Shown here piece after piece: positions 1 through 64,000 of a DNA stretch of 64,000 nucleotides. Made by a program: the position numbers and the translations under genes. Within the stretch, counting starts at the first letter, position 1, and the number at the start of each line of letters is the position of its first letter. The stretch is from positions 10,247 to 74,246 of the forward strand of contig CAYXTM010000005.1 of assembly GCA_964468585.1 (NCBI GenBank), in the 5' to 3' direction. This DNA is from an uncultured Thermoplasmatales archaeon. Its GTDB lineage: Archaea > Thermoplasmatota > Thermoplasmata > Thermoplasmatales > GCA-001856825. The notes beneath the pieces are model-generated. The model saw only the letters and a list, made by a program, of their open reading frames with translations, did not search any database and was not told the DNA's origin.

Positions 1-138
1 AATGAAATCATGTAGAAATAGTATTAGCATTTATATGACATAATACCGAGATTTGTATGATCACCTCGATATATTTAATTAAATTCATTATTTGAAAATG
101 GATGAACTTTAAAATATTCGGAATTCATAATTTGTCTA

Positions 139-1317
139 ATGGAAGAAAAGGCTGCCAGAAGAACAAGATTTGCCATGTATGCGAACCAGCTGATTGGAAG
201 CCTTGGGTCAGGACTAGCTTCCCCTTTTATACCATATTATGCAGCCTTTTTGAATTTTAACTCGGAGGAAATAGGGTTTGTTCAGGCAATTTCTAATTTT
301 GTACCTAATTCATTTCAATACATATGGGGGAGATTGTCAGATCTCGTACAGAAAAGGATAATATTCGTAATTTTAGGAGGATTAATAAGCTATCTAATGT
401 TTTCTGCGTTTATATTCACACACTCCTTTTTATATTTCATCTTGGCTCTCTCAGTTCAGTCTTTATTTAGTGCCATGGTTCCACCAGCATGGAATGCTAT
501 GATAGGAGAAGTAAGTTCAAAAAATAATAAAGGAATATTCATAGCAAATCTATCATTTTATTCCAATGTAGCCAGCCTCATTTCTTTGGTATTTTTCACT
601 TTATATGCATATAAGAATGTTAGTATGAGTTTCCTTGTTTTTTATTATTCCTTCTATTCAGCAACGGTATTGGGAACAGTATCATCATTAGTGCTACTGT
701 ATGCCTCCGAGCCTTCCAGAAGAAAAAATACTGCCGAAAGAGAAGAATTTAAAATAAATCCAAAATTCTATAAGTTTTCATGGGCCGTTACCATATACAA
801 TTTTTTCATGTCACTGTCATGGCCCCTATTTTATATAACTACAGTGGACATCATCAAAGCCAATGTTTTCGAAGTAGGAATGATAAACCTAATTTCCGTC
901 CTTTTCACAATAATCTTCCTTAGGTACTTTGGTAAATTGACGGATAAGATTGGGACAAAAAGATTCATGATCCTCTCAAGGATAATATTTTTCCCTGTTC
1001 CCATATTGTACGGTATATCTACTAGTATTTACGAACTATATTTTGTGAATGCTTTAACTGGTGTTGGCACGGCCATGACCAATGTTTCATTCACAGCTTA
1101 CCTTGTGGAGAATACAACCATGGAAACAAGGGGAAGGGCCACAGGTATCTACAGCGCAATGGTGGGTACAGTGACATTTTTTGGATCCATTTTAGGTGGT
1201 TACACAGCACAGATATTAACCGGAACATTTTCATTGTTTACCGCTCTACTTACTGTTTATATTCTCTCAACATTAGGAAGGGCAGGCAGTATAACATTTT
1301 TCCTAAAATTGGATTGA
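139..1317 (+). CDS. MFS-type transporter
   Basis: 392-aa strongly hydrophobic ORF. MFS motif-A-like loops occur in both halves (WGRLSDLVQKR and FGKLTDKIGTKR). TATA-like TTTAAAATA lies about 25 nt upstream of the ATG. Confidence 0.75.
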   Translation: MEEKAARRTRFAMYANQLIGSLGSGLASPFIPYYAAFLNFNSEEIGFVQAISNFVPNSFQYIWGRLSDLVQKRIIFVILGGLISYLMFSAFIFTHSFLYFILALSVQSLFSAMVPPAWNAMIGEVSSKNNKGIFIANLSFYSNVASLISLVFFTLYAYKNVSMSFLVFYYSFYSATVLGTVSSLVLLYASEPSRRKNTAEREEFKINPKFYKFSWAVTIYNFFMSLSWPLFYITTVDIIKANVFEVGMINLISVLFTIIFLRYFGKLTDKIGTKRFMILSRIIFFPVPILYGISTSIYELYFVNALTGVGTAMTNVSFTAYLVENTTMETRGRATGIYSAMVGTVTFFGSILGGYTAQILTGTFSLFTALLTVYILSTLGRAGSITFFLKLD

Positions 1318-1365
1318 ATTGCAGAAAAAATTTAACATGGAGAAGAATACTCCATGGGATGAGAT

Positions 1366-2913
1366 ATGAGTTTGAATGATCTAAGGGCGCAAATAAAAAA
1401 GGAACTGTCCATTGAGGATGAAAATTCTGGAGTTTTTGCCGGAGAATGGTTACAGAATCCTAAAGGGAAGAAGATTAAAGTATACAGTCCAATAGATGGC
1501 CAGTATATCGCGACCGCCTTGGGAGGAGGCAGAGAGGAGTATGAGAGAGTCGTAAGGCAGATGGAAGAAGCCTATAAGCAATGGGTTAAGATAACTCCGC
1601 CAAAAAGGGGGGAACTGATTAGACTCATTGGAAATGAATTAAGGGCAAACAAAGAAAAACTAGGGAGGATAGTTTCATTGGAGACAGGTAAAACAGTTGT
1701 AGAAGGAGAAGGAGAAATACAAGAGATGATAGATATAGCAGACTTCGCAGTCGGACTATCAAGACAATTGTATGGATACACCATGGCCAGTGAAAGGTTT
1801 GAACACAGGATGTATGATCAGTACCTCCCACTCGGAACGATCGCTGTTATAACCTCATTTAACTTCCCATCTTCAGTATGGTCCTGGAATTCATTCATTG
1901 CAGCAGTTGTTGGAGATGTAGTCATATGGAAACCTTCATCGAAGGCTCCATTGACGGCAATTGCTGTCATGAAAATCATAACTGAGACCATAAGGAAAGC
2001 CGGTTACCCACAGATATTCTCATTAATAGTTGGGGGAGGCTCAGAGATAGGCGATCTTATAACCAATGACAGCAGAGTAAAGTTAGTATCCTTTACCGGT
2101 TCAGTGGAGTCCGGAAGAAAGGTAAATGAAGCTGTCTCGAAGAGATTCGGAAAGGTTATTCTTGAACTCGGAGGGAACAATGGAGCAATTGTAACATCTA
2201 AAGCAGATCTCAACGTAGCCCTTAAGGGTGTGACATTTGGGGCTCTTGCTACTTCTGGACAAAGGTGCACAACCACCAGGAGATTAATCGTGCAGGACAG
2301 TATATACGATGAATTCGTGAGGAGACTCATAGCTACATATGAGAAAGTTAAGATAGGGAATCCATTAGAGGATGGGGTTCTAGTAGGGCCTCTAATTGAT
2401 GAAGAGGCGGTGAAGAATTTTGAAAAGGCGCTTGAAGACGCTAAAAAACAAGGTGGAAAGATATTATATGGAGGAGAGAGGCTTAAAATAAATGGCTATG
2501 AGAATGGATTTTATGTGAGGCCAGCAATAGTCGAAATGCCATCGGTGACACCCATAACCTGTCAGGAAACATTTGCACCAATCTTATATGTTTTCAAATT
2601 CAGCACATTGGAGGAAGCAATAAAGATACACAATGCTGTCCCCCAGGGACTCTCCTCCGCCATCTTTACCACTGATCTCAGAGAGGAAGAAATTTTCCTA
2701 AGTGCCAATGGAAGTGATTGTGGCTTGGCGAATGTGAATACAGCCACTGCTGGGGCAGAGATCGGTGGAGCTTTTGGTGGAGAAAAGGACACGGGCGGAG
2801 GAAGAGAGAGTGGTTCAGATGCCTGGAAGAACTATTGCAGAAAGCAGACTGTCACCATAAATTGGGGTAAAGATATTCCTCTGGCCCAAGGAGTAAAATT
2901 TGAAATTAAATAA
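1366..2913 (+). CDS. NAD(P)-dependent aldehyde dehydrogenase, ALDH7 (alpha-aminoadipic semialdehyde dehydrogenase)-like
   Basis: 515-aa ORF. Contains ELGGNN, the catalytic-Cys segment SGQRCTTTRR, and a C-terminal GAFGGEKDTGGGRESGSDAWKNY block that I recognise as antiquitin/ALDH7-type. Confidence 0.8.
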   Translation: MSLNDLRAQIKKELSIEDENSGVFAGEWLQNPKGKKIKVYSPIDGQYIATALGGGREEYERVVRQMEEAYKQWVKITPPKRGELIRLIGNELRANKEKLGRIVSLETGKTVVEGEGEIQEMIDIADFAVGLSRQLYGYTMASERFEHRMYDQYLPLGTIAVITSFNFPSSVWSWNSFIAAVVGDVVIWKPSSKAPLTAIAVMKIITETIRKAGYPQIFSLIVGGGSEIGDLITNDSRVKLVSFTGSVESGRKVNEAVSKRFGKVILELGGNNGAIVTSKADLNVALKGVTFGALATSGQRCTTTRRLIVQDSIYDEFVRRLIATYEKVKIGNPLEDGVLVGPLIDEEAVKNFEKALEDAKKQGGKILYGGERLKINGYENGFYVRPAIVEMPSVTPITCQETFAPILYVFKFSTLEEAIKIHNAVPQGLSSAIFTTDLREEEIFLSANGSDCGLANVNTATAGAEIGGAFGGEKDTGGGRESGSDAWKNYCRKQTVTINWGKDIPLAQGVKFEIK

Positions 2914-2964
2914 GAATTAATTTTTTTATAGGAATATTTTTTTATTATTCTATTATAGCCATTC

Positions 2965-3435
2965 ATGCCTGAAGTTTCCATTATTATGGGCAGCAAAAAC
3001 GATTACGAATACATGAAATCTGCTGAGGAGATACTTGAAAAATTCAACATATCATTTGAAAGGAGGGTAGTCTCGGCCCACAGAACACCAGAATTCATGA
3101 TGGAGTTTGCTAAAGATGCGAGAAAGAGGGGAATAAAGGTAATAATAGCAGCGGCAGGAGGAGCTGCACACCTGCCTGGCATGACCGCATCACTAACAAC
3201 ACTTCCTGTGATCGGGGTTCCGATACCAAGTAAAAATCTCATGGGAGTGGATTCCCTTTTGTCCATAGTTCAGATGCCATATGGGGTCCCAGTTGCAACG
3301 GTTGCCATAGATGGCGCTAAAAATGCTGCTCTATTGGCAACCAGGATACTTTCATTATGCAATCCGGAATTGGAGAAGAGACTGGAGGAATTCAGAGAGG
3401 AAATCAAAAATGACGTGCTCAAAACTTCCTTGTAA
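2965..3435 (+). CDS. purE: N5-carboxyaminoimidazole ribonucleotide mutase
   Basis: 156 aa. Contains [15 protein letters not shown] and GGAAHLPGM motifs typical of class I PurE. Confidence 0.9.
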
Positions 3436-4513
3436 TACTAGGATAGGAATAATTGGAGCTGGACAACTTGGTCTGATGCTATTTCAGCAAGGTATTAGAA
3501 TGGGTTTCAAATTTAACGTTCTTGGGCGAGAGGATGAACCACTCTGCAAATATACTTATTGTTTTAATCCTGAGAGGTATGAAGAATTTGTAGACCAGTC
3601 AGACATAGTAACATACGAGTTTGAGCACGCCATCGGAGAGGCCATGGAATATGCTGATAAAAATAGGAAACTTAGACCGAATCTGTTTTCAGTGAAGCTA
3701 AAAAGGGAAAGAGAAAAGGAACTCGTTTATCTCAAAAAAATAGGAGCCCCTCTGCCTGAGTTTGAAGTTGCTTCGGATGGTAAGGAAGCGCTAGAACTTG
3801 TAGCCAGCAGATTTAACGGTAAGGCAGTAATCAAGAAATCCGTAGGGGGATATGACGGAAAGGGCCAATACTTCGTTAGAAAAGATATAGAGAAGTACAA
3901 ATTTCTGGAAAATGATAATTCAAGGTTCGTAGTAGTGGAATATGTTGACTTCGATTATGAAGCATCCATTATTGCCGCAAGCAATGGTAAGGACTTTGCT
4001 TTTTTCCCCCCTTCATATAATCTAAATCGCAAAGGGATCTTGATTTTAAATTATGGTTCTATAAAATTACCAGATGCCACTGGAATTGCCAAGAATATAA
4101 TGAGGTCATTGGAGTACACCGGTACAATAGGAATTGAACTTTTCGTGAGAAAGGGACAAACACTTATTAATGAAATCTCCCCAAGGGTGCATAATTCAGG
4201 TCATTATACACTGGATGCCTGCAACCATTCGCAATTTGAATTGCATCTAAAGGCGATTGCAGGCATGGAATTGAATGAACCGAAATGTTCAGAATATTTC
4301 GGAATGGTAAATATCCTCGGTCTCAGCCAGGTAAACCAAGAATTAGATAGCATAGGAAAAATTTTCATGTACAGTAAGGAGGGAAATACCCCCAGAAGAA
4401 AAGTTGGCCATATAAACTTCACAGGAAAAAGTTTAGAGGATGTAAAATTGAAGTCTGCATTTTTAGTGAATCAACTTTACGGTTCCCTGGAGGATTTAGA
4501 AAATAAATTATGA
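3410..4513 (+). CDS. purK: N5-carboxyaminoimidazole ribonucleotide synthase (ATP-grasp)
   Basis: The ORF opens at 3311, but the first 33 codons lie inside purE and look non-protein-like. ATG at 3410 gives [21 protein letters not shown] (N-terminal Rossmann-like GxGxxG), followed by an ATP-grasp body. It sits immediately downstream of purE. Confidence 0.85.
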
Positions 4514-4523
4514 TTTTAACCAT

Positions 4524-5819
4524 TTATTCAGAGATAAGTAACTTTTTATAAAGCCCTTCCCTCTCTGCTATTTTAGCTGTTACCAAATCCAGCTTTTCCT
4601 TTACAAGGTCTGCCTTAATAGTACTGAATGTTGGCGGCTCAAATTCCATAAGGCCTTTACCTTCTTTCAGTGCATTTCCGATAATCTTGTATGAATCCTT
4701 CCATGTTTTTCCTTCGTGAATAAGCATAGCGGCATTATGCGTCGCATAGATTGAATTGCTAAGCTTGATTTTATCCTCCCTAATTTTAATCCTGGATAAC
4801 ATATCAAAGAAGGCTTGCATAAGCTTAGGCACCAATTCTAAACTTTCGATTGCACCCCATTTCAGGATTTGGAATTCTCTGTGATACCATGAACCCTTTC
4901 CAATAAGAGCCTGGCTGGTCATAACCCCAAGAGAATTTATCTTTATCGCATACCCTATGAACATTTCAAGAAAATCTGGATTTTTCTTGTTGGGCATAAG
5001 AGAGCTGCCAGTTACGTATTCCTCAGGCAATTCTATAAATCCGGATTCTCCAGACCATAGAATCAAATCCTGGGCAATCCTTGAATTGAATAGGGTGATA
5101 TTGGAAAGGACCTGAATAACCCTTAGTTCATCAAAACCACGTAAATTTGCTAGTAAGAGAGGGTTTTTGTTGGAGTCCTTTAGTCCCAGTAGATTTGAAA
5201 ACTTGCACAGATCAAATGAAGACAGGGAGCCAAAGCCAGAACCGTACCCCATCACCGGTACAGAGAGGTAATCTATCATTTTATCTAGTTCATCCAGAAT
5301 TTCGAAATTGAACGAAAGCACCATATCCATATAGCTGCGTAATTTTATGGGCATGGCATCTCTATAATGGGTAAGCCCAGGAATAGTCGGATTAATTTTT
5401 AAATTCTCAGACAACTTCAAAATACCTTCAAGTATGATTTTTTCCAAATTAAGAAGACCATCGATTACGTAAAGTCTAAGGTCACTGTGTATCTGTTCAT
5501 TTCTGGAGAGCAGTATTCTCAAATATTCACCCGAATCCTTCGAAATTTTAGATATTGCATCCTCAACATATGAATGTATGTCTTCGTATCCTTGCAAAGA
5601 AGCAATTCCTTTAGAATATAGTTCCTGGATAGCTCTTATGATAGAATTCTTAATTTCGACATTTTCAATCAAAGGGTCTATGGACTCATGATAGGCAATC
5701 AAATTCAACAATTCATACTTGAACATTAGGAAGTCATATTTTGAATCATCGCCGATCATAAGATCAAGGGCCTTCTTTTCTTTTCCGTTAGCAAGCCCAT
5801 TCTCCCATAATTTATACAT
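4524..5819 (-). CDS. argininosuccinate lyase-like (fumarate-lyase superfamily)
   Basis: 431 aa. Superfamily signature TGSSLMPNKKNPD, where KKNPD is argininosuccinate-lyase-like rather than PurB-like. It is shorter than a typical ArgH, so the exact substrate is uncertain. Confidence 0.65.
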   Translation of the reverse strand: MYKLWENGLANGKEKKALDLMIGDDSKYDFLMFKYELLNLIAYHESIDPLIENVEIKNSIIRAIQELYSKGIASLQGYEDIHSYVEDAISKISKDSGEYLRILLSRNEQIHSDLRLYVIDGLLNLEKIILEGILKLSENLKINPTIPGLTHYRDAMPIKLRSYMDMVLSFNFEILDELDKMIDYLSVPVMGYGSGFGSLSSFDLCKFSNLLGLKDSNKNPLLLANLRGFDELRVIQVLSNITLFNSRIAQDLILWSGESGFIELPEEYVTGSSLMPNKKNPDFLEMFIGYAIKINSLGVMTSQALIGKGSWYHREFQILKWGAIESLELVPKLMQAFFDMLSRIKIREDKIKLSNSIYATHNAAMLIHEGKTWKDSYKIIGNALKEGKGLMEFEPPTFSTIKADLVKEKLDLVTAKIAEREGLYKKLLISE

Positions 5820-5866
5820 GTAAAAAACAGATCAATATAACTTATAAATAAAACGGACAGAATTAA

Positions 5867-6532
5867 TCATTTCAAATATAATTTGATATAATCTGGCAAA
5901 TTTACATCTTTTTCAGTCTGTGGCTCACCCTTTATGACCTTTAATGGAATGATCCCTTCCCATATCTTATCATCGGAATAATTCATTCCGAATCCTTTTC
6001 TGATTTTTACGGAAAAGTTAATGATTTCAAGTTTAAAGACCGCAACCTTCGAGAGTTCCTCGTGGGAAGGGTGAATTGAATCATCCCATCTACCAGGTAT
6101 GATGCGTTCGGTTAATTCCCTGAAAACATTCAACTTTTCATTTTCATCCTTTATTTCAACCGCTTTCCCATAGATTATGGCAGATCGATAATTGACAGAA
6201 TTGTTGGCTACTCTTGAGCTTAGAACTATCCCATCTATTAATAGTACAGTAAATGTTATCACATTCTCAGAATTAAGTATACTATACATTCTGCTCTCTG
6301 GGGAGCAGTGTAAATAGACATCTTTTCCATGATTGATGTAATTCATTGGAATTGTGTAAGCTACATCATTTTCGGAAAAAGAAACAGTTGATATGAATGT
6401 TGAATTCAGTATCCCTATCAAATCTTCCTCCTTGTAACTCGCGCGGTTGGCATACCTTCTGACTTTGTAGTTTATCTTTGGGTCCTTCACAATATTTAAT
6501 TGTGAACTTATACTATATCCTTTTCCTGGCAA
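5867..6532 (-). CDS. pyridoxamine 5'-phosphate oxidase-like FMN-binding protein (COG3467/NimA-like)
   Basis: 221 aa. The pattern RRYANRASY...YLHCSPES...NYRSAIIYGKA.EI.DE.EK...PGRW...S.KIR matches the Pyridox_ox_2-type split-barrel family as I remember it. It overlaps the 3' end of the GH57 gene by 25 nt on the same strand. Confidence 0.65.
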   Translation of the reverse strand: MPGKGYSISSQLNIVKDPKINYKVRRYANRASYKEEDLIGILNSTFISTVSFSENDVAYTIPMNYINHGKDVYLHCSPESRMYSILNSENVITFTVLLIDGIVLSSRVANNSVNYRSAIIYGKAVEIKDENEKLNVFRELTERIIPGRWDDSIHPSHEELSKVAVFKLEIINFSVKIRKGFGMNYSDDKIWEGIIPLKVIKGEPQTEKDVNLPDYIKLYLK

Positions 6533-7650
6533 TATCTAAATCTCAGGTCTTCCAATATGTTGCGGAAGGTAATATAGGCATCAAATGGAGACCCATAGGG
6601 ATTGAAATAATTATGTACAATCATATCCGGTGAGCTCCCAAGCGACATATAATAAAGATGGTCTGATGTGGACAAAGAACCAAATATATCAGGAGGTACA
6701 CAATCTTTAAGTTTTTTCAAGGCTTCAAAGGCATCCCTCTGCAATTCATTTCCAGTCCATGCACTTAGGTCCCTTGGGATGTCGGCCCAGGAAATGTAAT
6801 CCGGTACCGATATTGTACCTTTAGACTCAAGTTTTAATGATGCATCCCCTATGGTCGTAAATTCCAGACCGAATTCTGGACCTCTCTGAATAACAGTTTT
6901 AAAAAATTCAAAAATTCCCGTTTCCTTCCTTTGGTGTTCCCCAAAAGTTTCGAAATCCATGAAGAGATTTATAACCTCCCCAGGTGCTTTTGAAAGCCAT
7001 TCCAAATACTTGTCTGCGTATAGAGGGTATTCATTCCAGGAAGTATTGGAAAATCTGAAGGAGATATCGTCGCTCAGTGGATAATTCCTCAAGAACAAAT
7101 TATGTCCGTTAACTGAGCTATATTTATAGTTTGGATTATATATGGAAACCAAGGAATCAGTTCCTTCCGTGAGTATATTCTTTATGCCAATATCCTTTAC
7201 TTCAAAATCAACTTTATCACTGTATATCATCTCTGTATTCCTGAATGTCACGATATTCCTTTTGTATATCTCTTTCTTCACTTCCATATCTTTCTTTACC
7301 TCATTCACAAATAACTCTGGTTCCCATATAGAAGAAAGACTGTGATAATAGGTTTCTGCAACCATTTCACCAGAAGTTTCATGCAGATAGTCATTAAGAT
7401 GATCAAAAACATCTACCCTATATTCAAGAAGCTGTTCTAGGAGGATACCCGAAAAGGATAACGAAATAGGTACATTCAATTCTGTTAAAAGTTCCAGTAA
7501 CGGTGTATAGGAATTATCGGATATTCTATCCAGCAGCTCCCTATTTCTTTCCGTCCAGAAATAGTCCCTTTTATGTCTAATATCCTGATAGCGAAAATCT
7601 CTAAGCCTCCTTGGTTGGTGTGCCTCTAAAAATATGCATATATATTTCAT
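6508..7650 (-). CDS. glycoside hydrolase family 57 (alpha-amylase / alpha-glucan-active enzyme)
   Basis: The start at ATG 7650 (MKYICIFLEAHQPRR) forms an ATGA overlap with the upstream gene's stop. GH57 conserved regions are present: HQP, GEMVAETYYH, FRNTEMIY (candidate nucleophile Glu) and FMDFETFGEH (candidate acid/base Asp). Confidence 0.75.
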   Translation of the reverse strand: MKYICIFLEAHQPRRLRDFRYQDIRHKRDYFWTERNRELLDRISDNSYTPLLELLTELNVPISLSFSGILLEQLLEYRVDVFDHLNDYLHETSGEMVAETYYHSLSSIWEPELFVNEVKKDMEVKKEIYKRNIVTFRNTEMIYSDKVDFEVKDIGIKNILTEGTDSLVSIYNPNYKYSSVNGHNLFLRNYPLSDDISFRFSNTSWNEYPLYADKYLEWLSKAPGEVINLFMDFETFGEHQRKETGIFEFFKTVIQRGPEFGLEFTTIGDASLKLESKGTISVPDYISWADIPRDLSAWTGNELQRDAFEALKKLKDCVPPDIFGSLSTSDHLYYMSLGSSPDMIVHNYFNPYGSPFDAYITFRNILEDLRFRYCQEKDIV

Positions 7651-8798
7651 AATGATGCATAAACCTCCAGAGTTTTTAAAGCAGCATTTTCCCATGTAAA
7701 TCTGGAAGCCTCAACTTTTCCAAGGATTCCCATGGTCTCCCTTAATTTTTGATATTTTGCTAGGGCCATCACGTAACTACTCATCTTGTCAGTGTCCCAG
7801 AAATCCGCTTTCAATACATTCCCCAATGCCTCTCCAACACCAGTGGTCTTGCTTATGATCACCGGAGTACCAGATGACATGGCTTCAATCACAGTCATTC
7901 CGAATGGTTCTGAAACAGCAGGCAAGATAAATACATCTGAGCTAATATAGAATTTTATGGCCTCTGAATCGCTCACGAATCCGTGGAATATAACATTCTT
8001 GAGATCTTTGGTCCTGGCAAAGGACTGAAGTTCATTTAACTGATCCCCAGTTCCTGCTACTATGAAGTTAAGATCATTCATGTATTCGGAAACTTTAGCA
8101 GCAATCTCAAGGAAAAATTTTGCACCCTTCTGTGGGGTCACTCTACCAAAATACAATATCTTCTTTTTTAAATCATAAGTCCTGTTGTACATTGAATAGA
8201 TTTGACTCTTGACTCCGTTATGAATGACTTGAATCTTTCCTGGATCAATTCCAAAATTCCTAACTATAATATCCTTGGTGTAATGTGAAACTGCGATTAT
8301 CTTGTCTGCAGCTATCATCCCCTCTTTTTCCAGTTTCAGTATCCTCGGCTGTGGATTAAACCCGCCGGACCTATCATATTCTGTGCTGTGAACTGTCATG
8401 ACAAGTTTCTTTCCATACTTATATTTCAAATAAATACCCGCTGGGACTGTAATCCAGTCGTGAATGTGGTAAATTTCATGGGATGGACTAACGGAAGTTT
8501 TCAAAACTTCATTATATTCCATTACATTATAATAAAAATCATTATTTCTGTTGTAGGGCGATCCCATGGGATTATAATCCACCATTACTACTTTGAAAGG
8601 ATAGTTCAGCTTGTTTTCACTAAATTTCGGTATGTAAAGAGTGAGATTCAATGAACTTGAAAGGGCAGAAAAGAGATTGTACGTGTGTATCCCAAGTCCT
8701 CCTGAGAAAAAAGGGGGTAGCTCCCATCCCAGAACTCCAATATCCTTCAAACTTTCAGATCCTCCTTGAAGGCTCTGATAATTTCCCCATAACTCCAT
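7647..8798 (-). CDS. glgA: glycogen synthase / GT-B glycosyltransferase
   Basis: Has the N-terminal FFSGGLGIHTY motif and a C-terminal GT-B core (PAVSEPFGMTVIEAMSSGTPVI). The ORF's first ATG is at 8798. A TTG at 8750 would instead give a TTGA overlap with the upstream stop and a canonical-length N-terminus (M/LKDIGVLGWE...GGLG). Confidence 0.8.
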   Translation of the reverse strand: MELWGNYQSLQGGSESLKDIGVLGWELPPFFSGGLGIHTYNLFSALSSSLNLTLYIPKFSENKLNYPFKVVMVDYNPMGSPYNRNNDFYYNVMEYNEVLKTSVSPSHEIYHIHDWITVPAGIYLKYKYGKKLVMTVHSTEYDRSGGFNPQPRILKLEKEGMIAADKIIAVSHYTKDIIVRNFGIDPGKIQVIHNGVKSQIYSMYNRTYDLKKKILYFGRVTPQKGAKFFLEIAAKVSEYMNDLNFIVAGTGDQLNELQSFARTKDLKNVIFHGFVSDSEAIKFYISSDVFILPAVSEPFGMTVIEAMSSGTPVIISKTTGVGEALGNVLKADFWDTDKMSSYVMALAKYQKLRETMGILGKVEASRFTWENAALKTLEVYASL

Positions 8799-10522
8799 GC
8801 CTGAGCATAGGATCCCCTTGGAATTCCTGGAAGGTAGCCATCGAAGATTTCAGGTATATATTGCATGTTTAACACAGGAGAGAAATAAGCTGCAAGGTCT
8901 CCTGGCTTGGAACCATTTCTCACCATGCTTGTTATATATGGCCCAATAAGCCAAGGCCACACTGAGCCATTATGATAAGCTGCATCCCTATCACACTGGT
9001 TGCCCATGTATATTCCCTTGAACTGCGGAAATTCTGGGGAAAGAGTACGTAGACCATAGGGAGTCAATAGTTTTTCTGCCATCCAGATAAATGGTTTCAG
9101 GTTGCCTAGATACTCATATGGGAGATATGAAGCGATGAGGAAGTTTGGTCTTATGGAAAAGTCATCTTCCCCTACAACATCCTTTATCCTATTTCCCCTG
9201 ACAAACGTATTGGTGAAGTGTTCCTCAAACCCCGCCATGAGGTTGGCGTACTCCTCTGGCATTTTCTGATTTATTTTAATGAGGAATTCCTGGAAAATTT
9301 TAAGAGAATTATACCAGAGTGCATTTACCTCAATAGGTTTCCCCTCCCTTGGAGTGATGAACTTTCCGTCGCAATTTCCATCCATCCATGTTCTGCCTGG
9401 AGGAGAATAAACGAAGTATCCATCCAGTTTGATACCTTCATATCCTGCAATATAATTATCAAGAATTTTTCTTATGTATTCTATGACTGTATAAAGGAAT
9501 GGGGAATCATTGGTATAGTCCATATACTTCTTTACAGAGTAGATGAACCATAAAGGAGAGTCTGATGGATATAGGTCACCGTTCCACTTACTTGGTATTT
9601 TACCCTCAGGATATCGTCGCATCCAGTTTATTAGAATTTCTTTTGCTGTCTGAAAAAGTCCCCTAACAAGAACCAATCCAGGAAGGGATATGAAGGTATC
9701 CCGGGACCAATAATCAAACCATGGAAATCCGGCTATTATATTATTGTTATTGACAAATAGATCAGCTCCATCCCAAATATGTTTTGGTATTAACCTTGGT
9801 TTTCCTCCCAATTCAGATGGTCTGTCACCTATACTGATGCCAGAGCCGGCCCAAAATTCCAGTTCAATGTTATGAATGTCTTTGAATAAAAAATACCCAG
9901 GAGAATAGAGATTTTCTTTGCTATCATAACCTCTCTCCTCATCTTCAACATAATGAAAATTGTAATAGCTCACAGCATCAGGGACAAAATTCTGAGGACG
10001 GTTGGAGCGAATTTCTAGGTTTTTTCTTCTAAAATAAATAATATCTTCTGATATGGATACTCCAATTTCTCCTTTAGTTTCTAAATTAAGTTCCTGCGCC
10101 TCCCTCATCTGCATTAGTGGAATAACTTTCAGATCTGCTTCATCATTACCAATGAATTCATATTTCACAACCAGATTGTTCTGATTCTTACTCAACTTTA
10201 TACTCTTCTTCAGAATAGATGTGCCTATATTATAATAAATTTCAAAGCTATCGTTCTTTCTTATTTGGGATATCAGCTTGTAGCCCTCTGGATGAATAAC
10301 ATTACCAAAATCATTGGTATCGAGTTGGTATTCCCTATTATTGACATATAATACATCCCAGAGCTTTCCCAGGAGATTGTATCTCTTATCAAGCAATATA
10401 CTAAAAAGAGAATCCCATCTGGAGGTATTTGTCAATGAGTCGGTGGAAATGGAGTAAGTTCCAAAATTATTGGCCATAATCCATTTGCCCCAGAACTTTT
10501 CTCTAAGGGTAAAAGATGCCAC
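8747..10522 (-). CDS. glycogen debranching enzyme (amylo-alpha-1,6-glucosidase, GDE_C type)
   Basis: 591 aa. Contains GRTWMDGNCDGKFITPREGKPIEVNALWYNSL, typical of archaeal/bacterial GDE C-terminal (alpha/alpha)6 domains. A minus-strand TATA-like CTTTAATTATAG (10541-10552) lies about 24 nt upstream of ATG 10522. Confidence 0.85.
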   Translation of the reverse strand: MASFTLREKFWGKWIMANNFGTYSISTDSLTNTSRWDSLFSILLDKRYNLLGKLWDVLYVNNREYQLDTNDFGNVIHPEGYKLISQIRKNDSFEIYYNIGTSILKKSIKLSKNQNNLVVKYEFIGNDEADLKVIPLMQMREAQELNLETKGEIGVSISEDIIYFRRKNLEIRSNRPQNFVPDAVSYYNFHYVEDEERGYDSKENLYSPGYFLFKDIHNIELEFWAGSGISIGDRPSELGGKPRLIPKHIWDGADLFVNNNNIIAGFPWFDYWSRDTFISLPGLVLVRGLFQTAKEILINWMRRYPEGKIPSKWNGDLYPSDSPLWFIYSVKKYMDYTNDSPFLYTVIEYIRKILDNYIAGYEGIKLDGYFVYSPPGRTWMDGNCDGKFITPREGKPIEVNALWYNSLKIFQEFLIKINQKMPEEYANLMAGFEEHFTNTFVRGNRIKDVVGEDDFSIRPNFLIASYLPYEYLGNLKPFIWMAEKLLTPYGLRTLSPEFPQFKGIYMGNQCDRDAAYHNGSVWPWLIGPYITSMVRNGSKPGDLAAYFSPVLNMQYIPEIFDGYLPGIPRGSYAQAWSYGEIIRAFKEDLKV

Positions 10523-10554
10523 AAGATGTTTATATATGTGCTATAATTAAAGTT
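10523..10554. promoter_or_regulatory. compact bidirectional (interleaved) promoter between GDE and GH15 genes
   Basis: The intergenic gap is 32 bp. Plus-strand TTTATATAT (10529-10537) lies about 22 nt before ATG 10555. Minus-strand TTTAATTATA (10541-10550) lies about 24 nt before ATG 10522. Both spacings suggest leaderless transcripts. Confidence 0.4.
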
Positions 10555-12438
10555 ATGGTACGTTTCCTCCCATTGGGAAATGGGAGATTGCTAGTCAACT
10601 TCGACAGCGATATGAATCTTGTCGATTTCTATTATTCTCAAACACAATCGGAAAATCACGGAGGTCATCCATTTAAAACCGGAATAATGATAAGCTCTAA
10701 ATTTCAATGGATTAGAAGTGAAAATATAATAGACTATGACTACATGGATCACACCGCTATAGGAAGGGTTTATTCTAGGTTGGATGACATAGGAGTTACA
10801 TTGTATAACTTTGTTTATCCATATAATGACTTCTTCATTAGGAGAATTGAGCTCAATAACCTTTCAAATCAGAAAAAAGATATTAAACTATTTTTTCACC
10901 AGAATTTCAATATTTATGGCAACAACATAGGGGATACAGCGCTTTATGACCCTGAGACAAACTCAGTTATCCATTATAAGGGCAGACGATATTTCCTAGC
11001 CTCCACCATAGATAGTAAAAATTCTGGAATGAATGCATATGCCATAGGTGTCAAAGATTTTGGAGGTCTTGAAGGAACATGGAAGGACGCTGAGGACGGT
11101 ATTCTGTCACAGAATCCTGTAGCCATAGGATCGGTAGATTCTGTCATTGGCCACAAGTTGAGTATTTCCCCAGGGGAAAAGGAACAGTTGTATTATTACA
11201 TTATATGTGGAAGGAGCGAAGAAGAGGTAAAATCATATAGAATGACATATGATGCTCTAAGATATTATGAAGAAAGGACTGCAAACTTTTGGAGAACATG
11301 GTCAAATAAAAGAAATTTTCAAATGGAAACAGGGGCAGTATCATTATTCAAAAGGTCCTTATTTATTATAAGAAGCCACATGAACCAGCTCGGTGCCATA
11401 GCGGCTTCAAGTGATTCAGATATTTTAAAGTCAAATAAGGACGGCTACTATTATGTGTGGCCCAGGGATGCATCAATGGCCGCATATGCTTTGATGAAAT
11501 CAACACATTATGGTCCTGCAAGACTATTCTTCAATTTTGCCATGAATACGATGGAAAAAGAGGGCTATTTTTATCACAAATATAACATGAATGGAACGAA
11601 GGCCAGTTCATGGATTCCGAGGATCATTGATGGGAAAACCAATCTACCAATCCAACAGGACGAGACTGCACTGGTAATCTGGGCCCTATGGAACTATCAT
11701 AAGTACGTAAATGACTTGGAATTTATATCGACAATATATGAAAATCTCATAAAGAAGAGTGCCAATTTTATATATAATTACTTTGAAAACGGCTTCCCCA
11801 AACCATCCTTCGATCTTTGGGAGGAGAGGTTTGGAATTCATTCTTTTACCATTGCAACGGTTTATGCAGCCTTAAAAGATGCAGCGAAATTCGCAGATAC
11901 ACTAGGCGAAAATACTGAATCGAATAAGTTTGAAGAACGGGCCGAACAGTTGAAGCGAAATTTCAATGAAAAATTCTATTCTGAAGAATTGGGCTATTTT
12001 GCCAGATCAATGATAAATGGAAAGCTAGATTTCACACCTGACGCATCAGTTCTCTTATTGCCCAGATTTGGATTGGTTGAATCCACTGATCCCAGGATGC
12101 TGCAAACAGCAGATGTAATTTCCAAAGAGCTTACAGTGCCTTTGATCGGTGGAATAGCAAGATACAAAGGAGATAATTATCAACGAGTTAAGGATGACCC
12201 GGCAGTGCCTGGGAATCCATGGATAATAACCACTTTGTGGCTTGCCGATTATCTTGATCAAATTGGGAATAAGGAGAAAGCATTAGAAAATATCAATTGG
12301 GTTATAAACCACGCACAGCCTTCAGGTGTATTTTCAGAGCAAATCAACCCTTACAATGGTCAACCTCAGTCCGTCTCTCCACTTGTCTGGAGTCATTCTG
12401 AATTTGTGATAACACTGCTAAATAGGATAAACAGGTAA
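10555..12438 (+). CDS. glycoside hydrolase family 15 (glucoamylase / archaeal trehalase type)
   Basis: The ORF opens at 10516, but MVRFLPLGNGRLLVNFD at 10555 is the family-typical N-terminus. The catalytic-domain motifs YVWPRDASMAAYAL and FDLWEERFG are present. Confidence 0.85.
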   Translation: MVRFLPLGNGRLLVNFDSDMNLVDFYYSQTQSENHGGHPFKTGIMISSKFQWIRSENIIDYDYMDHTAIGRVYSRLDDIGVTLYNFVYPYNDFFIRRIELNNLSNQKKDIKLFFHQNFNIYGNNIGDTALYDPETNSVIHYKGRRYFLASTIDSKNSGMNAYAIGVKDFGGLEGTWKDAEDGILSQNPVAIGSVDSVIGHKLSISPGEKEQLYYYIICGRSEEEVKSYRMTYDALRYYEERTANFWRTWSNKRNFQMETGAVSLFKRSLFIIRSHMNQLGAIAASSDSDILKSNKDGYYYVWPRDASMAAYALMKSTHYGPARLFFNFAMNTMEKEGYFYHKYNMNGTKASSWIPRIIDGKTNLPIQQDETALVIWALWNYHKYVNDLEFISTIYENLIKKSANFIYNYFENGFPKPSFDLWEERFGIHSFTIATVYAALKDAAKFADTLGENTESNKFEERAEQLKRNFNEKFYSEELGYFARSMINGKLDFTPDASVLLLPRFGLVESTDPRMLQTADVISKELTVPLIGGIARYKGDNYQRVKDDPAVPGNPWIITTLWLADYLDQIGNKEKALENINWVINHAQPSGVFSEQINPYNGQPQSVSPLVWSHSEFVITLLNRINR

Positions 12439-12440
12439 GA

Positions 12441-13013
12441 TTAGAGGCTAATTGTCGCATCACTTATCAATTCCAGAGTGCGTGAAAGATCAGGGGTCAG
12501 CTGTTCCATTATGCTCAATATGGCTATCTTCGCGCCGGTAGGCCTTATCATTGTAATCAATATGTGGAAGAATTCACTGAGTATCCCTAGGTCATTGTGT
12601 ATTGCGAGACTGTTTGCACTATCTATTATTATCAGGGGGATTTTCGGAGTAGGCTTTTGCTTGTTTATTCTGTTCAAATACATTATTTTGATTATGAGAG
12701 TTTCCAGCATTGTTGGTGATTCAACAACTATTATGTTTGGGTCAGGCTTAATATCAAAGGAGTAAGTGGTACAATCTATGAAGTATATGTCCTCCATGGG
12801 TAGGCCCGCTGACTCAAAAATGTTTTTGAAAATAGAGCTAGGCACTGTTGCCGAAACATAAAAAATTATGCGATTTTGTTCTATTCCATAACTTATAAGG
12901 TCCAAAATTGTCTTTGTGTAAATATCTATACTCGATTTGACCAGAACAACATCATTTTCATCTAGAACTGTTTTTATACCTTCATTCTGTGCCATCAGTA
13001 AGTCACCTGCCAA
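12441..13013 (-). CDS. inactivated KaiC/RecA-fold protein (no Walker A)
   Basis: 190 aa. It has RecA/KaiC-like strand-helix periodicity (VVLVKSS..., IIFYVSA..., PLIIIDSANSL as a Walker-B-like hhhhD), but the P-loop position reads SSIDIYTKT. It overlaps the KaiC-like gene by 19 nt. Confidence 0.5.
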   Translation of the reverse strand: MAGDLLMAQNEGIKTVLDENDVVLVKSSIDIYTKTILDLISYGIEQNRIIFYVSATVPSSIFKNIFESAGLPMEDIYFIDCTTYSFDIKPDPNIIVVESPTMLETLIIKIMYLNRINKQKPTPKIPLIIIDSANSLAIHNDLGILSEFFHILITMIRPTGAKIAILSIMEQLTPDLSRTLELISDATISL

Positions 13014-13735
13014 CCTTTAAGCAGAGGAGAAAGCATTATTCCTATGGGTGTCAAGTCCATAACGTACTCAGCTCTGGAGTGGGAAGTTCCACGCATTTTT
13101 ATTATCTGGAGAGTCCTGAGTAGGTCACCCCTTCTTTTGAGGTTGCCCAGAAGGATAATTCCATCCGCAACAGCCTCCTCAACTCCGTACTGTGAATAAC
13201 CCTTGGCATTAGGGAGAAGCTCAGATACCATCAGGGCTGTTGCTTCGAGCTTATTAACGCTCTCTTCAAATTTTAAAATAAAATCCCTAATCTTTTCTTC
13301 TGTAACGAGTCTATAACATATGGACGTAAGGGAGTCTATGACTACTCTTTTAACGTTATTTTGCTTCATAGTTTCATGAATGAAACCTATGAATTTGTTT
13401 ATCTCTTCCATATCAAATTCCATATTAGTAAGACCGAGCTTTGAATAGATGTAAGGTATGTCAATAAGCATAATTTTGTTGGTGTCGAAATAATCTTCCT
13501 TAAAGAACTCAAAAGGAACCATGTTCTTCATGACTTTCGTACTTATTTCCGTTGCCGATATGTATAGACCTTTCTCCCCCTTTTCTGCACCATGTATGAG
13601 AAATTCTAAACTAAGAGTAGTCTTTCCTGTTCCACATGAGCCAGAGATCAAAACAGAATTACCCTTGGGGATGCCACCGTTCAAAAGACTATCCAATTCA
13701 TCTATTCCAGTTTCGCATCTATCTTGTGACTCCAC
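12995..13735 (-). CDS. single-domain KaiC-like ATPase (RecA superfamily, COG0467-type)
   Basis: 246 aa. Contains TGIDELDSLLNGGIPKGNSVLISGSCGTGKTTLSLEF (Walker A), VVIDSLTS (Walker B) and IIKMRGTSH. Confidence 0.8.
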   Translation of the reverse strand: MESQDRCETGIDELDSLLNGGIPKGNSVLISGSCGTGKTTLSLEFLIHGAEKGEKGLYISATEISTKVMKNMVPFEFFKEDYFDTNKIMLIDIPYIYSKLGLTNMEFDMEEINKFIGFIHETMKQNNVKRVVIDSLTSICYRLVTEEKIRDFILKFEESVNKLEATALMVSELLPNAKGYSQYGVEEAVADGIILLGNLKRRGDLLRTLQIIKMRGTSHSRAEYVMDLTPIGIMLSPLLKGWQVTY

Positions 13736-13759
13736 ACTACCTAATCCATATTTCAGTAT

Positions 13760-14455
13760 TTATTTATTTTTAGATAGTTTCCTATCATTATCTGTGATTA
13801 CTGCCAGAAGATCAAGTTTAGTTTGTCCAGTTCCTTTATTCAAATTAAGCCATCTTTCCAGTTTCCTAACAATCTTGAGATTCTCCTTAAGGAGTTCCAT
13901 CTGATCGACGTAGTCGTCTTCATCTATGTCTTCAAGAAGATTCAAAACCATCAATCTCATGGCATCATTAACTATTTTTGTCTCAATCTTTTTTATTTCA
14001 ATTTCAAGTCCAGGAGAATAATTATCAAGCAAAGCCCCGAACACTGGATTGTCCACCTTTTCACCTGCCTTTTTAAGCAATAGAGCAAAGGTAGTTCTGT
14101 TACCTCCAGACTCAACCATTATGTCGTTGAAAATAAGAAGATCGTTGTCGGTTAGTTCGTTCTCTTTTTTTCTCTTCAGCAGGCTCAAGGGTCTCAATCT
14201 TAATTGCCTTATACATATATAACGTTGACGGTTTACTATTAAAGTAACCACATCCATAATATTTATTTCAGGAAATAATGATCTAATTATGGTTTCAAAT
14301 GAATCAAGGTACGTTAGGGCAAAAATAATCAATTCTATTTCTAAAAACCCATACCTTATTTTCAGGGAAAATCCATTGATAGAATATTTTGTAGATGACG
14401 AAAGGTGCGATTCTATTTTGATATTAGATAATTCAATAAAGTTGATTGGGAGCAA
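13760..14455 (-). CDS. hypothetical protein, first gene of the KaiC operon
   Basis: 231-aa ORF lying 24 nt upstream of the KaiC-like gene. The C-terminal half is acidic and helical (LEDIDEDDYVDQMELLKENLKIVRKLERW). The start is uncertain: the maximal ORF overlaps the divergent ORF 14289.. head-to-head by 167 nt, and the alternative ATG at 14257 (MDVVTLIV...) would leave a 31-bp gap. Confidence 0.4.
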   Translation of the reverse strand: MLPINFIELSNIKIESHLSSSTKYSINGFSLKIRYGFLEIELIIFALTYLDSFETIIRSLFPEINIMDVVTLIVNRQRYICIRQLRLRPLSLLKRKKENELTDNDLLIFNDIMVESGGNRTTFALLLKKAGEKVDNPVFGALLDNYSPGLEIEIKKIETKIVNDAMRLMVLNLLEDIDEDDYVDQMELLKENLKIVRKLERWLNLNKGTGQTKLDLLAVITDNDRKLSKNK

Positions 14456-15176
14456 GATAATTGACCCAAATTATGAAGAATATAATGGAGATGGAAGTTG
14501 TTCTTCAATTTCATTCAAGAATAGGGAATGCTTAAGTGATGATAGGCCTTTAATTGAAGCATTTTCCATACCCTTTGAAGATGAGGTAGAAAGGATCATA
14601 AAGAATTATATGGAAATGAGAGAGATAATAATTAATAGACTGCAAACTGGGGGTGTCGAACTTACCGAGAGGAAATTATCACAAGAACTTGCTGCATCTC
14701 TTGTTTCTGAAGGATTCAGGGTAACTAGATGGCCAATAATAGCATACGATGATGCTACAGCTGACTTAGTACATAAACCAGGTGATACAAAGATAAAGAA
14801 TTTGGCTTATATAGAAGCAGTAGCATACAAGGACGGAATATCCCACATATTCTCAGAGACCATTTTCCTAAAAGAGGGAGAATACTCTAAAGATTACATA
14901 GAATTTCTAAAAGCAAAGGAATTCCTGAGGGAGAATTTTATCACCGGCGAAAATTCACAATATATTTACGAACATTTGAAGAATCTCAGGCATGAGAAGT
15001 TATATCTGACTCAGCCTTTATATCCATTTACTTCATGGGTACCTATGCCTGGTGATAATGTTACCATTAATTTCAGGACACCAACAGTATTTGATTTGTG
15101 GATAAATGGAGAAAATTATACCATCAGGAAAAAGTTTATTGCAATTTCAGGATATGAAAGCGCGATTATACTTTGA
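14289..15176 (+). CDS. M24 'pita-bread' fold protein lacking the metal ligands (pseudo-aminopeptidase)
   Basis: 295 aa. By eye it is collinear with Xaa-Pro/Met aminopeptidase catalytic domains: EVERIIKNYMEMREII...TERKLSQEL..., PIIAYDDATADLVHKPGDTKIKNLAYIEAVAYKDGISHIFSETIFL, PMPGDNVTINF and YTIRKKFIAISGYESAIIL. The D, D, H, E, E metal-ligand positions are mostly substituted. TATA-like ATATTTATTT (14259-14268) lies about 26 nt upstream of the ATG. Confidence 0.45.
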   Translation: MVSNESRYVRAKIINSISKNPYLIFRENPLIEYFVDDERCDSILILDNSIKLIGSKIIDPNYEEYNGDGSCSSISFKNRECLSDDRPLIEAFSIPFEDEVERIIKNYMEMREIIINRLQTGGVELTERKLSQELAASLVSEGFRVTRWPIIAYDDATADLVHKPGDTKIKNLAYIEAVAYKDGISHIFSETIFLKEGEYSKDYIEFLKAKEFLRENFITGENSQYIYEHLKNLRHEKLYLTQPLYPFTSWVPMPGDNVTINFRTPTVFDLWINGENYTIRKKFIAISGYESAIIL

Positions 15177-15978
15177 ACTTATTAACTTTGAAAGAGGCGT
15201 ATCCAACCCCTTCAGTCCCTCCAGCAATTTCTATTGAATTCGAAAGTCTTAGAAGCTCCACAATCCCATCGAAAGAAAGAAGAAGAGTGACGATTGGTCC
15301 AAAACCACAGGGGGTAAATTCCTCTGAATATACGTAATTATATAATGCTCTAATATCCCTATCAAGTATCGTCTTTGCTATTATGTTGTCATATCTCTTC
15401 AACTTATTATATGGAAGGTAATGATTAAGATCTGAACTTGCAATTATTGTGAAATCCCCTGGAAGTTTCTTTATGGCCTTAGATAATCGACTTGCAGATT
15501 CAAAACTCTGGTCTAGCATTACAATAGGTAAAATTTCAATATTCCCATAGAGATATTGAAGAAATGGAATTTCCACTTCAACTGAATGTTCATAAGCATG
15601 ACCCTGATTGTTTACTTCAAAACCCTCCTGTATCATTAAATCCAAGGCTTCTTCATTTATTTTTGCGACTCCCAAAGGAGTTTCATAAGGTTGATCTCCT
15701 AAGGATATATCTGATCCAAAGCCAGTATGATTTGGGCCAATAACTACAAAATAATCGAATCTTCCCGAGCTAGCAAGTGCATCGTAAGCATGGGCTGCTA
15801 TGGGTCCACTGTAATCATATCCCGCATGGGGTGAAATTATGCCAATTGAACCTTTTGTATCAGAAACCTGAGGTATATATCCCGGACCAAATTCATGCAG
15901 GAAGCTCCATTCTATCTTACGCCTGAGTTTATCTGTATCAGATGGATAGAAGCTCCCTGCAACATACGGTTTCCTCAT
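15166..15978 (-). CDS. MEMO1 / AmmeMemoRadiSam system protein B family
   Basis: 270 aa. Contains MRKPYVAGSFYP and ISPHAGYDYSGPIAAHAY motifs. It lies downstream of uS2, as in many archaea. Confidence 0.8.
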   Translation of the reverse strand: MRKPYVAGSFYPSDTDKLRRKIEWSFLHEFGPGYIPQVSDTKGSIGIISPHAGYDYSGPIAAHAYDALASSGRFDYFVVIGPNHTGFGSDISLGDQPYETPLGVAKINEEALDLMIQEGFEVNNQGHAYEHSVEVEIPFLQYLYGNIEILPIVMLDQSFESASRLSKAIKKLPGDFTIIASSDLNHYLPYNKLKRYDNIIAKTILDRDIRALYNYVYSEEFTPCGFGPIVTLLLSFDGIVELLRLSNSIEIAGGTEGVGYASFKVNKFKV

Positions 15979-16562
15979 AATTCTGCCTGGAAGTCCTCCT
16001 TTTTGAAACCGGCAGTATCCTTACCCCATAACTTAAGTATTTCCCTAGTAAGTAAGTAATAGATAAGCGCAAGGCTTTCTCTACCCTTATTGTTACCTGG
16101 AATTATCAAATCCACATAAGAAGAGCTATTGTTAGTATGTAATATGGCAACTATTGGTATTCCGTTCTTTACTGCTTCCATCATTGCTTGGCTATCGACT
16201 GCCGGATCATTTATCAAGACTACGTCAGGTTCCACGTATCCGCTTATGTTGGGATTAGTGAAAGTTCCCGGAATGAACCTCTCAGTAATCGCTTTCGCAG
16301 AGAGTAATTCTGCCATTTTGGTTGCAGGTTTTTTAGCATATTCCCTGGATGCCACTATGACTATTCCGCTTGGATCATACTTTGAGAGAAATTTTGCTGC
16401 TATTCTTATCCTCTCATCTATTTTGTTGATATCAATGATGTTCAATCCTTCCTTGGTGACTCCAGATATAAACTCTTCCATGTTGGCATTCTTTACTTTT
16501 GTACCTATCTGTACCTGCGATGTTCTGTAAATTTCCTCAGGAACTAGCAATTCATTGCTCAT
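15975..16562 (-). CDS. rps2: 30S ribosomal protein uS2
   Basis: 195 aa with N-terminal ELLVPEEIYRTSQVQIGT. It has 4-nt overlaps with both neighbours (eno and the MEMO-family gene). Confidence 0.9.
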   Translation of the reverse strand: MSNELLVPEEIYRTSQVQIGTKVKNANMEEFISGVTKEGLNIIDINKIDERIRIAAKFLSKYDPSGIVIVASREYAKKPATKMAELLSAKAITERFIPGTFTNPNISGYVEPDVVLINDPAVDSQAMMEAVKNGIPIVAILHTNNSSSYVDLIIPGNNKGRESLALIYYLLTREILKLWGKDTAGFKKEDFQAEL

Positions 16563-17776
16563 TTAATTCCTCCTATCTCTCCCTGAATTCTTACGAGTTC
16601 ATTTAATTTTGCTATCCTTTCTCCACCAACGGTACCTGTTTTAATATAATCGGTAGAAAGTGCTACTGCAAGATGTGCAATAAACTCGTCGTTAGTTTCT
16701 CCAGACCTGTGTGACACGACAGTTCCCATCCCGCTCTCCTTGGCGAGCTTCCAAGTATCAATGAGTCTGCTGATTGTTCCGACCTGATTGGGTTTAAGGA
16801 GTATGGCATTGGTTGCCATCTTATCTAGACCCTTCTTTAAGAGCGAAACATTTGTTGTGTAAAGGTCATCCCCTACTATGAATGCCCTATCTCCAACCTC
16901 TTTCGTTATTGTTGCATATCCATCAAAATCTTCTTGGTTCATGGGGTCTTCTACATACTTCAGGCCGTAATCTTTTACTAATGACACAACGTAGTTTATC
17001 TGTTCATCTTTGGTCAGGGCGCTATCTTTATAATAATATTTTCCGTTCTTGTAAAAGCTCGATGCAGCCATATCGATTCCAAGGTCAATCTGGAGACCTG
17101 TGGTATCCTTAAAATTATCAACTATGCCCTTGAGCAATTCAAATACTTCTTCATCCTTTAGAGGAACTACCCATGCCTTCTCATCCCCCATACCAAGGGG
17201 AATGTTAAGAGTCTTGCTCAGTTTTTCCTTGACTGCCTTGTGTATTTTTGAGTTTGTTAAAATCGCTTCATATACGTCCGTCGAATGGGTAGACACAAGA
17301 AATTCCTGTATGGTTGTTCCATTTACTGCATGAGCTCCACCACCTATGATATTTCCAAGGGGAGAAGGTATAGAGAAATTCATACCTCCTAGATATCTGA
17401 AGAGTGGGATACCCAGTTCATCTGCTGATGCCTTAGCAGTTGCCATGGATATGGCAACTGCCAGATTGCCGCCTATTCTTGAGAAGCTTTCTGTGCCATC
17501 TAAATCCTCCAACAACGAATCCAATCCTCTCTGATCAAATGCATCAAATCCTATTAATTTGCTTAGTAACTCTTGTTTGAACAGTTTTATTGATTCATTA
17601 ATTCCTCCCACAGGGTAATCTTTTACCTCATTCTCTCCCTTGGAGGCTCCACTGGGAGCTGAGGCTCTTCCATAGCCATACTTCGTAAATATCTCTACTT
17701 CAACGGTTTCGTTCCCCCTGGAGTCAAGGATCTTTCTAATATTTCCGTCCATTATTTCCGACATATGATCAGTCAC
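16559..17776 (-). CDS. eno: enolase
   Basis: 405 aa. Contains ILDSRGNETVEVE, LLKPNQVGT and SHRSGETNDEFIAHLAV. Confidence 0.95.
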   Translation of the reverse strand: MTDHMSEIMDGNIRKILDSRGNETVEVEIFTKYGYGRASAPSGASKGENEVKDYPVGGINESIKLFKQELLSKLIGFDAFDQRGLDSLLEDLDGTESFSRIGGNLAVAISMATAKASADELGIPLFRYLGGMNFSIPSPLGNIIGGGAHAVNGTTIQEFLVSTHSTDVYEAILTNSKIHKAVKEKLSKTLNIPLGMGDEKAWVVPLKDEEVFELLKGIVDNFKDTTGLQIDLGIDMAASSFYKNGKYYYKDSALTKDEQINYVVSLVKDYGLKYVEDPMNQEDFDGYATITKEVGDRAFIVGDDLYTTNVSLLKKGLDKMATNAILLKPNQVGTISRLIDTWKLAKESGMGTVVSHRSGETNDEFIAHLAVALSTDYIKTGTVGGERIAKLNELVRIQGEIGGIK

Positions 17777-20450
17777 CTACCTTCTTATCCTTTGAGGCTG
17801 CCTGTGCAGCAGCTAACAAAGCCAATGGAACTCTATATGGCGAGGCAGAAACATAATGCAAGCCTACTTCATGACAGAATTTCACAGAATCAGGGTCCCC
17901 TCCGTGCTCACCACATATGCCTATTTCAATATTCTTATTTGCTTTTAATCCCTTTTCCCTAGCTATTTTAACAAGCTCCCCAACTCCTTTCTTATCTATG
18001 GTATCAAACGGATTTCTCTCAAATATTCTTAAATCTAAATACTTTGGAAGGAAGGTAGCCTCTACATCATCCCTAGAAAAAGCCAAGGTCATCTGTGTCA
18101 GATCATTTGTTCCAAAGCTAAAGAAGTCAGCCACTCCAGCTATCTCGTCAGCAGTTAGAGCTGCTCTTGGAGTTTCTATCATAGTTCCGAATTTATATTT
18201 CAATGTCTTATCAGCAATCTCTTCTTTTATAATTTTTTCAAGTCTTTCCCTAACTAATTTCAACTCCCTTGCTTCTATTGTTAGGGGAATCATTATTTCT
18301 GGTATTACAACAAGTCCCTCCTCCTGAACTTTCAATGCTGCCCTTATGATTGCCCTGACTTGCATTTCATAAATCTCCGGATATAAAATTCCTACCCTTA
18401 TTCCTCTGAATCCTATCATGGGATTAAATTCACTGAGGGAATTGACTTTTCTAAGAACTTCAGTCAGTTCTTTCATTTTCTTCTTAATAGAAGATTTCCT
18501 CTTATCGTCAGTGGCATTTTTCAACTTGTATTTAAGCTCAGTTATCTCCACCATCAGGTCTTCCTTCTTGGGCAAGAATTCATGTAATGGGGGATCAAGT
18601 AGTCTTATTATAACTGGAAATCCATTCATGGTTCTGAAGAATTCAACGAAATCGTTGTACTGCAGAGGAAGAAGTTTATCAAGATATCTTTTTCTTTCGT
18701 TCAAATCGTCGGACATTATCATGGCCCTCATGATGGGGATTCTGTCAGCGCCCAAGAACATCCTTTCAGTTCTTGCCAGACCTATGCCCTCCGCCCCATT
18801 CTTCCTTGCGAGAACCGCTTCCTCGGGTGTATTAGCATTTGCCAGAACTCCAATTTTTTTAACTTTTTTGCAGAATCCCATGAAAGTTTCATAATCTCCA
18901 GTTAATTCTGGTGGAATCAGTGGAACTTTTCCTATGTATACTTTTCCACTTGTGCCGTCGACTGTTATCTCATCTCCCTCTTTCAATTCAACTGTCTTGA
19001 ATTTTACTTTTCCTCCAGCCTGATCTATCTTCATATCCTCTGCCCCAACTATCGCTGGCTTTCCCATGGCTCTTGCTACTACGGCAGCATGTGACGTCAT
19101 TCCTCCCCTGGATGTCAGTACCGCCTCAGATACAGATATTCCATGTACATCATCAGCCAGTGTTTCCGTTCTCACCAAGATAACTTTCTCTCCTTTCTCG
19201 GCTAATTTTACAGCCCTGTCTGGATCCAGTACAATCTTGCCAGAACCAGCCCCAGGACTAGCGGCAAGACCAGAGACAATCGGTTCTCCGGCTTTTGATT
19301 TATCTACTTGTGGATGGAGAAGTTGGTTGATATGTCCAGGTTCAACCAGATTGACTGCTTCTTCCATTGTGACCTTTCCTTCATTGTAGAAATCTACTGC
19401 GATCTTGATTGCTGCTTTGGCACTCCTTTTGGCACTTCTTGTCTGTAGAAGGTAGAAAACTCCGTCCTGTATGGTGAACTCAATATCTTGGACATCTTTA
19501 TAATGGTTCTCAAGTATCTGGGCTGATCGAATAAGTTCATCGTAGGCCTGTGGGATCTCGTCTTTCATCTTTTCAACTTGGGAAGGTGTCCTGATACCTG
19601 CCACCACATCTTCACCCTGCGCATTTATTAAATATTCTCCATAGAGCTTCTTTTCTCCTGTATTCGGGTCCCTTGTGAATGCTACTCCAGTAGCCGATTT
19701 TGGTCCAGTATTTCCGAAGACCATGGTGACTACGGAGACTGCGGTGCCCAGTGAATCTGGTATGTTGTTAATTCTTCTGTATACAACAGCCCTTTCATTT
19801 TTCCATGAATCAAAGACCGCCTTTATTGCTAATTCTAGTTGTTTATAAGGATCATCTGGTAGTTCTTTTCCATCTGACCTTATAATTTCTTTGAACTGAG
19901 CAACTATTTGCTTCCAATCTTCTGCCTGAATTTCATAATCATTCTTTATATTCTTTTTTTCCTTTATCTCTTCAATCAATTTATCAAATTTCTTTCCGTC
20001 AACATTAAGTACAATCCTCCCGAACATTTGTACAAATCTTCTGTAAGCATCCCATGCGAATCTCTCATTTTGGGTTTCAGATGCGAGTATATTTACGTTA
20101 TTATCGTTTAGACCTAAATTCAGGACGGTATCCATCATTCCGGGCATGCTTACTGGAGCCCCAGATCTGACAGAGACGAGCAATATTTTTGGTCCTCCTC
20201 CAAAGGTTCTCTGAGTTCTTCTTTCAAGTTCATGCATGGATTTTACAACATCCTCCCATAATCCAGGTGGAAGATTTCCATTCACAAAATAATAATTGCA
20301 GGCCTCAGTGGTGATAGTGAATCCAGGAGGAGTCCTCAGACCAATTCTTGTCATCTCAGCAAGTCCTGCCCCTTTACCACCAAGCAAATACTTCATGTCC
20401 TTAGATCCTTCCTCAAAAAAATAAATGTACTTTTTGGGCTCATTTGACAT
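17769..20450 (-). CDS. ppdK: pyruvate, phosphate dikinase
   Basis: 893 aa. Contains LGGKGAGLAEM (ATP-grasp N-terminal domain), the phosphohistidine segment GGMTSHAAVVARAMG, and a PEP/pyruvate TIM domain with FFSFGTNDLTQ. Confidence 0.95.
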   Translation of the reverse strand: MSNEPKKYIYFFEEGSKDMKYLLGGKGAGLAEMTRIGLRTPPGFTITTEACNYYFVNGNLPPGLWEDVVKSMHELERRTQRTFGGGPKILLVSVRSGAPVSMPGMMDTVLNLGLNDNNVNILASETQNERFAWDAYRRFVQMFGRIVLNVDGKKFDKLIEEIKEKKNIKNDYEIQAEDWKQIVAQFKEIIRSDGKELPDDPYKQLELAIKAVFDSWKNERAVVYRRINNIPDSLGTAVSVVTMVFGNTGPKSATGVAFTRDPNTGEKKLYGEYLINAQGEDVVAGIRTPSQVEKMKDEIPQAYDELIRSAQILENHYKDVQDIEFTIQDGVFYLLQTRSAKRSAKAAIKIAVDFYNEGKVTMEEAVNLVEPGHINQLLHPQVDKSKAGEPIVSGLAASPGAGSGKIVLDPDRAVKLAEKGEKVILVRTETLADDVHGISVSEAVLTSRGGMTSHAAVVARAMGKPAIVGAEDMKIDQAGGKVKFKTVELKEGDEITVDGTSGKVYIGKVPLIPPELTGDYETFMGFCKKVKKIGVLANANTPEEAVLARKNGAEGIGLARTERMFLGADRIPIMRAMIMSDDLNERKRYLDKLLPLQYNDFVEFFRTMNGFPVIIRLLDPPLHEFLPKKEDLMVEITELKYKLKNATDDKRKSSIKKKMKELTEVLRKVNSLSEFNPMIGFRGIRVGILYPEIYEMQVRAIIRAALKVQEEGLVVIPEIMIPLTIEARELKLVRERLEKIIKEEIADKTLKYKFGTMIETPRAALTADEIAGVADFFSFGTNDLTQMTLAFSRDDVEATFLPKYLDLRIFERNPFDTIDKKGVGELVKIAREKGLKANKNIEIGICGEHGGDPDSVKFCHEVGLHYVSASPYRVPLALLAAAQAASKDKKVGD

Positions 20451-20548
20451 GAATGTGTATTTCTTTCTCTATTTAAATGTTTAATGACATGTTAATCGGT
20501 GTAAACGAGTTTAAAAATAAATTAAATCGCTATAAGAGATAGAAAAAA

Positions 20549-21781
20549 TTAAACGTATCTTAAAATGGCACCTATGCCACTAAAGGCCTTTAGGAATAGA
20601 GCCCCTTCATCTGATTCATCGCTTATTAATTCAATATTGGCACCGCTCTCCTGACCGGCTTTAATGTATTCTTCAATCAGGTCTGTTTCTTCTATCGGTA
20701 CCATTGGATTACCACATTTTGGGCATTCCCTTATAACTTCTCGGGAAGAGACCTCCACAATCTCGGTCCCATCGTTCTCGCACCTGTATTTAATTCTATA
20801 CTTTACTAGACCTTTTGAAATTATGAGAGTGTCTACCCTTCCTTGTTTCAATGCATCCATGACTTCCTTGTCCCCATAGATGGCCTTGCCAGTACCTTTT
20901 TTGATCTCCACGAGGAACCTTTCCACCAGTCTTTTTTCTCTTGTAATTTCCAGTTGTTCTAGGGTTTGTGATGCCTTATCGACCAATTCCTTTAATCCAT
21001 ATTCGTTGGTATAACCCACATCATAAAGATCAATTACCTTCTGTTGTATCTGATAATGCAGGTATCCCTTCTTATAGAAAAATTCCTTAGTAGAGCCAGG
21101 TCCTCCGATGAGCACTCCCTTCAAATTTGGTTCCTTCAAAAAAGCCTGAGATGCAATTTCTCCTACCTTAGTGAAGAATTCATGGGCAGCTATTTCAATT
21201 AGCCTTTCATATCTTCTGGAACTTTGTCCACCCTGATGGTGCTTACTTGGAACCCTGCTCTCCAGGTTTTCTACTACCTCAATTCTTGCTCCCTTAAGGA
21301 GTCCAATGGTTGCCTCTGCCCTGTCAATTACAATCAGTCCATATGTATCCTTGTGTTCTAGCATGGGGAGAATGGGATCAAGGTAGAACCTGGAGTCGCA
21401 TCGGTAAAGGAAACTTGTGACCTTTTGTGGCGGTTCTATAAAATAAGAAACCATTTCAGTCTGATCCCCCTTGGTAGGGATATGGCCTACGAAGACTGCA
21501 AGGCCATTCTCGGGGGGCATCTTGTAATATTTCAATTTGCTCATTATGCTTTCAATGGCGGAAGTGACATTCTTTCTTGTAGTCTTACTTTTAATGTTTG
21601 TGGAGGTTGAGTACTCATCCCTCAGATATGCAATAACATCTGATATTGGTCTTCCTGGGGGGATATAAACTGATATTAATTCTGTACCTCTGCCCTCCAG
21701 ATTCTTTATTTCCTCAATATGTTTCTTGAATTGATATTCTTTTAACTCCTTCTCAATATCCTTTTCCTTGTTATCTGGCAT
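20549..21781 (-). CDS. prf1: peptide chain release factor aRF1
   Basis: 410 aa. Contains TSTNIKSKTTRKN (NIKS) and HHQGGQSSRRYERL (GGQ), with a C-terminal GIGAILRY. Confidence 0.95.
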   Translation of the reverse strand: MPDNKEKDIEKELKEYQFKKHIEEIKNLEGRGTELISVYIPPGRPISDVIAYLRDEYSTSTNIKSKTTRKNVTSAIESIMSKLKYYKMPPENGLAVFVGHIPTKGDQTEMVSYFIEPPQKVTSFLYRCDSRFYLDPILPMLEHKDTYGLIVIDRAEATIGLLKGARIEVVENLESRVPSKHHQGGQSSRRYERLIEIAAHEFFTKVGEIASQAFLKEPNLKGVLIGGPGSTKEFFYKKGYLHYQIQQKVIDLYDVGYTNEYGLKELVDKASQTLEQLEITREKRLVERFLVEIKKGTGKAIYGDKEVMDALKQGRVDTLIISKGLVKYRIKYRCENDGTEIVEVSSREVIRECPKCGNPMVPIEETDLIEEYIKAGQESGANIELISDESDEGALFLKAFSGIGAILRYV

Positions 21782-21795
21782 CTCACGGACTCCAT

Positions 21796-22548
21796 TTAAT
21801 GTGACTTTTGCTCAGACCCGTCAGACTGCCCGGCTTGGGCACCGGTTTCCTGGGTCTTATGTTCCTCCTTTTTCTCTTCTGATCTCTTTGGATATATCTC
21901 TTTGAAAATTATGTCCTTATTTGCTACATATTCCCTTATTTCCCCAACTATCCCAAATTTTGCCACTGTCCAGTTTTCATCTATTTTTGCATTGTCGGGG
22001 ATGGTGATTGTGATAACTTCACTGCTATCAATTTGGAATTTATCAATATCCTTCGAATAATTCAACTCTATAATTGCTTTAATCTTTTCGAGTTCAGATT
22101 CTACTTTCTCCAAAATTTTGAATTTATATTTTATTGCCTTTCCAGCCAATGGGTGATTGAAATCTACAACTACCCTTCCAGGACTTACTGTGGTAATTCT
22201 GCCGTATTTGTCACCAATCTTTACTACTTTTCCAATTTCTGGCTCTACCTCTCTCCTATCCAACTCCCTTCTTGAAATAACTTTTACGTTGTTCGGGTCC
22301 CTGACGCCGAATGCGTCCTGGGGCTGGATTAATATTTCCTTTTCCTCTCCCACATTTGATTTGATAATTTCCTCTTCCAAGGGTTTCAATAGTCTACCAG
22401 ATCCAACAATAACTACCATTGGTTTATAAACTGTATGCTCATCAAATATCCCTGATGATTTTGCCTTCTCAGCATCAGTTGTTTCTATCAGCTTCCCATC
22501 CTCTGTGAATGAATCATACTGTAATCTGATGATGTCTCCTTTCTCCAT
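21796..22548 (-). CDS. long-type FKBP peptidyl-prolyl cis-trans isomerase
   Basis: 250 aa. Has an FKBP core with an IF insert (FGVRDPNNV..., VVVDFNHPLAGKAIKYKFKI) plus a C-terminal extension ending in an acidic/Gln-rich tail. Confidence 0.8.
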   Translation of the reverse strand: MEKGDIIRLQYDSFTEDGKLIETTDAEKAKSSGIFDEHTVYKPMVVIVGSGRLLKPLEEEIIKSNVGEEKEILIQPQDAFGVRDPNNVKVISRRELDRREVEPEIGKVVKIGDKYGRITTVSPGRVVVDFNHPLAGKAIKYKFKILEKVESELEKIKAIIELNYSKDIDKFQIDSSEVITITIPDNAKIDENWTVAKFGIVGEIREYVANKDIIFKEIYPKRSEEKKEEHKTQETGAQAGQSDGSEQKSH

Positions 22549-22658
22549 TTAAATCCCTTCTTTCACCATAATAACCGAAATTATAAAAATGTTGAGTTTC
22601 AAAGGTTGCTGAATAACAGTAAATAATATCTAATAGTACTTTATAATCCCGTGAAAAT

Positions 22659-22731
22659 AGCCCCGTGGTGTAGAGGCCAAGCATAGCGGGCTCTGGACCC
22701 GCAGACAGCAGTTCGAATCTGCTCGGGGCTA
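22659..22731 (+). tRNA. tRNA-Gln (anticodon CUG)
   Basis: Hand-folded cloverleaf. Acceptor AGCCCCG/CGGGGCT plus discriminator A. D-stem GTGT/GCAT with G-U pairs. Anticodon stem GCGGG/CCCGC with loop CT-CTG-GA. T-arm AGCAG-TTCGAAT-CTGCT. No encoded CCA. It is a GC-rich island in AT-rich surroundings. Confidence 0.9.
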
Positions 22732-22894
22732 TAATAAAATTCAAGAAATTCATGGAATGGCTAGATTTGAAGGAGTTATAATCAGGCAATATATTCGAAT
22801 GATTTTTCATATTAATTTTCAAAAATAAAGGTACTATGGAAATGGACGAGAAATCATTTATATGATCAAATAGAATGCCTCCACTAGATGTGAG

Positions 22895-23092
22895 ATGTTC
22901 AAAGTTCAATTAATGGACAAGAATGAAATAGTGGAAGTCAAAGAAGAGATGAAGGTTTCGGAAATAGCAAAAAAATTCGGCTATAACCCGGAATCAGTTA
23001 TATTCCTGAGGGATGGAATGCCTATTCCAGATGATGAAATTCCCAAAGATGATGACCTAATTATAATTATGAAGGCATTCTCAGGTGGATAA
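22895..23092 (+). CDS. ThiS/MoaD-type beta-grasp protein with C-terminal Gly-Gly (SAMP-like small modifier / sulfur carrier)
   Basis: 65 aa (59 aa if it starts at the second Met). The ThiS-like pattern ...VEVKEEMKVSEIAKKFGYNPESVIFLRDGMPIPDDEIPKDDDLIIIMKAFSGG ends exactly in GG followed by the stop. Confidence 0.6.
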   Translation: MFKVQLMDKNEIVEVKEEMKVSEIAKKFGYNPESVIFLRDGMPIPDDEIPKDDDLIIIMKAFSGG

Positions 23093-23094
23093 TA

Positions 23095-24069
23095 TTAAAT
23101 CCTGTATCTAAGGATGGCGGCAATGCCTCCGAAGGATTGGATAATCTTACCAGTTTCCCAATCTGAATGAATGACAAATATTTTGCATCCTCCATCCTTG
23201 CATTTTTTGAAGAGTTCATTGCCAGATTTTTCCCTGAAGAACTTATCTGTCATCAGAAGTGTATCAACTGCCCGCATGTCCAATGCATTGAGTATCTCTT
23301 TTATCCCATAAATACCCATATTTGAACCGATTTTCTTCAGGAAAGTAGCAACGATTTCATTCTCAAATGATTTCCTTAATTTTGTAACTCCTGATTGCAG
23401 AAGCTCCCTTATTCCCTCTTCTCTGCTCTGTGATACATCTGTATCTACGAAATTGAAACCTTTTAATTCCCTCATCAACTGTTCCTTGAACATTGAGGGG
23501 CCTATGAGAAATATCTCCTCGTTCAAATAGTTAGAAAGCCTCCTTTTCAGTTCTTCAAGCCATTTGGAATTAGAGGTTTCATATTGCTTACCTTGATGCC
23601 TATCAATCTCAAATATGGGTATATTTGAAGTTTCAGTTATCTTGTAAAGGGAAACAGTTTCATCATCAACCGACAAGACCAGAGAACTCTTTACGTTAAA
23701 TTCCTCAAAGCCTTTCAGTTTTTCTATAAATGTTTCTTTATCAATAGGAATTACATCAATTTCAGACCCCTTCTGAACATTAACGGATTGGTAGGAATCG
23801 ATATAATCTTCTGGACCACTGATTATCTTCCCAAGAAGATGAAACTGACCGCTTAACTCCAGAAACTCAAAATTCTCTAACTTTATTCCTACCCGAATTC
23901 TCTCCCGAGAGGTTTTCTTACTCCTTATCTTATCCCCTTTGTCCTCGGTTCTTCTAAATACATCTGCGAAAATTACATCTCCTGGTTGAAGTAGAAGCGA
24001 TAAATACCATAGATCCTCATCTTCTGAAATGGTAAGTTTTATTGTTTCATCCAAAATATCATATTTCAA
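23095..24069 (-). CDS. pelA: Pelota (Dom34) ribosome-rescue factor
   Basis: 324 aa. N-terminal Sm-like domain (DEDLWYLSLLLQPGDVI), eRF1-like middle and C-terminal domains, and an ending of GGIAAILRYRI that parallels aRF1. Confidence 0.9.
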   Translation of the reverse strand: MKYDILDETIKLTISEDEDLWYLSLLLQPGDVIFADVFRRTEDKGDKIRSKKTSRERIRVGIKLENFEFLELSGQFHLLGKIISGPEDYIDSYQSVNVQKGSEIDVIPIDKETFIEKLKGFEEFNVKSSLVLSVDDETVSLYKITETSNIPIFEIDRHQGKQYETSNSKWLEELKRRLSNYLNEEIFLIGPSMFKEQLMRELKGFNFVDTDVSQSREEGIRELLQSGVTKLRKSFENEIVATFLKKIGSNMGIYGIKEILNALDMRAVDTLLMTDKFFREKSGNELFKKCKDGGCKIFVIHSDWETGKIIQSFGGIAAILRYRI

Positions 24070-24493
24070 TTCCCATCTTCTCCAGTGATTTCTTAAAATT
24101 TCTTATGTGAGACCCATTCCAGTAATATTTTTCACATCTTTCACAGAAATATATATCTCCAGCCTCCCTCGGGACAAATGGAGGTAGGTTTGATATGTCT
24201 GTTACTTTAGCTAATTTCGATCCACATTCTGTACATATGGAGAATTTTTCATTTTCAGGAGAGGGCAGTTTATCTATAACTTCCTTTAATTGAGCTGCTG
24301 GGTTGTCATTTACTACATAGATTGAATTTTTAATCTTCCTCGCAAGATCCTTGTCTCTGGTTAGAATCAGGTCATCATGATGCTTCTTAATAATTTCTTC
24401 GTCCTGGACACTGCTGTCTATTATGATAATATCGTATCCCAACATTCTGAGATATCTTGATAATTTCCCAAGCATTGCATCCAGGACAATCAT
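24059..24493 (-). CDS. Mut7-C / PIN-like RNase domain protein with C-terminal zinc ribbon
   Basis: 144 aa. MIVLDAMLGKLSRYLRMLGYD is the characteristic Mut7-C (PF01927-type) N-terminus. The C-terminal ribbon reads CTECGSKL...FCERCEKYYWNGSH. It overlaps the Pelota start by 11 nt and the upstream MptE-like stop by 4 nt. Confidence 0.8.
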   Translation of the reverse strand: MIVLDAMLGKLSRYLRMLGYDIIIIDSSVQDEEIIKKHHDDLILTRDKDLARKIKNSIYVVNDNPAAQLKEVIDKLPSPENEKFSICTECGSKLAKVTDISNLPPFVPREAGDIYFCERCEKYYWNGSHIRNFKKSLEKMGIEI

Positions 24494-25200
24494 TTTACCA
24501 TATATTCAATCCTTATATTTGTGAATTTTTCTATTATTTCCTTACCAATGGACATTTTTTTAAGCTTTAGGTCTTTGGGCTCGTCCAATGGCTGATCAAA
24601 GTTAAAACCATAAATACGTATTGATTTTGCTCCCATGCATATTCCCATTATCACTGCTCTATCACCGTCAGTAAAACCCCCTATATTTCGCACTTTTCCT
24701 ATGGGAATGCTCTGCGTGGTGCCAAGTACACTACCTTTCAATTTAGGGACAAACTTTTCCAATTTTTCAATATTATCACCATGGGCATGAACGACTATCC
24801 ATTTTTTAAGATCGGAAGCTAAAATTATCTTATCAAGGGGACCGTCTAGATCAGTGACTACCATGTCAAAATCTCCTTCATAGAAATTGAGAGCAGAATC
24901 CGCCACAATATTGAATCCACTTATAGAATGTGGAGGATTAAATGGACCTATTACATTCACTTCATTTACTTTAGGTAAAAAAAGCCAGTTATTCTTATCT
25001 ATTAGCGAATTAAGAAGTATCCCTGAAAGGAAGTCAAGGTAAGGATTATAGAGGAAGGTGGATACAATCTTCCTATGCAGTAGTATTTTGCGGGGCGTTA
25101 TCCTCTTCTGGCAACAATCTTCTTCTAATGACTGATACAATGATTCCACCCAATAAACCTCCGGCCAGAAGCAGGCCTCCATAATAGGCCGTATTACCAA
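24490..25200 (-). CDS. mptE: MptE-like 6-hydroxymethyl-7,8-dihydropterin pyrophosphokinase (DUF115)
   Basis: 236 aa. Contains MVVTDLDG and VVHAHGDN motifs typical of archaeal MptE/DUF115. The N-terminal 128 nt overlap the upstream DUF373 gene, so the start is uncertain. Confidence 0.7.
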   Translation of the reverse strand: MVIRPIMEACFWPEVYWVESLYQSLEEDCCQKRITPRKILLHRKIVSTFLYNPYLDFLSGILLNSLIDKNNWLFLPKVNEVNVIGPFNPPHSISGFNIVADSALNFYEGDFDMVVTDLDGPLDKIILASDLKKWIVVHAHGDNIEKLEKFVPKLKGSVLGTTQSIPIGKVRNIGGFTDGDRAVIMGICMGAKSIRIYGFNFDQPLDEPKDLKLKKMSIGKEIIEKFTNIRIEYMVK

Positions 25201-26218
25201 ACTGCTTCTTGAAAATACTCACCTCAATCAATGTAAGAACGCCCATTATTGCGGCAGCGAAACTTACTGCAAAAAATGTTGAAAGTATGTACTGGGTTAG
25301 ATATTTTTTCTTCGCTTCAGCCTTGAATATTCTAATTGTTTCAACTATTCTTCCTATATCGTATATTACCACTCCAACGATGAAAATTGGTACAAATTTG
25401 TAGAGAAGGTAAAGTATCGCTATGTAAAGCACATTTTGGGTCAGAGCAGCCTGAAATCCTATGTAAATTCCATAAATGATGACAAAGGTACCCATTAAGC
25501 CTGAAAAAACTGTGATTCTTGCATTCAAGAATTCTTCCTCTAATCTATTCCATGCCAATGATAGTTTTTTATCCACAGCATAAGCCTTAATTAAAAAATA
25601 AATCCCTATGGCCGTTGAAACAGATATGAAGCCTGCACTGGTTGGATCTAAGGAATCCAGCCCGAAATAATATATTCGAAGTATGAATATCAGAAGCATT
25701 GATAATCCTAAAACTAGAAAGGCCACTCCCAATGGAGCTAGGACTCTTCTCAGGAATTTTTCCTCTCTCAGCGCCTTAACTATTATGTAATAAAGGGATT
25801 CAATATTTTTCTCCTGCCGAACAACAAGTCTCCTGACTAATTTTATTGGAACCTTCGAAATTATTATGGGTATTATGAATTCATCCTCTGCCCCGTCAGA
25901 TATGAAAATAGCATCATCTGGTTTCACTACCTCAATGACCTTTTCCAGTTGCTCAGACAGAATTGTATCTGATATGGTACCAACATTCTTATCGCCTGCT
26001 ATGGCAACAATTTCAATATCTCTGTTTTGAGACTTTAGTTGATCATATTCCTTTATACCAAGAAAAAGTGCATTTCCATCTGAATCCTCAGGATCTACAC
26101 TCAATAAAGAAATAGCCGCATTAAGCACAGCCTCTCTTCCAATGAGAGGTGTTTTAATGCGACTCTTTTCACCTATATCGTTATCTCTATCAACACATAT
26201 TATTACAGTTTTCATCAC
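25073..26218 (-). CDS. DUF373-family membrane protein
   Basis: 381 aa. Has a soluble N-terminal domain (MMKTVIICVDRDNDIGEK...) followed by about 7 TM helices. This is my recollection of archaeal DUF373 architecture. Confidence 0.65.
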   Translation of the reverse strand: MMKTVIICVDRDNDIGEKSRIKTPLIGREAVLNAAISLLSVDPEDSDGNALFLGIKEYDQLKSQNRDIEIVAIAGDKNVGTISDTILSEQLEKVIEVVKPDDAIFISDGAEDEFIIPIIISKVPIKLVRRLVVRQEKNIESLYYIIVKALREEKFLRRVLAPLGVAFLVLGLSMLLIFILRIYYFGLDSLDPTSAGFISVSTAIGIYFLIKAYAVDKKLSLAWNRLEEEFLNARITVFSGLMGTFVIIYGIYIGFQAALTQNVLYIAILYLLYKFVPIFIVGVVIYDIGRIVETIRIFKAEAKKKYLTQYILSTFFAVSFAAAIMGVLTLIEVSIFKKQFGNTAYYGGLLLAGGLLGGIIVSVIRRRLLPEEDNAPQNTTA

Positions 26219-26430
26219 TTAATAACAAAATATCCGGCGCTTTTCTGTCTTGCGACCCTTTTCACATATCCCTTATTCTGTAATTCCTGCAGGGCATTAT
26301 TCACTACACCCTTACCCATCTGTGATGCCTTCATGACATCATCAGCAGTCTTTAGTTTTTCCTCGCTTGTGGCGCCTAATTTCTTTAAAGCATCATAAAC
26401 CTTTTGAGCATTTGGTGTTAGATCTCCCAT
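26215..26430 (-). CDS. small winged-helix DNA-binding protein
   Basis: 71 aa with a wHTH-like pattern (AQKVYDALKKLG...ASQMGKGVVNNALQELQNKGYVKR). It has a 4-nt overlap with the downstream DUF373 gene. Confidence 0.5.
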   Translation of the reverse strand: MGDLTPNAQKVYDALKKLGATSEEKLKTADDVMKASQMGKGVVNNALQELQNKGYVKRVARQKSAGYFVIK

Positions 26431-26526
26431 AATGTTTCACCAGTAGTTGTATAACAATTTAATATATATAGAATTTGAATGAAATCGGGAAAATCTTAAT
26501 GACGGAAAAAATAATGAAGTCTGGCA

Positions 26527-27153
26527 ATGAATAGGGAGGAATGGGATAAAGCTATTCAAGCAGCGCTTGAAAATGCTACAATAATCAGGACTGTAGAGGA
26601 AAGGGTGAAGGAATTTCTCTATCTAAAGTACTCCAATTCAGAGACCCTATTCATGGAATTAACTTTCTGCACACTCACTGCAAATACCAGTGCAGAACTC
26701 GGTATTAAGTGCATAAATAGACTTAAGGGAGTTGATTTCAGTTCTGTTAATAATATAAAATCAGAATTGAGGAAATGTGGTTACAGGTTTCCAAATACAA
26801 GGAGTAGGTACATCAATATTAACTTTGGAGTTAGGCACTTGCTGGAGATGATAAGGGAAATTGACGAACCTGAATTCCGCAGAGATTTCATTTTTGAGAA
26901 TTTTATAGGTATCGGTTACAAGGAGGCATCTCATTTTCTAAGGAACATAGGTTATTTTGAGTATGCGATACTGGACAAGCACATCCTGAGGTTCATGTCG
27001 ACCTACTTTAACAGAGAGTTTTCAAATAAGTCCAGGAAGGCTTACATTGAGGGAGAGGGCTATTTTAAAAAAATTGCCCAGGAATATAATACCGATCCAG
27101 GCATAATGGACCTTATCCTTTGGTACCTCATCACTGGAAAAATATTAAAATGA
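26527..27153 (+). CDS. ogg: 8-oxoguanine DNA glycosylase/AP lyase, archaeal Ogg2 type (HhH-GPD)
   Basis: 208 aa. The HhH segment IGIGYKEASHFLRNIGY (candidate catalytic Lys) is followed by AILDKHILRF (candidate Asp). Confidence 0.75.
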   Translation: MNREEWDKAIQAALENATIIRTVEERVKEFLYLKYSNSETLFMELTFCTLTANTSAELGIKCINRLKGVDFSSVNNIKSELRKCGYRFPNTRSRYININFGVRHLLEMIREIDEPEFRRDFIFENFIGIGYKEASHFLRNIGYFEYAILDKHILRFMSTYFNREFSNKSRKAYIEGEGYFKKIAQEYNTDPGIMDLILWYLITGKILK

Positions 27154-27232
27154 CTCTAACCATCGATTACGAGCCGGCCATGCTATTCCTTTAATATTTG
27201 CAAATAATGACGGTATCTCTTCGGTGGTGCTA

Positions 27233-28162
27233 ATGAAAATAGTTATGGCAGTGGGAGGCAATGCACTCTTGGAAAAATATGACAAAGGAACTGCTCAGGA
27301 ACAGATCAGAAGGGCTGAGACAACTGCTGAAATGACCTTTGACCTGTTCAAAAATAATCAAGTTGTGATTACTCATGGTAATGGACCTCAGGTCGGAGCT
27401 ATTCTACTCCAGAACGAATATGCAGCATCTCTTACCCCGGCGATGCCACTGGATGTTTGTGATGCCATGTCTCAGGGATCTATCTCATATTTTCTGCAGA
27501 CTGCATTCGGCAAGGTTTTCAGAAAAAATGGACTGAATAAAGAAATTTCTGGAATAATTACAAGGGTATTGGTGGATAGAGAGGACCCAGCCTTCCAGAA
27601 TCCCACTAAGCCTGTTGGAAAATATTACACCAGAGAAGAGGCCCTAATTCTTGAAAAAACTTATGGGTATAAATTGAAAGAAGATTCAGGGAGAGGATAC
27701 CGAAGGGTTGTCCCTTCCCCAATGCCAAAGGATATTTTGGAATTGAAGGTAATATTGGATGTCCTTGAGAGCGGAGACGTACCAATTGCGGTAGGAGGTG
27801 GCGGCATTCCAGTTGTCAAGACAGATGAAGGATACGAAGGTGTAGAAGCCGTTATAGACAAAGATCTTGCATCATCTCTTCTTGCACAGTTGATGAAGGC
27901 CGACTTATTCATAATACTCACAGCTGTGAATGCAGCCTATTTAAATTATAATAAACCCAATCAGCAGAAACTAGGTCTGATACCTGTTCAGAAATTAAAG
28001 GCCCATGTAAAGGAAGGACATTTTGGAAGCGGAAGTATGCTTCCGAAAATCCAAGCGGCGATTGAGTTTACAGAAAGAACAGGGAAGAAATCAATAATTA
28101 CTGATGCAAGGCATCTTTACGATGCTCTGGAAGAAAAAGAGGGAACTATAGTAGTTCCTTAA
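27233..28162 (+). CDS. arcC: carbamate kinase
   Basis: MKIVMAVGGNALL and ITHGNGPQVG motifs are present. The track ORF starts at GTG 27224. I prefer ATG 27233 because a GGTGGTG Shine-Dalgarno-like element sits just upstream. Confidence 0.9.
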   Translation: MKIVMAVGGNALLEKYDKGTAQEQIRRAETTAEMTFDLFKNNQVVITHGNGPQVGAILLQNEYAASLTPAMPLDVCDAMSQGSISYFLQTAFGKVFRKNGLNKEISGIITRVLVDREDPAFQNPTKPVGKYYTREEALILEKTYGYKLKEDSGRGYRRVVPSPMPKDILELKVILDVLESGDVPIAVGGGGIPVVKTDEGYEGVEAVIDKDLASSLLAQLMKADLFIILTAVNAAYLNYNKPNQQKLGLIPVQKLKAHVKEGHFGSGSMLPKIQAAIEFTERTGKKSIITDARHLYDALEEKEGTIVVP

Positions 28163-28163
28163 A

Positions 28164-28814
28164 TTATTTTTTCCTTATAATTTCGCCTTCTCTTGATATC
28201 TTGTTATTCTCTTCTAGCCAGTCAAGGGTCTCATAAAATTCTCTTCTGGTTATGAACAGATCATGTTTTTTAGCCATGCATGTTATGGCATCCTCTTCGG
28301 TTGATTCCGAATTCAGGCACCCCAATATTAAATTTCTAAGATCTTCCTTCCTGTTCCATGGGAATATGAACCACTTCCAGTTTTGAGCAGTAATTTCCTC
28401 TGCGTAGTAATCAGGTTGAATTTTTGACCTTGTTATGTGTAGGAGTGTTGCTGTAGCTATTGATTTGGGTGATTTTTTCTTTGTGGCCTCTATGGCCAGT
28501 GAGAGTGAGTCACCGGTATCGGTGATATCATCCACAATCAAAACGTCCTTCCCGGTGAGGTCTATTACGACAGGATGGGTGATTCTGGCTCTATTGTCTG
28601 GAGATGCCGTGACACCCCAGTGCTCTGTTTTCAAGGTGAACACATCTTTAATGTTTAAAAGGTCAGCAATGATCCTGGCAGGGACCAGACCCCCTCTTAT
28701 GACAGCTATGATGGAGTCAAACTTCTTATCTCCAATCTTTTCCACAACTATCTCAGACCATCTTTCAATTTCTTCCCAACTGACAAATTTTGATGGAACG
28801 TAGGGATATTCCAT
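28164..28814 (-). CDS. phosphoribosyltransferase (COG2236-like purine PRT) with C-terminal extension
   Basis: 216 aa. Contains FVSWEEIERW...AVIRGGLVPARIIADLL and the PRPP loop VLIVDDITDTGDSL. Confidence 0.7.
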   Translation of the reverse strand: MEYPYVPSKFVSWEEIERWSEIVVEKIGDKKFDSIIAVIRGGLVPARIIADLLNIKDVFTLKTEHWGVTASPDNRARITHPVVIDLTGKDVLIVDDITDTGDSLSLAIEATKKKSPKSIATATLLHITRSKIQPDYYAEEITAQNWKWFIFPWNRKEDLRNLILGCLNSESTEEDAITCMAKKHDLFITRREFYETLDWLEENNKISREGEIIRKK

Positions 28815-28882
28815 TATTATCGTACATTAGTTATTAATAATATTTAAAGAAAACGCTATATCTCTTCTCTTATTGTGAATTC

Positions 28883-29617
28883 ATGTTCTTGGTAGCGTCT
28901 GATAAGGACCCTGCAGCCATAAACATTTCAAAGTTTCTTGAAGAGATGGGATTCAAGGTACATTTCGTGGAAAAGCACCCTGTATACATGGATTATTTCG
29001 AGGAAACCATGAGTGTTCCAGAAAACGAGACCGTGGTATTCCTGAGCAAGCATAGCAGTGCCAAGGGAGTAAGAAGCCTAACAGTTCACAGCGCGGGAAA
29101 TTTTGCCACCAATGATCTGGGTGGATTGAAAAACTTTCTGACGTTCACAGATCCATTCTTGATGCATTCCATTCTGGTCAATTTGGCTAGTTTCAATAAA
29201 GGGGATTATTCGGTAACATATGAGGCAACACATCATGGCCCCGCATCTGACAGGAAGTTGATATTCGTGGAAATAGGTTCATCAGAGAAAGAATATTCTG
29301 ACCCATTGGCAGGTAAAGTCGTGGCAGATGCCATAATGTCCTCAAAAGAGGAAACAGGGGAGAGTTTCTGCGGAATCGGAGGACCCCATTATTCAGAAAA
29401 ATTCACGAGGATGGCGCTAGAAAAGGGATACAGATTCGGCCACATCGCTTCAAAATATAGGATTAATGAACTAACGGAAGATATTCTTCTTCAGATGCAT
29501 AGGAAGACAGAAAGGTGCAATGGATTTATTATAGATGAAAAGTCTTTCAACTCTGAGCAAAAGAGTATTTTAAAAAAGAAAATTGAGGCAGTTGGCCTCC
29601 CGTATGAATTTAAATGA
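28883..29617 (+). CDS. dtdA: archaeal-type D-aminoacyl-tRNA deacylase
   Basis: 244 aa. Contains SLTVHSAGNF and EATHHGP motifs as in the DtdA (PF04414-type) family. Confidence 0.8.
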   Translation: MFLVASDKDPAAINISKFLEEMGFKVHFVEKHPVYMDYFEETMSVPENETVVFLSKHSSAKGVRSLTVHSAGNFATNDLGGLKNFLTFTDPFLMHSILVNLASFNKGDYSVTYEATHHGPASDRKLIFVEIGSSEKEYSDPLAGKVVADAIMSSKEETGESFCGIGGPHYSEKFTRMALEKGYRFGHIASKYRINELTEDILLQMHRKTERCNGFIIDEKSFNSEQKSILKKKIEAVGLPYEFK

Positions 29618-29619
29618 AC

Positions 29620-30501
29620 CTATCCAATTAGTGCCGCGACAAGCAATGGAAGAAGAACCGTGGCCTCCCCTTCCACTGTTACTTGCTTTGCCTTTTCCTT
29701 AATCTTACCCCAGCTTATAGCTTCCCTGAGCTGAGCTCCAGAAAGAGATCCGTCGAATTCCTGGGCCGTCGTAATATAGACGGCATAGTCAAGTCCTCCT
29801 CTGAACTGGTTCCACCAAATGACGTGGTGCTTTGAAATGCCTCCACCTATCATGAGGGCACCCATGGGTCTTTTGCTCTCTGTCATGACTATGTCGGATA
29901 ATTTGTGTTCATCCATGAGCAAGTCAACATTGAAATCGCGATGCATTTCCCAAAAACTCCAAATTTGAGATCCAAAGGCTCCATCTACGTATCCAGGAAT
30001 ATAAATATCTATATTTTTTTCATAAGCAGCTCTTAAAATGGAACGGCATTTCATCTTCGATCCAAGGCGATTCAGCATCTCGCTGACTGTCCACACCTTC
30101 TTCTCGTTGTAAAGTTCCTCTAGGAATGGTTGCATCTTTTCTTCTATTATCCCGCCATAATTTTTATGGGGAATAATCACGTTTCCTAACCTGTATATGT
30201 TCTTCTTATGTAGCTCTTTATCATCCATAAGGAAATCGCCATGATAGTAGTTATTGTAACATCTCGCTAGATCATGATCAACCATACCAGCAGTGGTGAC
30301 AATATGGGAAATGATGCCAGTATTTATTAAATCAATAATGGCGCCTCTTGTGCCCGTTGAAATTATGTCAGCTGGGAAACTCAAAAAAACCTCTGCCTTC
30401 TTTTCCCTCATGTCTTTCAATATTTCAAGTGCGAGATAGACCTTTGGGGCTGTGAATCCTCCTGAACTTCCCATCTGTTCCACGAGTTCGCTAACCTTCA
30501 T
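29620..30501 (-). CDS. dys: deoxyhypusine synthase
   Basis: 293 aa. Contains TTAGMVDHD, ALMIGGGISKHH and SGAQLREAISWGK, which are characteristic DHS segments. Confidence 0.9.
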   Translation of the reverse strand: MKVSELVEQMGSSGGFTAPKVYLALEILKDMREKKAEVFLSFPADIISTGTRGAIIDLINTGIISHIVTTAGMVDHDLARCYNNYYHGDFLMDDKELHKKNIYRLGNVIIPHKNYGGIIEEKMQPFLEELYNEKKVWTVSEMLNRLGSKMKCRSILRAAYEKNIDIYIPGYVDGAFGSQIWSFWEMHRDFNVDLLMDEHKLSDIVMTESKRPMGALMIGGGISKHHVIWWNQFRGGLDYAVYITTAQEFDGSLSGAQLREAISWGKIKEKAKQVTVEGEATVLLPLLVAALIG

Positions 30502-30533
30502 TCCCTTCCTGATCTGAATGTCTCTTACGGGCC

Positions 30534-31556
30534 TTATTTTAATCCCTCCACTAGACTTAATAACTGCTTGTTCTTATTAAAATATTCCCTCGATGGTCTG
30601 AGGATCTCAATGAGTCTTTCGGACAGATCCTTTTTCAGGTCCTTTGCCGTTATCTCCTTGGAAAGGTATTTAGCGGCAAACTCATTGAAATCGTTGAATT
30701 CTTTATTTATATTTCTCATGATTACGGATCCTGTGGATGGATTATCTGGGTAGAAATTGAATATAACTATTTTGTAAATGTCCACAACTGGATTGCCTTC
30801 AATAACACCCTCGGGACAAAAGGCCTGGTTTATCTTTCTTTGAATCTCCTCAGGAGTATCATTTATAAAGATAGCGGAGTCAGACTTACTCTTACTCATT
30901 TTATTAGCAGGGTCCATCCTGTTGCCTCCTTTAAGGGAAGTTATGAGAGGTCCATGAACCGCAACGAATTTTTTGTAACCCACTTTCTTATGTATGTCTC
31001 TAGCCATCATGTGAACGTGCCTCTGGTCCATTCCACCTAGGGCAATATCCAGATCCATGTAGAATATATCAGTGGCTTGCATTAAAGGATATATAAGTTT
31101 TGAAGCATCAGATTCAGCATCTTCCTCTTTCCTGCCCATTATTGGCAGTGCTCTCTTCAGCCGGGGTAATGTCAATGACTTGGCAACCTTCAGGAGAAGT
31201 GCCCAGTATTCTTGATCCTTAACAAGATCGGAAGCATAAATAAATTTAACATCATCTCTCAACCCCAGGGAGAGGAATCCGTGCCTCATGTATTCTGCAG
31301 CGTTTCTTATTCTTTCCATATCTCCGTCTAGCTTATCGTTTATTTTGGCATGCCAGTCAGCCAATAAAATCCTCATTTCAACACCCTGGGATGCAAAAAG
31401 ATTTATTATATTGGTCCAATATAATCCTGTCCCCAGGTGAAGGAGTCCGGATGGCTCAAAACCAATATAACCTTTAGGGTTAGTCAATTCAGCAAGTTCA
31501 TTTCTAGTAATTATCTCCTCAACGACCTTTTCTATTCTTTCCACATTCAATGGCAT
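30534..31556 (-). CDS. tyrS: tyrosyl-tRNA synthetase (archaeal type)
   Basis: 340 aa. Contains YIGFEPSGLLHLGTG (HIGH region), YPLMQATD, GGMDQRHVHMMARD, KMSKSK and CPEGVIEGNP. It is collinear with M. jannaschii TyrRS as I remember it. Confidence 0.85.
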   Translation of the reverse strand: MPLNVERIEKVVEEIITRNELAELTNPKGYIGFEPSGLLHLGTGLYWTNIINLFASQGVEMRILLADWHAKINDKLDGDMERIRNAAEYMRHGFLSLGLRDDVKFIYASDLVKDQEYWALLLKVAKSLTLPRLKRALPIMGRKEEDAESDASKLIYPLMQATDIFYMDLDIALGGMDQRHVHMMARDIHKKVGYKKFVAVHGPLITSLKGGNRMDPANKMSKSKSDSAIFINDTPEEIQRKINQAFCPEGVIEGNPVVDIYKIVIFNFYPDNPSTGSVIMRNINKEFNDFNEFAAKYLSKEITAKDLKKDLSERLIEILRPSREYFNKNKQLLSLVEGLK

Positions 31557-31599
31557 ACCTTCCTTGAAATTTTATGATCTTAAATATTTTAGCCTTATT

Positions 31600-32136
31600 T
31601 CATAGCCAAATTGCGTGCCTTCTTCTCAAATCCTCTTCTGTTTCCCCCTTCATGTCCATTAGGAGCGCCACCATTGAATCCAGCAATATCATTGCAGAAA
31701 TTTCAAATAAGGTACCCAGAGGCGCCAGGTTACTGCTTTTGTTAGTCGGAATATGGATAAGATAATCGGAATTCCTTGCCATGGAGCTGTTCGGAGAGGA
31801 TGTAATAGATATAACTTTAGAATCAACTCGTTTGGAAATCTGCTCCACCAGCAGAGTCCCCTGGGATTCCCCTGTACCAGATATGAGAACAACGACATCT
31901 TTGTTACTCACCACTGGTGTAATGGTCTCCCCTACTATATATGCCTTCAGCCCCAGTTGTGTAAGTCGCATGGCGAATGCCCGCCCTATGATTCCAGACC
32001 TTCCCACACCGTATACAAAAATATTCTGCGCAGAAAGGATCGCATTACAAGCCTTCTCAATAACTTTATCATCTATATTTTTAAGCAATTCCACATTTCT
32101 TATGATCTCATCCAGTGAATTTTTAATTATTGTCAT
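31600..32136 (-). CDS. SIS-domain sugar-phosphate isomerase, 6-phospho-3-hexuloisomerase-like
   Basis: 178 aa. Contains IFVYGVGRSGIIGRAFAMRL and VLISGTGES, which are typical SIS/PHI segments. Confidence 0.7.
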   Translation of the reverse strand: MTIIKNSLDEIIRNVELLKNIDDKVIEKACNAILSAQNIFVYGVGRSGIIGRAFAMRLTQLGLKAYIVGETITPVVSNKDVVVLISGTGESQGTLLVEQISKRVDSKVISITSSPNSSMARNSDYLIHIPTNKSSNLAPLGTLFEISAMILLDSMVALLMDMKGETEEDLRRRHAIWL

Positions 32137-33149
32137 GGCAAGGGTTTTATAACTTTTCCAATTTTTTTCGATATTGACCTTTCAAAAATAACTTTCATGT
32201 AAAGTGCATCGTGTTCAAGGAGCGGTGAGAAGGATATCACAGTTATCTCATCATCAAAATTTACCATGGCGTCCGCAAGCGGTTCGAATTTTAGGTTCCC
32301 CCTCTTTATGGGTGTGAATCTGTGCTCACCAGTATCAAGGATTTCCACTCCTGAAAATTCGAAGTATAGAGGTCTTTCTTCTTTCTTTGTATTTTCTATC
32401 AATTCAGTGAAAAATTCCTTCTCGTATGTATTTTCACTTTCTAGGCTGTAAAGATGTGCTATATTCGTGACTCCCTTAATACCTTTAACATCCTTTTCCA
32501 GCTTTTTTATTTCCTCCATTGTTCCCAATACCTCTGGATGCCCGGAATTTTCAATATACAATTTACTTTTTATCTTGAGTTTATGGAATCTGTTGAGTAT
32601 TTCTTTCAAGGAGGCTTCTGTTGTCTTCAGCGCTTTCTTTCTATCGCCTTTGAACAGACCCAAATGCGAGATGATGAAATCCCCATCAAGGGCATCATTT
32701 AAGATCCCTGCCCATATGGTATGTAAAATAGAATCATTTATCAATTTTTCATCGTTAGAAAAATCCACATAATATGGGGTGTGAAGCGTAATTTTTACAT
32801 CAAGTTCTTTAGCAATTTCTGCCGCCAGTTTTAATTCTTTATAGTCCCTTGCCATACTCCAAAACAATTCTCTCCCAATGTCACCTTCTTCAATGGTGCT
32901 ATCCAGTGGGATAGGGACGTAATTTCCTTCTTCATCCCCTCTCAGGAGTTCTGTTAAAAGTACATCATCGATTTCGAATGGTTTCATCCCCACATATTCG
33001 GAAAGGTCCCTATCTTGTACACTTACCCTGAATAATTGAATTTCCAAATGATTGAGACCCAACTGAAAAGTATTTTCAATTGCATCCTTTACTGTCCTCC
33101 CTTTTGAGCCAAGCGGAATGCCAGCAATCCCAAATCTATACATAATCAT
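32133..33149 (-). CDS. divergent endonuclease IV / xylose-isomerase-like TIM-barrel protein
   Basis: 338 aa. Endo IV-like blocks occur in order (ITLHTPYYVDFS, IISHLG, LYIENSG, NIAHLY, GEHRFTPIKRGNL), but several metal-ligand positions are not canonical. It has a 4-nt overlap with the SIS gene. Confidence 0.45.
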   Translation of the reverse strand: MIMYRFGIAGIPLGSKGRTVKDAIENTFQLGLNHLEIQLFRVSVQDRDLSEYVGMKPFEIDDVLLTELLRGDEEGNYVPIPLDSTIEEGDIGRELFWSMARDYKELKLAAEIAKELDVKITLHTPYYVDFSNDEKLINDSILHTIWAGILNDALDGDFIISHLGLFKGDRKKALKTTEASLKEILNRFHKLKIKSKLYIENSGHPEVLGTMEEIKKLEKDVKGIKGVTNIAHLYSLESENTYEKEFFTELIENTKKEERPLYFEFSGVEILDTGEHRFTPIKRGNLKFEPLADAMVNFDDEITVISFSPLLEHDALYMKVIFERSISKKIGKVIKPLP

Positions 33150-33177
33150 TACGTGATAAAGGAATTAATTAAATATT

Positions 33178-33615
33178 TTACCCAAAAAGTTGTAAATTTT
33201 TTCTGATTTTTTCTGCTTCTCTTTCTAGCTTTTCAGGTGTTTCAATTTTCCTCCTTCTTGCCACCTCAATCAGATATTTCAGGTAAGAATTATCATACCT
33301 TGGAATTATGTGTATGTGGAAATGGTCCTCTGTCTGTCCTGCGAGAGGTCCATTATTCTGAATTACATTGAGACCTGGTGGATTATATGCAGACCTAAGA
33401 GCAAGAGATATAATCTTAACCCCTACCATCATATCCTTAAGAATGTTTTCGGGAATATCATAAATATCAAAGTAATGCTCCTTGGAGAAAATTATTACAT
33501 GTCCTGTTGAGACTGGACGATAGTCCATTACTGCTAAGAACTTATGACCATTCAATACTTCATGATACTCCTTTTTGCCAGATGCCATATCGCAGAAAGG
33601 ACAATCTTGCACCAT
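33178..33615 (-). CDS. HIT-family nucleotide hydrolase/transferase
   Basis: 145 aa. Has an N-terminal CPFC and the histidine triad HFHIHIIPR. Confidence 0.85.
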   Translation of the reverse strand: MVQDCPFCDMASGKKEYHEVLNGHKFLAVMDYRPVSTGHVIIFSKEHYFDIYDIPENILKDMMVGVKIISLALRSAYNPPGLNVIQNNGPLAGQTEDHFHIHIIPRYDNSYLKYLIEVARRRKIETPEKLEREAEKIRKNLQLFG

Positions 33616-33641
33616 AGGGAATCAACTGTTTCTCCTATAAT

Positions 33642-34805
33642 TCAGTTACTGCTCTTGACTTCTGTCCAAGTAAGCAAGAACATGAGTATGATTCCGGATG
33701 TTGCCAGGAATATCCATGATGCCCGATAATTGTAAAACGAAGCTATTGCTGTAAAGATAGTAGGTATTATACTGCCAAGTGCAATCTGCACGAAATTAAC
33801 GAATGACAGAGCAAAAGGAAGAGACTCTTTTTCTCTTATGTAAAGGTTAGTAAGAGTATAAAGTAATGAAAAGCTGTTCACGGTAATGAGGCCTTCAAGT
33901 ATTACAGCAATTGAGAATATGTAGACATTGGAGGTCAGAGCTATTGGAACGAATAAAATTGAAATGAGGGCTGTCAGAGAAATCGAGAGCAGCCTCCTTG
34001 ATCCATATCTGGAGATAAGGTAGCCTCCAATTATTCCTCCTGGGAAACCGAGTACTAGGTAAATTCCTCCTATTGTTCCAGCCAGTGTTTGATTCATTCT
34101 GATATATGTTTCGGCGTAATAAATTATGAATTGCCCGATTATAGTTTCTGAAAACATGCCTGCCATAAGTCCTATGGAAAGTAACCAAAGAATCTTGCTT
34201 TTTACGACATAAACAATTTCGTCAGCTATCTTGGAACCATGAAGTCTTTCTTGACCGTATTTGTTGGTTGCAATGAACATGAGGATGCCGGAGACTATAG
34301 CCAGTATTCCGCCAAATATGAGGCCATTCCTCCATCCAATAAAATTGTCAACTATTACCCATCCAAATGCTCCTATTCCTCCACCGAGATTGAATGAGCC
34401 GTTGTATATTCCAACCCACAGACCGTATTTCTCAACTGGGGTTATCGATTTCAGGAGTGATAGACCAGGGGAGAAGAAAAGAGCAGAACCAGATCCGGCA
34501 ATGAATCTGAATAATCCCAACTGGAGGAGATTCTGTGAGAATCCGCTCAATACCCCACCAATTCCTAGAACAATAATTCCAAGGAACGAGATAAGACGTG
34601 ATCCGAATTTAGTTGCAAGAAAACCCCCCACCATCTGAAACATTGCGAGCCCAATATAGAAAGATGTGGTCGCAACTCCAAGATAAATTAGCTTTAGATT
34701 GAGGTCCCTCGATATGAATATAAGTCCCGGCGTTATATCGAACCAGTTTAGGGCATAAACGGCCCTTGCGACGTTTATCGTGACTGCTCTTAATCTGTAA
34801 CCCAA
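33642..34805 (-). CDS. MFS transporter
   Basis: 387 aa with about 12 TM helices. It lies 10 nt downstream of the LysA-like gene on the same strand. Confidence 0.75.
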   Translation of the reverse strand: MGYRLRAVTINVARAVYALNWFDITPGLIFISRDLNLKLIYLGVATTSFYIGLAMFQMVGGFLATKFGSRLISFLGIIVLGIGGVLSGFSQNLLQLGLFRFIAGSGSALFFSPGLSLLKSITPVEKYGLWVGIYNGSFNLGGGIGAFGWVIVDNFIGWRNGLIFGGILAIVSGILMFIATNKYGQERLHGSKIADEIVYVVKSKILWLLSIGLMAGMFSETIIGQFIIYYAETYIRMNQTLAGTIGGIYLVLGFPGGIIGGYLISRYGSRRLLSISLTALISILFVPIALTSNVYIFSIAVILEGLITVNSFSLLYTLTNLYIREKESLPFALSFVNFVQIALGSIIPTIFTAIASFYNYRASWIFLATSGIILMFLLTWTEVKSSN

Positions 34806-34815
34806 GAGATCCCCC

Positions 34816-36063
34816 CTATGTCAAAAATCTATCAATTATGTAGTCCAGATCATCTCCTTTTCTTATTATATCAATTTGATCTCCATCAACCATTATTTCC
34901 ATGGGTCTTTTCAGAAGATTATAATTGGAAGACATGGAAGTAACATAAGCACCTCCGTTATACGTAATTAAGACATCTCCAATTTTTGGTTCAACCAATG
35001 CCACATTCTCGCCAAGACGATCCGTATTCTCACATGCCTGACCCGTTATTATGAATCTTTTCTGTTTCCCATATAGTTTGTTCATTATTTCAAAATGGTG
35101 CTTTGCGCCATATAAAGCAGGCCGGAGCAAAACATTGAAGCTCAGATCGGTGCCAATAAAATTTCTGTCGGTCCTCTTGACATTGGTAACAGATGAAAGT
35201 ATCACGGCAGAATTGGCCACCATAAATCTGCCTGGCTCGGTAATGATTTTGGCACCCCATAATCTCCTGTTTTCTGGAACTTTCAGTGAATCATATATAT
35301 TTTTGGCTACCTTGCTGATGTCAAGGTCATTCTGCCCAGGGGTATATGGCACACCATACCCTCCACCAACATCAAGATACTCAAAATCTATGTTTAGTTC
35401 ATCTGAAATTTTTCTGGCAATGGAGAAAAACGCTTTGCTGGAATACTTGAAAAAATCACTGTCCAGGACATTGGAGCCCGTATGCATATGTATTCCAAAC
35501 CTCCTTATTCCAAGGTTCTTGGCTTTCTCATATGTTTTCAGAGCATTCTCTGGTGAGGTACCAAATTTGCTATTTTTTCCACCTGTAGTAATCCCTCTAA
35601 ATTCTCCCTTTCCAATTCCAGGATTTATTCTCAATGAGAATACTTCTGGAATGCTATCCACCAATGAAAATTGAATCTCATCATCAAAGTTAATTATGAA
35701 CTCCTCATCAACAAGTTCATTCAGTTCAGAGCGGGATAAATTATTAGGGCTAACTGTTATTTTTCTCTTATCAAAGCCGACTCTTATCCCCAGATGAGCC
35801 TCATTAGGATTAGCCGCATCCAGTCCACCTTCCATATTCCTTATTAGATTTAGGATATGGAGGTTATAATTGGATTTAGTTGCATAATGAAACTCATGAT
35901 CCTGGAATAGGGAAAATGCATTCTTAAAAGAATTTACGTTATCCAAAATCTGCTTTTTGGAATAAACAATGATGGGAGTTCCATATTCATTCACTATATA
36001 ATCCAATGGAACGTCCTCAATATAATGACGGTTATCATTAAAAATTAAAGGTTTCATGTTCAC
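34816..36063 (-). CDS. lysA: diaminopimelate decarboxylase-type PLP enzyme (group IV decarboxylase)
   Basis: 415 aa. Contains HYATKSN (PLP-Lys region), DVGGGYGVPY, EPGRFMVANSAVIL, GQACENTD and NGGAYVTSMSSNYN, which are LysA-like blocks. It shares a 1-nt junction (36063) with the epimerase gene. Confidence 0.75.
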   Translation of the reverse strand: MNMKPLIFNDNRHYIEDVPLDYIVNEYGTPIIVYSKKQILDNVNSFKNAFSLFQDHEFHYATKSNYNLHILNLIRNMEGGLDAANPNEAHLGIRVGFDKRKITVSPNNLSRSELNELVDEEFIINFDDEIQFSLVDSIPEVFSLRINPGIGKGEFRGITTGGKNSKFGTSPENALKTYEKAKNLGIRRFGIHMHTGSNVLDSDFFKYSSKAFFSIARKISDELNIDFEYLDVGGGYGVPYTPGQNDLDISKVAKNIYDSLKVPENRRLWGAKIITEPGRFMVANSAVILSSVTNVKRTDRNFIGTDLSFNVLLRPALYGAKHHFEIMNKLYGKQKRFIITGQACENTDRLGENVALVEPKIGDVLITYNGGAYVTSMSSNYNLLKRPMEIMVDGDQIDIIRKGDDLDYIIDRFLT

Positions 36064-37187
36064 TAGAAGGATTTGAAATCTGTTTTCTCCGTTATTTCCT
36101 TTACAAGGGAGACTTCCTTCTGATTTATATTGAGGTCACCAAGTCCAGGCTTTCCATCAGATAATCTGTGGCTGTCCTTTAGGGGCAAGACCTTACCGTC
36201 AGTCAATGTATTCTTCATATCTAGATCTGAATCCAGATCCACAAATTTTACGTTCCTGTGATGAAGGGCAAAATGAATTCCTGCAGCAATTCCTATGGCG
36301 CCTTCCATCATGCAACCAACCATGTTTGGTATACCGGCCGCTTCCGAAATGTCCGCAATTCTCTTGGCATTGTATATCCCTCCACTTTTCATAAGCTTTA
36401 TATTTATGAAATCTGCAGCCTCAGCCTTTATAACAGCTATAGCATCCTCAGGTGTATGAACAGACTCATCGGCCATAACAGGAACAGGGCCCTTGTTTCT
36501 CACATATGCAAGGCCATCTAGGTCCCAAAATTTCACAGGTTGTTCCACCAGTTCAATTCCTAGGTTGTCGAATAGCTCTAAATTTGATACGGCTTCAGAT
36601 GGGCTCCACCCCTGATTTGCATCAATGAATATGTCAATGTTATCCCCCACAAGATTCCTTACTGCCTCAACCCTCTTATAGTCTTCAGCAATATTATCCC
36701 CCACTTTCATCTTTATTCTCTTAATTCCAATACCCTTGAGGTATGATGCCTTTTTTAATGCAGATTCAACGTCCATTATTCCTATAGTAACATCAGTTAT
36801 TATGGAATCCCTGTAGGCACCAAGAAATTTGTAAAGGGGCATTCCGTATTTTCTTGAAAGGAGATCATATATTGCAGTGTCAAATCCCGCCTTAGCAGCA
36901 CTGTTCCTTAATATAGAGGATTCAATGAGCTCGTTTAATTTTGGTATATCGGAAATTTCCCTTCCAATGAGGGAATTGGCAATAACTTTAGATGCCTCTA
37001 TGACAGTCCCCTGTGTTTCTCCAGTAATCCTCGCAGCAGGACTTGCCTCCCCTATTCCAACATAACCATCTTTATCTGTTATCCTGATAAGTACTTCGTC
37101 GCTTTGTTCAGTCGTACCCAAAGAAATTTTAAACGGCGCTTTATAGTATACTGTCCCTTTAAATATTTCTATTTTTTTAATTGTCAT
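36063..37187 (-). CDS. dipeptide epimerase (L-Ala-D/L-Glu epimerase-like, enolase superfamily MLE subgroup)
   Basis: 374 aa. Contains KRIKMKVG (KxK general base), FIDANQGW, VEQP and VMADES (metal ligands), INIKLMKSGG (second Lys) and FVDLDSDLD (the DxD motif associated with dipeptide substrates). Confidence 0.75.
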   Translation of the reverse strand: MTIKKIEIFKGTVYYKAPFKISLGTTEQSDEVLIRITDKDGYVGIGEASPAARITGETQGTVIEASKVIANSLIGREISDIPKLNELIESSILRNSAAKAGFDTAIYDLLSRKYGMPLYKFLGAYRDSIITDVTIGIMDVESALKKASYLKGIGIKRIKMKVGDNIAEDYKRVEAVRNLVGDNIDIFIDANQGWSPSEAVSNLELFDNLGIELVEQPVKFWDLDGLAYVRNKGPVPVMADESVHTPEDAIAVIKAEAADFINIKLMKSGGIYNAKRIADISEAAGIPNMVGCMMEGAIGIAAGIHFALHHRNVKFVDLDSDLDMKNTLTDGKVLPLKDSHRLSDGKPGLGDLNINQKEVSLVKEITEKTDFKSF

Positions 37188-37309
37188 ACCTGTCCTTCAA
37201 TAATGCCTGGCACGTAGATAAATATTCCCGAAATTTTTCCATTAATTTCATTAGATTCCAGGTTAAAATACTGCAAAAATTATATCTGTATATTACAATT
37301 TAGTCTTCA

Positions 37310-38008
37310 ATGATGGTTATCACCAGCGTTGCCGATATTCGCACAGAACCAAGATTTGAGTCTGAAAGAGATTCACAGGTAATATATGGGGAATTTGTTG
37401 AATTGTTGGAGAATCTCGGTGAATGGTCAAAAATAAAATCTATGGATGGTGTTGTTGGTTATATAAAAACTGCGTTATTAGGAGAGGAAAGGAAACGAAA
37501 ATATAAAATAAATTCTATGCACAGAAACGATATCATGGCATTACCCTTTGGAGCTTACGTTGATGAGAAAGATGTTGAACATTTCAAGATACCAAATGCC
37601 TTTCTTGAACCTATAGATAAGATATTTAATCCTTTAAAGCTTTATAAAAAGTTCATGGGAGTCCCATATCTTTGGGGTGGAACCTCAGATTTTGGATTTG
37701 ACTGTTCAGGCTTTACCCAGAGACTTTTCCGATTTTCTGGATTAGAGATTCTAAGGAATTCATCGCAGCAAAGAGATACTTCCGAAACAGTAAAAAACTT
37801 TGAAGAGGCGTTGCCAGGCGATCTTATATTCTTCAAAGGACATGTTGCCCTTTACTTAGGGAATGGAGAGATCGTTCATGCCAATGGGAGATTTTCTCGC
37901 GTCACAAAGAATAATCTTTTCGACGGCTCTGAATACGCCAGAACATTGATGAGTATATTTGAAAAAATAGGTAGGTTTAAGGTTCCATGGGAAACTGAGG
38001 AGCCATGA
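37310..38008 (+). CDS. cytoplasmic NlpC/P60 cysteine peptidase with N-terminal SH3b-like domain (YkfC / gamma-D-glutamyl-diamino-acid endopeptidase-like)
   Basis: 232 aa with no signal peptide (MMVITSVADIRTEP...). SH3b-like EFVELLENLGEWSKIKSMDGVVGYIK. NlpC/P60 core YLWGGTSDFGFDCSGFTQ (catalytic Cys) and GHVALYLGNGEIVHA (His/His). TATA-like AAAAATTATATC lies about 29 nt upstream. Confidence 0.8.
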   Translation: MMVITSVADIRTEPRFESERDSQVIYGEFVELLENLGEWSKIKSMDGVVGYIKTALLGEERKRKYKINSMHRNDIMALPFGAYVDEKDVEHFKIPNAFLEPIDKIFNPLKLYKKFMGVPYLWGGTSDFGFDCSGFTQRLFRFSGLEILRNSSQQRDTSETVKNFEEALPGDLIFFKGHVALYLGNGEIVHANGRFSRVTKNNLFDGSEYARTLMSIFEKIGRFKVPWETEEP

Positions 38009-38322
38009 AGAATCTATCTAAAAAAATGGAACTTACTGATGATCTGATATTCCACGTGCTTATGCACTTTAAGAGATTTGGCGTGGACTATGCCAAATCC
38101 GTCGGACGCGACTTGGAAATAAACAAAAGAGATGTATGTGAAATATTAAAGAAACTTTTTGAAATGGGTCTTCTTGAAAAAAGAAGATCAGGCATGCTTA
38201 AAAGGAAGGAAGCAAGGTTGAAGAAGAGGGTAACTACCCACCCCCATCATACATATTATCAACTCAGTGAAAAAGGTGAGGAATTTTTGAAAAAATTCTT
38301 GGAAAATAGGGGCTACGCATAG
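38005..38322 (+). CDS. winged-helix DNA-binding protein (DUF2250-like)
   Basis: 105 aa with a wHTH pattern (DYAKSVGRDLEINKRDVCEILKKLFEMGLLEK). It has an ATGA overlap with the NlpC/P60 stop. Confidence 0.5.
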   Translation: MKNLSKKMELTDDLIFHVLMHFKRFGVDYAKSVGRDLEINKRDVCEILKKLFEMGLLEKRRSGMLKRKEARLKKRVTTHPHHTYYQLSEKGEEFLKKFLENRGYA

Positions 38323-38396
38323 TCCAGCCTATAATCCAAATTGAAATTGCATTATCTATAAATTACTTAAAATAATCCAAGAATTGGTTGACTTAG

Positions 38397-39230
38397 ATGA
38401 TTGCTATTTATATTACCCCATTGCAGTATATATTATCTATTGTCTCAGGTTTCCTAGTGGGGTTGTCGTTGGGAATGATTGGCGGAGGGGGATCAATTCT
38501 TGCAGTACCTCTCTTGTTATATTTTGTGGGTCTTGCATATGATGCTCATACTAAATCGGCTGCAAATTTGATTGACCATATTGTAATAGGTACTACAGCG
38601 CTCGCCGTCGGTCTTAATGCTTACATAAACTCCATTATGCACTTTGCAAAAAGGAATGTGAAGCTGAAGAAGGGAGTTGTGTTTACCCTTCCAGGTGTAA
38701 TAGGTTCTTTCTTGGGAGCCTATATCGGGCATCTGGTTAATGGATCATCGCTCCTCTTCCTCTTCGGAATTCTCATGATAATTGTAGCTTATCTAATGCT
38801 CCGCAGGAGGGAATCAAAAAATACAGTAAAGGAAGAAGGGTGCAATGTAAGGTATTTGCTGCTTGTACCCACAGGATTAGCAGTAGGTTTCCTTTCCGGA
38901 TTTTTTGGTATCGGAGGGGGATTCCTAATAGTTCCGTCATTAATGGCCGCAGGTGCAATGGAAATAACCAATGCTGTTGGCACATCATTGATAGCCGTAG
39001 GGACATTTGGAATCGTAAGTGCATCAACTTATGCCTTGTACAATGAAATTGATGTATATATCTCGCTACTTTACCTAGTGGGCGGGGTAGTGGGTGGATA
39101 TATTGGAACAAAGATTGCTGTATCCATAAATAAGGATAGGCTAAGACTGATCTATGCAGTAGTGATAATTCTTGTTGCAATATACCTGATGTATAAGAAT
39201 CTTTCGGGTCTCGGATTCATCCATCCATGA
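38397..39230 (+). CDS. TauE/SafE-family anion (sulfite-type) exporter
   Basis: 277 aa with about 8 TM helices. The duplicated GxxxGMIGGGGSIL / GFFGIGGGFLIVP glycine-rich motifs are typical of TauE/DUF81. Confidence 0.75.
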   Translation: MIAIYITPLQYILSIVSGFLVGLSLGMIGGGGSILAVPLLLYFVGLAYDAHTKSAANLIDHIVIGTTALAVGLNAYINSIMHFAKRNVKLKKGVVFTLPGVIGSFLGAYIGHLVNGSSLLFLFGILMIIVAYLMLRRRESKNTVKEEGCNVRYLLLVPTGLAVGFLSGFFGIGGGFLIVPSLMAAGAMEITNAVGTSLIAVGTFGIVSASTYALYNEIDVYISLLYLVGGVVGGYIGTKIAVSINKDRLRLIYAVVIILVAIYLMYKNLSGLGFIHP

Positions 39231-39609
39231 ATGGCCTTAATTTTTCCACGATTTTTTCATCCAATTTTTTCTTTCTCATATCTCTATCCACTGATACAAC
39301 CACAATTTCACATTTGGCAGATAACTTGGAACTGCTTTCATTATATATTTCATAGGAGAAAGTGAGATGCGAATTTCCGATTTCTTTCACCCCCAGGGAC
39401 ACGCTGGCAACCTCATTGAATCTCAATGGTGACTTGAAGGAACATTTAGCATCAACACGAGGTAGGAAGGTTTCTCCATCCTCCACGCCAAGGCTGTTCA
39501 TAAATTCCTGTTCGGTCCTCTCACACAGTCTAAAATAATTAGAGAAATGCATTATTCCGAGAGCATCTGTATCTACCCATGCTATCCTGTACTTGAAATT
39601 GAATTTCAT
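39217..39609 (-). CDS. acyl-CoA thioesterase, 4HBT/YbgC hot-dog fold
   Basis: 130 aa with N-terminal YRIAWVDTDALGIMHFSNYFRLCE, typical of YbgC-like thioesterases. It has a 4-nt overlap with etfA. Confidence 0.7.
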   Translation of the reverse strand: MKFNFKYRIAWVDTDALGIMHFSNYFRLCERTEQEFMNSLGVEDGETFLPRVDAKCSFKSPLRFNEVASVSLGVKEIGNSHLTFSYEIYNESSSKLSAKCEIVVVSVDRDMRKKKLDEKIVEKLRPFMDG

Positions 39610-40523
39610 TTCTTTACCTCCTGAAGTTTGTTCAATATTGCAGGCACTATATCCTTAAAGTCACCAACAATGCCGTAATCTGCATATTTGAATATTGGTG
39701 CATTGGGGTCCTTGTTTATGGCAATTATTTTTTTGGCATTCCTTATTCCAGCAAGGTGTTGAACTGCCCCGGAAATACCAATAGCAATGTAGAGATTTGG
39801 CGATATAATTTTTCCAGTCTGACCAACCTGATATGATTGTGGTACCCAACCGAGATCAACAATGGCTCTCGATGCCCCAGTTCCTGCTTTAAGTAGGTCA
39901 GCCAATTTCTCAATATATGAGTAATTTTCCTTTGATTCAAGTCCACGCCCCCCTGAGACAACAATTGAGGCCGTTTCAACGGGAGGCCTATCCCCAACTA
40001 TGTTCTTGCTTTCTATCAGTTGGACATTGGATTTACAATCGCTATTCACCCGTTCAAACTCCACTTTCTTTTCCAATATTTTGATGGGGAAGGAATTTGG
40101 TTTGAAAAGGATAATAGCCTTACCATTTACCTTAATCTTTCCGATAAGCTTCCCGGTAAAGAAGTCTCTAGTAATTTGAAATCCATTTTCATTCCTGATA
40201 TCATAAACATCATTATAGTAACTCATGGATAGCATCATGGAGAGGTATGCCGCAACTTCCTTATTCTTAACGTTTGATTCACCAAATATGAGATCATAAT
40301 TTTCCCTTCTAACCTGTTCAAGAATAAAGTCAGCATAGCACTTGTTGTATAATGGACTAGATGGAATTATAACCTTATCAAGACCTAAAACCTGAAGTTC
40401 TTCAGACCTGCTTTGAATTCCATGAATTGTTGACCCCATTTCATTGGCCTTGGATATGGCTTCAATGGTACCCCTACTTACCTCTTTGGAGAATTCGCTC
40501 AATAAAACAAGAATCTTCATCAT
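39606..40523 (-). CDS. etfA: electron transfer flavoprotein, alpha subunit
   Basis: 305 aa. The C-terminal FAD domain contains VVSGGRG, VGQTGKIISPNLYIAIGISGAVQHLAG and AINKDPNAPIF. Confidence 0.85.
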   Translation of the reverse strand: MMKILVLLSEFSKEVSRGTIEAISKANEMGSTIHGIQSRSEELQVLGLDKVIIPSSPLYNKCYADFILEQVRRENYDLIFGESNVKNKEVAAYLSMMLSMSYYNDVYDIRNENGFQITRDFFTGKLIGKIKVNGKAIILFKPNSFPIKILEKKVEFERVNSDCKSNVQLIESKNIVGDRPPVETASIVVSGGRGLESKENYSYIEKLADLLKAGTGASRAIVDLGWVPQSYQVGQTGKIISPNLYIAIGISGAVQHLAGIRNAKKIIAINKDPNAPIFKYADYGIVGDFKDIVPAILNKLQEVKK

Positions 40524-40529
40524 TTCACC

Positions 40530-41276
40530 TCAGATAACTCTCAATTCATCTCTTAAAATAGATACGAACTGCTGGGCTATCTGGTCAGGAGTCCCAGATA
40601 TAATAACAGCCCCCTTCTTCTCTGGCTTGTTTTCATAATATATTTCCACCTTATCATTTTCCACTTTCCTTTCTATTATGGATATTGGCATTTTCTTACT
40701 TTTCATCACGTTAGGTAGAGTTGGATATCTGGGATTGTTTATTCCTTTCCTGACCGTAATCAATGCCGGCATTCGAAGTTTGAATGTTTCTTCAGAATCC
40801 TCTGTCAATCTTCTTACCACCAATGAATTACCGTCAATATTCTCCTCTATAACTTCGCTCAGAAACGAATAGTTTAGAATGGACGCAATCATGATAGGCA
40901 CAGTTGCAAAATTATCATCAATCCCTTCACGGCCTGTGATAATTATATCAAAATTCATGGAAGAAATCGTTTCTCCAATTAATTTAGATCTATGCAGTGG
41001 ATCAGTTACCTCAGTGTCTGTTTTAATCAATATGGCACTGTCAGCACCAACGGCCATAGCATACCTTAGTTCATCTTCCCTTCCAGTTGAATTTAAGGTC
41101 ACAGCTGTGACCTTCGCTCCCAATTTTTCTTTAATCCTGACGGCCTCCTCAATCGCAAATTCATCGAAAGGATTGGTTACGGTTTTTCCAGAGACTATTT
41201 TGACCTTCCCGTTTTCAGCAGTCAATTTAGATTCAGTATCGGGTACTGATTTGACAAGGACACCGATATTAAGCAT
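40530..41276 (-). CDS. etfB: electron transfer flavoprotein, beta subunit
   Basis: The ORF opens at 41333, but MLNIGVLVKSVPD at 41276 is the canonical EtfB N-terminus. NPFDEFAIEEAVRIKE is also present. It lies immediately upstream of etfA. Confidence 0.85.
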   Translation of the reverse strand: MLNIGVLVKSVPDTESKLTAENGKVKIVSGKTVTNPFDEFAIEEAVRIKEKLGAKVTAVTLNSTGREDELRYAMAVGADSAILIKTDTEVTDPLHRSKLIGETISSMNFDIIITGREGIDDNFATVPIMIASILNYSFLSEVIEENIDGNSLVVRRLTEDSEETFKLRMPALITVRKGINNPRYPTLPNVMKSKKMPISIIERKVENDKVEIYYENKPEKKGAVIISGTPDQIAQQFVSILRDELRVI

Positions 41277-41396
41277 TATGGGATTATGGAATACACCAAT
41301 AAATCCCTTTTTCAGTTTTAATCCTTTTTGCAAGATCGAATATTGAATGTTATTAATATAACAAAAGATATCAAATAATTAAATTTATACCAATAT

Positions 41397-42056
41397 ATGG
41401 AGAAGATAAGCAAGAGGGTTTCCGAGTACCTTTCAACAAATCCATGTATTCTTCAGGCTGTCCAACTAGGAATAGTAAATTCATCATCATTGGCTAGGTA
41501 TGTGATGAAGGAAATAGGAACACAGAAATACAATGCTGTTGTGGTGGCATTAAAAAGATATCCTCAACATAATCCATCTCTGGAGTCAGAGTACAAAAAG
41601 ATACTTCAGCAATCAAGGATTGAGGCATATTTTTCAATAGCTAACATCACAGTAAAGAATACCCCAGATATATTTGACAGGTTATCTTCTCTCTATAAAA
41701 ATATAATTGAACTTGGCGGTAGATTCAGGGTTGTACAGGGAGTCCAGGGAACTGTGATCGTTGTTGACTCAGGAAATGTGAAGAAAGTCATGGACGCTTT
41801 CGGTGAAAATGTAATCAATTTTAAGGAAGATCTGGCGGAACTAGTCATAATTTCCCCCGAGGTAATACAGGAGATTAGGGGTTATGTGGCTTATATCTCT
41901 TCAATCCTAGCCTCCAACGGAATTAACATATATCAGATTGCATCATTTTATACAGACCTGACCTTTATAATGGATGAAAAATATTTGAATCTAGGGCTCT
42001 CCATGCTTTCAAAGTTAGCAAAACCTGAGGACACCAATACTAATGATCCGAAATAA
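41397..42056 (+). CDS. ACT-domain-containing putative regulatory protein
   Basis: 219 aa. The N-terminal part is helical. The C-terminal part has an aspartokinase-like ACT pattern (LAELVIISPEVIQEIRGYVAYISSILASNGINIYQIASFYTDLTFIMDE). The family assignment is tentative. Confidence 0.4.
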   Translation: MEKISKRVSEYLSTNPCILQAVQLGIVNSSSLARYVMKEIGTQKYNAVVVALKRYPQHNPSLESEYKKILQQSRIEAYFSIANITVKNTPDIFDRLSSLYKNIIELGGRFRVVQGVQGTVIVVDSGNVKKVMDAFGENVINFKEDLAELVIISPEVIQEIRGYVAYISSILASNGINIYQIASFYTDLTFIMDEKYLNLGLSMLSKLAKPEDTNTNDPK

Positions 42057-42504
42057 CCTCAAATTCGCACCTAGTGGACAATCTCTTCCCTATCAAAGTT
42101 GGGTTATCCTCTGTGGGCATGCTAATTACGTTGAACCTTCTACCCATATACTTTCCAATGTAAGCAATGGACCTGCCCCTGCTATTTATTATTATAACAT
42201 CTCCTGAATTTGCAATCGGTGCTAGTGGCGGGAAAGTGAGACCATATCCTACACCAGCGATAATGTTCAAAATAATGTAAGCGCCCAGACTCAAATTCAC
42301 TAATTCAAAAGAAAGGGGACCGATTCCTATGAATAAGATGGATATAACATATAATCCAGGCCCTACATAGCATCCATAAGAGTTGTTTAATTTGTATCTG
42401 GCAACCGTATTATGTTTGAACCTATAATTAAGATAAACTGCCCTTATCAGTGCGGCTGCTATGGTAATTACCACAAATACAGCGAGACCTATCTTAGGAT
42501 TCAT
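42040..42504 (-). CDS. small membrane protein, unknown function
   Basis: 154 aa with 3-4 TM helices followed by a short soluble beta-rich tail. It has a 4-nt overlap with the upstream PP-loop gene. Confidence 0.4.
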   Translation of the reverse strand: MNPKIGLAVFVVITIAAALIRAVYLNYRFKHNTVARYKLNNSYGCYVGPGLYVISILFIGIGPLSFELVNLSLGAYIILNIIAGVGYGLTFPPLAPIANSGDVIIINSRGRSIAYIGKYMGRRFNVISMPTEDNPTLIGKRLSTRCEFEVISDH

Positions 42505-43409
42505 ATCTTCAGCTCCATTAGCATTGCACAGGATTTACATATTTCTCCAGCAGATGGTGCGCCACAAATTTTACACCTTTGCATTTCAACCCTATTTTCG
42601 TTCATCTCAAGTAGAGCCTTTATTTGATCAAATGAATTCAGAATAGCGAACTTGGTTCCAGGAGTCCTTTCTTCCCATTTGTCGATCGATTCCCTGAACT
42701 CATTTCTTATGGCATCTCCTGCGTATGGGCATTCTGCATGTGAGAACGGTATAGAATTTGAAATAGCATAAATTAGGACTTCTTTCTCAGGTATTTTCCT
42801 GAGAGGTTGCAATCTTGGAATCAGGCCATCTTTCTTCCTAAAGTGGGGCCCTAATCTTTCTAGCCTGTCTAGGTCTCCCCTTGCCATGTTCATTATGACT
42901 GTCTGTACTGAATCATCTAGATTCAGCCCTGTAACGACATAATCAGCGTCAATGTCCACAGAAAGGTCATTGAGTGATTTCCTTCTGAAGACTCCACAAT
43001 AACTACATGGGAGTAAACCTCCTTTTTTCGCAATCTCATCAATTGTAATACCAAATTTGTCCTTAAACGAGATAACAGTATGTTTTACTCCAATTTTCTC
43101 AGTAAGCTGCCTTGCTGATTGAAGGGTCTTGCTTCTATACCCCTCGATCCCTTCATCTATTGTTATTGCTTCAATAGAAACATCCCTTCTCTTTCCGAAA
43201 ATCTTATGTGTAAGATATAATGCTACCGAGCTGTCTTTTCCACCTGACAGGGCCACCGCAATCTTTGTAGGCCCCTCAATTTTTAGCTGATTCCTGAATT
43301 CTAATCTAACCCTTTTCTCAAGGAATCTGTTGAAATGTTCCTTACAAAGGTGAGTCCCATTGTATCTGATATGAATCATCGCATTTCTGTCGCAAAATGA
43401 ACATTTCAT
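42501..43409 (-). CDS. PP-loop tRNA 2-thiouridine sulfurtransferase (TtuA/NcsA-like)
   Basis: 302 aa. Has an N-terminal CxxC...C..H zinc finger (CSFCDRN...HLCKEHF), the PP-loop ALSGGKDSSV, central LPCSYCGVFRR cysteines and a C-terminal CKICGAPSAGEICKSC finger. Confidence 0.8.
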   Translation of the reverse strand: MKCSFCDRNAMIHIRYNGTHLCKEHFNRFLEKRVRLEFRNQLKIEGPTKIAVALSGGKDSSVALYLTHKIFGKRRDVSIEAITIDEGIEGYRSKTLQSARQLTEKIGVKHTVISFKDKFGITIDEIAKKGGLLPCSYCGVFRRKSLNDLSVDIDADYVVTGLNLDDSVQTVIMNMARGDLDRLERLGPHFRKKDGLIPRLQPLRKIPEKEVLIYAISNSIPFSHAECPYAGDAIRNEFRESIDKWEERTPGTKFAILNSFDQIKALLEMNENRVEMQRCKICGAPSAGEICKSCAMLMELKI

Positions 43410-43456
43410 TACGGATGTAGTGAAAAAAAATATTAAAGCCTTATTTATATTCCATT

Positions 43457-44179
43457 ATGGAAGATTTTGAAAAAGAGCTGCAGGAGATAAGTTCGTATTT
43501 TGAAAAATTCAGCATGACAGAATACGAACTGAGGGCCTTCTTGGCACTTACGATGCTTGGCACAGGAACCCCAGATAATATAGCTGAAATTGCTAAAATA
43601 CCCAGGACGTCCACATATAAGATACTGGAAAAGCTAGAAGAACGTGGCCTTATAAAATCAGTTGAGGGGAGACCAAAGGTATTCAAAGCTAGGAATCTCT
43701 ATGAAGTAAGGAAGATGTTTTCAGAGAATCTCGATAACCTATTCGATAAACTTGCTAGTTTGGCTGATGTTCTTACAGAAAGAGGTGAACCACAATTAAT
43801 ATACACCATATACGGAAAGGAAAAAGTCATAGAGAAAATGAAAGAACTGCTCAATAGTGCTGAAAAATACGCAGTTATATCAACTCCAAAATTGAGGGAG
43901 ATCAGGGTTGAGCTAGGAAAAGAAATAGAGGCAGCTGAGTCAAGAAATGTACAGATATCTGTCATAGCTCCGGACAATCAAAGGGCACCGCCGGGAGTGA
44001 GAATTTATAGAAATAACAATTTAATTGCCACTGATATGGTAGTTGATGGGTTAAGGGCCATTATAGCTGCTCCCGATCTGAGTGCATGCGGCTTCTCCGA
44101 CAACCCATTATTGGTGGAACATCTTGATAAATTCCTGGAAATTCTGACCATGAGAAAACAGATGGTACAGTATCCATAG
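43457..44179 (+). CDS. TrmB-family transcriptional regulator
   Basis: 240 aa. Has an N-terminal TrmB wHTH (MTEYELRAFLALTMLGTGTPDNIAEIAKIPRTSTYKILEKLEERGLI) and a C-terminal effector-type domain. Confidence 0.75.
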   Translation: MEDFEKELQEISSYFEKFSMTEYELRAFLALTMLGTGTPDNIAEIAKIPRTSTYKILEKLEERGLIKSVEGRPKVFKARNLYEVRKMFSENLDNLFDKLASLADVLTERGEPQLIYTIYGKEKVIEKMKELLNSAEKYAVISTPKLREIRVELGKEIEAAESRNVQISVIAPDNQRAPPGVRIYRNNNLIATDMVVDGLRAIIAAPDLSACGFSDNPLLVEHLDKFLEILTMRKQMVQYP

Positions 44180-44202
44180 TTGACTTTTTATGGGGTATCT
44201 TA

Positions 44203-44772
44203 ATGGTCAAGATATACGTGATGGATAACGGAGGTCAATGGACACACAGAGAATGGAGGGTATTAAGAGAACTTGGTGTTGAAACAGAAATAAAGAGGAA
44301 TGATGTGCCCTTAAGTGCCATTGAAGATGCTGATGGTTTAGTGTTATCAGGCGGAGCTGCAACGATAGAATATGAATCCTTTAAGCTTGGGAAGACTTCT
44401 GAGTACTTGGAGAAACTGGAAATACCTATACTCGGAATCTGTGCTGGGGCACAATTTATGGGCTTATATTATGGTGGAAAAGTTGGAAGAGCTGAAACTC
44501 CTGGGTTTGGAAAGGTAAAAATCTCCATTTTGGAAAGTGACCATATATTTAAGGATTTACCAAATGAAATAATTGCCTGGGAAAGCCATAACGATGAGAT
44601 TAAAGAACTTCCACATGGGTTTGAACTCCTGGCTTCATCGGAAAATTGCAAAGTGGAGGCATTTTACAATGATAAGTTAAAAAGGTATGCGGTGCAGTTC
44701 CATCCTGAGGTGGAGCACACTCAGTACGGGAGGAAAATATTCGAAAATTTTATCAGTTTATGTGAGCCCTGA
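44203..44772 (+). CDS. guaAA: GMP synthase, glutamine amidotransferase subunit A
   Basis: 189 aa class-I GATase. Contains ILGICAGAQF (nucleophile Cys) and QFHPEVEHT (His/Glu). Confidence 0.85.
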   Translation: MVKIYVMDNGGQWTHREWRVLRELGVETEIKRNDVPLSAIEDADGLVLSGGAATIEYESFKLGKTSEYLEKLEIPILGICAGAQFMGLYYGGKVGRAETPGFGKVKISILESDHIFKDLPNEIIAWESHNDEIKELPHGFELLASSENCKVEAFYNDKLKRYAVQFHPEVEHTQYGRKIFENFISLCEP

Positions 44773-45286
44773 TAAAATCTCTGACTTTACCCCTGAATTC
44801 ATCCAATGTGCCCTCGTTACATATGTAGTAATCGGCTGTGGCTAAGACGTTCCCTATACCCCAACTCAATTCTCTTTTTTCCCTATTTTCAAATTCTTCT
44901 TCATTTTTCGGATCATCAGCCCTTCCCCTTTCAAGTAATCTTTTCAACCTATGCACTCTTCCAGAGGATATACCAACTACCAACCCTATATCTGCATCCT
45001 GTTTGAACCTTTGAATTTCTTCAACGTTTCTTACTCCCTCAATGACTATAAATTTAGTTTTTACCCTATCTAATGTTCTTTTTGCCCATATATCCATTCC
45101 ATATTTCTTTCTCTCCTCATTTGCGACAAATCCGCTCTTTGAGATATCTAATCCAGTCTTAACAGTGAATTCCCTTACGATATCTCCCATATTAATTACT
45201 TCAACTCCAAGTTCTCTTGCCACATTTGCAAATTCATCTTTCCCTGAGCCGGGCATCCCGACAATAAGTATAGCCTTGAACTTCAT
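44753..45286 (-). CDS. P-loop nucleotide kinase (UPF0200 / CoaE-like)
   Basis: The ORF opens at 45358, but MKFKAILIVGMPGSGKDEF at 45286 puts the Walker A at the usual N-terminal position. The adenylate-kinase-like fold is inferred. Confidence 0.6.
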   Translation of the reverse strand: MKFKAILIVGMPGSGKDEFANVARELGVEVINMGDIVREFTVKTGLDISKSGFVANEERKKYGMDIWAKRTLDRVKTKFIVIEGVRNVEEIQRFKQDADIGLVVGISSGRVHRLKRLLERGRADDPKNEEEFENREKRELSWGIGNVLATADYYICNEGTLDEFRGKVRDFIRAHIN

Positions 45287-45373
45287 GCATTTGGTAATCT
45301 GATTCAAATATTTTAATGAATATATGGTAATTATCGAAAATATTGTCTTACCTTTCAATAAATCAAATTAATT

Positions 45374-46624
45374 TTAAAAAAGGGGTCGCTGGTCTGGTCT
45401 TACGTTTGCAAGAGGTTTCATAGCCTCATCATTTTCTATTATTTTCACTATGGCGGAAGTTTCATAGTTTAGCTGAATTACAGTGGTTCTTCCATATCTG
45501 CCAAAGCTCTGCACCTCGGATGATATTATTCCCATTTTATCCAATTCTGATATCAGATCTGAAATACGTCTGCTAGTGAGCGGAGGGATACCAATTTTCT
45601 TTATGGCTTTTAAATAGAGATCGTATACTTCTCCAGACGTTATTTTTCCACCACCCTTTATTTCCTTTAGTAGCACTACTGAATACAAGATCGCTTTGGA
45701 ATGAAGGGGGAGGGAAGAAATTATCTCCGTGAACACGTTCCTTTCCAGTCTATCCCTTGCCTCATATATTGAATCCTCGTCAAGCTTTTTCTTATTTTTG
45801 AACAATGCGATCTCGTAAGAGACTCTCAAGAGATCTATAGCCCTTCTAGCATCACCGTTTTCCTGGGCTCCAATGGCGGCAGCCAATCTCAATACAGGCT
45901 CATCAACCATGTCTATGATACCAGAGAACAGGGCTCTATCACGTAGGATGTCATAAATTTCATTGGCTGTATATGGATGGAATACGATAGTCTCTTCCTG
46001 CAGCCTGCTTCTAACCCTTGGGTCCAGATAGTCCATAAATTTCAGATCATTGCTTATGCCTATTATGGATACTTTTCCATTTTTGGATATTTCATTTATT
46101 CTTAGGAGTTGATAGAGAACTGCATCACCTGACTTTTTGACCAATTTATCTACCTCATCAAGGGTCAAAATTAACACTCCACCGAACTCCTCTATCTTTT
46201 CTTGAACAGATTGAAACAATTTATCCATAGGCCATCCTGTAAAGGGAAATTTTTCTTCCCAGGAGTAGAGCAGAGAGTTACCTACGCTAGCCAAAATGCT
46301 ATAAGAACTATCATTTACACCGCAATTTAAGTTTATAACCCTGACTTTGGCATCAAATTTAGTGTTAATTATATTTTCAAGTTCCCGTTCTACAAATTTA
46401 ACAGTACTGGTCTTCCCAACTCCAGGCTTTCCGAATATAAGGATATTTGATGGCCTGCTACCCTGAATAGCAGGAGATAAAATCTGAGCTATTTGCTCAA
46501 CTTCCTTTTCTCTATGAGGTAACCTCTGAGGAATAAATGAGGGATCGAGAGCCTCTTTAACTTTTCCAGCTTCATTGTTAGATTCAAGAAACTTTTCAAA
46601 TATGTTTCTGCTCTCTGAATTCAT
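45374..46624 (-). CDS. cdc6: Orc1/Cdc6 replication initiator
   Basis: 416 aa. Contains LPHREKEVEQI, ILIFGKPGVGKTS (Walker A), ILTLDEVD (Walker B) and a C-terminal winged helix. Confidence 0.9.
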   Translation of the reverse strand: MNSESRNIFEKFLESNNEAGKVKEALDPSFIPQRLPHREKEVEQIAQILSPAIQGSRPSNILIFGKPGVGKTSTVKFVERELENIINTKFDAKVRVINLNCGVNDSSYSILASVGNSLLYSWEEKFPFTGWPMDKLFQSVQEKIEEFGGVLILTLDEVDKLVKKSGDAVLYQLLRINEISKNGKVSIIGISNDLKFMDYLDPRVRSRLQEETIVFHPYTANEIYDILRDRALFSGIIDMVDEPVLRLAAAIGAQENGDARRAIDLLRVSYEIALFKNKKKLDEDSIYEARDRLERNVFTEIISSLPLHSKAILYSVVLLKEIKGGGKITSGEVYDLYLKAIKKIGIPPLTSRRISDLISELDKMGIISSEVQSFGRYGRTTVIQLNYETSAIVKIIENDEAMKPLANVRPDQRPLF

Positions 46625-46711
46625 AGGTAATTGATTTCAATACCAACCTTATTAAAATGGTTTCTTACCACTTGTTTTACCAAAATGTTTATTACCGTTG
46701 CAATTCATAAA

Positions 46712-46735
46712 CCCCCCTCCATTTCCACTGGAAGG
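46712..46735 (-). promoter_or_regulatory. origin recognition box (ORB)-like element with G-string
   Basis: The reverse complement reads CCTTCCAGTGGAAATGGAGGGGGG. The TTCCAGTGGAAA dyad plus a downstream G-run matches the archaeal ORB architecture as I remember it. It lies 90-110 bp upstream of orc1/cdc6. Confidence 0.6.
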
Positions 46736-46781
46736 TTAACCATAGAAATAATGTTGTGAACGAATGAAAATCCAACTTTTC

Positions 46782-48068
46782 TTAATTTCCACTGGAAGAA
46801 TATTGATTTTTTATTAAATTGTCAAGAATATTTTCAGCTTCACCTACCAAATACATTGAACCAGTTATGACAGTATTGATTTTCCTTTCTATTATAGACT
46901 TAATTGCATCTTCTGGCCTTTTTATGATTTCCACATCTTTAAAGAATAATTTTGCCTCAGAAGCCAGCTCTTCAGCGCTCTTTTTGCGATCCTGTTCATT
47001 TGGTTCAGTTATTACGACATGGTCTGAGACCTTAGAGAGGTTATTTAGCACATTATAACTGTTTTTATCCTTTAGTATACCCAAAATAATTAGAGGATTC
47101 TTGATATTATAAAGTTGCAAGTTCTCGGCTAGAACTCTTGATGCTTCTGAATTATGTGACCCATCAAGTATTATTAGTGGGTCCCTACTCCTGACTTCCA
47201 TTCTACCCGGAACAACTGTATCGTTTATGGATTTTACCAAAATTTCTTCATCCGAAATAGCATTGGATTCTATAAGGGCCATGGTTGCTAAGCAAGCATT
47301 TTGGATTTGGTGCTTACCTAGGGCCCTCAATGAAAATTTAAATTCACGGTCTCCATATTTAAATCTAAATTGTGTGCCGTCTATAGAATAATTTATTCCG
47401 TCAACCATATTCATGTCAAAGTTAAAGATTGGGGAATTTTTAGATTTTGCAACTTTTTCTATTTCAACATATGCCTTTTGAGGTATTTGATTCACTATTA
47501 CTGGTTTGTTTTCTTTTATAATCCCCGCTTTTTCTCTAGCAATGCTTTCAATGTATCCGCCAAGCTTGTCAGCATGCTCTAACGAAATGGATGTAATTAC
47601 TGAAGCCTCCGGATTTATGATGTTAGTTGAGTCCAATCTGCCACCCATACCTACTTCTATGGCCGCATATTGAACATTTTTGAATCTGAAATAATCAAAT
47701 GCCATAACAGTAGTAAACTCAAAAAATGTTAATTGAGTCTCCACTCCATCTATATTTACAACTGGTTTGTGTTTTTTCAAAAAATCTTCTATGTACTCAT
47801 CCTCTATTTCAATATCTTGTACGATAATCCTCTCGTTGAATCTTCTTAGGTGTGGGGAGGTGTATATTCCTGCAATATATTTCCTCTTAAGGGCGTTATA
47901 TATAAAAGTCGTAGTACTCCCCTTTCCATTAGAGCCGGTAATATGTATTGACTTAAAGGTATCCTGCGGATTACCCAGTTCACTTGCAAATTTGCTTGTC
48001 GGGCCTAAACCCAATTTAACACCGAACCTTGATAGTGAATAGAAGTAATCCTCAATTTCCTTTTTCAT
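46782..48068 (-). CDS. folC: folylpolyglutamate synthase / dihydrofolate synthase (Mur-ligase family)
   Basis: 428 aa. Contains IHITGSNGKGST (P-loop), the Mur-ligase middle domain (AAIEVGMGGRLDSTN) and the C-terminal domain (ILDGSHN). Confidence 0.75.
   Translation of the reverse strand: MKKEIEDYFYSLSRFGVKLGLGPTSKFASELGNPQDTFKSIHITGSNGKGSTTTFIYNALKRKYIAGIYTSPHLRRFNERIIVQDIEIEDEYIEDFLKKHKPVVNIDGVETQLTFFEFTTVMAFDYFRFKNVQYAAIEVGMGGRLDSTNIINPEASVITSISLEHADKLGGYIESIAREKAGIIKENKPVIVNQIPQKAYVEIEKVAKSKNSPIFNFDMNMVDGINYSIDGTQFRFKYGDREFKFSLRALGKHQIQNACLATMALIESNAISDEEILVKSINDTVVPGRMEVRSRDPLIILDGSHNSEASRVLAENLQLYNIKNPLIILGILKDKNSYNVLNNLSKVSDHVVITEPNEQDRKKSAEELASEAKLFFKDVEIIKRPEDAIKSIIERKINTVITGSMYLVGEAENILDNLIKNQYSSSGN
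46785..46798 (-). promoter_or_regulatory. mini-ORB-like repeat (second copy)
   Basis: ATTTCCACTGGAAG is repeated exactly, in the same orientation as at 46721-46734. This copy has no G-string and lies in the last codons of the FolC-like ORF. Confidence 0.45.
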
Positions 48069-48123
48069 TGCTGAGCAATAAATTGTTGATAAAAATGTTT
48101 ATGCAGGAAATTATACTAATAAC

Positions 48124-48822
48124 ATGGCTGAAATAAGAGTAATAGTTGTGGAACCAAAAAATCCAGGTAATTTAGGATCCATCGCAAGGATAATGAAAAA
48201 TTTCTCAGTAGATGAACTTTACACTGTAAACACTCCGCGAATTCCTCCTGAGGACTTCTTTAGATCAATGAAGGGAGAAGAAATTCTCAGGAAAAGGATC
48301 GATGTACCCACTCTAAAGGATGCAATTAAAGACCTTAAATTAGTAATTGGAACTTCTGGCATCATATCAAAATCAAGGAATGCGGTTTTGAGGAAAAACT
48401 ATAATTCTAAGGAAATATCAAAATTGGTTTCAGGATTGGAAGGGAAGATAGGGGTGGTTTTTGGTAGAGAAGATATTGGGCTTACAAACGAGGAACTGGC
48501 TTTGTGCGATCTGTTCCTCCAAATTCCAGCAAATGATGACTATCCAATTCTAAATGTTTCACATGCTGTTGCAATAGTTCTTTATGAACTATTTTCCACT
48601 ACGAAGGACGAGCAAAGAGACATAATCGATAGGTACAAATTAGATTTATTGGTAAAGAAATTCAGGCAAAACCTAATAGCCAATAATTATCCTAAACATA
48701 GAGTGGATAAGACTGAGCTACTATTCCGGAGGGTTATAGCAAGGGCAGGGATCACTGAATACGAGTATAGAGTTCTGATGGGAACAATCGGTTGTAGAAA
48801 TCGTGACCTCCATTCAGAGTGA
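48124..48822 (+). CDS. SpoU/TrmH-class RNA 2'-O-methyltransferase (TrmJ-like)
   Basis: 232 aa. Contains VVEPKNPGNLGSIARIMKNF, VVFGREDIGLTNEEL and ILNVSHAVAIVLYE, which are SPOUT motifs 1-3. Confidence 0.7.
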   Translation: MAEIRVIVVEPKNPGNLGSIARIMKNFSVDELYTVNTPRIPPEDFFRSMKGEEILRKRIDVPTLKDAIKDLKLVIGTSGIISKSRNAVLRKNYNSKEISKLVSGLEGKIGVVFGREDIGLTNEELALCDLFLQIPANDDYPILNVSHAVAIVLYELFSTTKDEQRDIIDRYKLDLLVKKFRQNLIANNYPKHRVDKTELLFRRVIARAGITEYEYRVLMGTIGCRNRDLHSE

Positions 48823-49489
48823 AGGCATTTATGGTGTACATTTTTGTTTGATTGTACTTTAGAATTTCAATTCCGTATTTTTGGGAGATCTTATTGGCCT
48901 CATCTTCTGTGGGGGATCCAACTACCCCCACTAGACCGTCCGGATGCTTTTTGTAATAAGTGAAAAGAATATCACTCTCTAGGCCTTCAATTGTTTTAGA
49001 TTCTCCATGAACAAAGCCAGAAATGTCAAAGTTTGATAGTTCATTCATATAGCCTTTTAGGCTATCTATTAGCTCTGAAACAGTTTCGTTTATTTTGTCC
49101 AATAACTCCTTTACTGAAGAGTTTACGTACTTCTGTGCGAAATTTTCATTTTCTATCATTATTGTCTTGTCAATATTCTTTTGGATCTTGACTAAAGTAT
49201 TCGTTGCTCTCCTGTCCCTCTCTGGAGACTCACTCTTGAATGGCATAATTGCTATGAAAAATATTTTCTCTCCTCTTGACTTTAAACCCTCCAATAAGGT
49301 AGGCAGGTGTTTTGATGAAAAATTTCCAGCCGGTGATGCGACTACTATAGTGTAGTCGGTTCTCTTAAAAGTACCCCTATTTTCCCATTCCTCTCTATTT
49401 CTCAATCTATATATGAAGGTATGATTAACAGATGTGACAGAATTAACCCCTGCATCTCCCAGTGCAATGATTTTGAATCTGTCTGACAT
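48752..49489 (-). CDS. divergent FtsZ/tubulin-fold protein with degenerate nucleotide-binding motifs
   Basis: The start is set at ATG 49489 (MSDRFKIIALGDAGVNSV) because a TATA-like TTTAAATA sits about 26 nt upstream. It is collinear with FtsZ by eye. T1 is GDAGVN (FtsZ has GGAGNN). T4 is ASPAGNFSS (FtsZ has GGGTGTG). IFFIAIMPFKSESPERDRRA corresponds to VVT.PF.FEG..R. TIMIENE corresponds to LIVIPN. T7 is NFDISG (FtsZ has NVDFAD). Confidence 0.55.
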   Translation of the reverse strand: MSDRFKIIALGDAGVNSVTSVNHTFIYRLRNREEWENRGTFKRTDYTIVVASPAGNFSSKHLPTLLEGLKSRGEKIFFIAIMPFKSESPERDRRATNTLVKIQKNIDKTIMIENENFAQKYVNSSVKELLDKINETVSELIDSLKGYMNELSNFDISGFVHGESKTIEGLESDILFTYYKKHPDGLVGVVGSPTEDEANKISQKYGIEILKYNQTKMYTINAFTLNGGHDFYNRLFPSELYTRIQ

Positions 49490-49511
49490 AAATATGACAT
49501 TATTATGACAG

Positions 49512-49519
49512 TATTTAAA
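49512..49519 (-). promoter_or_regulatory. TATA-like box for the FtsZ-like gene
   Basis: Minus-strand TTTAAATA is centred about 26 nt upstream of ATG 49489. Such boxes are common by chance in AT-rich DNA. Confidence 0.35.
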
Positions 49520-49545
49520 CATTTCCCCATTACAATGTATAACAA

Positions 49546-50604
49546 TTAATTTCTAATTTTCATCAGTGCCTTTAGCAAAATATTCTTTTGGACATTAAGA
49601 GAAAAAGTGTTTTTAACGCCTCCTCCATAACCGAACCCTTTCTTTTCCTTATTGAGCAAACCGGCATTTTCCATATCTCTCAATAGTTTGTAAATTCTCG
49701 ATTCTGGCATGTCAGATGCATATTTTTTAAGGTCATCTGAAGTAAAGTTGTTTTTATTGAGATTATTGAGGAAAATTATTAGAATTTCAATTTCCCAGTC
49801 ATCCAGGTATTCCAGAGCACTGTTATCTATAGGCTCTGAGAATTCCCTACTAACATCAAGTATAAGTTCTGGTGATAATGGAACATCTCTCATTTCCGCC
49901 AATTTGCTTGAATATCTTAACAGTTCTATAGCTATTCTTGCATTACCGGATGGATTTGAAATTTCTGCGATTTTGTAAAGGGATTCATCATCATATGTTC
50001 CATCATATAGTCCGAGTTGGGCCCTATCTTTGAGAATAGAAAACAACTGTTCTATGCCATAATCTGGAAGGTTGACCTGATTTAGCTTGTTCAGGGTTGA
50101 TAATGTATGAACATCCATAAACATTTCTGGATCTTCAATAGTAAGAAGGAGCAATTTCACAGGTGGCAAATTAAGTTCAGTGGACCTCCCCAGAAGATAA
50201 ATTATCCTGCTATTGCTTGCCTTTAGTGAATGGACTTCATCCAAAATAATGAGATTGTTTCTGGGAAGATCTCTGAAGATCTGTCTTGCAATATTTTCAA
50301 TACTGGATGATAGAAATTCTCCACCTCTCCAAATATCCTTTTTTGCAATTTCGGAAAGTATTAGTCTGTCTGAGTTGGATATATAACAATTAACATAGCT
50401 GCTACTGTATTCCCGGTGCTTTTTTATTATGTGCTTGGCAATTACAGTCTTACCAGTCCCTGGTTTTCCTTTCAAGACTACAGTTGATTGTGCATCGGAA
50501 CTGAAAAGAAGTTTATCTATCAAATGTACTTCATTATCCCTACCTATCAACTTCTCTGGGATGTATTCCGGGGTTAGGAAGACTTCATTCTTTATAATCC
50601 TCAT
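49546..50604 (-). CDS. Orc1/Cdc6 paralog (second copy)
   Basis: 352 aa. Contains LIGRDNEV, VVLKGKPGTGKT (Walker A), LIILDEVH (Walker B) and a C-terminal wHTH (IYKLLRDMENAGLL). Confidence 0.85.
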   Translation of the reverse strand: MRIIKNEVFLTPEYIPEKLIGRDNEVHLIDKLLFSSDAQSTVVLKGKPGTGKTVIAKHIIKKHREYSSSYVNCYISNSDRLILSEIAKKDIWRGGEFLSSSIENIARQIFRDLPRNNLIILDEVHSLKASNSRIIYLLGRSTELNLPPVKLLLLTIEDPEMFMDVHTLSTLNKLNQVNLPDYGIEQLFSILKDRAQLGLYDGTYDDESLYKIAEISNPSGNARIAIELLRYSSKLAEMRDVPLSPELILDVSREFSEPIDNSALEYLDDWEIEILIIFLNNLNKNNFTSDDLKKYASDMPESRIYKLLRDMENAGLLNKEKKGFGYGGGVKNTFSLNVQKNILLKALMKIRN

Positions 50605-50652
50605 TAAAGTTAAAAAGGCAAAGGTAATTATAAATGCTATTATACAGATTTT

Positions 50653-51585
50653 ATGGAATATCGAAATATTGGAAAATCTGATCTAAAAGTTTCCAGTATA
50701 GGACTCGGCGCATGGCAGGCCGGGGCCCAAGGCTGGGGCAAAGTATATGATAGGGATGTGAAAGATGCCATCAGGACCTCTATTGACATGGGATTAAATT
50801 TCATAGATACTGCAGAAGCTTATGGGGATGGACATAGTGAATCCGTTATCGGAGAGGCCATCAAGGATATAAGAGATGATATAATTATTGCAACTAAGGT
50901 TTCTGGCAATCATTTAAGGCCGGATCTAATTGAGAGGGCTCTCGATGGAAGTTTGAAAAGGCTTCAGACTTCATATGTTGATCTATATCAAATTCACTGG
51001 CCAGATATTTATACTCCATTAAAAGATACCATGAAAACTCTAGAGAAACTGGTTAATAACGGAAAAATAAGATACATAGGATTATCAAATTTCTCCGTAT
51101 GCCAAATGGAAGAAGCCAGATCGTATCTGTCAACCACAGATATCGTATCAAACCAAGTCAGGTATAATCTCATACAGAGGGAAATAGAGCTTGAAATAAT
51201 GCCATATCAGAACAAAGAAAATATCGGAATAATCGCTTACAGCCCACTTGCACAGGGATTGTTGACTTCAAAATACGATCACATTGTTCTAGATAATAAT
51301 GATGTGAGAAAATCGAATAAATTATTTAATGACCAGAATCTTAAAGCTATGGAACCAATGGTCAAAACCCTTAAGGATATATCTTCTGAAATTGGAAAAT
51401 CAATAGTTCAAATATCCATCAATTGGTTACTCAATCATGATGGTGTAATCCCCATACCAGGGGCAAAGAACAGGGATCAGGCGATAATCAATTTGCAGAG
51501 TAGTGGGTGGAGACTTACACAAGACCATATGAAAAGAATAGATGATGCCTATAAATTGGTAGTTGAAAAATTAGATGTGTTTTGA
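50653..51585 (+). CDS. aldo/keto reductase
   Basis: 310 aa. Contains MEYRNIGKSDLKVSSIGLGAW, FIDTAEAYGDGHSE, VDLYQIHWPD and IPIPGAKN. Confidence 0.85.
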   Translation: MEYRNIGKSDLKVSSIGLGAWQAGAQGWGKVYDRDVKDAIRTSIDMGLNFIDTAEAYGDGHSESVIGEAIKDIRDDIIIATKVSGNHLRPDLIERALDGSLKRLQTSYVDLYQIHWPDIYTPLKDTMKTLEKLVNNGKIRYIGLSNFSVCQMEEARSYLSTTDIVSNQVRYNLIQREIELEIMPYQNKENIGIIAYSPLAQGLLTSKYDHIVLDNNDVRKSNKLFNDQNLKAMEPMVKTLKDISSEIGKSIVQISINWLLNHDGVIPIPGAKNRDQAIINLQSSGWRLTQDHMKRIDDAYKLVVEKLDVF

Positions 51586-51592
51586 AATTAAT

Positions 51593-52210
51593 TTAAAAAT
51601 TTTTTATAAAATCAATCAGGCTTTCAAAGAACTCATGCGGTTTGTCGAGATAGAGCGGGTGTCTGGCGCCTTCCACAATAATTTTCTTTGATTTTCTCAA
51701 TTTCTGAGAATATTTTTCTGCCGGTTCAAGACCTACTACTGTATCATCCTTTCCATAAATTATAAGCACAGGTAGATTAATTTCGGGAAGTCTTTCTTCT
51801 ATGGATCTCGAGTATACACCACCCACGAGAATCAATTTACTTACCCTATTTGGGTAATCAAGTGCATGTCTGAGTACAAAAGGTACTGAAAAAGATGCAC
51901 CTAATAGCAGATATCTATTCAAGTTCAATTTCGAAGTCAGATCATTTATAAATTTAGACATATCAGAATAATCATTTTTGCTCACGTCATAATTAGGATT
52001 CTCCTCTGATAACCCCCAGCCAGGTATGTCCACATAAAGACCGGTGTGTTCTATCTTAGACATATATTCCCATGGCTTTAGATCTATCCAAGTTTGAGCC
52101 TTGAAAGATTTACCGTGCAAGAAGACTATAGTTTTATCATTCCTTAGTTCATTATCCAAGAAATAATGTACCTTCTTCCCTCCCAATTCCAAGAATTTTT
52201 CTTCAACCAT
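51593..52210 (-). CDS. alpha/beta-fold hydrolase
   Basis: 205 aa. Contains IVFLHGKSF (oxyanion region), the nucleophile-elbow-like LLGASFS, and a C-terminal GARHPLYLDKPHEF (His). Confidence 0.65.
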   Translation of the reverse strand: MVEEKFLELGGKKVHYFLDNELRNDKTIVFLHGKSFKAQTWIDLKPWEYMSKIEHTGLYVDIPGWGLSEENPNYDVSKNDYSDMSKFINDLTSKLNLNRYLLLGASFSVPFVLRHALDYPNRVSKLILVGGVYSRSIEERLPEINLPVLIIYGKDDTVVGLEPAEKYSQKLRKSKKIIVEGARHPLYLDKPHEFFESLIDFIKNF

Positions 52211-52252
52211 GAATGAAAATCAATTGATTCTTAATATTATTTTTCTCCTTTC

Positions 52253-52759
52253 TCAATCCTCACCGTTCTTTAACAAGAACTCCTCCTCACCAAATAAGAG
52301 TTTCTTGAAGTTTTCTGGTATGTCATATTTTCTCGTTTTCATATTGCTTTCGATAAGCATTAATTCAGCAAGTTCATCAGGATAACCATCTGCATATACT
52401 ATTTCTTCTATACCAGCATTTATAAGCATTTTGGCACATACAACGCATGGATGAGTGGTGACATAAATTTTACCACCCTTTATCGAAGCTCCTGTTGAGG
52501 CTGCCTGTATAATTGCGTTCTGTTCAGCGTGAAGTCCCCTGCACAATTCATGCCTTTCACCAGATGGAATATTGAGCAATTCCCTAATACATCCTGTCTG
52601 ATCACAATGCATCAGGCCACTTGGCGGCCCATTATAGCCAGTGGATATAATCCTTGAATCCTTGACAATCACTGCTCCTACTTTCCTCCTTGTACAGGTT
52701 GACCGAGATGCCGCCATGAATGCCATTCTCATAAAGTATTCGTCCCAGGATGGTCTCAT
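52253..52759 (-). CDS. dCMP (deoxycytidylate) deaminase
   Basis: 168 aa. Contains the zinc motifs HAEQNAI and [14 protein letters not shown], and the N-terminal WDEYFM typical of ComEB/dCMP deaminases. Confidence 0.85.
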
Positions 52760-53064
52760 TATATTGTAAAATCAAAACTACTTATTAATTCTGTTGTAGA
52801 TTTGAGGGTAATTGCTCGTGAATTTCAGAGTTTCCTTTTTGTTCGGCCTTTAGTATTCAATATAAATCGCGATTACATCACGATTGAAAATGTTTCTGAA
52901 CAAGGACAGAGACCTCCTAATGTGATAACACGATTTTGAAATCACCAAATCTGTACAAGTGATTCAGTATTTCTCCATGAGATTTAAGAAAATGGCATTT
53001 TCCATTGTGTTGGTACTTCTATTTTCCTCAAGAATTTTCGACTCCCGAATTTCTATATAAACAA

Positions 53065-53098
53065 GATAATCCTAAATTTTTTTGGATTCAGGATTATC
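53065..53098. repeat. 13-nt-arm inverted repeat with T-rich loop
   Basis: GATAATCCTAAAT (53065-53077), an 8-nt TTTTTTGG loop, then ATTCAGGATTATC (53086-53098). The arms are complementary at 12 of 13 positions. It lies in a roughly 490-nt non-coding spacer. Confidence 0.5.
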
Positions 53099-53247
53099 CA
53101 AATTTGTATAACCGCCCCTCGCAATAATCATTGATTCTTCATTAAATATTTCTAGGCTATGTTGACCCCGATTCTAAGCTCTGTGTTTAATGCATCATCC
53201 TATTGCTAGCCACCCAAAATTATTATTCACTGAATGTAATTGAAAAA

Positions 53248-53691
53248 TCAGTAAAGAATTTTATTTAGCATGGAATCAATTTTTTCTATGGAATTCAAAA
53301 ATTCTGTTTTCTCATCTTCAGAGAGCTTGTTGAAGAGCTCCAATAATACTTCCCTGATTTCTTTCTTCAAATAGTTGTATTTAGCTTCTCCAGCCTTGGT
53401 CAGTTTTGCATAATAAATACGCCTATCAGCTCCTCTCACTCTTTCAACATAGCCTTTCTTTTCTAGTGCATCAATCATGAAAGTTACCATTGTATTCGAG
53501 AGACCTGTCAATTCAGAAATCTTAGATAAGTTAATTTCTGCACCAGGCTCCAGCTTCATAATTATAATCTTTTCGGCCTGGCTAAGCTCTCCATCCGAAG
53601 TACCGAGTATTCTTTTTGTGATTTTGCTTAAATTCTTCTTGAGGGACACATACTTTTCAAAAAGGAGATTATCTATCATCTCATTTTCCAT
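53248..53691 (-). CDS. MarR-family transcriptional regulator
   Basis: 147 aa with a MarR wHTH (LSKISELTGLSNTMVTFMIDALEKKGYVERVRGADRRIYYAKLT). It overlaps the upstream MFS gene by 11 nt. Confidence 0.8.
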   Translation of the reverse strand: MENEMIDNLLFEKYVSLKKNLSKITKRILGTSDGELSQAEKIIIMKLEPGAEINLSKISELTGLSNTMVTFMIDALEKKGYVERVRGADRRIYYAKLTKAGEAKYNYLKKEIREVLLELFNKLSEDEKTEFLNSIEKIDSMLNKILY

Positions 53692-55393
53692 TCAACATCT
53701 CCTCCGGAATCTTCTTCATCTCTGAAGTCATATCCTTTATTCCGTGCTCCTCGTGTACATATCTCCCGCCCATAAGCCATGAGAAGACAGTTCCAAGGAT
53801 AGACATTCCCATAGCTATAAATAAAGATATATCTAAACCTTTTGCAAAGGACGGGCCAATGATATTGGGGAAGAATGTATTGGAGCTAATCTTGCTGAGA
53901 ATGCTCGGAGGTATTGAAGAAAGAAGGGCCGGTGGTACCACGCTAATTGGATTTATTCCAAGGAATGCACCGAAGAGAGCTCCAGATGGGGGAATCTTTG
54001 AGAGAAATGTGGCAAGCTGTTGAGGAAGTCCAAGGGAAAGTGTTGTATTATAAATTGCAGAAGGAAGGTCTTGTGAAAATACAGTTATTGTGATGGAGAA
54101 GAATATTGCCATGCTTATGGTAGATGTCACATTGTTTATGGTCATTCTCATTCCATTAGCTGATGCTCTGTCCTTGGATGCCACTGCATTCATTATGGCA
54201 GTAGTATTTGGAGAAGCAAACAATCCTCCTCCTATGCCTATGATGAAAAGAATAATTTCGAATTGTAGTAAGTTGAAGTTGTATGGAATGAGTGTGAGGA
54301 GATAGAATCCAATGGCTGAAATAATCATTCCCAAAGTAGCAAAAATTCTAGCGCCGTATTTGTCAGTTAATATTCCACCTATTGGTCCGAATATAACAGT
54401 GCCAACAAGCATTGGGAGCATGTAGATACCGGCCCAGAGAGGAGATTGACTATATGAAAACCCGTGAAGTGGTAGATAGATACCCTGTAGCCATATTACA
54501 ACCAAGAACATTACCGCTCCTCTTCCCAGTGAACCCAAGAGCAAACTCAAATTTCCGTAGAAGAAAGGCCTAATCTTAAAGAGCGATAGATTGAACAACG
54601 GATTTTTTATTCTGGTCTCAACTAAAATGAAAAGGCCCATCAATATTATCCCAATAACTAATGCAGCTATAACCCAAGGGTTCCCCCAGCCTGTTTGTGA
54701 GGACCCATATGGCTCGAGAGTATAGGTTAGACCAAGAGATATGAGAATCATGGCTCCAGCCAGTGTGAGGTTACCAGGGATATCTATGGGAACTTTTATC
54801 CTCTCGTTGGTTTCTTTCAATTTTGCAAGAGACCAGTAGGTTCCAACGAGTGCGAAAGGAACATTTACCACGAACACAAGGTGCCAATCATAACCTGATA
54901 AGAACCCACCTAGAATTATCCCCAAAAGGGAACCAACTACGAATGAGATTTGGTTGATACCCAAAGCCTTACCCCTTTCATTTGGAGGGAATGCATCAGT
55001 TAAAAGTGCAGTGCTATTGACCATTAGAAAACCTGCGCCCACCGCTTGTACGATCCTGAATATTATTAATGTAAGAGCACCAGTATTTCCACTATTTCCT
55101 GGAACTACTGATAGTAATATGGATGCTATTGTGAAAATAATAAATCCGTATGAATACATCCTGACTCTACCAAAAGAATCAGAAATTCTTCCAAAAGTAA
55201 CTAATATTGATGCTAACACTATACTATAGCCCATTAGAATCCAAAGCAAATAGGTAAATTCTCCCGGTGCAAATGGATTAATACCTAAACCCCTAAATAT
55301 TGTAGGGAGCGTGATTAGGACAATGTTCATATTAATCGATGCCATAAGGGCACCGAGCATTGTATTGGTAAGTACAGTGTACTTGTATTGCAT
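53681..55393 (-). CDS. MFS drug/H+ antiporter, 14-TM DHA2 (EmrB/QacA-like)
   Basis: The likely start is ATG 55393 (MQYKYTVLTNTMLGALMASIN); the ORF opens at 55441. It has about 14 TM helices, the motif GRISDSFGRVRMY, and a MarR gene coupled downstream. Confidence 0.8.
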   Translation of the reverse strand: MQYKYTVLTNTMLGALMASINMNIVLITLPTIFRGLGINPFAPGEFTYLLWILMGYSIVLASILVTFGRISDSFGRVRMYSYGFIIFTIASILLSVVPGNSGNTGALTLIIFRIVQAVGAGFLMVNSTALLTDAFPPNERGKALGINQISFVVGSLLGIILGGFLSGYDWHLVFVVNVPFALVGTYWSLAKLKETNERIKVPIDIPGNLTLAGAMILISLGLTYTLEPYGSSQTGWGNPWVIAALVIGIILMGLFILVETRIKNPLFNLSLFKIRPFFYGNLSLLLGSLGRGAVMFLVVIWLQGIYLPLHGFSYSQSPLWAGIYMLPMLVGTVIFGPIGGILTDKYGARIFATLGMIISAIGFYLLTLIPYNFNLLQFEIILFIIGIGGGLFASPNTTAIMNAVASKDRASANGMRMTINNVTSTISMAIFFSITITVFSQDLPSAIYNTTLSLGLPQQLATFLSKIPPSGALFGAFLGINPISVVPPALLSSIPPSILSKISSNTFFPNIIGPSFAKGLDISLFIAMGMSILGTVFSWLMGGRYVHEEHGIKDMTSEMKKIPEEMLNGK

Positions 55394-56015
55394 GGAGGGG
55401 CATATAATTTTAATGTTAAAAATTTTTACCATAAATTTCAACTATCAATTATCATTTAAAATAGAAATCTTTGAGAAGTAATCTGAGGTCGATTTTACAA
55501 GTTTGAAATCATTAAAGTTTGAATAGCTAAAACACCAAAAGAATTGAACCTGTCTAAAGCATTCAATTTTAAACATGTAAATTAAATTCAATTGCTGACT
55601 GTGGCATCATCTTTTGATCTTATTAATTTATCATTTATTTACCATAATGCAATAAGACTAACGCTCCATATGTTTGGATGAAAATTCTATGCATGGGTTT
55701 TTAAAATTATAGCAATGATGGTCATAGAAAAATCATGATCTTACAATTATAATATGGCTCTATAGTATTTTCAAAGAGTCCACATACAGACTTTGTGGCT
55801 TACGTTAATTTTCTTCAAAATATTTAAATTAAATGAAATTATTCATATATAAGAGGCATATCAGACACCATATTTAAATAAATCAGCAGTATGTAACTGC
55901 GACTTTCAAAATCATCTTAGAGATTGTAACATTAAAGCATGCTAACGTAAATGGGTGAAAACCTCACATAACTCTTCGATTTGATACATTTTATGTGTAA
56001 GAATAGGCTAAATTA

Positions 56016-57518
56016 CTAGGTAATTGGAATATAATTAAAATGATTGATTATTGTGATATTTAAATCATAAACCAAAATCAAACCGTTTGGTTCATTTTGC
56101 GGATAAAAATAGACATAAAAATATAATTTGGAATTATAGGCCATATTTGGCCGCAAAGTGACATTAATTAAAATGCCTGCACTACTATCCAAAATTACAG
56201 GGATTGAATAATTTTTGCCTAATCCATATTGATAATTATATTCCATTTGCAGATTGTCATTGGATCCATTAAAATATAAGGTAAAATTTAAAATATTTGT
56301 TAAATTTTTATAACTATATAAGATAGAATAGGCATTGAAACTCAAACTATATGTAGAATTTATTGCTAAAATGGTAGGGTATTCTTCAATGAATAAAAGA
56401 TTATCTAAATATGTCCATTTTTCCCCCTTAATGCTATTCGCGATAGTTCCATTTGTTTGAATAATCCAGAACCGATTGGTTGATTGATCAAATGTGATCG
56501 CTCCACTAGTGCCTTTGGAGAAGATTTTATTCCCATATGGTGAAAAGCCTCCATTTATTGAGCCAACCACATTAGATGAACGATCTAATGAAGTTCCATT
56601 TTTCAATTCCAATAAATAGATATGGTTATTTCTCCCTATCGTGATTCCAATAAGATCGTGAATATTAGTATTGTCATAAATTCCCCATGAATTATTAGAC
56701 AGGGCCACATAAACAATTCCTTTATATGATATACCATATAAGCTATAATTATAATATGCCGCTGTAGCAATAATATTTTTTTCAGAGTTTGATTTTATAT
56801 ACCACCCTGAAAGATTGGTCCCTTGAAGGCCAAGACTGTAATAATATGTAGTATCAAAAAAATAAGTATCTCCATAGAAGTTTGTAAAGAAAAATCCTTC
56901 GTCGTAATTATTCACATATCCTTCTACATTTGAGGTAACCGAGGTCCATGGTCCGGGATACTGGGTTAATGGCAAATTCCAGAATGACGTGGCATTAAAC
57001 CAATAACCATCGTGTAAATTATAGCCGAAAACATATCCATCATAGGTTAATAAAACTACAAAAGGTACCTCTTGTATTATATTACTAGAGAAAAATAAAG
57101 TGTAATTAATAGCAGCAATACTTGTGATCTGCCCAGCATACGGAAAGTAATCATAAGGGGTCCCTAGATAATAATAATAATTCGAATTATCCCATTTAAC
57201 AATTACGTGTCCAAATGTATCAGTCCAAAAAAGATTCCCATTATCATCAGCATATATTCCAGATGACCATATACTCGTTAAATTGGTATTCGCATGATCT
57301 TTATATAAATTTAATTTTGTATTCCATAAATAATAGTTTGTACTATTGTTATAAATGATTTTAGGAGCATTCTGTGCAATATTTTGTGGGTAAATATTTG
57401 AATTAAGAACATCGCCAACCGGCTCTATTGTGAAGGAAATTATCAAAATTAATAGTACAATAAACAATCCTAGAACTTTTATCCTATTATTCTTTCGTTG
57501 TACTATTAGATTTATCAT
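56016..57518 (-). CDS. secreted/anchored Asn-Tyr-rich protein, predicted beta-propeller plus C-terminal beta-sandwich
   Basis: 500 aa with a single N-terminal TM/signal anchor (RIKVLGLFIVLLILIISF). Six or seven aromatic-rich repeat units follow (e.g. NLFWTDTFGHVIVKW, GFFFTNFYGDTYFF, RFWIIQTNGTI). More than 15 N-x-S/T sequons were counted by eye. I recognise no family. Confidence 0.5.
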   Translation of the reverse strand: MINLIVQRKNNRIKVLGLFIVLLILIISFTIEPVGDVLNSNIYPQNIAQNAPKIIYNNSTNYYLWNTKLNLYKDHANTNLTSIWSSGIYADDNGNLFWTDTFGHVIVKWDNSNYYYYLGTPYDYFPYAGQITSIAAINYTLFFSSNIIQEVPFVVLLTYDGYVFGYNLHDGYWFNATSFWNLPLTQYPGPWTSVTSNVEGYVNNYDEGFFFTNFYGDTYFFDTTYYYSLGLQGTNLSGWYIKSNSEKNIIATAAYYNYSLYGISYKGIVYVALSNNSWGIYDNTNIHDLIGITIGRNNHIYLLELKNGTSLDRSSNVVGSINGGFSPYGNKIFSKGTSGAITFDQSTNRFWIIQTNGTIANSIKGEKWTYLDNLLFIEEYPTILAINSTYSLSFNAYSILYSYKNLTNILNFTLYFNGSNDNLQMEYNYQYGLGKNYSIPVILDSSAGILINVTLRPNMAYNSKLYFYVYFYPQNEPNGLILVYDLNITIINHFNYIPIT

Positions 57519-57537
57519 AATTATAAAAGAAAAAAAT

Positions 57538-58095
57538 TTAACTGATCTGATAATTTATTACAATTTCAGACGAACCAGATGCTGAACCCGTCAATATGAA
57601 TCCAATGTATAAAGCATTCCCAGCAGACGTTAGGTGAAAGTACGTTCCAGAGGTACTGACTTGAGTTCCAGATATGCTGATTCCATTTGTAGTATTTGAA
57701 ACTGTTAATTCGGAAGTGCTGGCATACATCGTAATTCCTCCATTGGTTGGGTTTGGAGCAAAAAGTGTAACATAAACTGGGCCATTATTTGTAGGGGTAT
57801 TATTAACTATGAGAAAAACATTGACCAGGGCGGTATAAGCGGAGCCACTTGTTGTATTTATGTCAATGGTAGTACCGGATGGTATAGGGCCTGCAGCACC
57901 TTTTGCATATACGAGTCCCATTGCATTCGCAGGGGCATAATTAGGTCCTTCAGTCAGATAAATCTCAGGGTTAACCCCTACAGTATTAGTAGGGAAGTTA
58001 TAACTTATTACAACTGTAGCCATTACCAACGATGGAACAATAATGGCTAGGGCAATTGATATTAGCCCAAGTTTCTTTGCTTTCAATTTGAACAC
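57538..58095 (-). CDS. small secreted Thr/Ser/Gly/Asn-rich beta-protein (possible filament/surface subunit)
   Basis: 185 aa. The N-terminus MFKLKAKKLGLISIALAIIVPSLVMA has a basic n-region and a hydrophobic core. The rest is low in charge and beta-rich. It lies 19 nt upstream of the 500-aa gene, and a TATA-like TTTATATATA lies about 27 nt upstream. Confidence 0.5.
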   Translation of the reverse strand: MFKLKAKKLGLISIALAIIVPSLVMATVVISYNFPTNTVGVNPEIYLTEGPNYAPANAMGLVYAKGAAGPIPSGTTIDINTTSGSAYTALVNVFLIVNNTPTNNGPVYVTLFAPNPTNGGITMYASTSELTVSNTTNGISISGTQVSTSGTYFHLTSAGNALYIGFILTGSASGSSEIVINYQIS

Positions 58096-58264
58096 CTCAA
58101 AGAGTAACCAATTATATTAATTATATATAAAAATTTTTTTGGAGATGTTTTTTAAAATACAAGAGAATGCGTTTTGCTTATTAACGGATTTTAATGATAT
58201 GATAATAAAATTATTTCGACATTATCCCAATTTTATTATAGTCCAGCTTGATTATTGATTTAGG

Positions 58265-58867
58265 GTGGGTTCCAAGTTGTTATATCTTAGCTTTCATAGG
58301 TTCATAGAATCGCTCCCATTTTTATTAACAGGAATCGCAATATTTATTCTTTTCATGTACCACTACAATTTTTCTGCAAAAAGATTTAGGATAATCAAAA
58401 CCAATTATATCGTCATAGCTAGGGTAATAGTCCCAATAAATCTCTTAGTAGCAGTCACACTAGACCTATATTTTCTTTTCAGGGGATCATCCATATTCGC
58501 TATACCCGTACCATCGATTTTGGTATTGATTTCATTTATTGTGATATCGTTTTTGATATCATTCACCACAACTTATACTATAATCAATATTTTTTTCCTA
58601 AGGGAAGATATGATGGTTAAATGGTCAGCTTCGTTGTTGACTTTATCAATTTTGGGCATTTCAATCATATTAATCCTTCATTTCATAATTAAACTATCAT
58701 TAATCTCAGCAGCTCCAATAATTTCATTCCTATTTGCTCCTATAATTGTGATTGCGCAGGGAATTCGAAGATTTAATCCTTATTTGGTAATATCTATACC
58801 AGGTATCATATCCGCAACGTCCATTGCATACCTGGTCTATGCAATTTTCTTCTTTGGATTTAGATGA
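58265..58867 (+). CDS. polytopic membrane protein, unknown function
   Basis: 200 aa with a GTG start in the track and about 6 TM helices. It is divergent from the secreted-protein pair. I recognise no motifs. Confidence 0.45.
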   Translation: MGSKLLYLSFHRFIESLPFLLTGIAIFILFMYHYNFSAKRFRIIKTNYIVIARVIVPINLLVAVTLDLYFLFRGSSIFAIPVPSILVLISFIVISFLISFTTTYTIINIFFLREDMMVKWSASLLTLSILGISIILILHFIIKLSLISAAPIISFLFAPIIVIAQGIRRFNPYLVISIPGIISATSIAYLVYAIFFFGFR

Positions 58868-58968
58868 ATCTGAAAATAATTCAAAATTTTTAAATAAAAA
58901 GGATGTAAGCACTGTCAAAACTTTCTATTTTCATTCCTTAGATAAATCAATATATCTCAGAATCCTAT

Positions 58969-60069
58969 ATGTTCATAATGCATTGTAAGTATAAGAAAAA
59001 GATAGCTGGTATCCTAAATATCTTTGACATAATTTTTATAATTTTTATGGGTTATTATACGCGATTAATTTTACCCAGCGACTTCGAAGTTCATGCCATA
59101 ATTGGTATTATGATACTGTTATCAATGCTTTCATTACTACTCATATGGAATATAATAAATGGGATAAAACTAGCCCTTTATATGAATGTATTTTTTGCTT
59201 TATTAAGAGTTTTTCTAGCCCTAACAATTATCATCGAGGTTCCAATCATATTATTGTTCCTGATTTATGATGTTATTCTTATTTTATACTTATTTAGGGT
59301 TAATAGTTGCTTTCTTAATCCTTCTAGATTCTTCGCCAAGCCAGATGTTGCAGTTGCATTCATTGCCATAGGATTCGTATTTGCGTATGGTTTTTTTGGT
59401 TCCCTTCTTTTAGGCAGGGGATTTAACCCAAAAATAGATAATCCAATCGATGCATTGTATTATACCGGAGAAGTAATTACAACACTAGGCTTTGGAGATA
59501 TCATACCTACTAACGATATCACCAAATTATTTACAATAAGCTTAAGTGTATTGGGGTTAGGAGCATTCTTTGGTGCAACAACAATAATTATAGCCCCAAT
59601 TGTATACTCAAGAGGAAGAAGGGTGGTATCTCTAATGGACAGACTGGAATCTTTGAGTCTTAAGGATTTCATTCTCATAATTGGGCATAATAATTATTTG
59701 AATAACGTAATAAAGGAATTAAGATCAAATGATGAGTTAATCATAATTATTGATAAAGATGAAGGAAAGAGGGAGTATTTAGAATCATTAGGCTGTTATT
59801 TTGAGGGAAATATGAGCATGGTAGAAGTGATAAACAACTTTAAGCTAACCAGGGCGAAAATGATACTGCTAGGGTACAATGATGACGGAGTTAATCTGCT
59901 GAATCTTAATTCGATTCTCAACACATACGGTGACACTATAAAAGAAAAAATTATAGTAATAATTAATAACCCTGAGAATTACTTAAGTTTCAAAAACCAA
60001 GCTGGTTTAATCATTAACTTATCTGAAATTCTATACGAGAATATGAAGAAGTATTTTGGAAATGCTTAA
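58969..60069 (+). CDS. potassium channel with C-terminal RCK/TrkA-N-like domain
   Basis: 366 aa. Has the selectivity filter TTLGFGD between two TM helices, extra N-terminal TM helices, and a C-terminal Rossmann-like domain whose glycine motif is degenerate (LIIGHNNYL). Confidence 0.8.
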   Translation: MFIMHCKYKKKIAGILNIFDIIFIIFMGYYTRLILPSDFEVHAIIGIMILLSMLSLLLIWNIINGIKLALYMNVFFALLRVFLALTIIIEVPIILLFLIYDVILILYLFRVNSCFLNPSRFFAKPDVAVAFIAIGFVFAYGFFGSLLLGRGFNPKIDNPIDALYYTGEVITTLGFGDIIPTNDITKLFTISLSVLGLGAFFGATTIIIAPIVYSRGRRVVSLMDRLESLSLKDFILIIGHNNYLNNVIKELRSNDELIIIIDKDEGKREYLESLGCYFEGNMSMVEVINNFKLTRAKMILLGYNDDGVNLLNLNSILNTYGDTIKEKIIVIINNPENYLSFKNQAGLIINLSEILYENMKKYFGNA

Positions 60070-60093
60070 ATATGTTAGTGTGATACTAATTCA

Positions 60094-60516
60094 ATGAGTG
60101 ATATACTAATAACAAAAAGAGAAAGAGATTTCCTCCTGGAGATAGTTGAGAACAGTAAGGGAGGATTTCCTATCAGATTGGTAGACCTTGCTGCCCAGAT
60201 GTCTGTAAAACCACCAACGGCCTTGGGAGTAGTCAAAAGGCTGGAGAAGATAGAACTAGTGAAAAATGAAAGGGGAATGATTAAGGCTACAGAAAAAGGG
60301 CTCATATACTATAGAGAAATAATTTACCATCACCGTGTTCTGGAATGTATCCTTAAAAACTCGGGAATAGATGATGTCAATTCTTGTTTGGAAGCGGCTA
60401 AGCTGGATTATCAAATCCCCCATAAAGTAATCGAAAAAATGGAGGAATATGCCGGAAGTCCAACTGAATGTCCTCATGGTAAACCGATTGAAAAACCAAA
60501 GGAGGTGGTGCTATGA
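60094..60516 (+). CDS. DtxR/MntR-family metal-dependent transcriptional repressor
   Basis: 140 aa. Has an N-terminal wHTH (IRLVDLAAQMSVKPPTALGVVKRLEKIELV) and a dimerisation/metal domain with HHRVLECIL and ECPHGKPI. Confidence 0.8.
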   Translation: MSDILITKRERDFLLEIVENSKGGFPIRLVDLAAQMSVKPPTALGVVKRLEKIELVKNERGMIKATEKGLIYYREIIYHHRVLECILKNSGIDDVNSCLEAAKLDYQIPHKVIEKMEEYAGSPTECPHGKPIEKPKEVVL

Positions 60517-61466
60517 TAAATCTTTTCAATCCAACGGTTCAGGGATTTTATGAAGCATTACTTGTAGCATTCCTCCTAGGTATTGTACATGGAGTTACTC
60601 CTGATGAGCATACATGGCCCATAACATTCTCGTATGCTGTCGGAACCACAAATAAGCTTGGAGGAGCCAAGGCTGGTCTCATATTCTCGGTTGGATTTAC
60701 CTTACAAAGAGCCTTGATGTCTGAAATAGCCTTCTTCGCTCTTGCTCCAATTTTCTTCCTTCCGTATTATGATGGGATAATATACATAATCGTTGGAACA
60801 GTCATGGCTTTATCTGGATTCTATATAATGAGAAAATTAAAGTATCCCCACTTCCACCTTTTTGAGAGAATACTTGGAAATAAGTTGAAGATACATAAGG
60901 AACATTCACATGGGCAGGAACTGGAATATGAACATAAAGTAAACCCACTAGAATCTGAAGAGCATCTAGATTATAGACCTGTTCCGCTGAAACTTGCATT
61001 CGTTCATGGGCTCATTGCGGGTTTTGGGTTTGGAGCATTTGCTCTGATTCTCTTCACGGTAATTTCCCCATCTATGCCCAATGCATATGTTGGGTGGCTT
61101 CCAGGGGCATTGTTCGGACTTGGTACGATGGCAATGCAGGTTCTCTTTGGTACGGTATTTGCAACCTGGATAACAAAAGTTAAAAAACTCTCGAAGGAGG
61201 GCCTTGCCTTTGTGGCGAGGGGAATAAGCTCATATGTACTATCATATGGTGGATTGGCATTCGTCGCTGCTGGTATCATTACTGTCATATTCCCAAAACT
61301 CTTTGACTATGCAATCGTTACCCCCATATACATACATAACTTGCACAACCTAGGTGTTGGTTTCTTTCTGGTTATAATATCCGTGGTAATAATAGGGTAT
61401 ATAGGATATAAGGTAAATATGGGAAAGGCAATGAAAAGAGGGCTTATAAGTACAGAGAAAGGATGA
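60513..61466 (+). CDS. putative divalent-metal transporter (NiCoT/NicO-like membrane protein)
   Basis: 317 aa with about 6-8 TM helices. TM1 carries GIVHGVTPDEHTW (H-x4-D-x-H, close to the NiCoT HX4DH signature). It also has a His/Glu-rich loop, KIHKEHSHGQELEYEHKVNPLESEEH. It has a 4-nt overlap with the DtxR gene. Confidence 0.45.
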   Translation: MINLFNPTVQGFYEALLVAFLLGIVHGVTPDEHTWPITFSYAVGTTNKLGGAKAGLIFSVGFTLQRALMSEIAFFALAPIFFLPYYDGIIYIIVGTVMALSGFYIMRKLKYPHFHLFERILGNKLKIHKEHSHGQELEYEHKVNPLESEEHLDYRPVPLKLAFVHGLIAGFGFGAFALILFTVISPSMPNAYVGWLPGALFGLGTMAMQVLFGTVFATWITKVKKLSKEGLAFVARGISSYVLSYGGLAFVAAGIITVIFPKLFDYAIVTPIYIHNLHNLGVGFFLVIISVVIIGYIGYKVNMGKAMKRGLISTEKG

Positions 61467-61471
61467 AATAT

Positions 61472-61975
61472 TCATTTTATTACTATCTTTTTAATATTGT
61501 TAAGTTCCATTAATTTTTGTATAATTTCACCTGGTATTTTCGATTGCGTGACCACATGTAATTTTGGTTCCTCAACCAGCTCTGGATCATCTACAAAAGC
61601 TTGCCTTATTATTATCCCTTCTGCTGAAATGATCGAAGTTATTTCCGCTAATATTCCAGGTTTAGAGGGATCAGATACAATAACCTCCATGGCTCCCCAC
61701 CCCATTTCTCGTGCTGAATCAGAGAGGTCGGGAATCGCCTTCAGGTTCATAAAGAATTTTTTCAGCATAATATTGTCCTCAATGGAAGAAAGCGTAGCTC
61801 TGACGACTCTTCTGTCTACCCCTGCCGATCTGGACAGTTTTGCCTCATCTATTTGGATGTTATTTATGTAAATTTTTCCATCCCTGATGGAGACACCAGA
61901 TTCTATCATCTTCTTTATCAGCTTAAGCTGGGATGGCGATTTTTTTAAAATTTCATATATTTCATTCCATATCAT
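61472..61975 (-). CDS. ACT-domain regulator of amino-acid metabolism (COG2150-like)
   Basis: 167 aa. The N-terminal part is helical and DNA/ligand-like. The C-terminal ACT-like pattern is MEVIVSDPSKPGILAEITSIISAEGIIIRQAFV. It is divergent from the aro operon. Confidence 0.55.
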   Translation of the reverse strand: MIWNEIYEILKKSPSQLKLIKKMIESGVSIRDGKIYINNIQIDEAKLSRSAGVDRRVVRATLSSIEDNIMLKKFFMNLKAIPDLSDSAREMGWGAMEVIVSDPSKPGILAEITSIISAEGIIIRQAFVDDPELVEEPKLHVVTQSKIPGEIIQKLMELNNIKKIVIK

Positions 61976-62034
61976 GTTATGATGTACATATTAGTACAAT
62001 AATGTATAAATAGATTGCCTAATACACAGATCCA

Positions 62035-62784
62035 ATGAATAATGTAATAAATCATAGATTGAAAAGACTTAGAAATAAAGACGGTAGGTACGTCCTAGTA
62101 CCGATGGATCACGGCATGACCAATGGACCTATAAACGGAATTGAAAACATAGAGGAAGCAGTTAAAAGATTAGTAGGAAGTGGAGTGACTGCCTTTATAC
62201 TTCATAAAGGTTTGGCCAGGCATGTTGTTGGTCTGCTGGAAGATGAAGGTTTGATAGTTCACCTTTCTGCGGGGAATATGCTCTCTCCAAAATTCAATAA
62301 CAAGGTTCTTGTCTCTGATGTAGAATCGGCGATTTCAACAGGGGCCGATGCAGTAAGTGTACACGTGAACATTGGAAATCCTGATGATCTCGATATGATC
62401 CGGGATCTTGGAGAGGTGGTGGACAGAGCTCATAACTACAATATCCCAGTACTAGCAATGATGTACGCTAGAGGCGAGAATATAAAGGACCAGTACGATC
62501 CAAAGAATATAGAAATTTTAGCTAGGATAGCTGACGAAGCAGGTGCAGATATTGTAAAGGTATATTATACAGGCTCCAGGGAATCTTTCAGGAGGGTGGT
62601 ATCTGGCGTAAGAATCCCTGTTTTAATTGCAGGAGGACCCAAGCTGGACTCGGAAGACAGATTAATAGAAATGGTAAGGGATTCAATTGCAGCTGGCGGG
62701 TCAGGTATATCAATTGGAAGGAATATATGGCAAAGCGAGAATCCTAGAGCTACAGTTAAAAGGATAATTGATGCCATGAGGTGA
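62035..62784 (+). CDS. aroA': 2-amino-3,7-dideoxy-D-threo-hept-6-ulosonate synthase (ADH synthase, class I aldolase DhnA family)
   Basis: 249 aa. Contains VPMDHGMTNGP and ADIVKVYY (Schiff-base Lys region), and the following gene is DHQ synthase II. Confidence 0.8.
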   Translation: MNNVINHRLKRLRNKDGRYVLVPMDHGMTNGPINGIENIEEAVKRLVGSGVTAFILHKGLARHVVGLLEDEGLIVHLSAGNMLSPKFNNKVLVSDVESAISTGADAVSVHVNIGNPDDLDMIRDLGEVVDRAHNYNIPVLAMMYARGENIKDQYDPKNIEILARIADEAGADIVKVYYTGSRESFRRVVSGVRIPVLIAGGPKLDSEDRLIEMVRDSIAAGGSGISIGRNIWQSENPRATVKRIIDAMR

Positions 62785-63719
62785 ATGAAATGAAAAAGAT
62801 CATTCTTGGTTCTAATATTAAAGGTTTGGATGATTCTACTTTATTAGAAATTGAAAGTAGAGGATTCGAGGTAATCAGAGAAGATGGGAATTTCGATATC
62901 ATAACACCAGCAATGACGAAGGAGATAGTCTCAGGAAAAGCCATCATAGATCATGGTCTCGTAATTATGAAAAGGGGGGATTGGACTATAATACCATTGG
63001 AGAATCTGATTGCATCCTTGCATGGAAAAGGAAAGCAGATAGGTATATTGGTGGAAAATCCAAGTGAGGTACCCACATACCTTAACATACTTGAAAAAGG
63101 GGTAGATGCCTTATACTTTGAGGATAAAAAAGTACTGAATGATTCATTGAATTTTCTTACCGGAACACAGGAAAAGATGGATTTGAAAATTTTTAAGGTA
63201 ATGTCCATAGAGGATGCAGGTAGTGGTGACAGGGCTTGTATAGATACCCTCACAATGCTAGATGTAAATGAAGGAGTATTTCTGGGAAGTTTCTCTAGGA
63301 ATATGGTATTAGTCCTTTCAGAAAATCTAAAAAATGATTACATTGAGACTAGACCGTTCAGGATAAACTCAGGCTCAATACATCAATATGTTTATATTGG
63401 GAATGGAAAAACTAAATATCTGTCAGAGCTTGTTTCAGGTACGAAAATAATGGTATTCAACTCTGGGGGTAAGGGAAGAAATTCAGTTGTTGGTAGATCA
63501 AAAATTGAGTTTAGACCAATGCTTAAAATAAGGTATTCAGATGAAAAGGATGAAGGAGTGGTCTTCCTACAAAATGCCGAAACGGTAAGGCTGATGGGAA
63601 AGGATGGAAATTCGTTACCTGTAACTAAACTCAAGGTGGGAGACGAGATAATTGGTATCTCCCTTATTGGAGCTAGGCATTACGGCATGGCTGTGGATGA
63701 GAAGCTGATAGAGATATGA
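62781..63719 (+). CDS. aroB': 3-dehydroquinate synthase II (archaeal type)
   Basis: 312 aa, translationally coupled (4-nt overlaps) between the ADH synthase and a DHQ-dehydratase-like ORF. Its overall similarity to the PF01959-type family is from memory only. Confidence 0.75.
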   Translation: MNEMKKIILGSNIKGLDDSTLLEIESRGFEVIREDGNFDIITPAMTKEIVSGKAIIDHGLVIMKRGDWTIIPLENLIASLHGKGKQIGILVENPSEVPTYLNILEKGVDALYFEDKKVLNDSLNFLTGTQEKMDLKIFKVMSIEDAGSGDRACIDTLTMLDVNEGVFLGSFSRNMVLVLSENLKNDYIETRPFRINSGSIHQYVYIGNGKTKYLSELVSGTKIMVFNSGGKGRNSVVGRSKIEFRPMLKIRYSDEKDEGVVFLQNAETVRLMGKDGNSLPVTKLKVGDEIIGISLIGARHYGMAVDEKLIEI

Positions 63720-64000
63720 TACTCCTGTCAATAAAGGTGAATGAGTATTCTGAGCTGCGGTCATTATTGAACGGGAAATTAAATCAAGGCGAGGACGGAG
63801 TTGAGATAAGGTTAGATATGTTACCAAAAAGACCTGTTGATTTCGGCGCCCTCAAAAATTATGAAGGAATGAAGCTTCTTACTCTTAAAAACGAAGCTTT
63901 CGATATGCTATCAGGGCATCCTGAGTACGGGAACTTCTTTGACATGTTTGATCTGGATCATAAAGCCTATGAAACAATAAGAGGAAAAATTAGAGATATT
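63716..64000 (+). CDS. aroD: 3-dehydroquinate dehydratase type I, 5' partial (runs off the window)
   Basis: This ORF is not in the supplied track because it has no stop within the window. ATG 63716 overlaps the aroB' stop (ATGA). My translation MILLSIKVNEYSELRSLLNGKLNQGEDGVEIRLDML... contains the AroD-like VE(I/L)RLD motif and stays open to position 64000. Confidence 0.55.
   Translation, partial: MILLSIKVNEYSELRSLLNGKLNQGEDGVEIRLDMLPKRPVDFGALKNYEGMKLLTLKNEAFDMLSGHPEYGNFFDMFDLDHKAYETIRGKIRDI

Follow-up and report, generated by a model that had tools for sequence, protein, structure and literature searches.

Why would an archaeon that makes no murein carry genes resembling those with which bacteria take murein peptides apart? 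The locus studied here, from a member of the class Thermoplasmata, lies in a 64-kb window (the whole stretch of DNA analysed) and comprises five genes, which a preliminary description had read as a scavenging module for bacterial wall debris. Our analysis indicates that they most likely belong to a conserved gene set that digests bacterial cell-wall peptides into ordinary amino acids in a host making no bacterial-type wall. The evidence, chiefly comparative context, supports most of this functional reading. We consider it fairly probable that the cassette, which is surrounded by housekeeping genes, represents the peptide branch of a system for peptidoglycan catabolism found widely in Thermoplasmata, reduced here to five genes. 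This amounts to a known pathway in a new form.

Organization of the locus

The first description was correct for all five genes, their named motifs, the divergent gap of 122 bp and the overlapping ATGA, with ORF coordinates in exact agreement, and the motifs named for the epimerase and the peptidase mapped onto catalytic residues. The minus-strand operon encodes first an enolase-superfamily dipeptide epimerase (36063..37187; 374 aa; MR_MLE_N and MR_MLE_C), then the diaminopimelate decarboxylase LysA (34816..36063; 415 aa from a GTG start) and last an MFS transporter (33642..34805; 387 aa). Across the divergent intergenic region (37188..37309), the plus strand encodes a cytoplasmic SH3b and NlpC/P60 (C40) cysteine amidase (37310..38008; 232 aa; SH3_16/SH3_3 and NLPC_P60) and a DUF2250 winged-helix protein (38005..38322; 105 aa). 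The epimerase TAG abuts the lysA start, 10 nt containing GGGGGG separate the lysA stop from the TTG start of the MFS gene, and the two plus-strand genes are coupled by the ATGA at 38005-38008, which is preceded by GAGGAG. These tight junctions support the existence of two operons. The true lysA start may be the ATG at 36057, which gives 413 aa, the length in database entry P0125, instead of the GTG at 36063.

The five genes recur in unchanged order and between the same flanks in the orthologous contig L085, whose peptidase is 80% identical. Since order and flanks are both reproduced, the five-gene arrangement is more than a chance grouping. Alignment with this contig also revealed two conserved AT-rich blocks in the divergent gap, GATAAATATTCCCGAAATTTT (at about 37218-37240) and AAAAATTATATCT (at about 37276-37288). 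Both precede a start codon by about 25-35 nt and are probably the TATA/BRE elements of the two promoters. The arrangement as a whole is conserved in L085, and the link between peptidase and LysA is wide, but the MFS and winged-helix genes are lineage-specific. MFS homologs were found only in L085 and L089, which belong to the window's own lineage (66% identity), and a DUF2250 homolog lies beside the peptidase gene only in L085 and L001.

The MFS protein matches MFS_1 at 154 bits (Pfam) and shows weak similarity to OPA/ACS-type anion transporters (NCBIfam). Its nearest solved relative is the sugar-phosphate exchanger SLC37A4 (36 bits), and comparison with solved relatives showed no resemblance to any known peptide permease. 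It therefore looks like an anion or sugar-phosphate carrier, and this profile, together with its lineage restriction, speaks against its proposed role as a murein-peptide importer. The small winged-helix protein belongs to DUF2250, an archaeal family (90 bits, Pfam), and a search for solved relatives of it returned none; it is a candidate local regulator.

The SH3b-NlpC/P60 peptidase

The catalytic residues of the peptidase are C132, H178 and H190. An AF2 model (pLDDT 91.5) agreed in fold with YkfC, DPP-VI and AvPCP over both domains, and its best full-length Foldseek matches were BtYkfC 3pvq (TMq 0.82), BcYkfC 3h41 (0.73) and AvPCP 2hbw (0.68). The S1 and catalytic residues of gamma-D-Glu-diamino acid amidases have been defined (PMC2954226). 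In our alignment, the S1 pocket and triad (Y120, W122, D131, C132, S133, R149, H178 and H190) were invariant across 54 archaeal and 73 bacterial homologs. YkfC-type enzymes are defined by a Tyr/Asp pair that clamps the free L-Ala amine (BoYkfC Tyr80/Asp221, equivalent to BcYkfC Tyr118/Asp256; PMC4600125). In contrast, all 54 members of the archaeal clade have Val/Leu and Asn at these positions (here Val48/Asn150), the state of the broad-specificity enzyme DvLysin, which is active on MurNAc-peptides and free peptides (PMC4600125). The label 'YkfC-like' is therefore right for family and fold but does not extend to strict YkfC specificity. Because the clamp is replaced in this way, N-substituted peptides are probably tolerated, and MurNAc- or lactoyl-linked peptides may be additional substrates. 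A BoYkfC Y80A/D221N double mutant gained mere trace activity on MurNAc-peptides (PMC4600125), and so a specificity prediction based on these residues is soft. Taken together, the 232-aa peptidase is predicted to cut gamma-D-Glu-diamino acid bonds with a lysin-like S2 site.

These features bear on a stricter reading, in which a true YkfC-type peptidase is limited to free L-Ala-gamma-D-Glu-mDAP imported by the MFS, within a cassette recently received from Firmicutes. Domain architecture and fold are indeed like those of YkfC and AvPCP, and the bacterial YkfC-YkfB pairing offers a precedent (PMC2954226, PMC5808125). However, the specificity-defining clamp is missing throughout the clade, and the transporter is unrelated to peptide permeases. 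The phylogeny also argues otherwise: the archaeal SH3b-NlpC/P60 peptidases are monophyletic (bootstrap 91/100), and the bacterial sequences nearest to them come from Thermotogota, Bipolaricaulota and Zixibacteria. Among the top 120 relatives of the epimerase, those carrying names are archaeal. Further, the cassette matches its flanks in GC content, and no mobile elements were found in the 64-kb window. We therefore judge the strict reading improbable; nothing supports a recent transfer of the cassette from Firmicutes, and the initial suspicion of a Firmicutes-like horizontal transfer needs revision.

The lysin-like S2 site also invites comparison with the secreted antibacterial peptidoglycan hydrolases described in 2025 as archaeal weapons, since bacteria-killing enzymes of this kind are known and such homologs abound in Thermoplasmatota (PMC12352652). 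The peptidase has no hydrophobic N-terminus, and neither it nor any of the 54 relatives checked has a signal peptide or membrane anchor, in line with the original observation of a signal-peptide-less protein, and the gene is co-located with those of cytoplasmic catabolic enzymes. A role as a secreted weapon is thus highly improbable.

The dipeptide epimerase

The catalytic and ligand residues of the epimerase are conserved (K159/K161, D189, E215, D240, K264 and D317-L-D319). Its best PDB matches were the characterised dipeptide epimerases 3JVA (249 bits) and YkfB 1TKK (244 bits), as against about 140 bits for muconate cycloisomerases. The best NCBIfam match was the L-Ala-D/L-Glu epimerase model NF041118, at 271 bits, below the cutoff of 500. 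Every other dipeptide-epimerase residue is kept, but Gly (G24) stands in place of Arg24, the YkfB residue to which the Glu side chain binds. The assignment to the dipeptide epimerases is supported in family and residues, whereas L-Ala-D/L-Glu specificity is not. 3JVA was reportedly crystallised with Xaa-Tyr dipeptides. The machinery for catalysis is in place, as is the DxD dipeptide clamp, and the context suggests the substrate.

Arg24 is absent, and the enzyme is similar to broad or hydrophobic-specific dipeptide epimerases. Both points raise the question of whether the module, instead of being murein-specific, handles gamma-glutamyl peptides or peptides with D-amino acids whatever their source (peptide antibiotics, poly-gamma-glutamate or racemised detrital peptides). 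The same epimerase lineage adjoins MFS and M29/M24 peptidase genes, without NlpC/P60 or LysA, in Bathyarchaeia, Korarchaeota and Thermoprotei, and some NlpC/P60 enzymes cut poly-gamma-glutamate. Nevertheless, the S1 residues responsible for binding L-Ala-gamma-D-Glu show no variation, and the tightest partner of the peptidase is LysA, whose substrate DAP is essentially specific to murein and the lysine pathway. NamZ and MurQ-like genes also occur in the islands of relatives, and their characterised homologs act on MurNAc compounds only. A general peptide module is, on balance, quite unlikely.

LysA and the gene neighbourhoods of relatives

LysA passes the TIGR01048 equivalog model (311.3 bits, cutoff 297.9), and each of its 13 best PDB matches is a DAP decarboxylase; the enzyme is thus a diaminopimelate decarboxylase at the family level, as first proposed. 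The LysA copies of L008 and Picrophilus likewise score above the cutoff. A LysA gene is found no more than about 5 kb from the peptidase gene in 12 of the 15 archaeal neighbourhoods, a linkage kept although gene order and orientation are shuffled.

It could be argued that lysA is simply the housekeeping final step of lysine synthesis by the DAP pathway, and that its position reflects loose clustering of amino-acid and peptide genes. The gene does pass a biosynthetic equivalog model, its Ferroplasma ortholog adjoins an amino-acid permease gene with no peptidase nearby, and two neighbourhoods (L087 and L092) have the peptidase without lysA. On the other hand, the adjacency extends over deeply diverged lineages, the L008-L010 group included, and lysA has no dap genes next to it, either in the window or in the archaeal neighbourhoods with gene or domain annotation. 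Biosynthesis could be an additional or the main function of LysA, and a dual role in salvage and biosynthesis fits the salvage reading as well. We regard a purely housekeeping lysA as unlikely.

In Picrophilus and several Thermoplasmata MAGs, the peptidase gene lies inside larger islands with the dipeptide epimerase. These islands also hold genes for NamZ, GH3, MurQ-like, NagA-like, MurK-family kinase and SBP_bac_5 proteins and for S66 (LdcA/YkfA-type), S13 (DD-peptidase) and M55 (D-aminopeptidase) peptidases, as well as PBP4B-like genes. The MurQ-like SIS protein scores 326 bits, the subfamily cutoff being 168. Peptidoglycan turnover is the field of action of characterised bacterial homologs of NamZ, the MurQ-like protein, the MurK-family kinase, the S66, S13 and M55 peptidases and the PBP4B-like proteins. 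Amidase_2/Amidase_3 domains of MurNAc-L-Ala amidases were absent from the four islands with precomputed Pfam labels (L002, L086, L087 and L091). A point against the salvage reading is that the 64-kb window holds no LD- or DD-carboxypeptidase, dipeptidase, MurNAc-L-Ala amidase or recognised peptide transporter gene. The LysA link and the islands strongly back the idea of murein stem-peptide catabolism by a murein-less archaeon.

Based on these observations, we predict that stem peptides shed by neighbouring bacteria would reach the cytoplasm, possibly via the co-transcribed MFS. There, the amidase would cut the gamma-D-Glu-meso-DAP bond, as its fold and its S1 and catalytic residues suggest, in free tri- and tetrapeptides and probably also in N-substituted (lactoyl- or MurNAc-linked) ones. 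The epimerase would turn L-Ala-D-Glu, or another L-Xaa-D-Yaa product, into the L,L form, and ordinary dipeptidases could therefore complete the breakdown. LysA, by its family membership, would convert the released meso-DAP to L-lysine, and the DUF2250 protein may govern both divergent promoters. The net outcome would be conversion of bacterial wall debris to L-Ala, L-Glu and L-Lys.

Comparison with known systems

The ykfABCD genes of B. subtilis and ykfBC of B. cereus likewise pair an SH3b-NlpC/P60 amidase with an enolase-superfamily dipeptide epimerase. The systems are identical in catalytic triad, in S1 pocket and in the catalytic and DxD residues of the epimerase, and B. subtilis YkfC is also cytoplasmic. 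Unlike Bacillus, the archaeal host makes no murein, its peptidase has one SH3b domain (two in YkfC) and lacks the Tyr/Asp clamp, its epimerase lacks Arg24, and its cassette adds LysA and has an MFS in place of the Dpp/YkfD ABC system. DvLysin (Desulfovibrio vulgaris DVU_0896, PDB 3M1U) shares the SH3b1-NlpC/P60 core (Foldseek TMq 0.64-0.67) and a small hydrophobic residue plus Asn at the two S2/S3 specificity positions, and it acts on muropeptides too (PMC4600125). However, this lysin is a lipoprotein and carries two SH3b domains and an additional c-clip domain, whereas the archaeal peptidase is small, cytoplasmic and located inside catabolic operons. The cyanobacterial gamma-D-Glu-L-diamino acid endopeptidases AvPCP and NpPCP (PDB 2HBW, 2EVR) are similar in size (about 230 aa) and in having a single SH3b plus NlpC/P60, but AvPCP retains Tyr64/Asp144, and sequence identity is only about 19%.

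In the MpaA-YcjG(-PepD) route of E. coli and the AmiA-YkfC route of Bacteroides, the gamma-D-Glu-mDAP bond is similarly cut, L-Ala-D-Glu is epimerised and the dipeptide is hydrolysed. MpaA, however, is a zinc amidase, and both routes feed recycling of the cell's own wall, while the products in the archaeon can only be nutrients. Homologs of NagZ, NamZ, MurK, MurQ and NagA, known from MurNAc/GlcNAc catabolism in B. subtilis, Clostridium and Tannerella, adjoin the peptidase in relatives' islands (Picrophilus L002, L007, L086, L087 and L091), but the 64-kb window contains none of these sugar-branch homologs.

The novelty initially claimed for such scavenging must be narrowed. The idea of murein debris as archaeal food dates back to 2009, when it was put forward for Pyrococcus abyssi Pab87, a CubicO S12 D-peptidase shown to remove D-Ala from muropeptides (PMC2651629), although the literature searched held no description of this gene set or of the relatives' islands. 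Pab87 differs in being one enzyme of a different family from a different archaeal order, without a gamma-D-Glu-DAP amidase, epimerase, LysA or MurNAc genes. As a separate observation, S12/PBP4B-like genes occur in Thermoplasmata islands.

Organization and setting of the module

Reading of the open reading frames, together with profile searches, bore out the five genes named in the preliminary description. The minus strand encodes an MFS transporter (33642-34805; MFS_1 profile match), LysA (34816-36063) and an epimerase with MR_MLE_N and MR_MLE_C domains (36063-37187), whose best NCBIfam match is an L-Ala-D/L-Glu epimerase model. The plus strand encodes a peptidase matching SH3_16/SH3_3 and NLPC_P60 profiles (37310-38008) and a protein of the archaeal winged-helix family DUF2250 (38005-38322; 90 bits). 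Direct reading of the junctions showed a divergent gap of 122 bp between the epimerase and peptidase genes, an ATGA overlap of the peptidase and DUF2250 genes with GAGGAG upstream, and a 10-nt spacing between lysA and the MFS gene that includes GGGGGG ahead of the latter's TTG start. No gap separates the stop of the epimerase gene from the start of lysA, which is either GTG at 36063 or ATG at 36057 (database entry P0125, 413 aa).

The explanation that fits best, and towards which we lean, is that the module breaks bacterial murein stem peptides down to L-Ala, L-Glu and L-Lys in the cytoplasm and forms the peptide branch of a broader peptidoglycan-catabolic system of Thermoplasmata. Every enzymatic step of this route is predicted from sequence, modeled structure and gene context. 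Of the murein-peptide salvage originally proposed, the genes and their layout stand, and the murein-catabolic role is supported by comparative context; a strict YkfC type of peptidase, a likeness of the MFS protein to peptide permeases and a recent transfer from Firmicutes are not supported.

Across its 64 kb, the window reads as ordinary archaeal chromosome, with genes for aRF1, Pelota, enolase, PPDK, ribosomal protein S2, glycogen enzymes, two Cdc6/Orc1 paralogs, TyrRS, deoxyhypusine synthase, FolC and carbamate kinase. The module has a GC content of 0.37-0.40, equal to that of its flanks, and our survey of the window's genes found no mobile-element genes near it. For each of the three enzymes, the relatives that carry names are MAGs of Thermoplasmata or Thermoplasmatota, and the cultured genera are distant (51% identity for the Picrophilus peptidase, 48% for the Ferroplasma LysA). 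The five genes and their flanking genes recur as in the window on a metagenomic contig (L085), where the peptidase is 80% identical. Two further candidates for a lysine or murein link within the window were rejected: the AA_kinase gene encodes carbamate kinase and the Mur-ligase-family gene encodes FolC.

Probable peptidoglycan-catabolic islands in related archaea

Comparative gene context is the decisive evidence. Archaeal neighborhoods were gathered by a pattern scan of genome contigs (at least seven archaeal loci) and by 12 exact-protein context look-ups. In Picrophilus torridus (AE017261.1 8006-24704; neighborhood L002), the peptidase ortholog lies inside a 15-kb island that encodes, in order, NamZ, a dipeptide epimerase, GH3, a PBP4B-like beta-lactamase-fold protein, a 1291-aa SBP_bac_5 protein, NlpC/P60, LysA, peptidase S13, a MurQ-like SIS protein, a NagA-like amidohydrolase, a second SIS protein and a MurK-family BcrAD_BadFG kinase. 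The Picrophilus SIS protein scored 326 and 270 bits on MurNAc-6-P etherase subfamily models (cutoffs 168 and 255) and fell short of the equivalog TIGR00274 (255 vs 302 bits). Comparable islands occur in neighborhoods L007, L086, L087 and L091, the last of which adds peptidase S66 (LdcA/YkfA LD-carboxypeptidase family) and two NamZ genes. Judging from their gene content, in which GH3 is NagZ-like, these islands and that of Picrophilus would hold an apparently complete set for the catabolism of peptidoglycan sugars and peptides, in archaea without murein. Neighborhood L090 adds two M55 (DppA-type D-aminopeptidase) genes. DAP is a metabolite of murein or of the lysine pathway, and the only substrates of NamZ and MurQ-type enzymes known to us are MurNAc compounds; the island context therefore points to peptidoglycan.

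The window carries the peptide branch only. Searches of its 64 kb by tblastn with the Picrophilus island proteins, and by a Pfam survey, found no GH3, NamZ, MurQ, NagA, S13, S66 or dipeptidase genes, and a complete island, with NagZ, NamZ, MurK, MurQ, NagA and LD-/DD-carboxypeptidases beside the peptidase, is not present within it. No Amidase_2 or Amidase_3 (AmpD/AmiE-type MurNAc-L-Ala amidase) domains are listed for L002, L086, L087 or L091. Candidates for detaching the peptide from MurNAc include the unannotated genes L002 15115-15807, L086 10734-11708 and L086 16536-17687, along with DUF218 proteins in L087 (7866-8399) and L091 (9254-9784). Several neighborhoods also encode very large SBP_bac_5 proteins of 1104 to >1579 aa (L002 3855-7730, L090 16881-20681+ and L091 700-4014) with a hydrophobic N-terminus, in one case with Big_1/MG-like domains. 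They may be anchored at the cell surface and bind muropeptides or peptides there.

The peptidase

The peptidase is a member of the NlpC/P60 family (MEROPS C40; PF00877, 81.7 bits) with a papain-like Cys-His-His(polar) triad: C132/H178/H190 align to C238/H291/H303 of the bacterial enzyme BcYkfC and are invariant in the archaeal and bacterial homologs examined. The residues that we compared were taken from the YkfC structure papers (PMC2954226 and PMC4600125). In BcYkfC, the conserved S1 residues Tyr226, Trp228, Asp237 and Ser239 bind X-L-Ala-gamma-D-Glu (Xu et al. 2010; PMC2954226). The window peptidase has the S1 site of gamma-D-Glu-diamino acid amidases, and its S1 residues Y120, W122, D131, S133 and R149 are invariant across 54 archaeal and 73 bacterial homologs. 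An AlphaFold (AF2) model built from 54 homologs (pLDDT 91.5, pTM 0.86) found its best full-length Foldseek matches in BtYkfC (3pvq, TMq 0.82), BoYkfC (3npf, 0.77), BcYkfC (3h41, 0.73) and AvPCP (2hbw, 0.68); single-domain NlpC/P60 enzymes reached a TMq of ~0.43 and covered half of the model. In the predicted structure, SH3b1 packs against the NlpC/P60 domain to form the active-site cleft, as in YkfC, DPP-VI and AvPCP. The N-terminus has no hydrophobic stretch, which supports a cytoplasmic location.

Two residues that recognize free L-Ala mark the YkfC subfamily. An Asp (Asp256 in BcYkfC, Asp221 in BoYkfC, Asp144 in AvPCP) neutralizes the L-Ala amine (PMC4600125), and a Tyr of the SH3b domain (Tyr118, Tyr80 and Tyr64, respectively) is both an amine ligand and a steric gate. 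The Asp position is Asn150 in the window peptidase, with Asn in all 54 clade members and 14/15 archaeal loci; Asp is kept in 69/73 bacterial homologs. The Tyr position is Val48, with V/L/I/M in 53/54 clade members, and Tyr is likewise kept in 69/73 bacterial homologs. This mapping was verified against the 3npf chain numbering. Tyr51 of the GYIK motif was rejected as the equivalent of BcYkfC Tyr118: in a 92-sequence alignment, bacteria have Trp there and the conserved bacterial Tyr lies three residues upstream of that Trp (D-G-Y-x-G-W), at the position of Val48. The earlier label "YkfC-like" is thus apt for the SH3b-NlpC/P60 fold, the triad and the S1 pocket but not for the two free-L-Ala residues, both of which are replaced. 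From its residues, the enzyme would work like YkfC but falls outside the YkfC subfamily.

A characterized relative, DvLysin, differs from the recycling enzymes by exactly Ala and Asn at these two positions (Xu et al. 2015, PMC4600125), and its substrates include peptidoglycan, anhydro-muropeptides, MurNAc-peptides and free peptides (PMC4600125). A single Ala-to-Tyr mutation (A211Y) turns DvLysin into a free-peptide enzyme, and the converse double mutant of BoYkfC gained only trace activity on large substrates (PMC4600125). Since both specificity residues of the archaeal enzyme are replaced in a DvLysin-like manner, we describe it as a lysin-like amidase: it is probably a cytoplasmic gamma-D-Glu-diamino acid amidase with a relaxed, lysin-like S2/S3 site.

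Among the archaeal loci, only L008-L010 have the SH3b Tyr, and L010 has the Asp as well. The peptidases of these three loci (at about 10001-10670) form a deeper-branching archaeal group, in records labeled "Nitrososphaerota archaeon" or "archaeon", and are flanked by LysA and apparent ABC peptide-transporter genes. These retained residues make them look transitional between the YkfC of bacteria and the form seen in Thermoplasmata.

The epimerase and LysA

That the epimerase is an enolase-superfamily dipeptide epimerase was confirmed. We checked for a grouping with non-dipeptide MLE/OSBS enzymes and saw none: among PDB entries, E. faecalis 3JVA (249 bits) and B. subtilis YkfB (244 bits) rank first, with muconate cycloisomerases at ≤141 bits and OSBS/NSAR below. 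The acid/base lysines (KxK, K159/K161, and the second Lys, K264), the three Mg ligands (D189/E215/D240) and the DxD that binds the dipeptide ammonium group (D317/D319) are all conserved, aligning to K160/K162, K268, D191/E219/D244 and D321/D323 of YkfB. In YkfB, Arg24 of the capping loop binds the Glu side-chain carboxylate. The window epimerase has Gly24 at this position, as do 8/8 archaeal island epimerases examined, and it scores below the NCBIfam equivalog cutoffs (NF041118, 271 vs 500 bits; NF011708, 117 vs 343). By the Arg24 position, it would lie outside the L-Ala-D/L-Glu epimerases sensu stricto (YkfB/YcjG). It is also only 36-41% identical to the epimerases of other Thermoplasmata islands. 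Its putative substrate here, L-Ala-D-Glu, is predicted from gene context.

The window-type epimerase lineage extends widely through Bathyarchaeia, Korarchaeota and Thermoprotei. It adjoins an MFS gene and an M29 aminopeptidase gene in L093 (Bathyarchaeota CP070749.1, 10001-13463) and an M24 peptidase gene in L094 (Thermoprotei MAG, 8505-11128), with no NlpC/P60 or LysA gene near the epimerase in either neighborhood. Such pairs of epimerase and peptidase or MFS genes may be a general archaeal module for utilization of D-residue dipeptides.

The window LysA passed the cutoff of the TIGR01048 equivalog by a narrow margin (311.3 vs 297.9 bits), in agreement with its original identification. DAP decarboxylases make up all 13 of its top PDB matches, with D-Orn/D-Lys decarboxylases scoring far lower. 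The adjacent decarboxylase of Picrophilus is LysA by NCBIfam (351 bits), and that of L008 reaches 381 bits on the LysA model. In 12 of the 15 non-redundant archaeal neighborhoods, the peptidase gene has a LysA gene no more than ~5 kb away, in varying order and orientation, and this linkage includes the deep-branching L008-L010 group. No dap genes were found beside lysA in the window or in any annotated archaeal neighborhood. On a Ferroplasma acidiphilum-type contig (L088, 8497-13152), a 48% identical lysA ortholog has a DDE transposase on one side and an amino-acid permease on the other, and neither dap genes nor a peptidase gene nearby. Because no peptidase gene lies near this ortholog, LysA may have a biosynthetic or dual role.

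The transporter, the winged-helix protein and the intergenic region

The MFS protein had been proposed as an importer. Its membership of the MFS_1 family holds, but it is generic: it lacks the homology expected of peptide or muropeptide permeases (AmpG-type MFS, POT, Opp/Dpp/MppA ABC), and its likeness is weakly to anion or sugar-phosphate carriers, with the best specific similarities to PgtP/UhpC/DgoT-type anion carriers, far below cutoffs, and to SLC37A4 (36 bits). Homologs of this protein and of the DUF2250 protein were found in the window's own lineage only, and the MFS genes beside epimerases or peptidases in L086, L087, L092 and L093 have no detectable homology to that of the window. Related islands carry the large SBP_bac_5 proteins where the window has MFS. 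Since homologs are confined to the lineage and the anion-carrier likeness is weak, we regard "importer" and "regulator" as putative roles.

A sequence search of the PDB with the DUF2250 protein gave no match, and its linkage to the peptidase holds within the lineage only. It is a candidate local transcription regulator at the divergent promoter region. Two AT-rich blocks, at 37218-37240 and 37276-37288, are conserved with L085; they are positioned like archaeal TATA/BRE elements and are candidate promoters. The first block also holds ATTC-CC-GAAT, a very short inverted repeat, beside a TATA-like ATAAATA; this palindrome-like repeat could be an operator but is too short to be called one.

Origin

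Close homologs of the peptidase form more than 100 clusters, essentially all from Thermoplasmata. One 69%-identical peptidase (P0006) is labeled "Candidatus Parvarchaeota archaeon" in NCBI; its contig may be mis-binned, since the rest of the clade is Thermoplasmata. In a neighbor-joining tree of 88 homologs (distances capped, 100 bootstraps), a rough method with limited sampling, the archaeal peptidases form one clade (91/100), as do the core Thermoplasmata (78/100). The nearest bacterial peptidases in this tree are from Mesoaciditoga/Thermotogae, Acetothermia/Bipolaricaulota, Zixibacteria and Hydrothermota. The nearest relatives of the epimerase are archaeal, with identities of 64-85% in Thermoplasmata, ~53% in Thermoprotei/Brockarchaeota and 44-47% in Korarchaeota and Bathyarchaeia. 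The tree neighbors, the native composition and the archaeal epimerase relatives argue against a recent Firmicutes-like transfer and in favor of one or more old acquisitions, followed by vertical descent and rearrangement.

Relation to known systems and implications

The proposed chemistry is that of an established bacterial route, in which YkfC/MpaA acts first, followed by YkfB/YcjG and then a dipeptidase. What is new here is the presence of this route in an organism that makes none of the substrate itself, together with the lysin-like character of the amidase, the integration of LysA and the lineage-specific putative transporter and regulator. In the full-text literature that we searched, with subscription titles outside its scope, we found neither a Thermoplasmata peptidoglycan-catabolic island nor this module described. 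The earlier claim of novelty can be kept for the gene set but not for the feeding idea, as Pyrococcus Pab87, an enzyme that trims D-Ala from muropeptides, has already led to the proposal that archaea feed on D-amino-acid peptides of bacterial walls (PMC2651629). A 2025 report on secreted archaeal peptidoglycan hydrolases that kill bacteria does not mention NlpC/P60, recycling or MurQ (PMC12352652).

A more far-reaching reading, which we hold tentatively and with more doubt than belief, is that Thermoplasmata have vertically kept a cytoplasmic system for dismantling muropeptides. A relaxed, lysin-like SH3b-NlpC/P60 amidase acting on both sugar-linked and free stem peptides would replace the MpaA and YkfC types in islands with no listed AmpD/AmiE-type amidase domain, and a dedicated LysA would make lysine from murein meso-DAP. 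If so, these archaea would be specialized consumers of peptidoglycan necromass in acidic and sedimentary habitats, possibly dependent on it for lysine.

Few pools of bacterial necromass are as large as peptidoglycan, which is also the chief source of D-Glu, D-Ala and meso-DAP in the environment. To our knowledge, its degraders are poorly known where archaea abound, for example in acid mine drainage, hot acidic soils and sediments. If the salvage route is real, it would provide a testable molecular basis for feeding on bacterial wall debris by Thermoplasmata that make no peptidoglycan, and would add a metabolic link between bacteria and archaea from DAP to lysine. The two residues at the SH3b/NlpC-P60 interface offer a natural experiment in the tuning of lysin-type versus recycling-type specificity. 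The hypothesis is open to direct testing in Picrophilus, a cultured genus with the full island.

Other features of the window

Between 56001 and 60000, GC content falls to 0.31-0.32, compared with ~0.38 elsewhere, and this segment may be foreign or fast-evolving. ORFs without a Pfam match lie at 56016-57518, 57538-58095 and 58265-58867, and also at 60513-61466. Two Cdc6/Orc1-type AAA+ genes (45374-46624 and 49546-50604) lie less than 5 kb apart with a truncated tubulin/FtsZ-like ORF (48752-49522) between them, and this region may be near a replication origin. Upstream, a glycogen-metabolism cluster (6508-12438) encodes GH57, a GT4 glycogen-synthase-like protein, the debranching enzyme GDE and a GH15 glucoamylase-like protein, and is unrelated to the salvage module.

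Follow-up and report, generated by a model that had tools for sequence, protein, structure and literature searches.

A miniature FtsZ homologue without canonical GTPase motifs is encoded beside a divergent Cdc6/Orc1-like gene in uncultured Thermoplasmatales-like archaea

INTRODUCTION

FtsZ is usually regarded as a conserved GTP-driven filament former. What, then, could be the role of a compact FtsZ-like protein with degenerate GTP-binding motifs whose gene lies between two orc1/cdc6 genes? This question is raised by a locus in the stretch of archaeal DNA that we analyzed here (64,000 nucleotides, referred to as the window), for which an earlier reading of the sequence (the original prediction) had proposed a tubulin-fold protein linking replication initiation with division or segregation. 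In archaeal cell biology, it is still debated how FtsZ-based division comes to be replaced.

RESULTS

The predicted open reading frame was present on the minus strand and reads as 245 amino acids (aa) (Table 1). Its start at 49489 is supported because the MSD N terminus is invariant across all homologues of the protein, here called mini-FtsZ, and because a TATA box lies upstream. An alternative ATG at 49522 would yield 256 aa and would begin upstream of that TATA box. Counted from the supported start, the distance to the stop codon of the upstream Cdc6 paralogue (Cdc6L) is 56 nt; the original prediction was right to place this paralogue upstream on the same strand, but its gap of 23 nt applies only if ATG 49522 is used.

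Table 1. Positions of the features discussed, numbered from the first nucleotide of the window
Feature	Position	Strand	Basis or detail
Canonical orc1/cdc6 initiator	45374-46624	-	416 aa; NF001625, TIGR02928, Cdc6_C
Two ORB-like elements TTCCACTGGAA	46723-46733, 46787-46797	+	beside orc1
SpoU methylase gene	48124-48822	+	convergent to mini-FtsZ
mini-FtsZ tail/SpoU methylase 3' end, convergent overlap	48752-48822	.	71 nt; ORF coordinates
mini-FtsZ CDS, long form with C-terminal domain	48752-49489	-	245 aa
C-terminal domain, residues 156-227	48809-49024	-	four strands and two helices; AF2
Helix H7, residues 126-151, including N134	49037-49114	-	AF2 secondary structure, hhalign column match
S6/T6 region, residues 112-117, IENENF	49139-49156	-	aligns to FtsZ IxNExL
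T5 region, residues 82-91, MPFKSESPER	49217-49246	-	aligns to FtsZ PFxFEG
T4 signature position, residues 51-59, ASPAGNFSS replacing GGGTG(T/S)G	49313-49339	-	HMMER and hhalign
T1 loop equivalent, residues 9-17, ALGDAGVNS	49439-49465	-	aligns to FtsZ GVGGAGxN
Conserved promoter/operator block	49483-49543	-	21-locus alignment A6; upstream sequences of 37 loci
TGTCA(T/G) repeats	49505-49510, 49494-49499, 49483-49488	-	promoter block
TATA box TTTAAATA	49512-49519	-	promoter block
GTTATAC	49537-49543	-	promoter block
Cdc6L, divergent Cdc6/Orc1-like AAA+ paralogue	49546-50604	-	352 aa; directly upstream of mini-FtsZ

Mini-FtsZ is a genuine FtsZ homologue, with a similarity far beyond chance. The Pfam Tubulin family (PF00091) matched it with 32.1 bits (E = 1.7e-7), missing the family's gathering score of 33 by 0.9, and phmmer against the PDB found FtsZ 1w5f (E = 6e-4). 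Alignment of the family with FtsZ by hhalign gave 99.2 to 99.4% (E = 3e-19 to 4e-21), the match at 99.2% and 3e-19 spanning residues 5 to 147. FtsZ came first in the profile search and CetZ next (E = 0.018), while TubZ, PhuZ and tubulin gave no sequence-profile match. The model for canonical division FtsZ, TIGR00065, gave no more than 23.3 bits, where its cut-off is 295.2. We obtained an AF2 model with a pLDDT of 86.9 from a 30-sequence alignment, a two-sequence input having given an unusable 48.7. Every one of the best 50 PDB matches to this model in Foldseek was FtsZ or CetZ (E = 3e-11; query-normalised TM score, 0.6 to 0.71), and the alignments of long-form mini-FtsZ to FtsZ ran full-length. 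Among viral structures, phage FtsZ matched best and PhuZ more weakly. The collinearity with FtsZ read from the sequence therefore held by Pfam, phmmer, hhalign and Foldseek, and profiles and structure placed the protein in the FtsZ/CetZ fold rather than in an unrelated family.

The by-eye alignment proved to be in register by both HMMER and hhalign, pairing ALGDAGVN with GVGGAGxN, ASPAGNFSS with AGxGGGTGSG, MPFKSES with PFxFEG and IENENF with IxNExL. Within the family, G11, A13, G14 and N16 of T1 are invariant, and the G-to-D change that gives GDAG is confined to the window protein's own subclade, most relatives having GGAG. Where the tubulin signature GGGTG(T/S)G should be, every member has SPAGx(F/Y)SS: S52, P53, G55 and S58 are invariant in 30 sequences, as is F57 (Tyr at locus L009), and at least 90% of them share A54 and S59. 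Invariance extends to P83, F84, E87, S88 and R91 in T5 and to N114, E115, N116 and F117 in T6; N134, at the position of the FtsZ H7 Asp, is kept by at least 90% of the sequences. The invariant motifs hold across all 30 even though the relatives share just 29 to 48% identity with the window protein.

Other elements of the FtsZ cycle are lost. By hhalign, the spacing between T1 and T4 is some 45 to 50 residues shorter than in FtsZ, a deletion of about 45 residues having removed the T2/T3 region, so that the shortening first noticed, put at about 40 residues, is real. In FtsZ, each subunit depends for a complete GTPase site on the T7 "synergy" loop (NxDxxD) of the one before it. A residual T7 motif, NFDISGF, had been claimed for mini-FtsZ; we rejected it, as the residues at this site are unconserved (GFKNLGF, DARRVGL and DTREIGL in relatives) and are modelled as the beginning of strand S7. 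In the AF2 model, H7 (residues 126 to 151) passes into S7 (156 to 164) after 4 residues, with neither a T7 loop nor helix H8 in between. The core of the FtsZ N-domain (S1, T1, S4 to S6 and H4 to H7) is retained. Gone are T3, which senses the gamma-phosphate, the canonical phosphate loop at T4, and T7/H8, which activates hydrolysis across a filament interface, in line with the degenerate GTP-binding signature and compact FtsZ fold originally proposed.

In the window's lineage the predicted structure indicates that an FtsZ-like C-terminal domain is also retained, with strands at 156 to 164, 185 to 192, 207 to 214 and 218 to 225 and helices at 167 to 173 and 195 to 205. Pfam found no FtsZ_C domain (PF12327) in mini-FtsZ, and because a profile-profile search of the C-terminal domain against FtsZ likewise detected nothing, its FtsZ origin is read from the predicted fold alone. 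By AF2 and Foldseek, the two-domain arrangement (Rossmann-like N-domain, H7 and alpha/beta C-domain) is found in long forms only. Beyond it, the tail is modelled as disordered. We considered whether its PSE(L)Y sequence in long forms might bind a partner, as the C-terminal peptide of FtsZ does, and rejected this reading because the tail (PSELYTRIQ) is the antisense of a conserved SpoU segment, TEYEYRVLMG, which is equally conserved where the genes do not overlap.

Mini-FtsZ forms a family of about 30 protein clusters from 22 GTDB species, all hosts being uncultured Thermoplasmatales-like MAGs, "I-plasma" among them. Long forms have 245 to 260 aa; short forms (173 to 183 aa; 23 of the 30 aligned sequences) stop soon after H7 and lack the C-terminal domain. 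The reading frame is intact in the 22 species and in many metagenome contigs and is under purifying selection, with a dN/dS of 0.10 to 0.15 in unsaturated pairs of relatives. At the same time, the gene evolves fastest in its neighborhood (47% identity versus 60 to 93% for its neighbors), and a metagenomic contig (L036) carries a 112-bp duplication that causes a frameshift in it. The literature that we searched contained no description of such a family, which is apparently undescribed, small and restricted to a single clade of Thermoplasmatales-like acidophiles, all uncultured. Neither the window nor the fetched loci contained a canonical FtsZ gene. A divergent 332-aa FtsZ with similar PF..E and NE.F motifs (P0015) was considered as an outgroup and set aside for its unrelated gene context, and short FtsZ N-domain proteins (P0007, P0009 and P0011) were dismissed as relatives, given their phage- or defense-like contexts and the lack of a Cdc6 neighbor. 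A defense or phage origin was also rejected, PADLOC and PHROGs giving generic P-loop matches only.

Of the two orc1/cdc6 genes, the 416-aa one is a canonical initiator (NF001625, 475 bits; TIGR02928, 380 bits; Cdc6_C, E = 3e-27). The two ORB-like elements reported beside it were recovered, and 32 related loci conserve the element, where it lies between folC and orc1; as judged from the sequence, they likely mark a replication origin. Cdc6L is more divergent. In Pfam it matched Cdc6_lid (E = 8.6e-14) and AAA families and, weakly, Cdc6_C (E = 0.011), and it scored 118 bits with TIGR02928, below the cut-off of 181. Compared with Orc1, it keeps Walker A, Walker B and sensor 2, but has other residues in place of the sensor-1 Asn, the DPRVxSR box and the wing arginines. 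Close Cdc6L homologues are limited to contigs that also carry mini-FtsZ (9 clusters at a cut-off of 1e-20, all from the same clade); more distant orthologues may exist.

Relatives share the placement next to the Cdc6-like gene: mini-FtsZ lies 54 to 76 nt downstream of Cdc6L in 34 of 35 loci with both genes on the contig, and the pair is located 2 to 3 kb from the ORB-bearing orc1 origin. When metagenomes were scanned with Orc1 for intermediate lineages, the next lineage out showed the order MFS-FolC-HflX-Orc1, with neither Cdc6L nor mini-FtsZ at the equivalent position. Synteny across the clade extends over the whole 12 kb of this neighborhood, so that mini-FtsZ may adjoin Cdc6L simply by inheritance. 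The locus lies on the chromosome and contains no mobile-element genes. At one locus (L015), three unrelated genes separate Cdc6L from mini-FtsZ and the promoter remains with mini-FtsZ; the two genes are therefore transcribed independently and do not form a strict operon.

The promoter itself is conserved far more strongly than the mini-FtsZ protein. In the 21-locus alignment, a 57-bp block is invariant or nearly so, and the adjacent upstream sequence is unalignable. The TATA-like box noted earlier is present and conserved in all relatives, and mini-FtsZ has its own TATA promoter, from which we predict a leaderless transcript. The TGTCA repeats occur in three copies 11 bp apart; the third sits within ATG-TCA-GAC, so that the repeats run into the start codon. 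Its codons are TCA in 19 and GAC in all 21 of the loci, in a genome of about 37% GC, and to judge from this alignment codon use there looks fixed. Each of 35 loci has a single copy of the operator motif, always at -21, and the window contains no second one, whereas GTTATACRT alone occurs at chance frequency. Rfam found tRNA-Gln as the only RNA element in the promoter or window.

DISCUSSION

We favor the view, at odds slightly better than even (about 0.55), that mini-FtsZ is a miniaturized FtsZ-derived pseudo-GTPase or adaptor, non-catalytic and non-polymerizing, with gated expression and with Cdc6L as its likely partner or regulator. To read it as a pseudo-GTPase is reasonable: the protein would be unable to run the GTP-driven head-to-tail polymerization cycle of FtsZ and would instead work as a non-catalytic binding or adaptor subunit. 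By sequence alignment, the positions that line the former nucleotide pocket (T1, the Glu of T5, the Asn residues of T6 and H7, and the SPAGxFSS loop) are under selection, and the pocket therefore probably still binds a ligand or partner. Some self-association is possible, since long forms keep the C-terminal domain. A DNA-binding protein seated on the repeats over the transcription start may gate expression, and the co-inherited Cdc6L appears the most likely partner or regulator; if it is, the pair would constitute an origin-proximal, lineage-specific cell-cycle module. For the proposed link between replication and division, adjacency conserved within one syntenic clade is suggestive.

Among known proteins, canonical FtsZ (1w5f, 1fsz and 4u39; bacterial FtsZ and archaeal FtsZ1) is the best match in both sequence and structure. 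Mini-FtsZ shares its order of elements (S1-T1, S4-T4-H4, S5-T5-H5, S6-T6 and H7, then a four-stranded C-terminal domain), GxGGAGxN in the T1 of most members, the T5 Glu and the T6 Asn. Unlike FtsZ, it is about 100 residues shorter, lacks T2/T3 and T7/H8, has SPAGxFSS for GGGTGTG and shows no supportable C-terminal linker-plus-peptide architecture. CetZ (3zid and 4b45), which is about 360 to 390 aa long with intact GTP-binding and T7 motifs, is the second-best structural match (E = 8e-11), its profile match being much weaker (E = 0.018). It is an archaeal FtsZ paralogue with a non-division role, in cell shape. FtsZl1 and FtsZl2, divergent branches of the FtsZ superfamily recognized by remote-homology methods, keep GGGTG(S/T)G, carry insertions between T1 and T4, are greatly extended at the C terminus (by a coiled coil or by a domain of about 300 aa) and have neighborhoods with vWA and OmpA; FtsZl1 has no recognizable T6-H7 elements or FtsZ-type C-domain (Makarova & Koonin 2010, PMC2875224). 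By that description mini-FtsZ, with its lost signature, T1-T4 deletion and 173 to 260 aa, belongs to neither.

Several other explanations have to be weighed. Mini-FtsZ could be a vestigial FtsZ orthologue, for example a static division-site scaffold, in a clade that is losing FtsZ, its adjacency to Cdc6L being incidental. The protein does resemble FtsZ rather than CetZ or TubZ, long forms keep both domains, and JGI already labels short forms "cell division GTPase FtsZ". In Thermoplasmata, FtsZ, SepF and PRC have undergone reductive evolution, and Picrophilus, Ferroplasma and Acidiplasma lack all three (PMC11188069); I-plasma groups with that cluster (PMC10354927). However, T3, T4 and T7 have been lost, the longitudinal interface requires a C-terminal domain that most members do not have, and that domain, where present, has no FtsZ_C match or sequence-level similarity, so we rate this explanation as possible but doubtful. 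We find it distinctly improbable that mini-FtsZ caps canonical FtsZ, its nucleotide (top) face docking on the T7 face and blocking elongation in a dominant-negative-like manner. A subunit without T7 can, by the established FtsZ mechanism, neither activate hydrolysis nor accept the next subunit, most members retain the N-domain alone, and tight promoter control would suit an inhibitor. Yet T3 and T4, which make up much of that top-face interface, are deleted or replaced, no FtsZ gene accompanies mini-FtsZ in the window or the fetched loci, and lineages related to the clade are reported to lack FtsZ (PMC11188069, PMC10354927).

The layout, with a tubulin-fold gene beside the gene of a winged-helix protein and short direct repeats upstream, also recalls TubZ-TubR-tubC and PhuZ. 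TubZRC systems of plasmids or phages combine a TubZ-family tubulin, a small winged helix-turn-helix DNA-binding protein (TubR) and an iteron centromere. An equivalent here would have filaments move a complex of DNA and the neighboring protein, whose C terminus is a winged helix; the three direct repeats of helical periodicity between the genes and the nearby origin fit such a scheme. The likeness, raised loosely in the original prediction, turned out to be weak. Profiles and structure point to FtsZ, then CetZ, with no profile similarity and weaker structural similarity to TubZ or PhuZ; without T7 there would be no treadmilling, and short forms lack a C-terminal domain. The repeats are only three 6-bp units within a core promoter, the partner is an AAA+ protein of 350 aa whose wing residues are degenerate, and the syntenic locus is chromosomal and free of mobile-element genes. 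We thus consider segregation of this type very improbable. Hardly tenable is a decaying pseudogene or over-called ORF without function: fast evolution and the frameshift at L036 speak for it, but the data on selection (dN/dS) and conservation (intact frames across 22 species, invariant motifs, a confident fold prediction and a highly conserved promoter) already contradict it.

A more ambitious form of the favored pseudo-GTPase reading, which we regard as unlikely, is that Cdc6L and mini-FtsZ form a lineage-specific, origin-proximal module, built from degenerate copies of an initiator and a division GTPase, that couples replication initiation to segregation or ESCRT-type division. Relatives would have abandoned FtsZ division, the FtsZ remnant would have been re-used as a non-polymerizing switch or adaptor, and its synthesis might be controlled at the triple TGTCA operator, perhaps with Cdc6L as the controlling protein. 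For Cdc6L as a regulator, in the favored reading as well, a precedent is Orc1-2 of Sulfolobales, a non-initiator Orc1/Cdc6 that acts as a transcription regulator (PMC6061795). Like it, Cdc6L has AAA+, lid and winged-helix domains and is not the origin-adjacent initiator. Unlike Orc1-2, it belongs to a separate clade-restricted lineage in which DNA binding is putative, and binding of the operator is less likely because the wing arginines that contact DNA in Orc1 are lost.

A whole small family thus keeps the FtsZ fold under selection despite the loss of the phosphate loop, the gamma-phosphate sensor and T7, and most members have discarded the entire C-terminal domain as well. Because the clade adjoins Thermoplasmatales genera reported to lack FtsZ, the family may capture an intermediate or re-purposed state in FtsZ replacement, and the pairing with Cdc6L near the origin, together with the conserved operator, offers handles on an archaeal cell-cycle regulatory circuit. 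Since at least one annotation pipeline gives mini-FtsZ the name of the division GTPase, maps of FtsZ presence and absence in Thermoplasmata could be distorted.

Homology to FtsZ

The 245-aa mini-FtsZ is an FtsZ homologue. The original prediction of an FtsZ-collinear ORF is borne out by Pfam, phmmer, profile-profile comparison, and the AlphaFold2 model with its PDB structure matches. Residues 39-119 match Pfam Tubulin (PF00091; E 1.7e-7; 32.1 bits, 0.9 under the gathering score), and phmmer against PDB sequences placed FtsZ 1w5f on top (E 6e-4), the rest being mostly FtsZ with weaker non-FtsZ matches among them (V-type ATPase subunit H, ferritin, and others). A 30-sequence family profile gave FtsZ (4.5e-7) as the only named cytoskeletal match, followed by CetZ (0.018), and never matched tubulin, TubZ, or PhuZ. 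Profile-profile comparison of the family with an FtsZ alignment reached 99.2% (E 3e-19) over residues 5-147, and 99.4% (E 3.7e-21) for the long forms alone. Modeling with AlphaFold2 from the family alignment gave high confidence (pLDDT 86.9, pTM 0.84); the 50 best PDB matches to this model were exclusively FtsZ or CetZ (E 3e-11 to 3e-9, probability 1.00), with TM scores of 0.6-0.71 on the query. Among viral structure models, phage FtsZ matched best (1e-7), and PhuZ and tubulin-like proteins followed at 1e-3 to 1e-4.

The register of the earlier by-eye alignment was right, agreeing with both the phmmer and the profile-profile alignments. In T1, ALGDAGVN is aligned to FtsZ GVGGAGxN; MPFKSES (T5 region) corresponds to PFxFEG, IENENF (T6 region) to IxNExL, and N134 to the H7 Asp. 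Both alignments also confirm that the tubulin signature is replaced by SPAGNFS, with ASPAGNFSS opposite AGxGGGTGSG at T4. The shortening noticed between T1 and T4 amounts to ∼45 residues in the profile-profile alignment, namely, T3 and most of T2, S3, and H3. In the model, H7 and S7 are separated by just four residues, with neither a T7 loop nor H8 between them. The proposed T7-like NFDISGF did not survive comparison: relatives have GFKNLGF, DARRVGL, or DTREIGL there, and I156-F159 begin S7. The C-terminal domain is detectable by predicted fold alone, with no sequence-profile match.

Thus, mini-FtsZ has the homology and fold of the FtsZ/tubulin superfamily but neither its signature motif nor T7. 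Canonical FtsZ is excluded by a TIGR00065 score of 23 bits against a cut-off of 295, and the protein belongs to neither CetZ nor TubZ. It also differs from FtsZl1 and FtsZl2, which keep GGGTG(S/T)G, bear T1-T4 inserts, and have long C-terminal regions (PMC2875224). We found no account of the family in superfamily surveys (PMC9871819, PMC2875224) or Thermoplasmatales genomics papers (PMC3750248, PMC10354927), within an incomplete coverage of the literature.

Features of the mini-FtsZ locus (window positions) and elements of the AlphaFold2 model (residues)
Feature	Position	Strand	Remarks
SpoU methylase gene	48124-48822		convergent; 71-nt overlap with mini-FtsZ 3' end
mini-FtsZ ORF as read out	48752-49522	-	256 aa
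TGTCA(G) repeat 3	49483-49488	-	+2 from ATG; within ATG-TCA-GAC
TGTCA(T) repeat 2	49494-49499	-	-10 from ATG
TGTCA(T) repeat 1	49505-49510	-	-21 from ATG
TATA box	49512-49519	-	TTTAAATA or CTTATATA; -30 to -23 from ATG
A-rich BRE-like run			directly upstream of TATA box
GTTATAC, invariant	49537-49543	-	-54 to -48 from ATG
Cdc6L stop codon	49546-49548	-
Divergent promoter, Cdc6L/aldo-keto reductase	50605-50652		48 nt
S1	5-10
H1	11-17
Short strand	26-29
S4	46-51
H4	56-71
S5	75-82
H5	89-105
S6	108-113
H7	126-151
S7, H9, S8, H10, S9, S10	156-225		four strands, two helices
Disordered tail	228-245

Start codon, 3' end, and promoter

Three lines of evidence point to the ATG at 49489 as the true start, predicting 245 aa: every homologue has an MSD N terminus, the TATA box (TTTAAATA in the window) occupies -30 to -23 relative to this ATG and follows the alternative ATG at 49522, and the conserved promoter block is anchored on the same codon. 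The recorded gene call P0001 (256 aa) takes the in-frame ATG at 49520-49522, which precedes the TATA box, and is probably too long by 11 codons. The 23-nt distance originally given to the upstream Cdc6/Orc1-like paralogue, Cdc6L, holds from the ATG at 49522; from the supported start, the position of the Cdc6L stop codon makes it 56 nt.

At the 3' end, the last 23 long-form codons are antisense to TEYEYRVLMG, the conserved C-terminal motif of SpoU, which accounts for the apparent conservation of a PSELY tail. A 70- to 90-nt convergent overlap with SpoU recurs in long-form loci (window 48752-48822; L001 8684-8763; L002 6671-6759).

A putative promoter/operator, a new finding here, emerged upstream of mini-FtsZ, where 57 bp before the ATG are conserved far more strongly than the protein. 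The TATA-like box noted earlier is indeed the gene's own, being conserved at its position in relatives; from this placement, a leaderless transcript that begins at or beside the ATG is predicted. The TGTCA repeats follow one another at 11-bp intervals; the third appears to be fixed at the DNA level, its codons being TCA in 19 and GAC in all of 21 loci. The double TGTCA repeat occurs once per locus, always in the same place (35 loci), and is unique within the 64-kb window, and the region upstream of GTTATAC does not align across loci. Archaeal repressors typically act in the interval from the TATA box to +7, in which these repeats lie, and a dedicated DNA-binding regulator may act on them. Among the candidates is Cdc6L, given the parallel of Orc1-2 of Sulfolobales, a non-initiator regulator (PMC6061795); the degenerate wing of Cdc6L advises caution.

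Gene neighborhood and Cdc6L

Every locus has, in this order, dCMP deaminase, aldo-keto reductase (opposite strand), Cdc6L, mini-FtsZ, SpoU (opposite strand), FolC, ORB-like element(s), and Orc1. The Cdc6-adjacent position is kept in relatives, with 54-76 nt between Cdc6L stop and mini-FtsZ start in all loci but L015. There, a 2.7-kb insertion (5281-8001) carries QueA-like queuosine synthesis, SDR, and MarR/HTH_24 wHTH genes, and the conserved promoter block remains with mini-FtsZ despite it. In many loci encoding short forms (L003 ∼6640-7580, L005, L012, and others), a gene for a pyridoxal-phosphate enzyme (PALP) lies between mini-FtsZ and SpoU; L017, L018, L026, and L038 encode short forms but lack PALP, which uncouples C-terminal domain loss from this insertion.

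The proximity to ORB-like repeats also stood: TTCCA(C/G)TGGAA between folC and orc1 is kept in 32 loci, which supports a putative origin ∼2-2.7 kb from mini-FtsZ. Close Cdc6L homologues are few, on contigs shared with mini-FtsZ clusters, and the next lineage outward, with Orc1 at 47-48% identity, has MFS-FolC-HflX-Orc1 with neither gene. The pair can be said to be a shared, clade-restricted innovation.

Cdc6L falls below the Orc1/Cdc6 family cut-off (118 versus 181 bits). Aligned with canonical Orc1 proteins, it retains Walker A (GxPGTGKT), Walker B (LDE), and the GxAR of sensor 2; its sensor-1 Asn has given way to other residues (ISND to TIED or SMEE), the DPRVxSR box is absent, the winged helix has a 9-residue deletion, and the wing GRYGRT has become GYxGGV, so that its arginines are lost. 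Each protein of the pair is thus a degenerate copy of a core cell-cycle protein. Within the block, Cdc6L ranks second in rate of evolution. The divergent promoter that it has in common with the aldo-keto reductase gene contains a TATA element, TTTATAATTA, placed ∼30 nt before the start of Cdc6L and kept in all relatives; TGTCA repeats are absent from these 48 nt.

Distribution and conservation

An exhaustive HMMER scan over 1.84 billion cluster representatives returned only five proteins below 1e-10, ordinary FtsZ appearing from near 1e-6; a word-indexed search with the family profile yielded ∼30 clusters. Scanning one genome per GTDB species located mini-FtsZ in 22 species. All are uncultured MAGs assigned to Thermoplasmatales, Thermoplasmata, or Thermoplasmatota and recovered at acidic and hot-spring sites; MAGs carrying mini-FtsZ include "I-plasma" of Iron Mountain (ATMD01), YP5.bin4 (JAKAXD01), and FK1.bin53 (JAJYUZ01).

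Long forms (245-260 aa), among them the window protein, carry the C-terminal domain; short forms (173-183 aa) stop shortly past H7. In 30 aligned sequences (29-48% identical to the window protein), M1, S2, D3, G11, A13, G14, N16, S52, P53, G55, F57, S58, L62, P83, F84, E87, S88, R91, R94, N114, E115, N116, and F117 are invariant, and N134 is kept in at least 90%. L009, which was not part of this alignment, carries a Tyr at residue 57. In most members, T1 reads GGAG and the T2 position is occupied by IDS; degeneration has gone further in the subclade of the window, where T1 contains GDAG and IDS is missing.

Mini-FtsZ is the fastest-evolving gene of the neighborhood: between the window and L001 it is 47% identical, compared to 60% for Cdc6L and 68-93% for other genes. 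One metagenome contig (L036 4004-4650) carries a 112-bp tandem duplication within mini-FtsZ that repeats ...ALGYKNSIFIDS...IIIVSSP and shifts the frame, either a natural disruption or an assembly artifact. Many short forms (P0005, P0056-P0077) end, past ∼25 variable residues, in a similar decapeptide, ∼(F/Y)x(P/S)Nx(S/A)xS(L/M)N, which is free of an overlapping gene, is not universal in the family, and might be a short linear motif.

Possible functions

Descent of mini-FtsZ from FtsZ is established, as are the losses of T3, the canonical T4, T7/H8, and, in most members, the C-terminal domain. In FtsZ, each subunit supplies its T7 to complete the GTPase site of the following one, and half of the longitudinal interface comes from the C-terminal domain. 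Mini-FtsZ proteins therefore cannot run a normal polymerization-hydrolysis cycle. The remaining conserved residues (T1, T5 Glu, T6 Asn, H7 Asn, and the new SPAGxFSS loop) appear to line the former nucleotide pocket, which presumably still matters and might serve in ligand binding or as a protein interface. We favor, with a probability of about 0.55, a non-polymerizing, tightly regulated pseudo-GTPase or adaptor derived from FtsZ. A specific partnership with Cdc6L seems less probable than this. The block is syntenic throughout, which makes adjacency by itself a weak argument for function.

That mini-FtsZ is instead a pseudogene is opposed by its dN/dS of 0.10-0.15 (pairs with dS < 1), by which the gene is functional; the value for Cdc6L is 0.05-0.09. 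Comparison among relatives indicates purifying selection on mini-FtsZ together with a conserved promoter of its own. A vestigial division FtsZ would fit the reductive evolution of the FtsZ machinery in Thermoplasmata, where Picrophilus, Ferroplasma, and Acidiplasma lack it (PMC11188069), and I-plasma groups with these (PMC10354927). For this reading and for a possible role as a capper of canonical FtsZ, the presence of a canonical FtsZ in these genomes would be decisive; the window and the fetched loci contain none. The resemblance to a TubZ/TubR layout, by which the pair would be a TubZRC-like segregation module, is weak, the family profile never having matched TubZ.

Other short or divergent FtsZ-like proteins

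FtsZ N-domain-only proteins of 146-204 aa, also with shortened T1-T4 spacing, occur in unrelated organisms: P0009 (L067 1547-1987), near an ORF6N/pRha antirepressor-like gene; P0007 (L071 712-1281), adjoining PDDEXK_4 nuclease and WYL-domain genes in a phage- or defense-like setting; and P0011 (L069 22-636). A divergent 332-aa FtsZ-like protein, P0015 (L029 1248-2246), is flanked by radical-SAM and PHP/tRNA-binding genes on a contig of 3.5 kb; its T4 is near normal (GLGGTVGSS), and its GIAIMPFKFE and IIDNEDF recall mini-FtsZ motifs.
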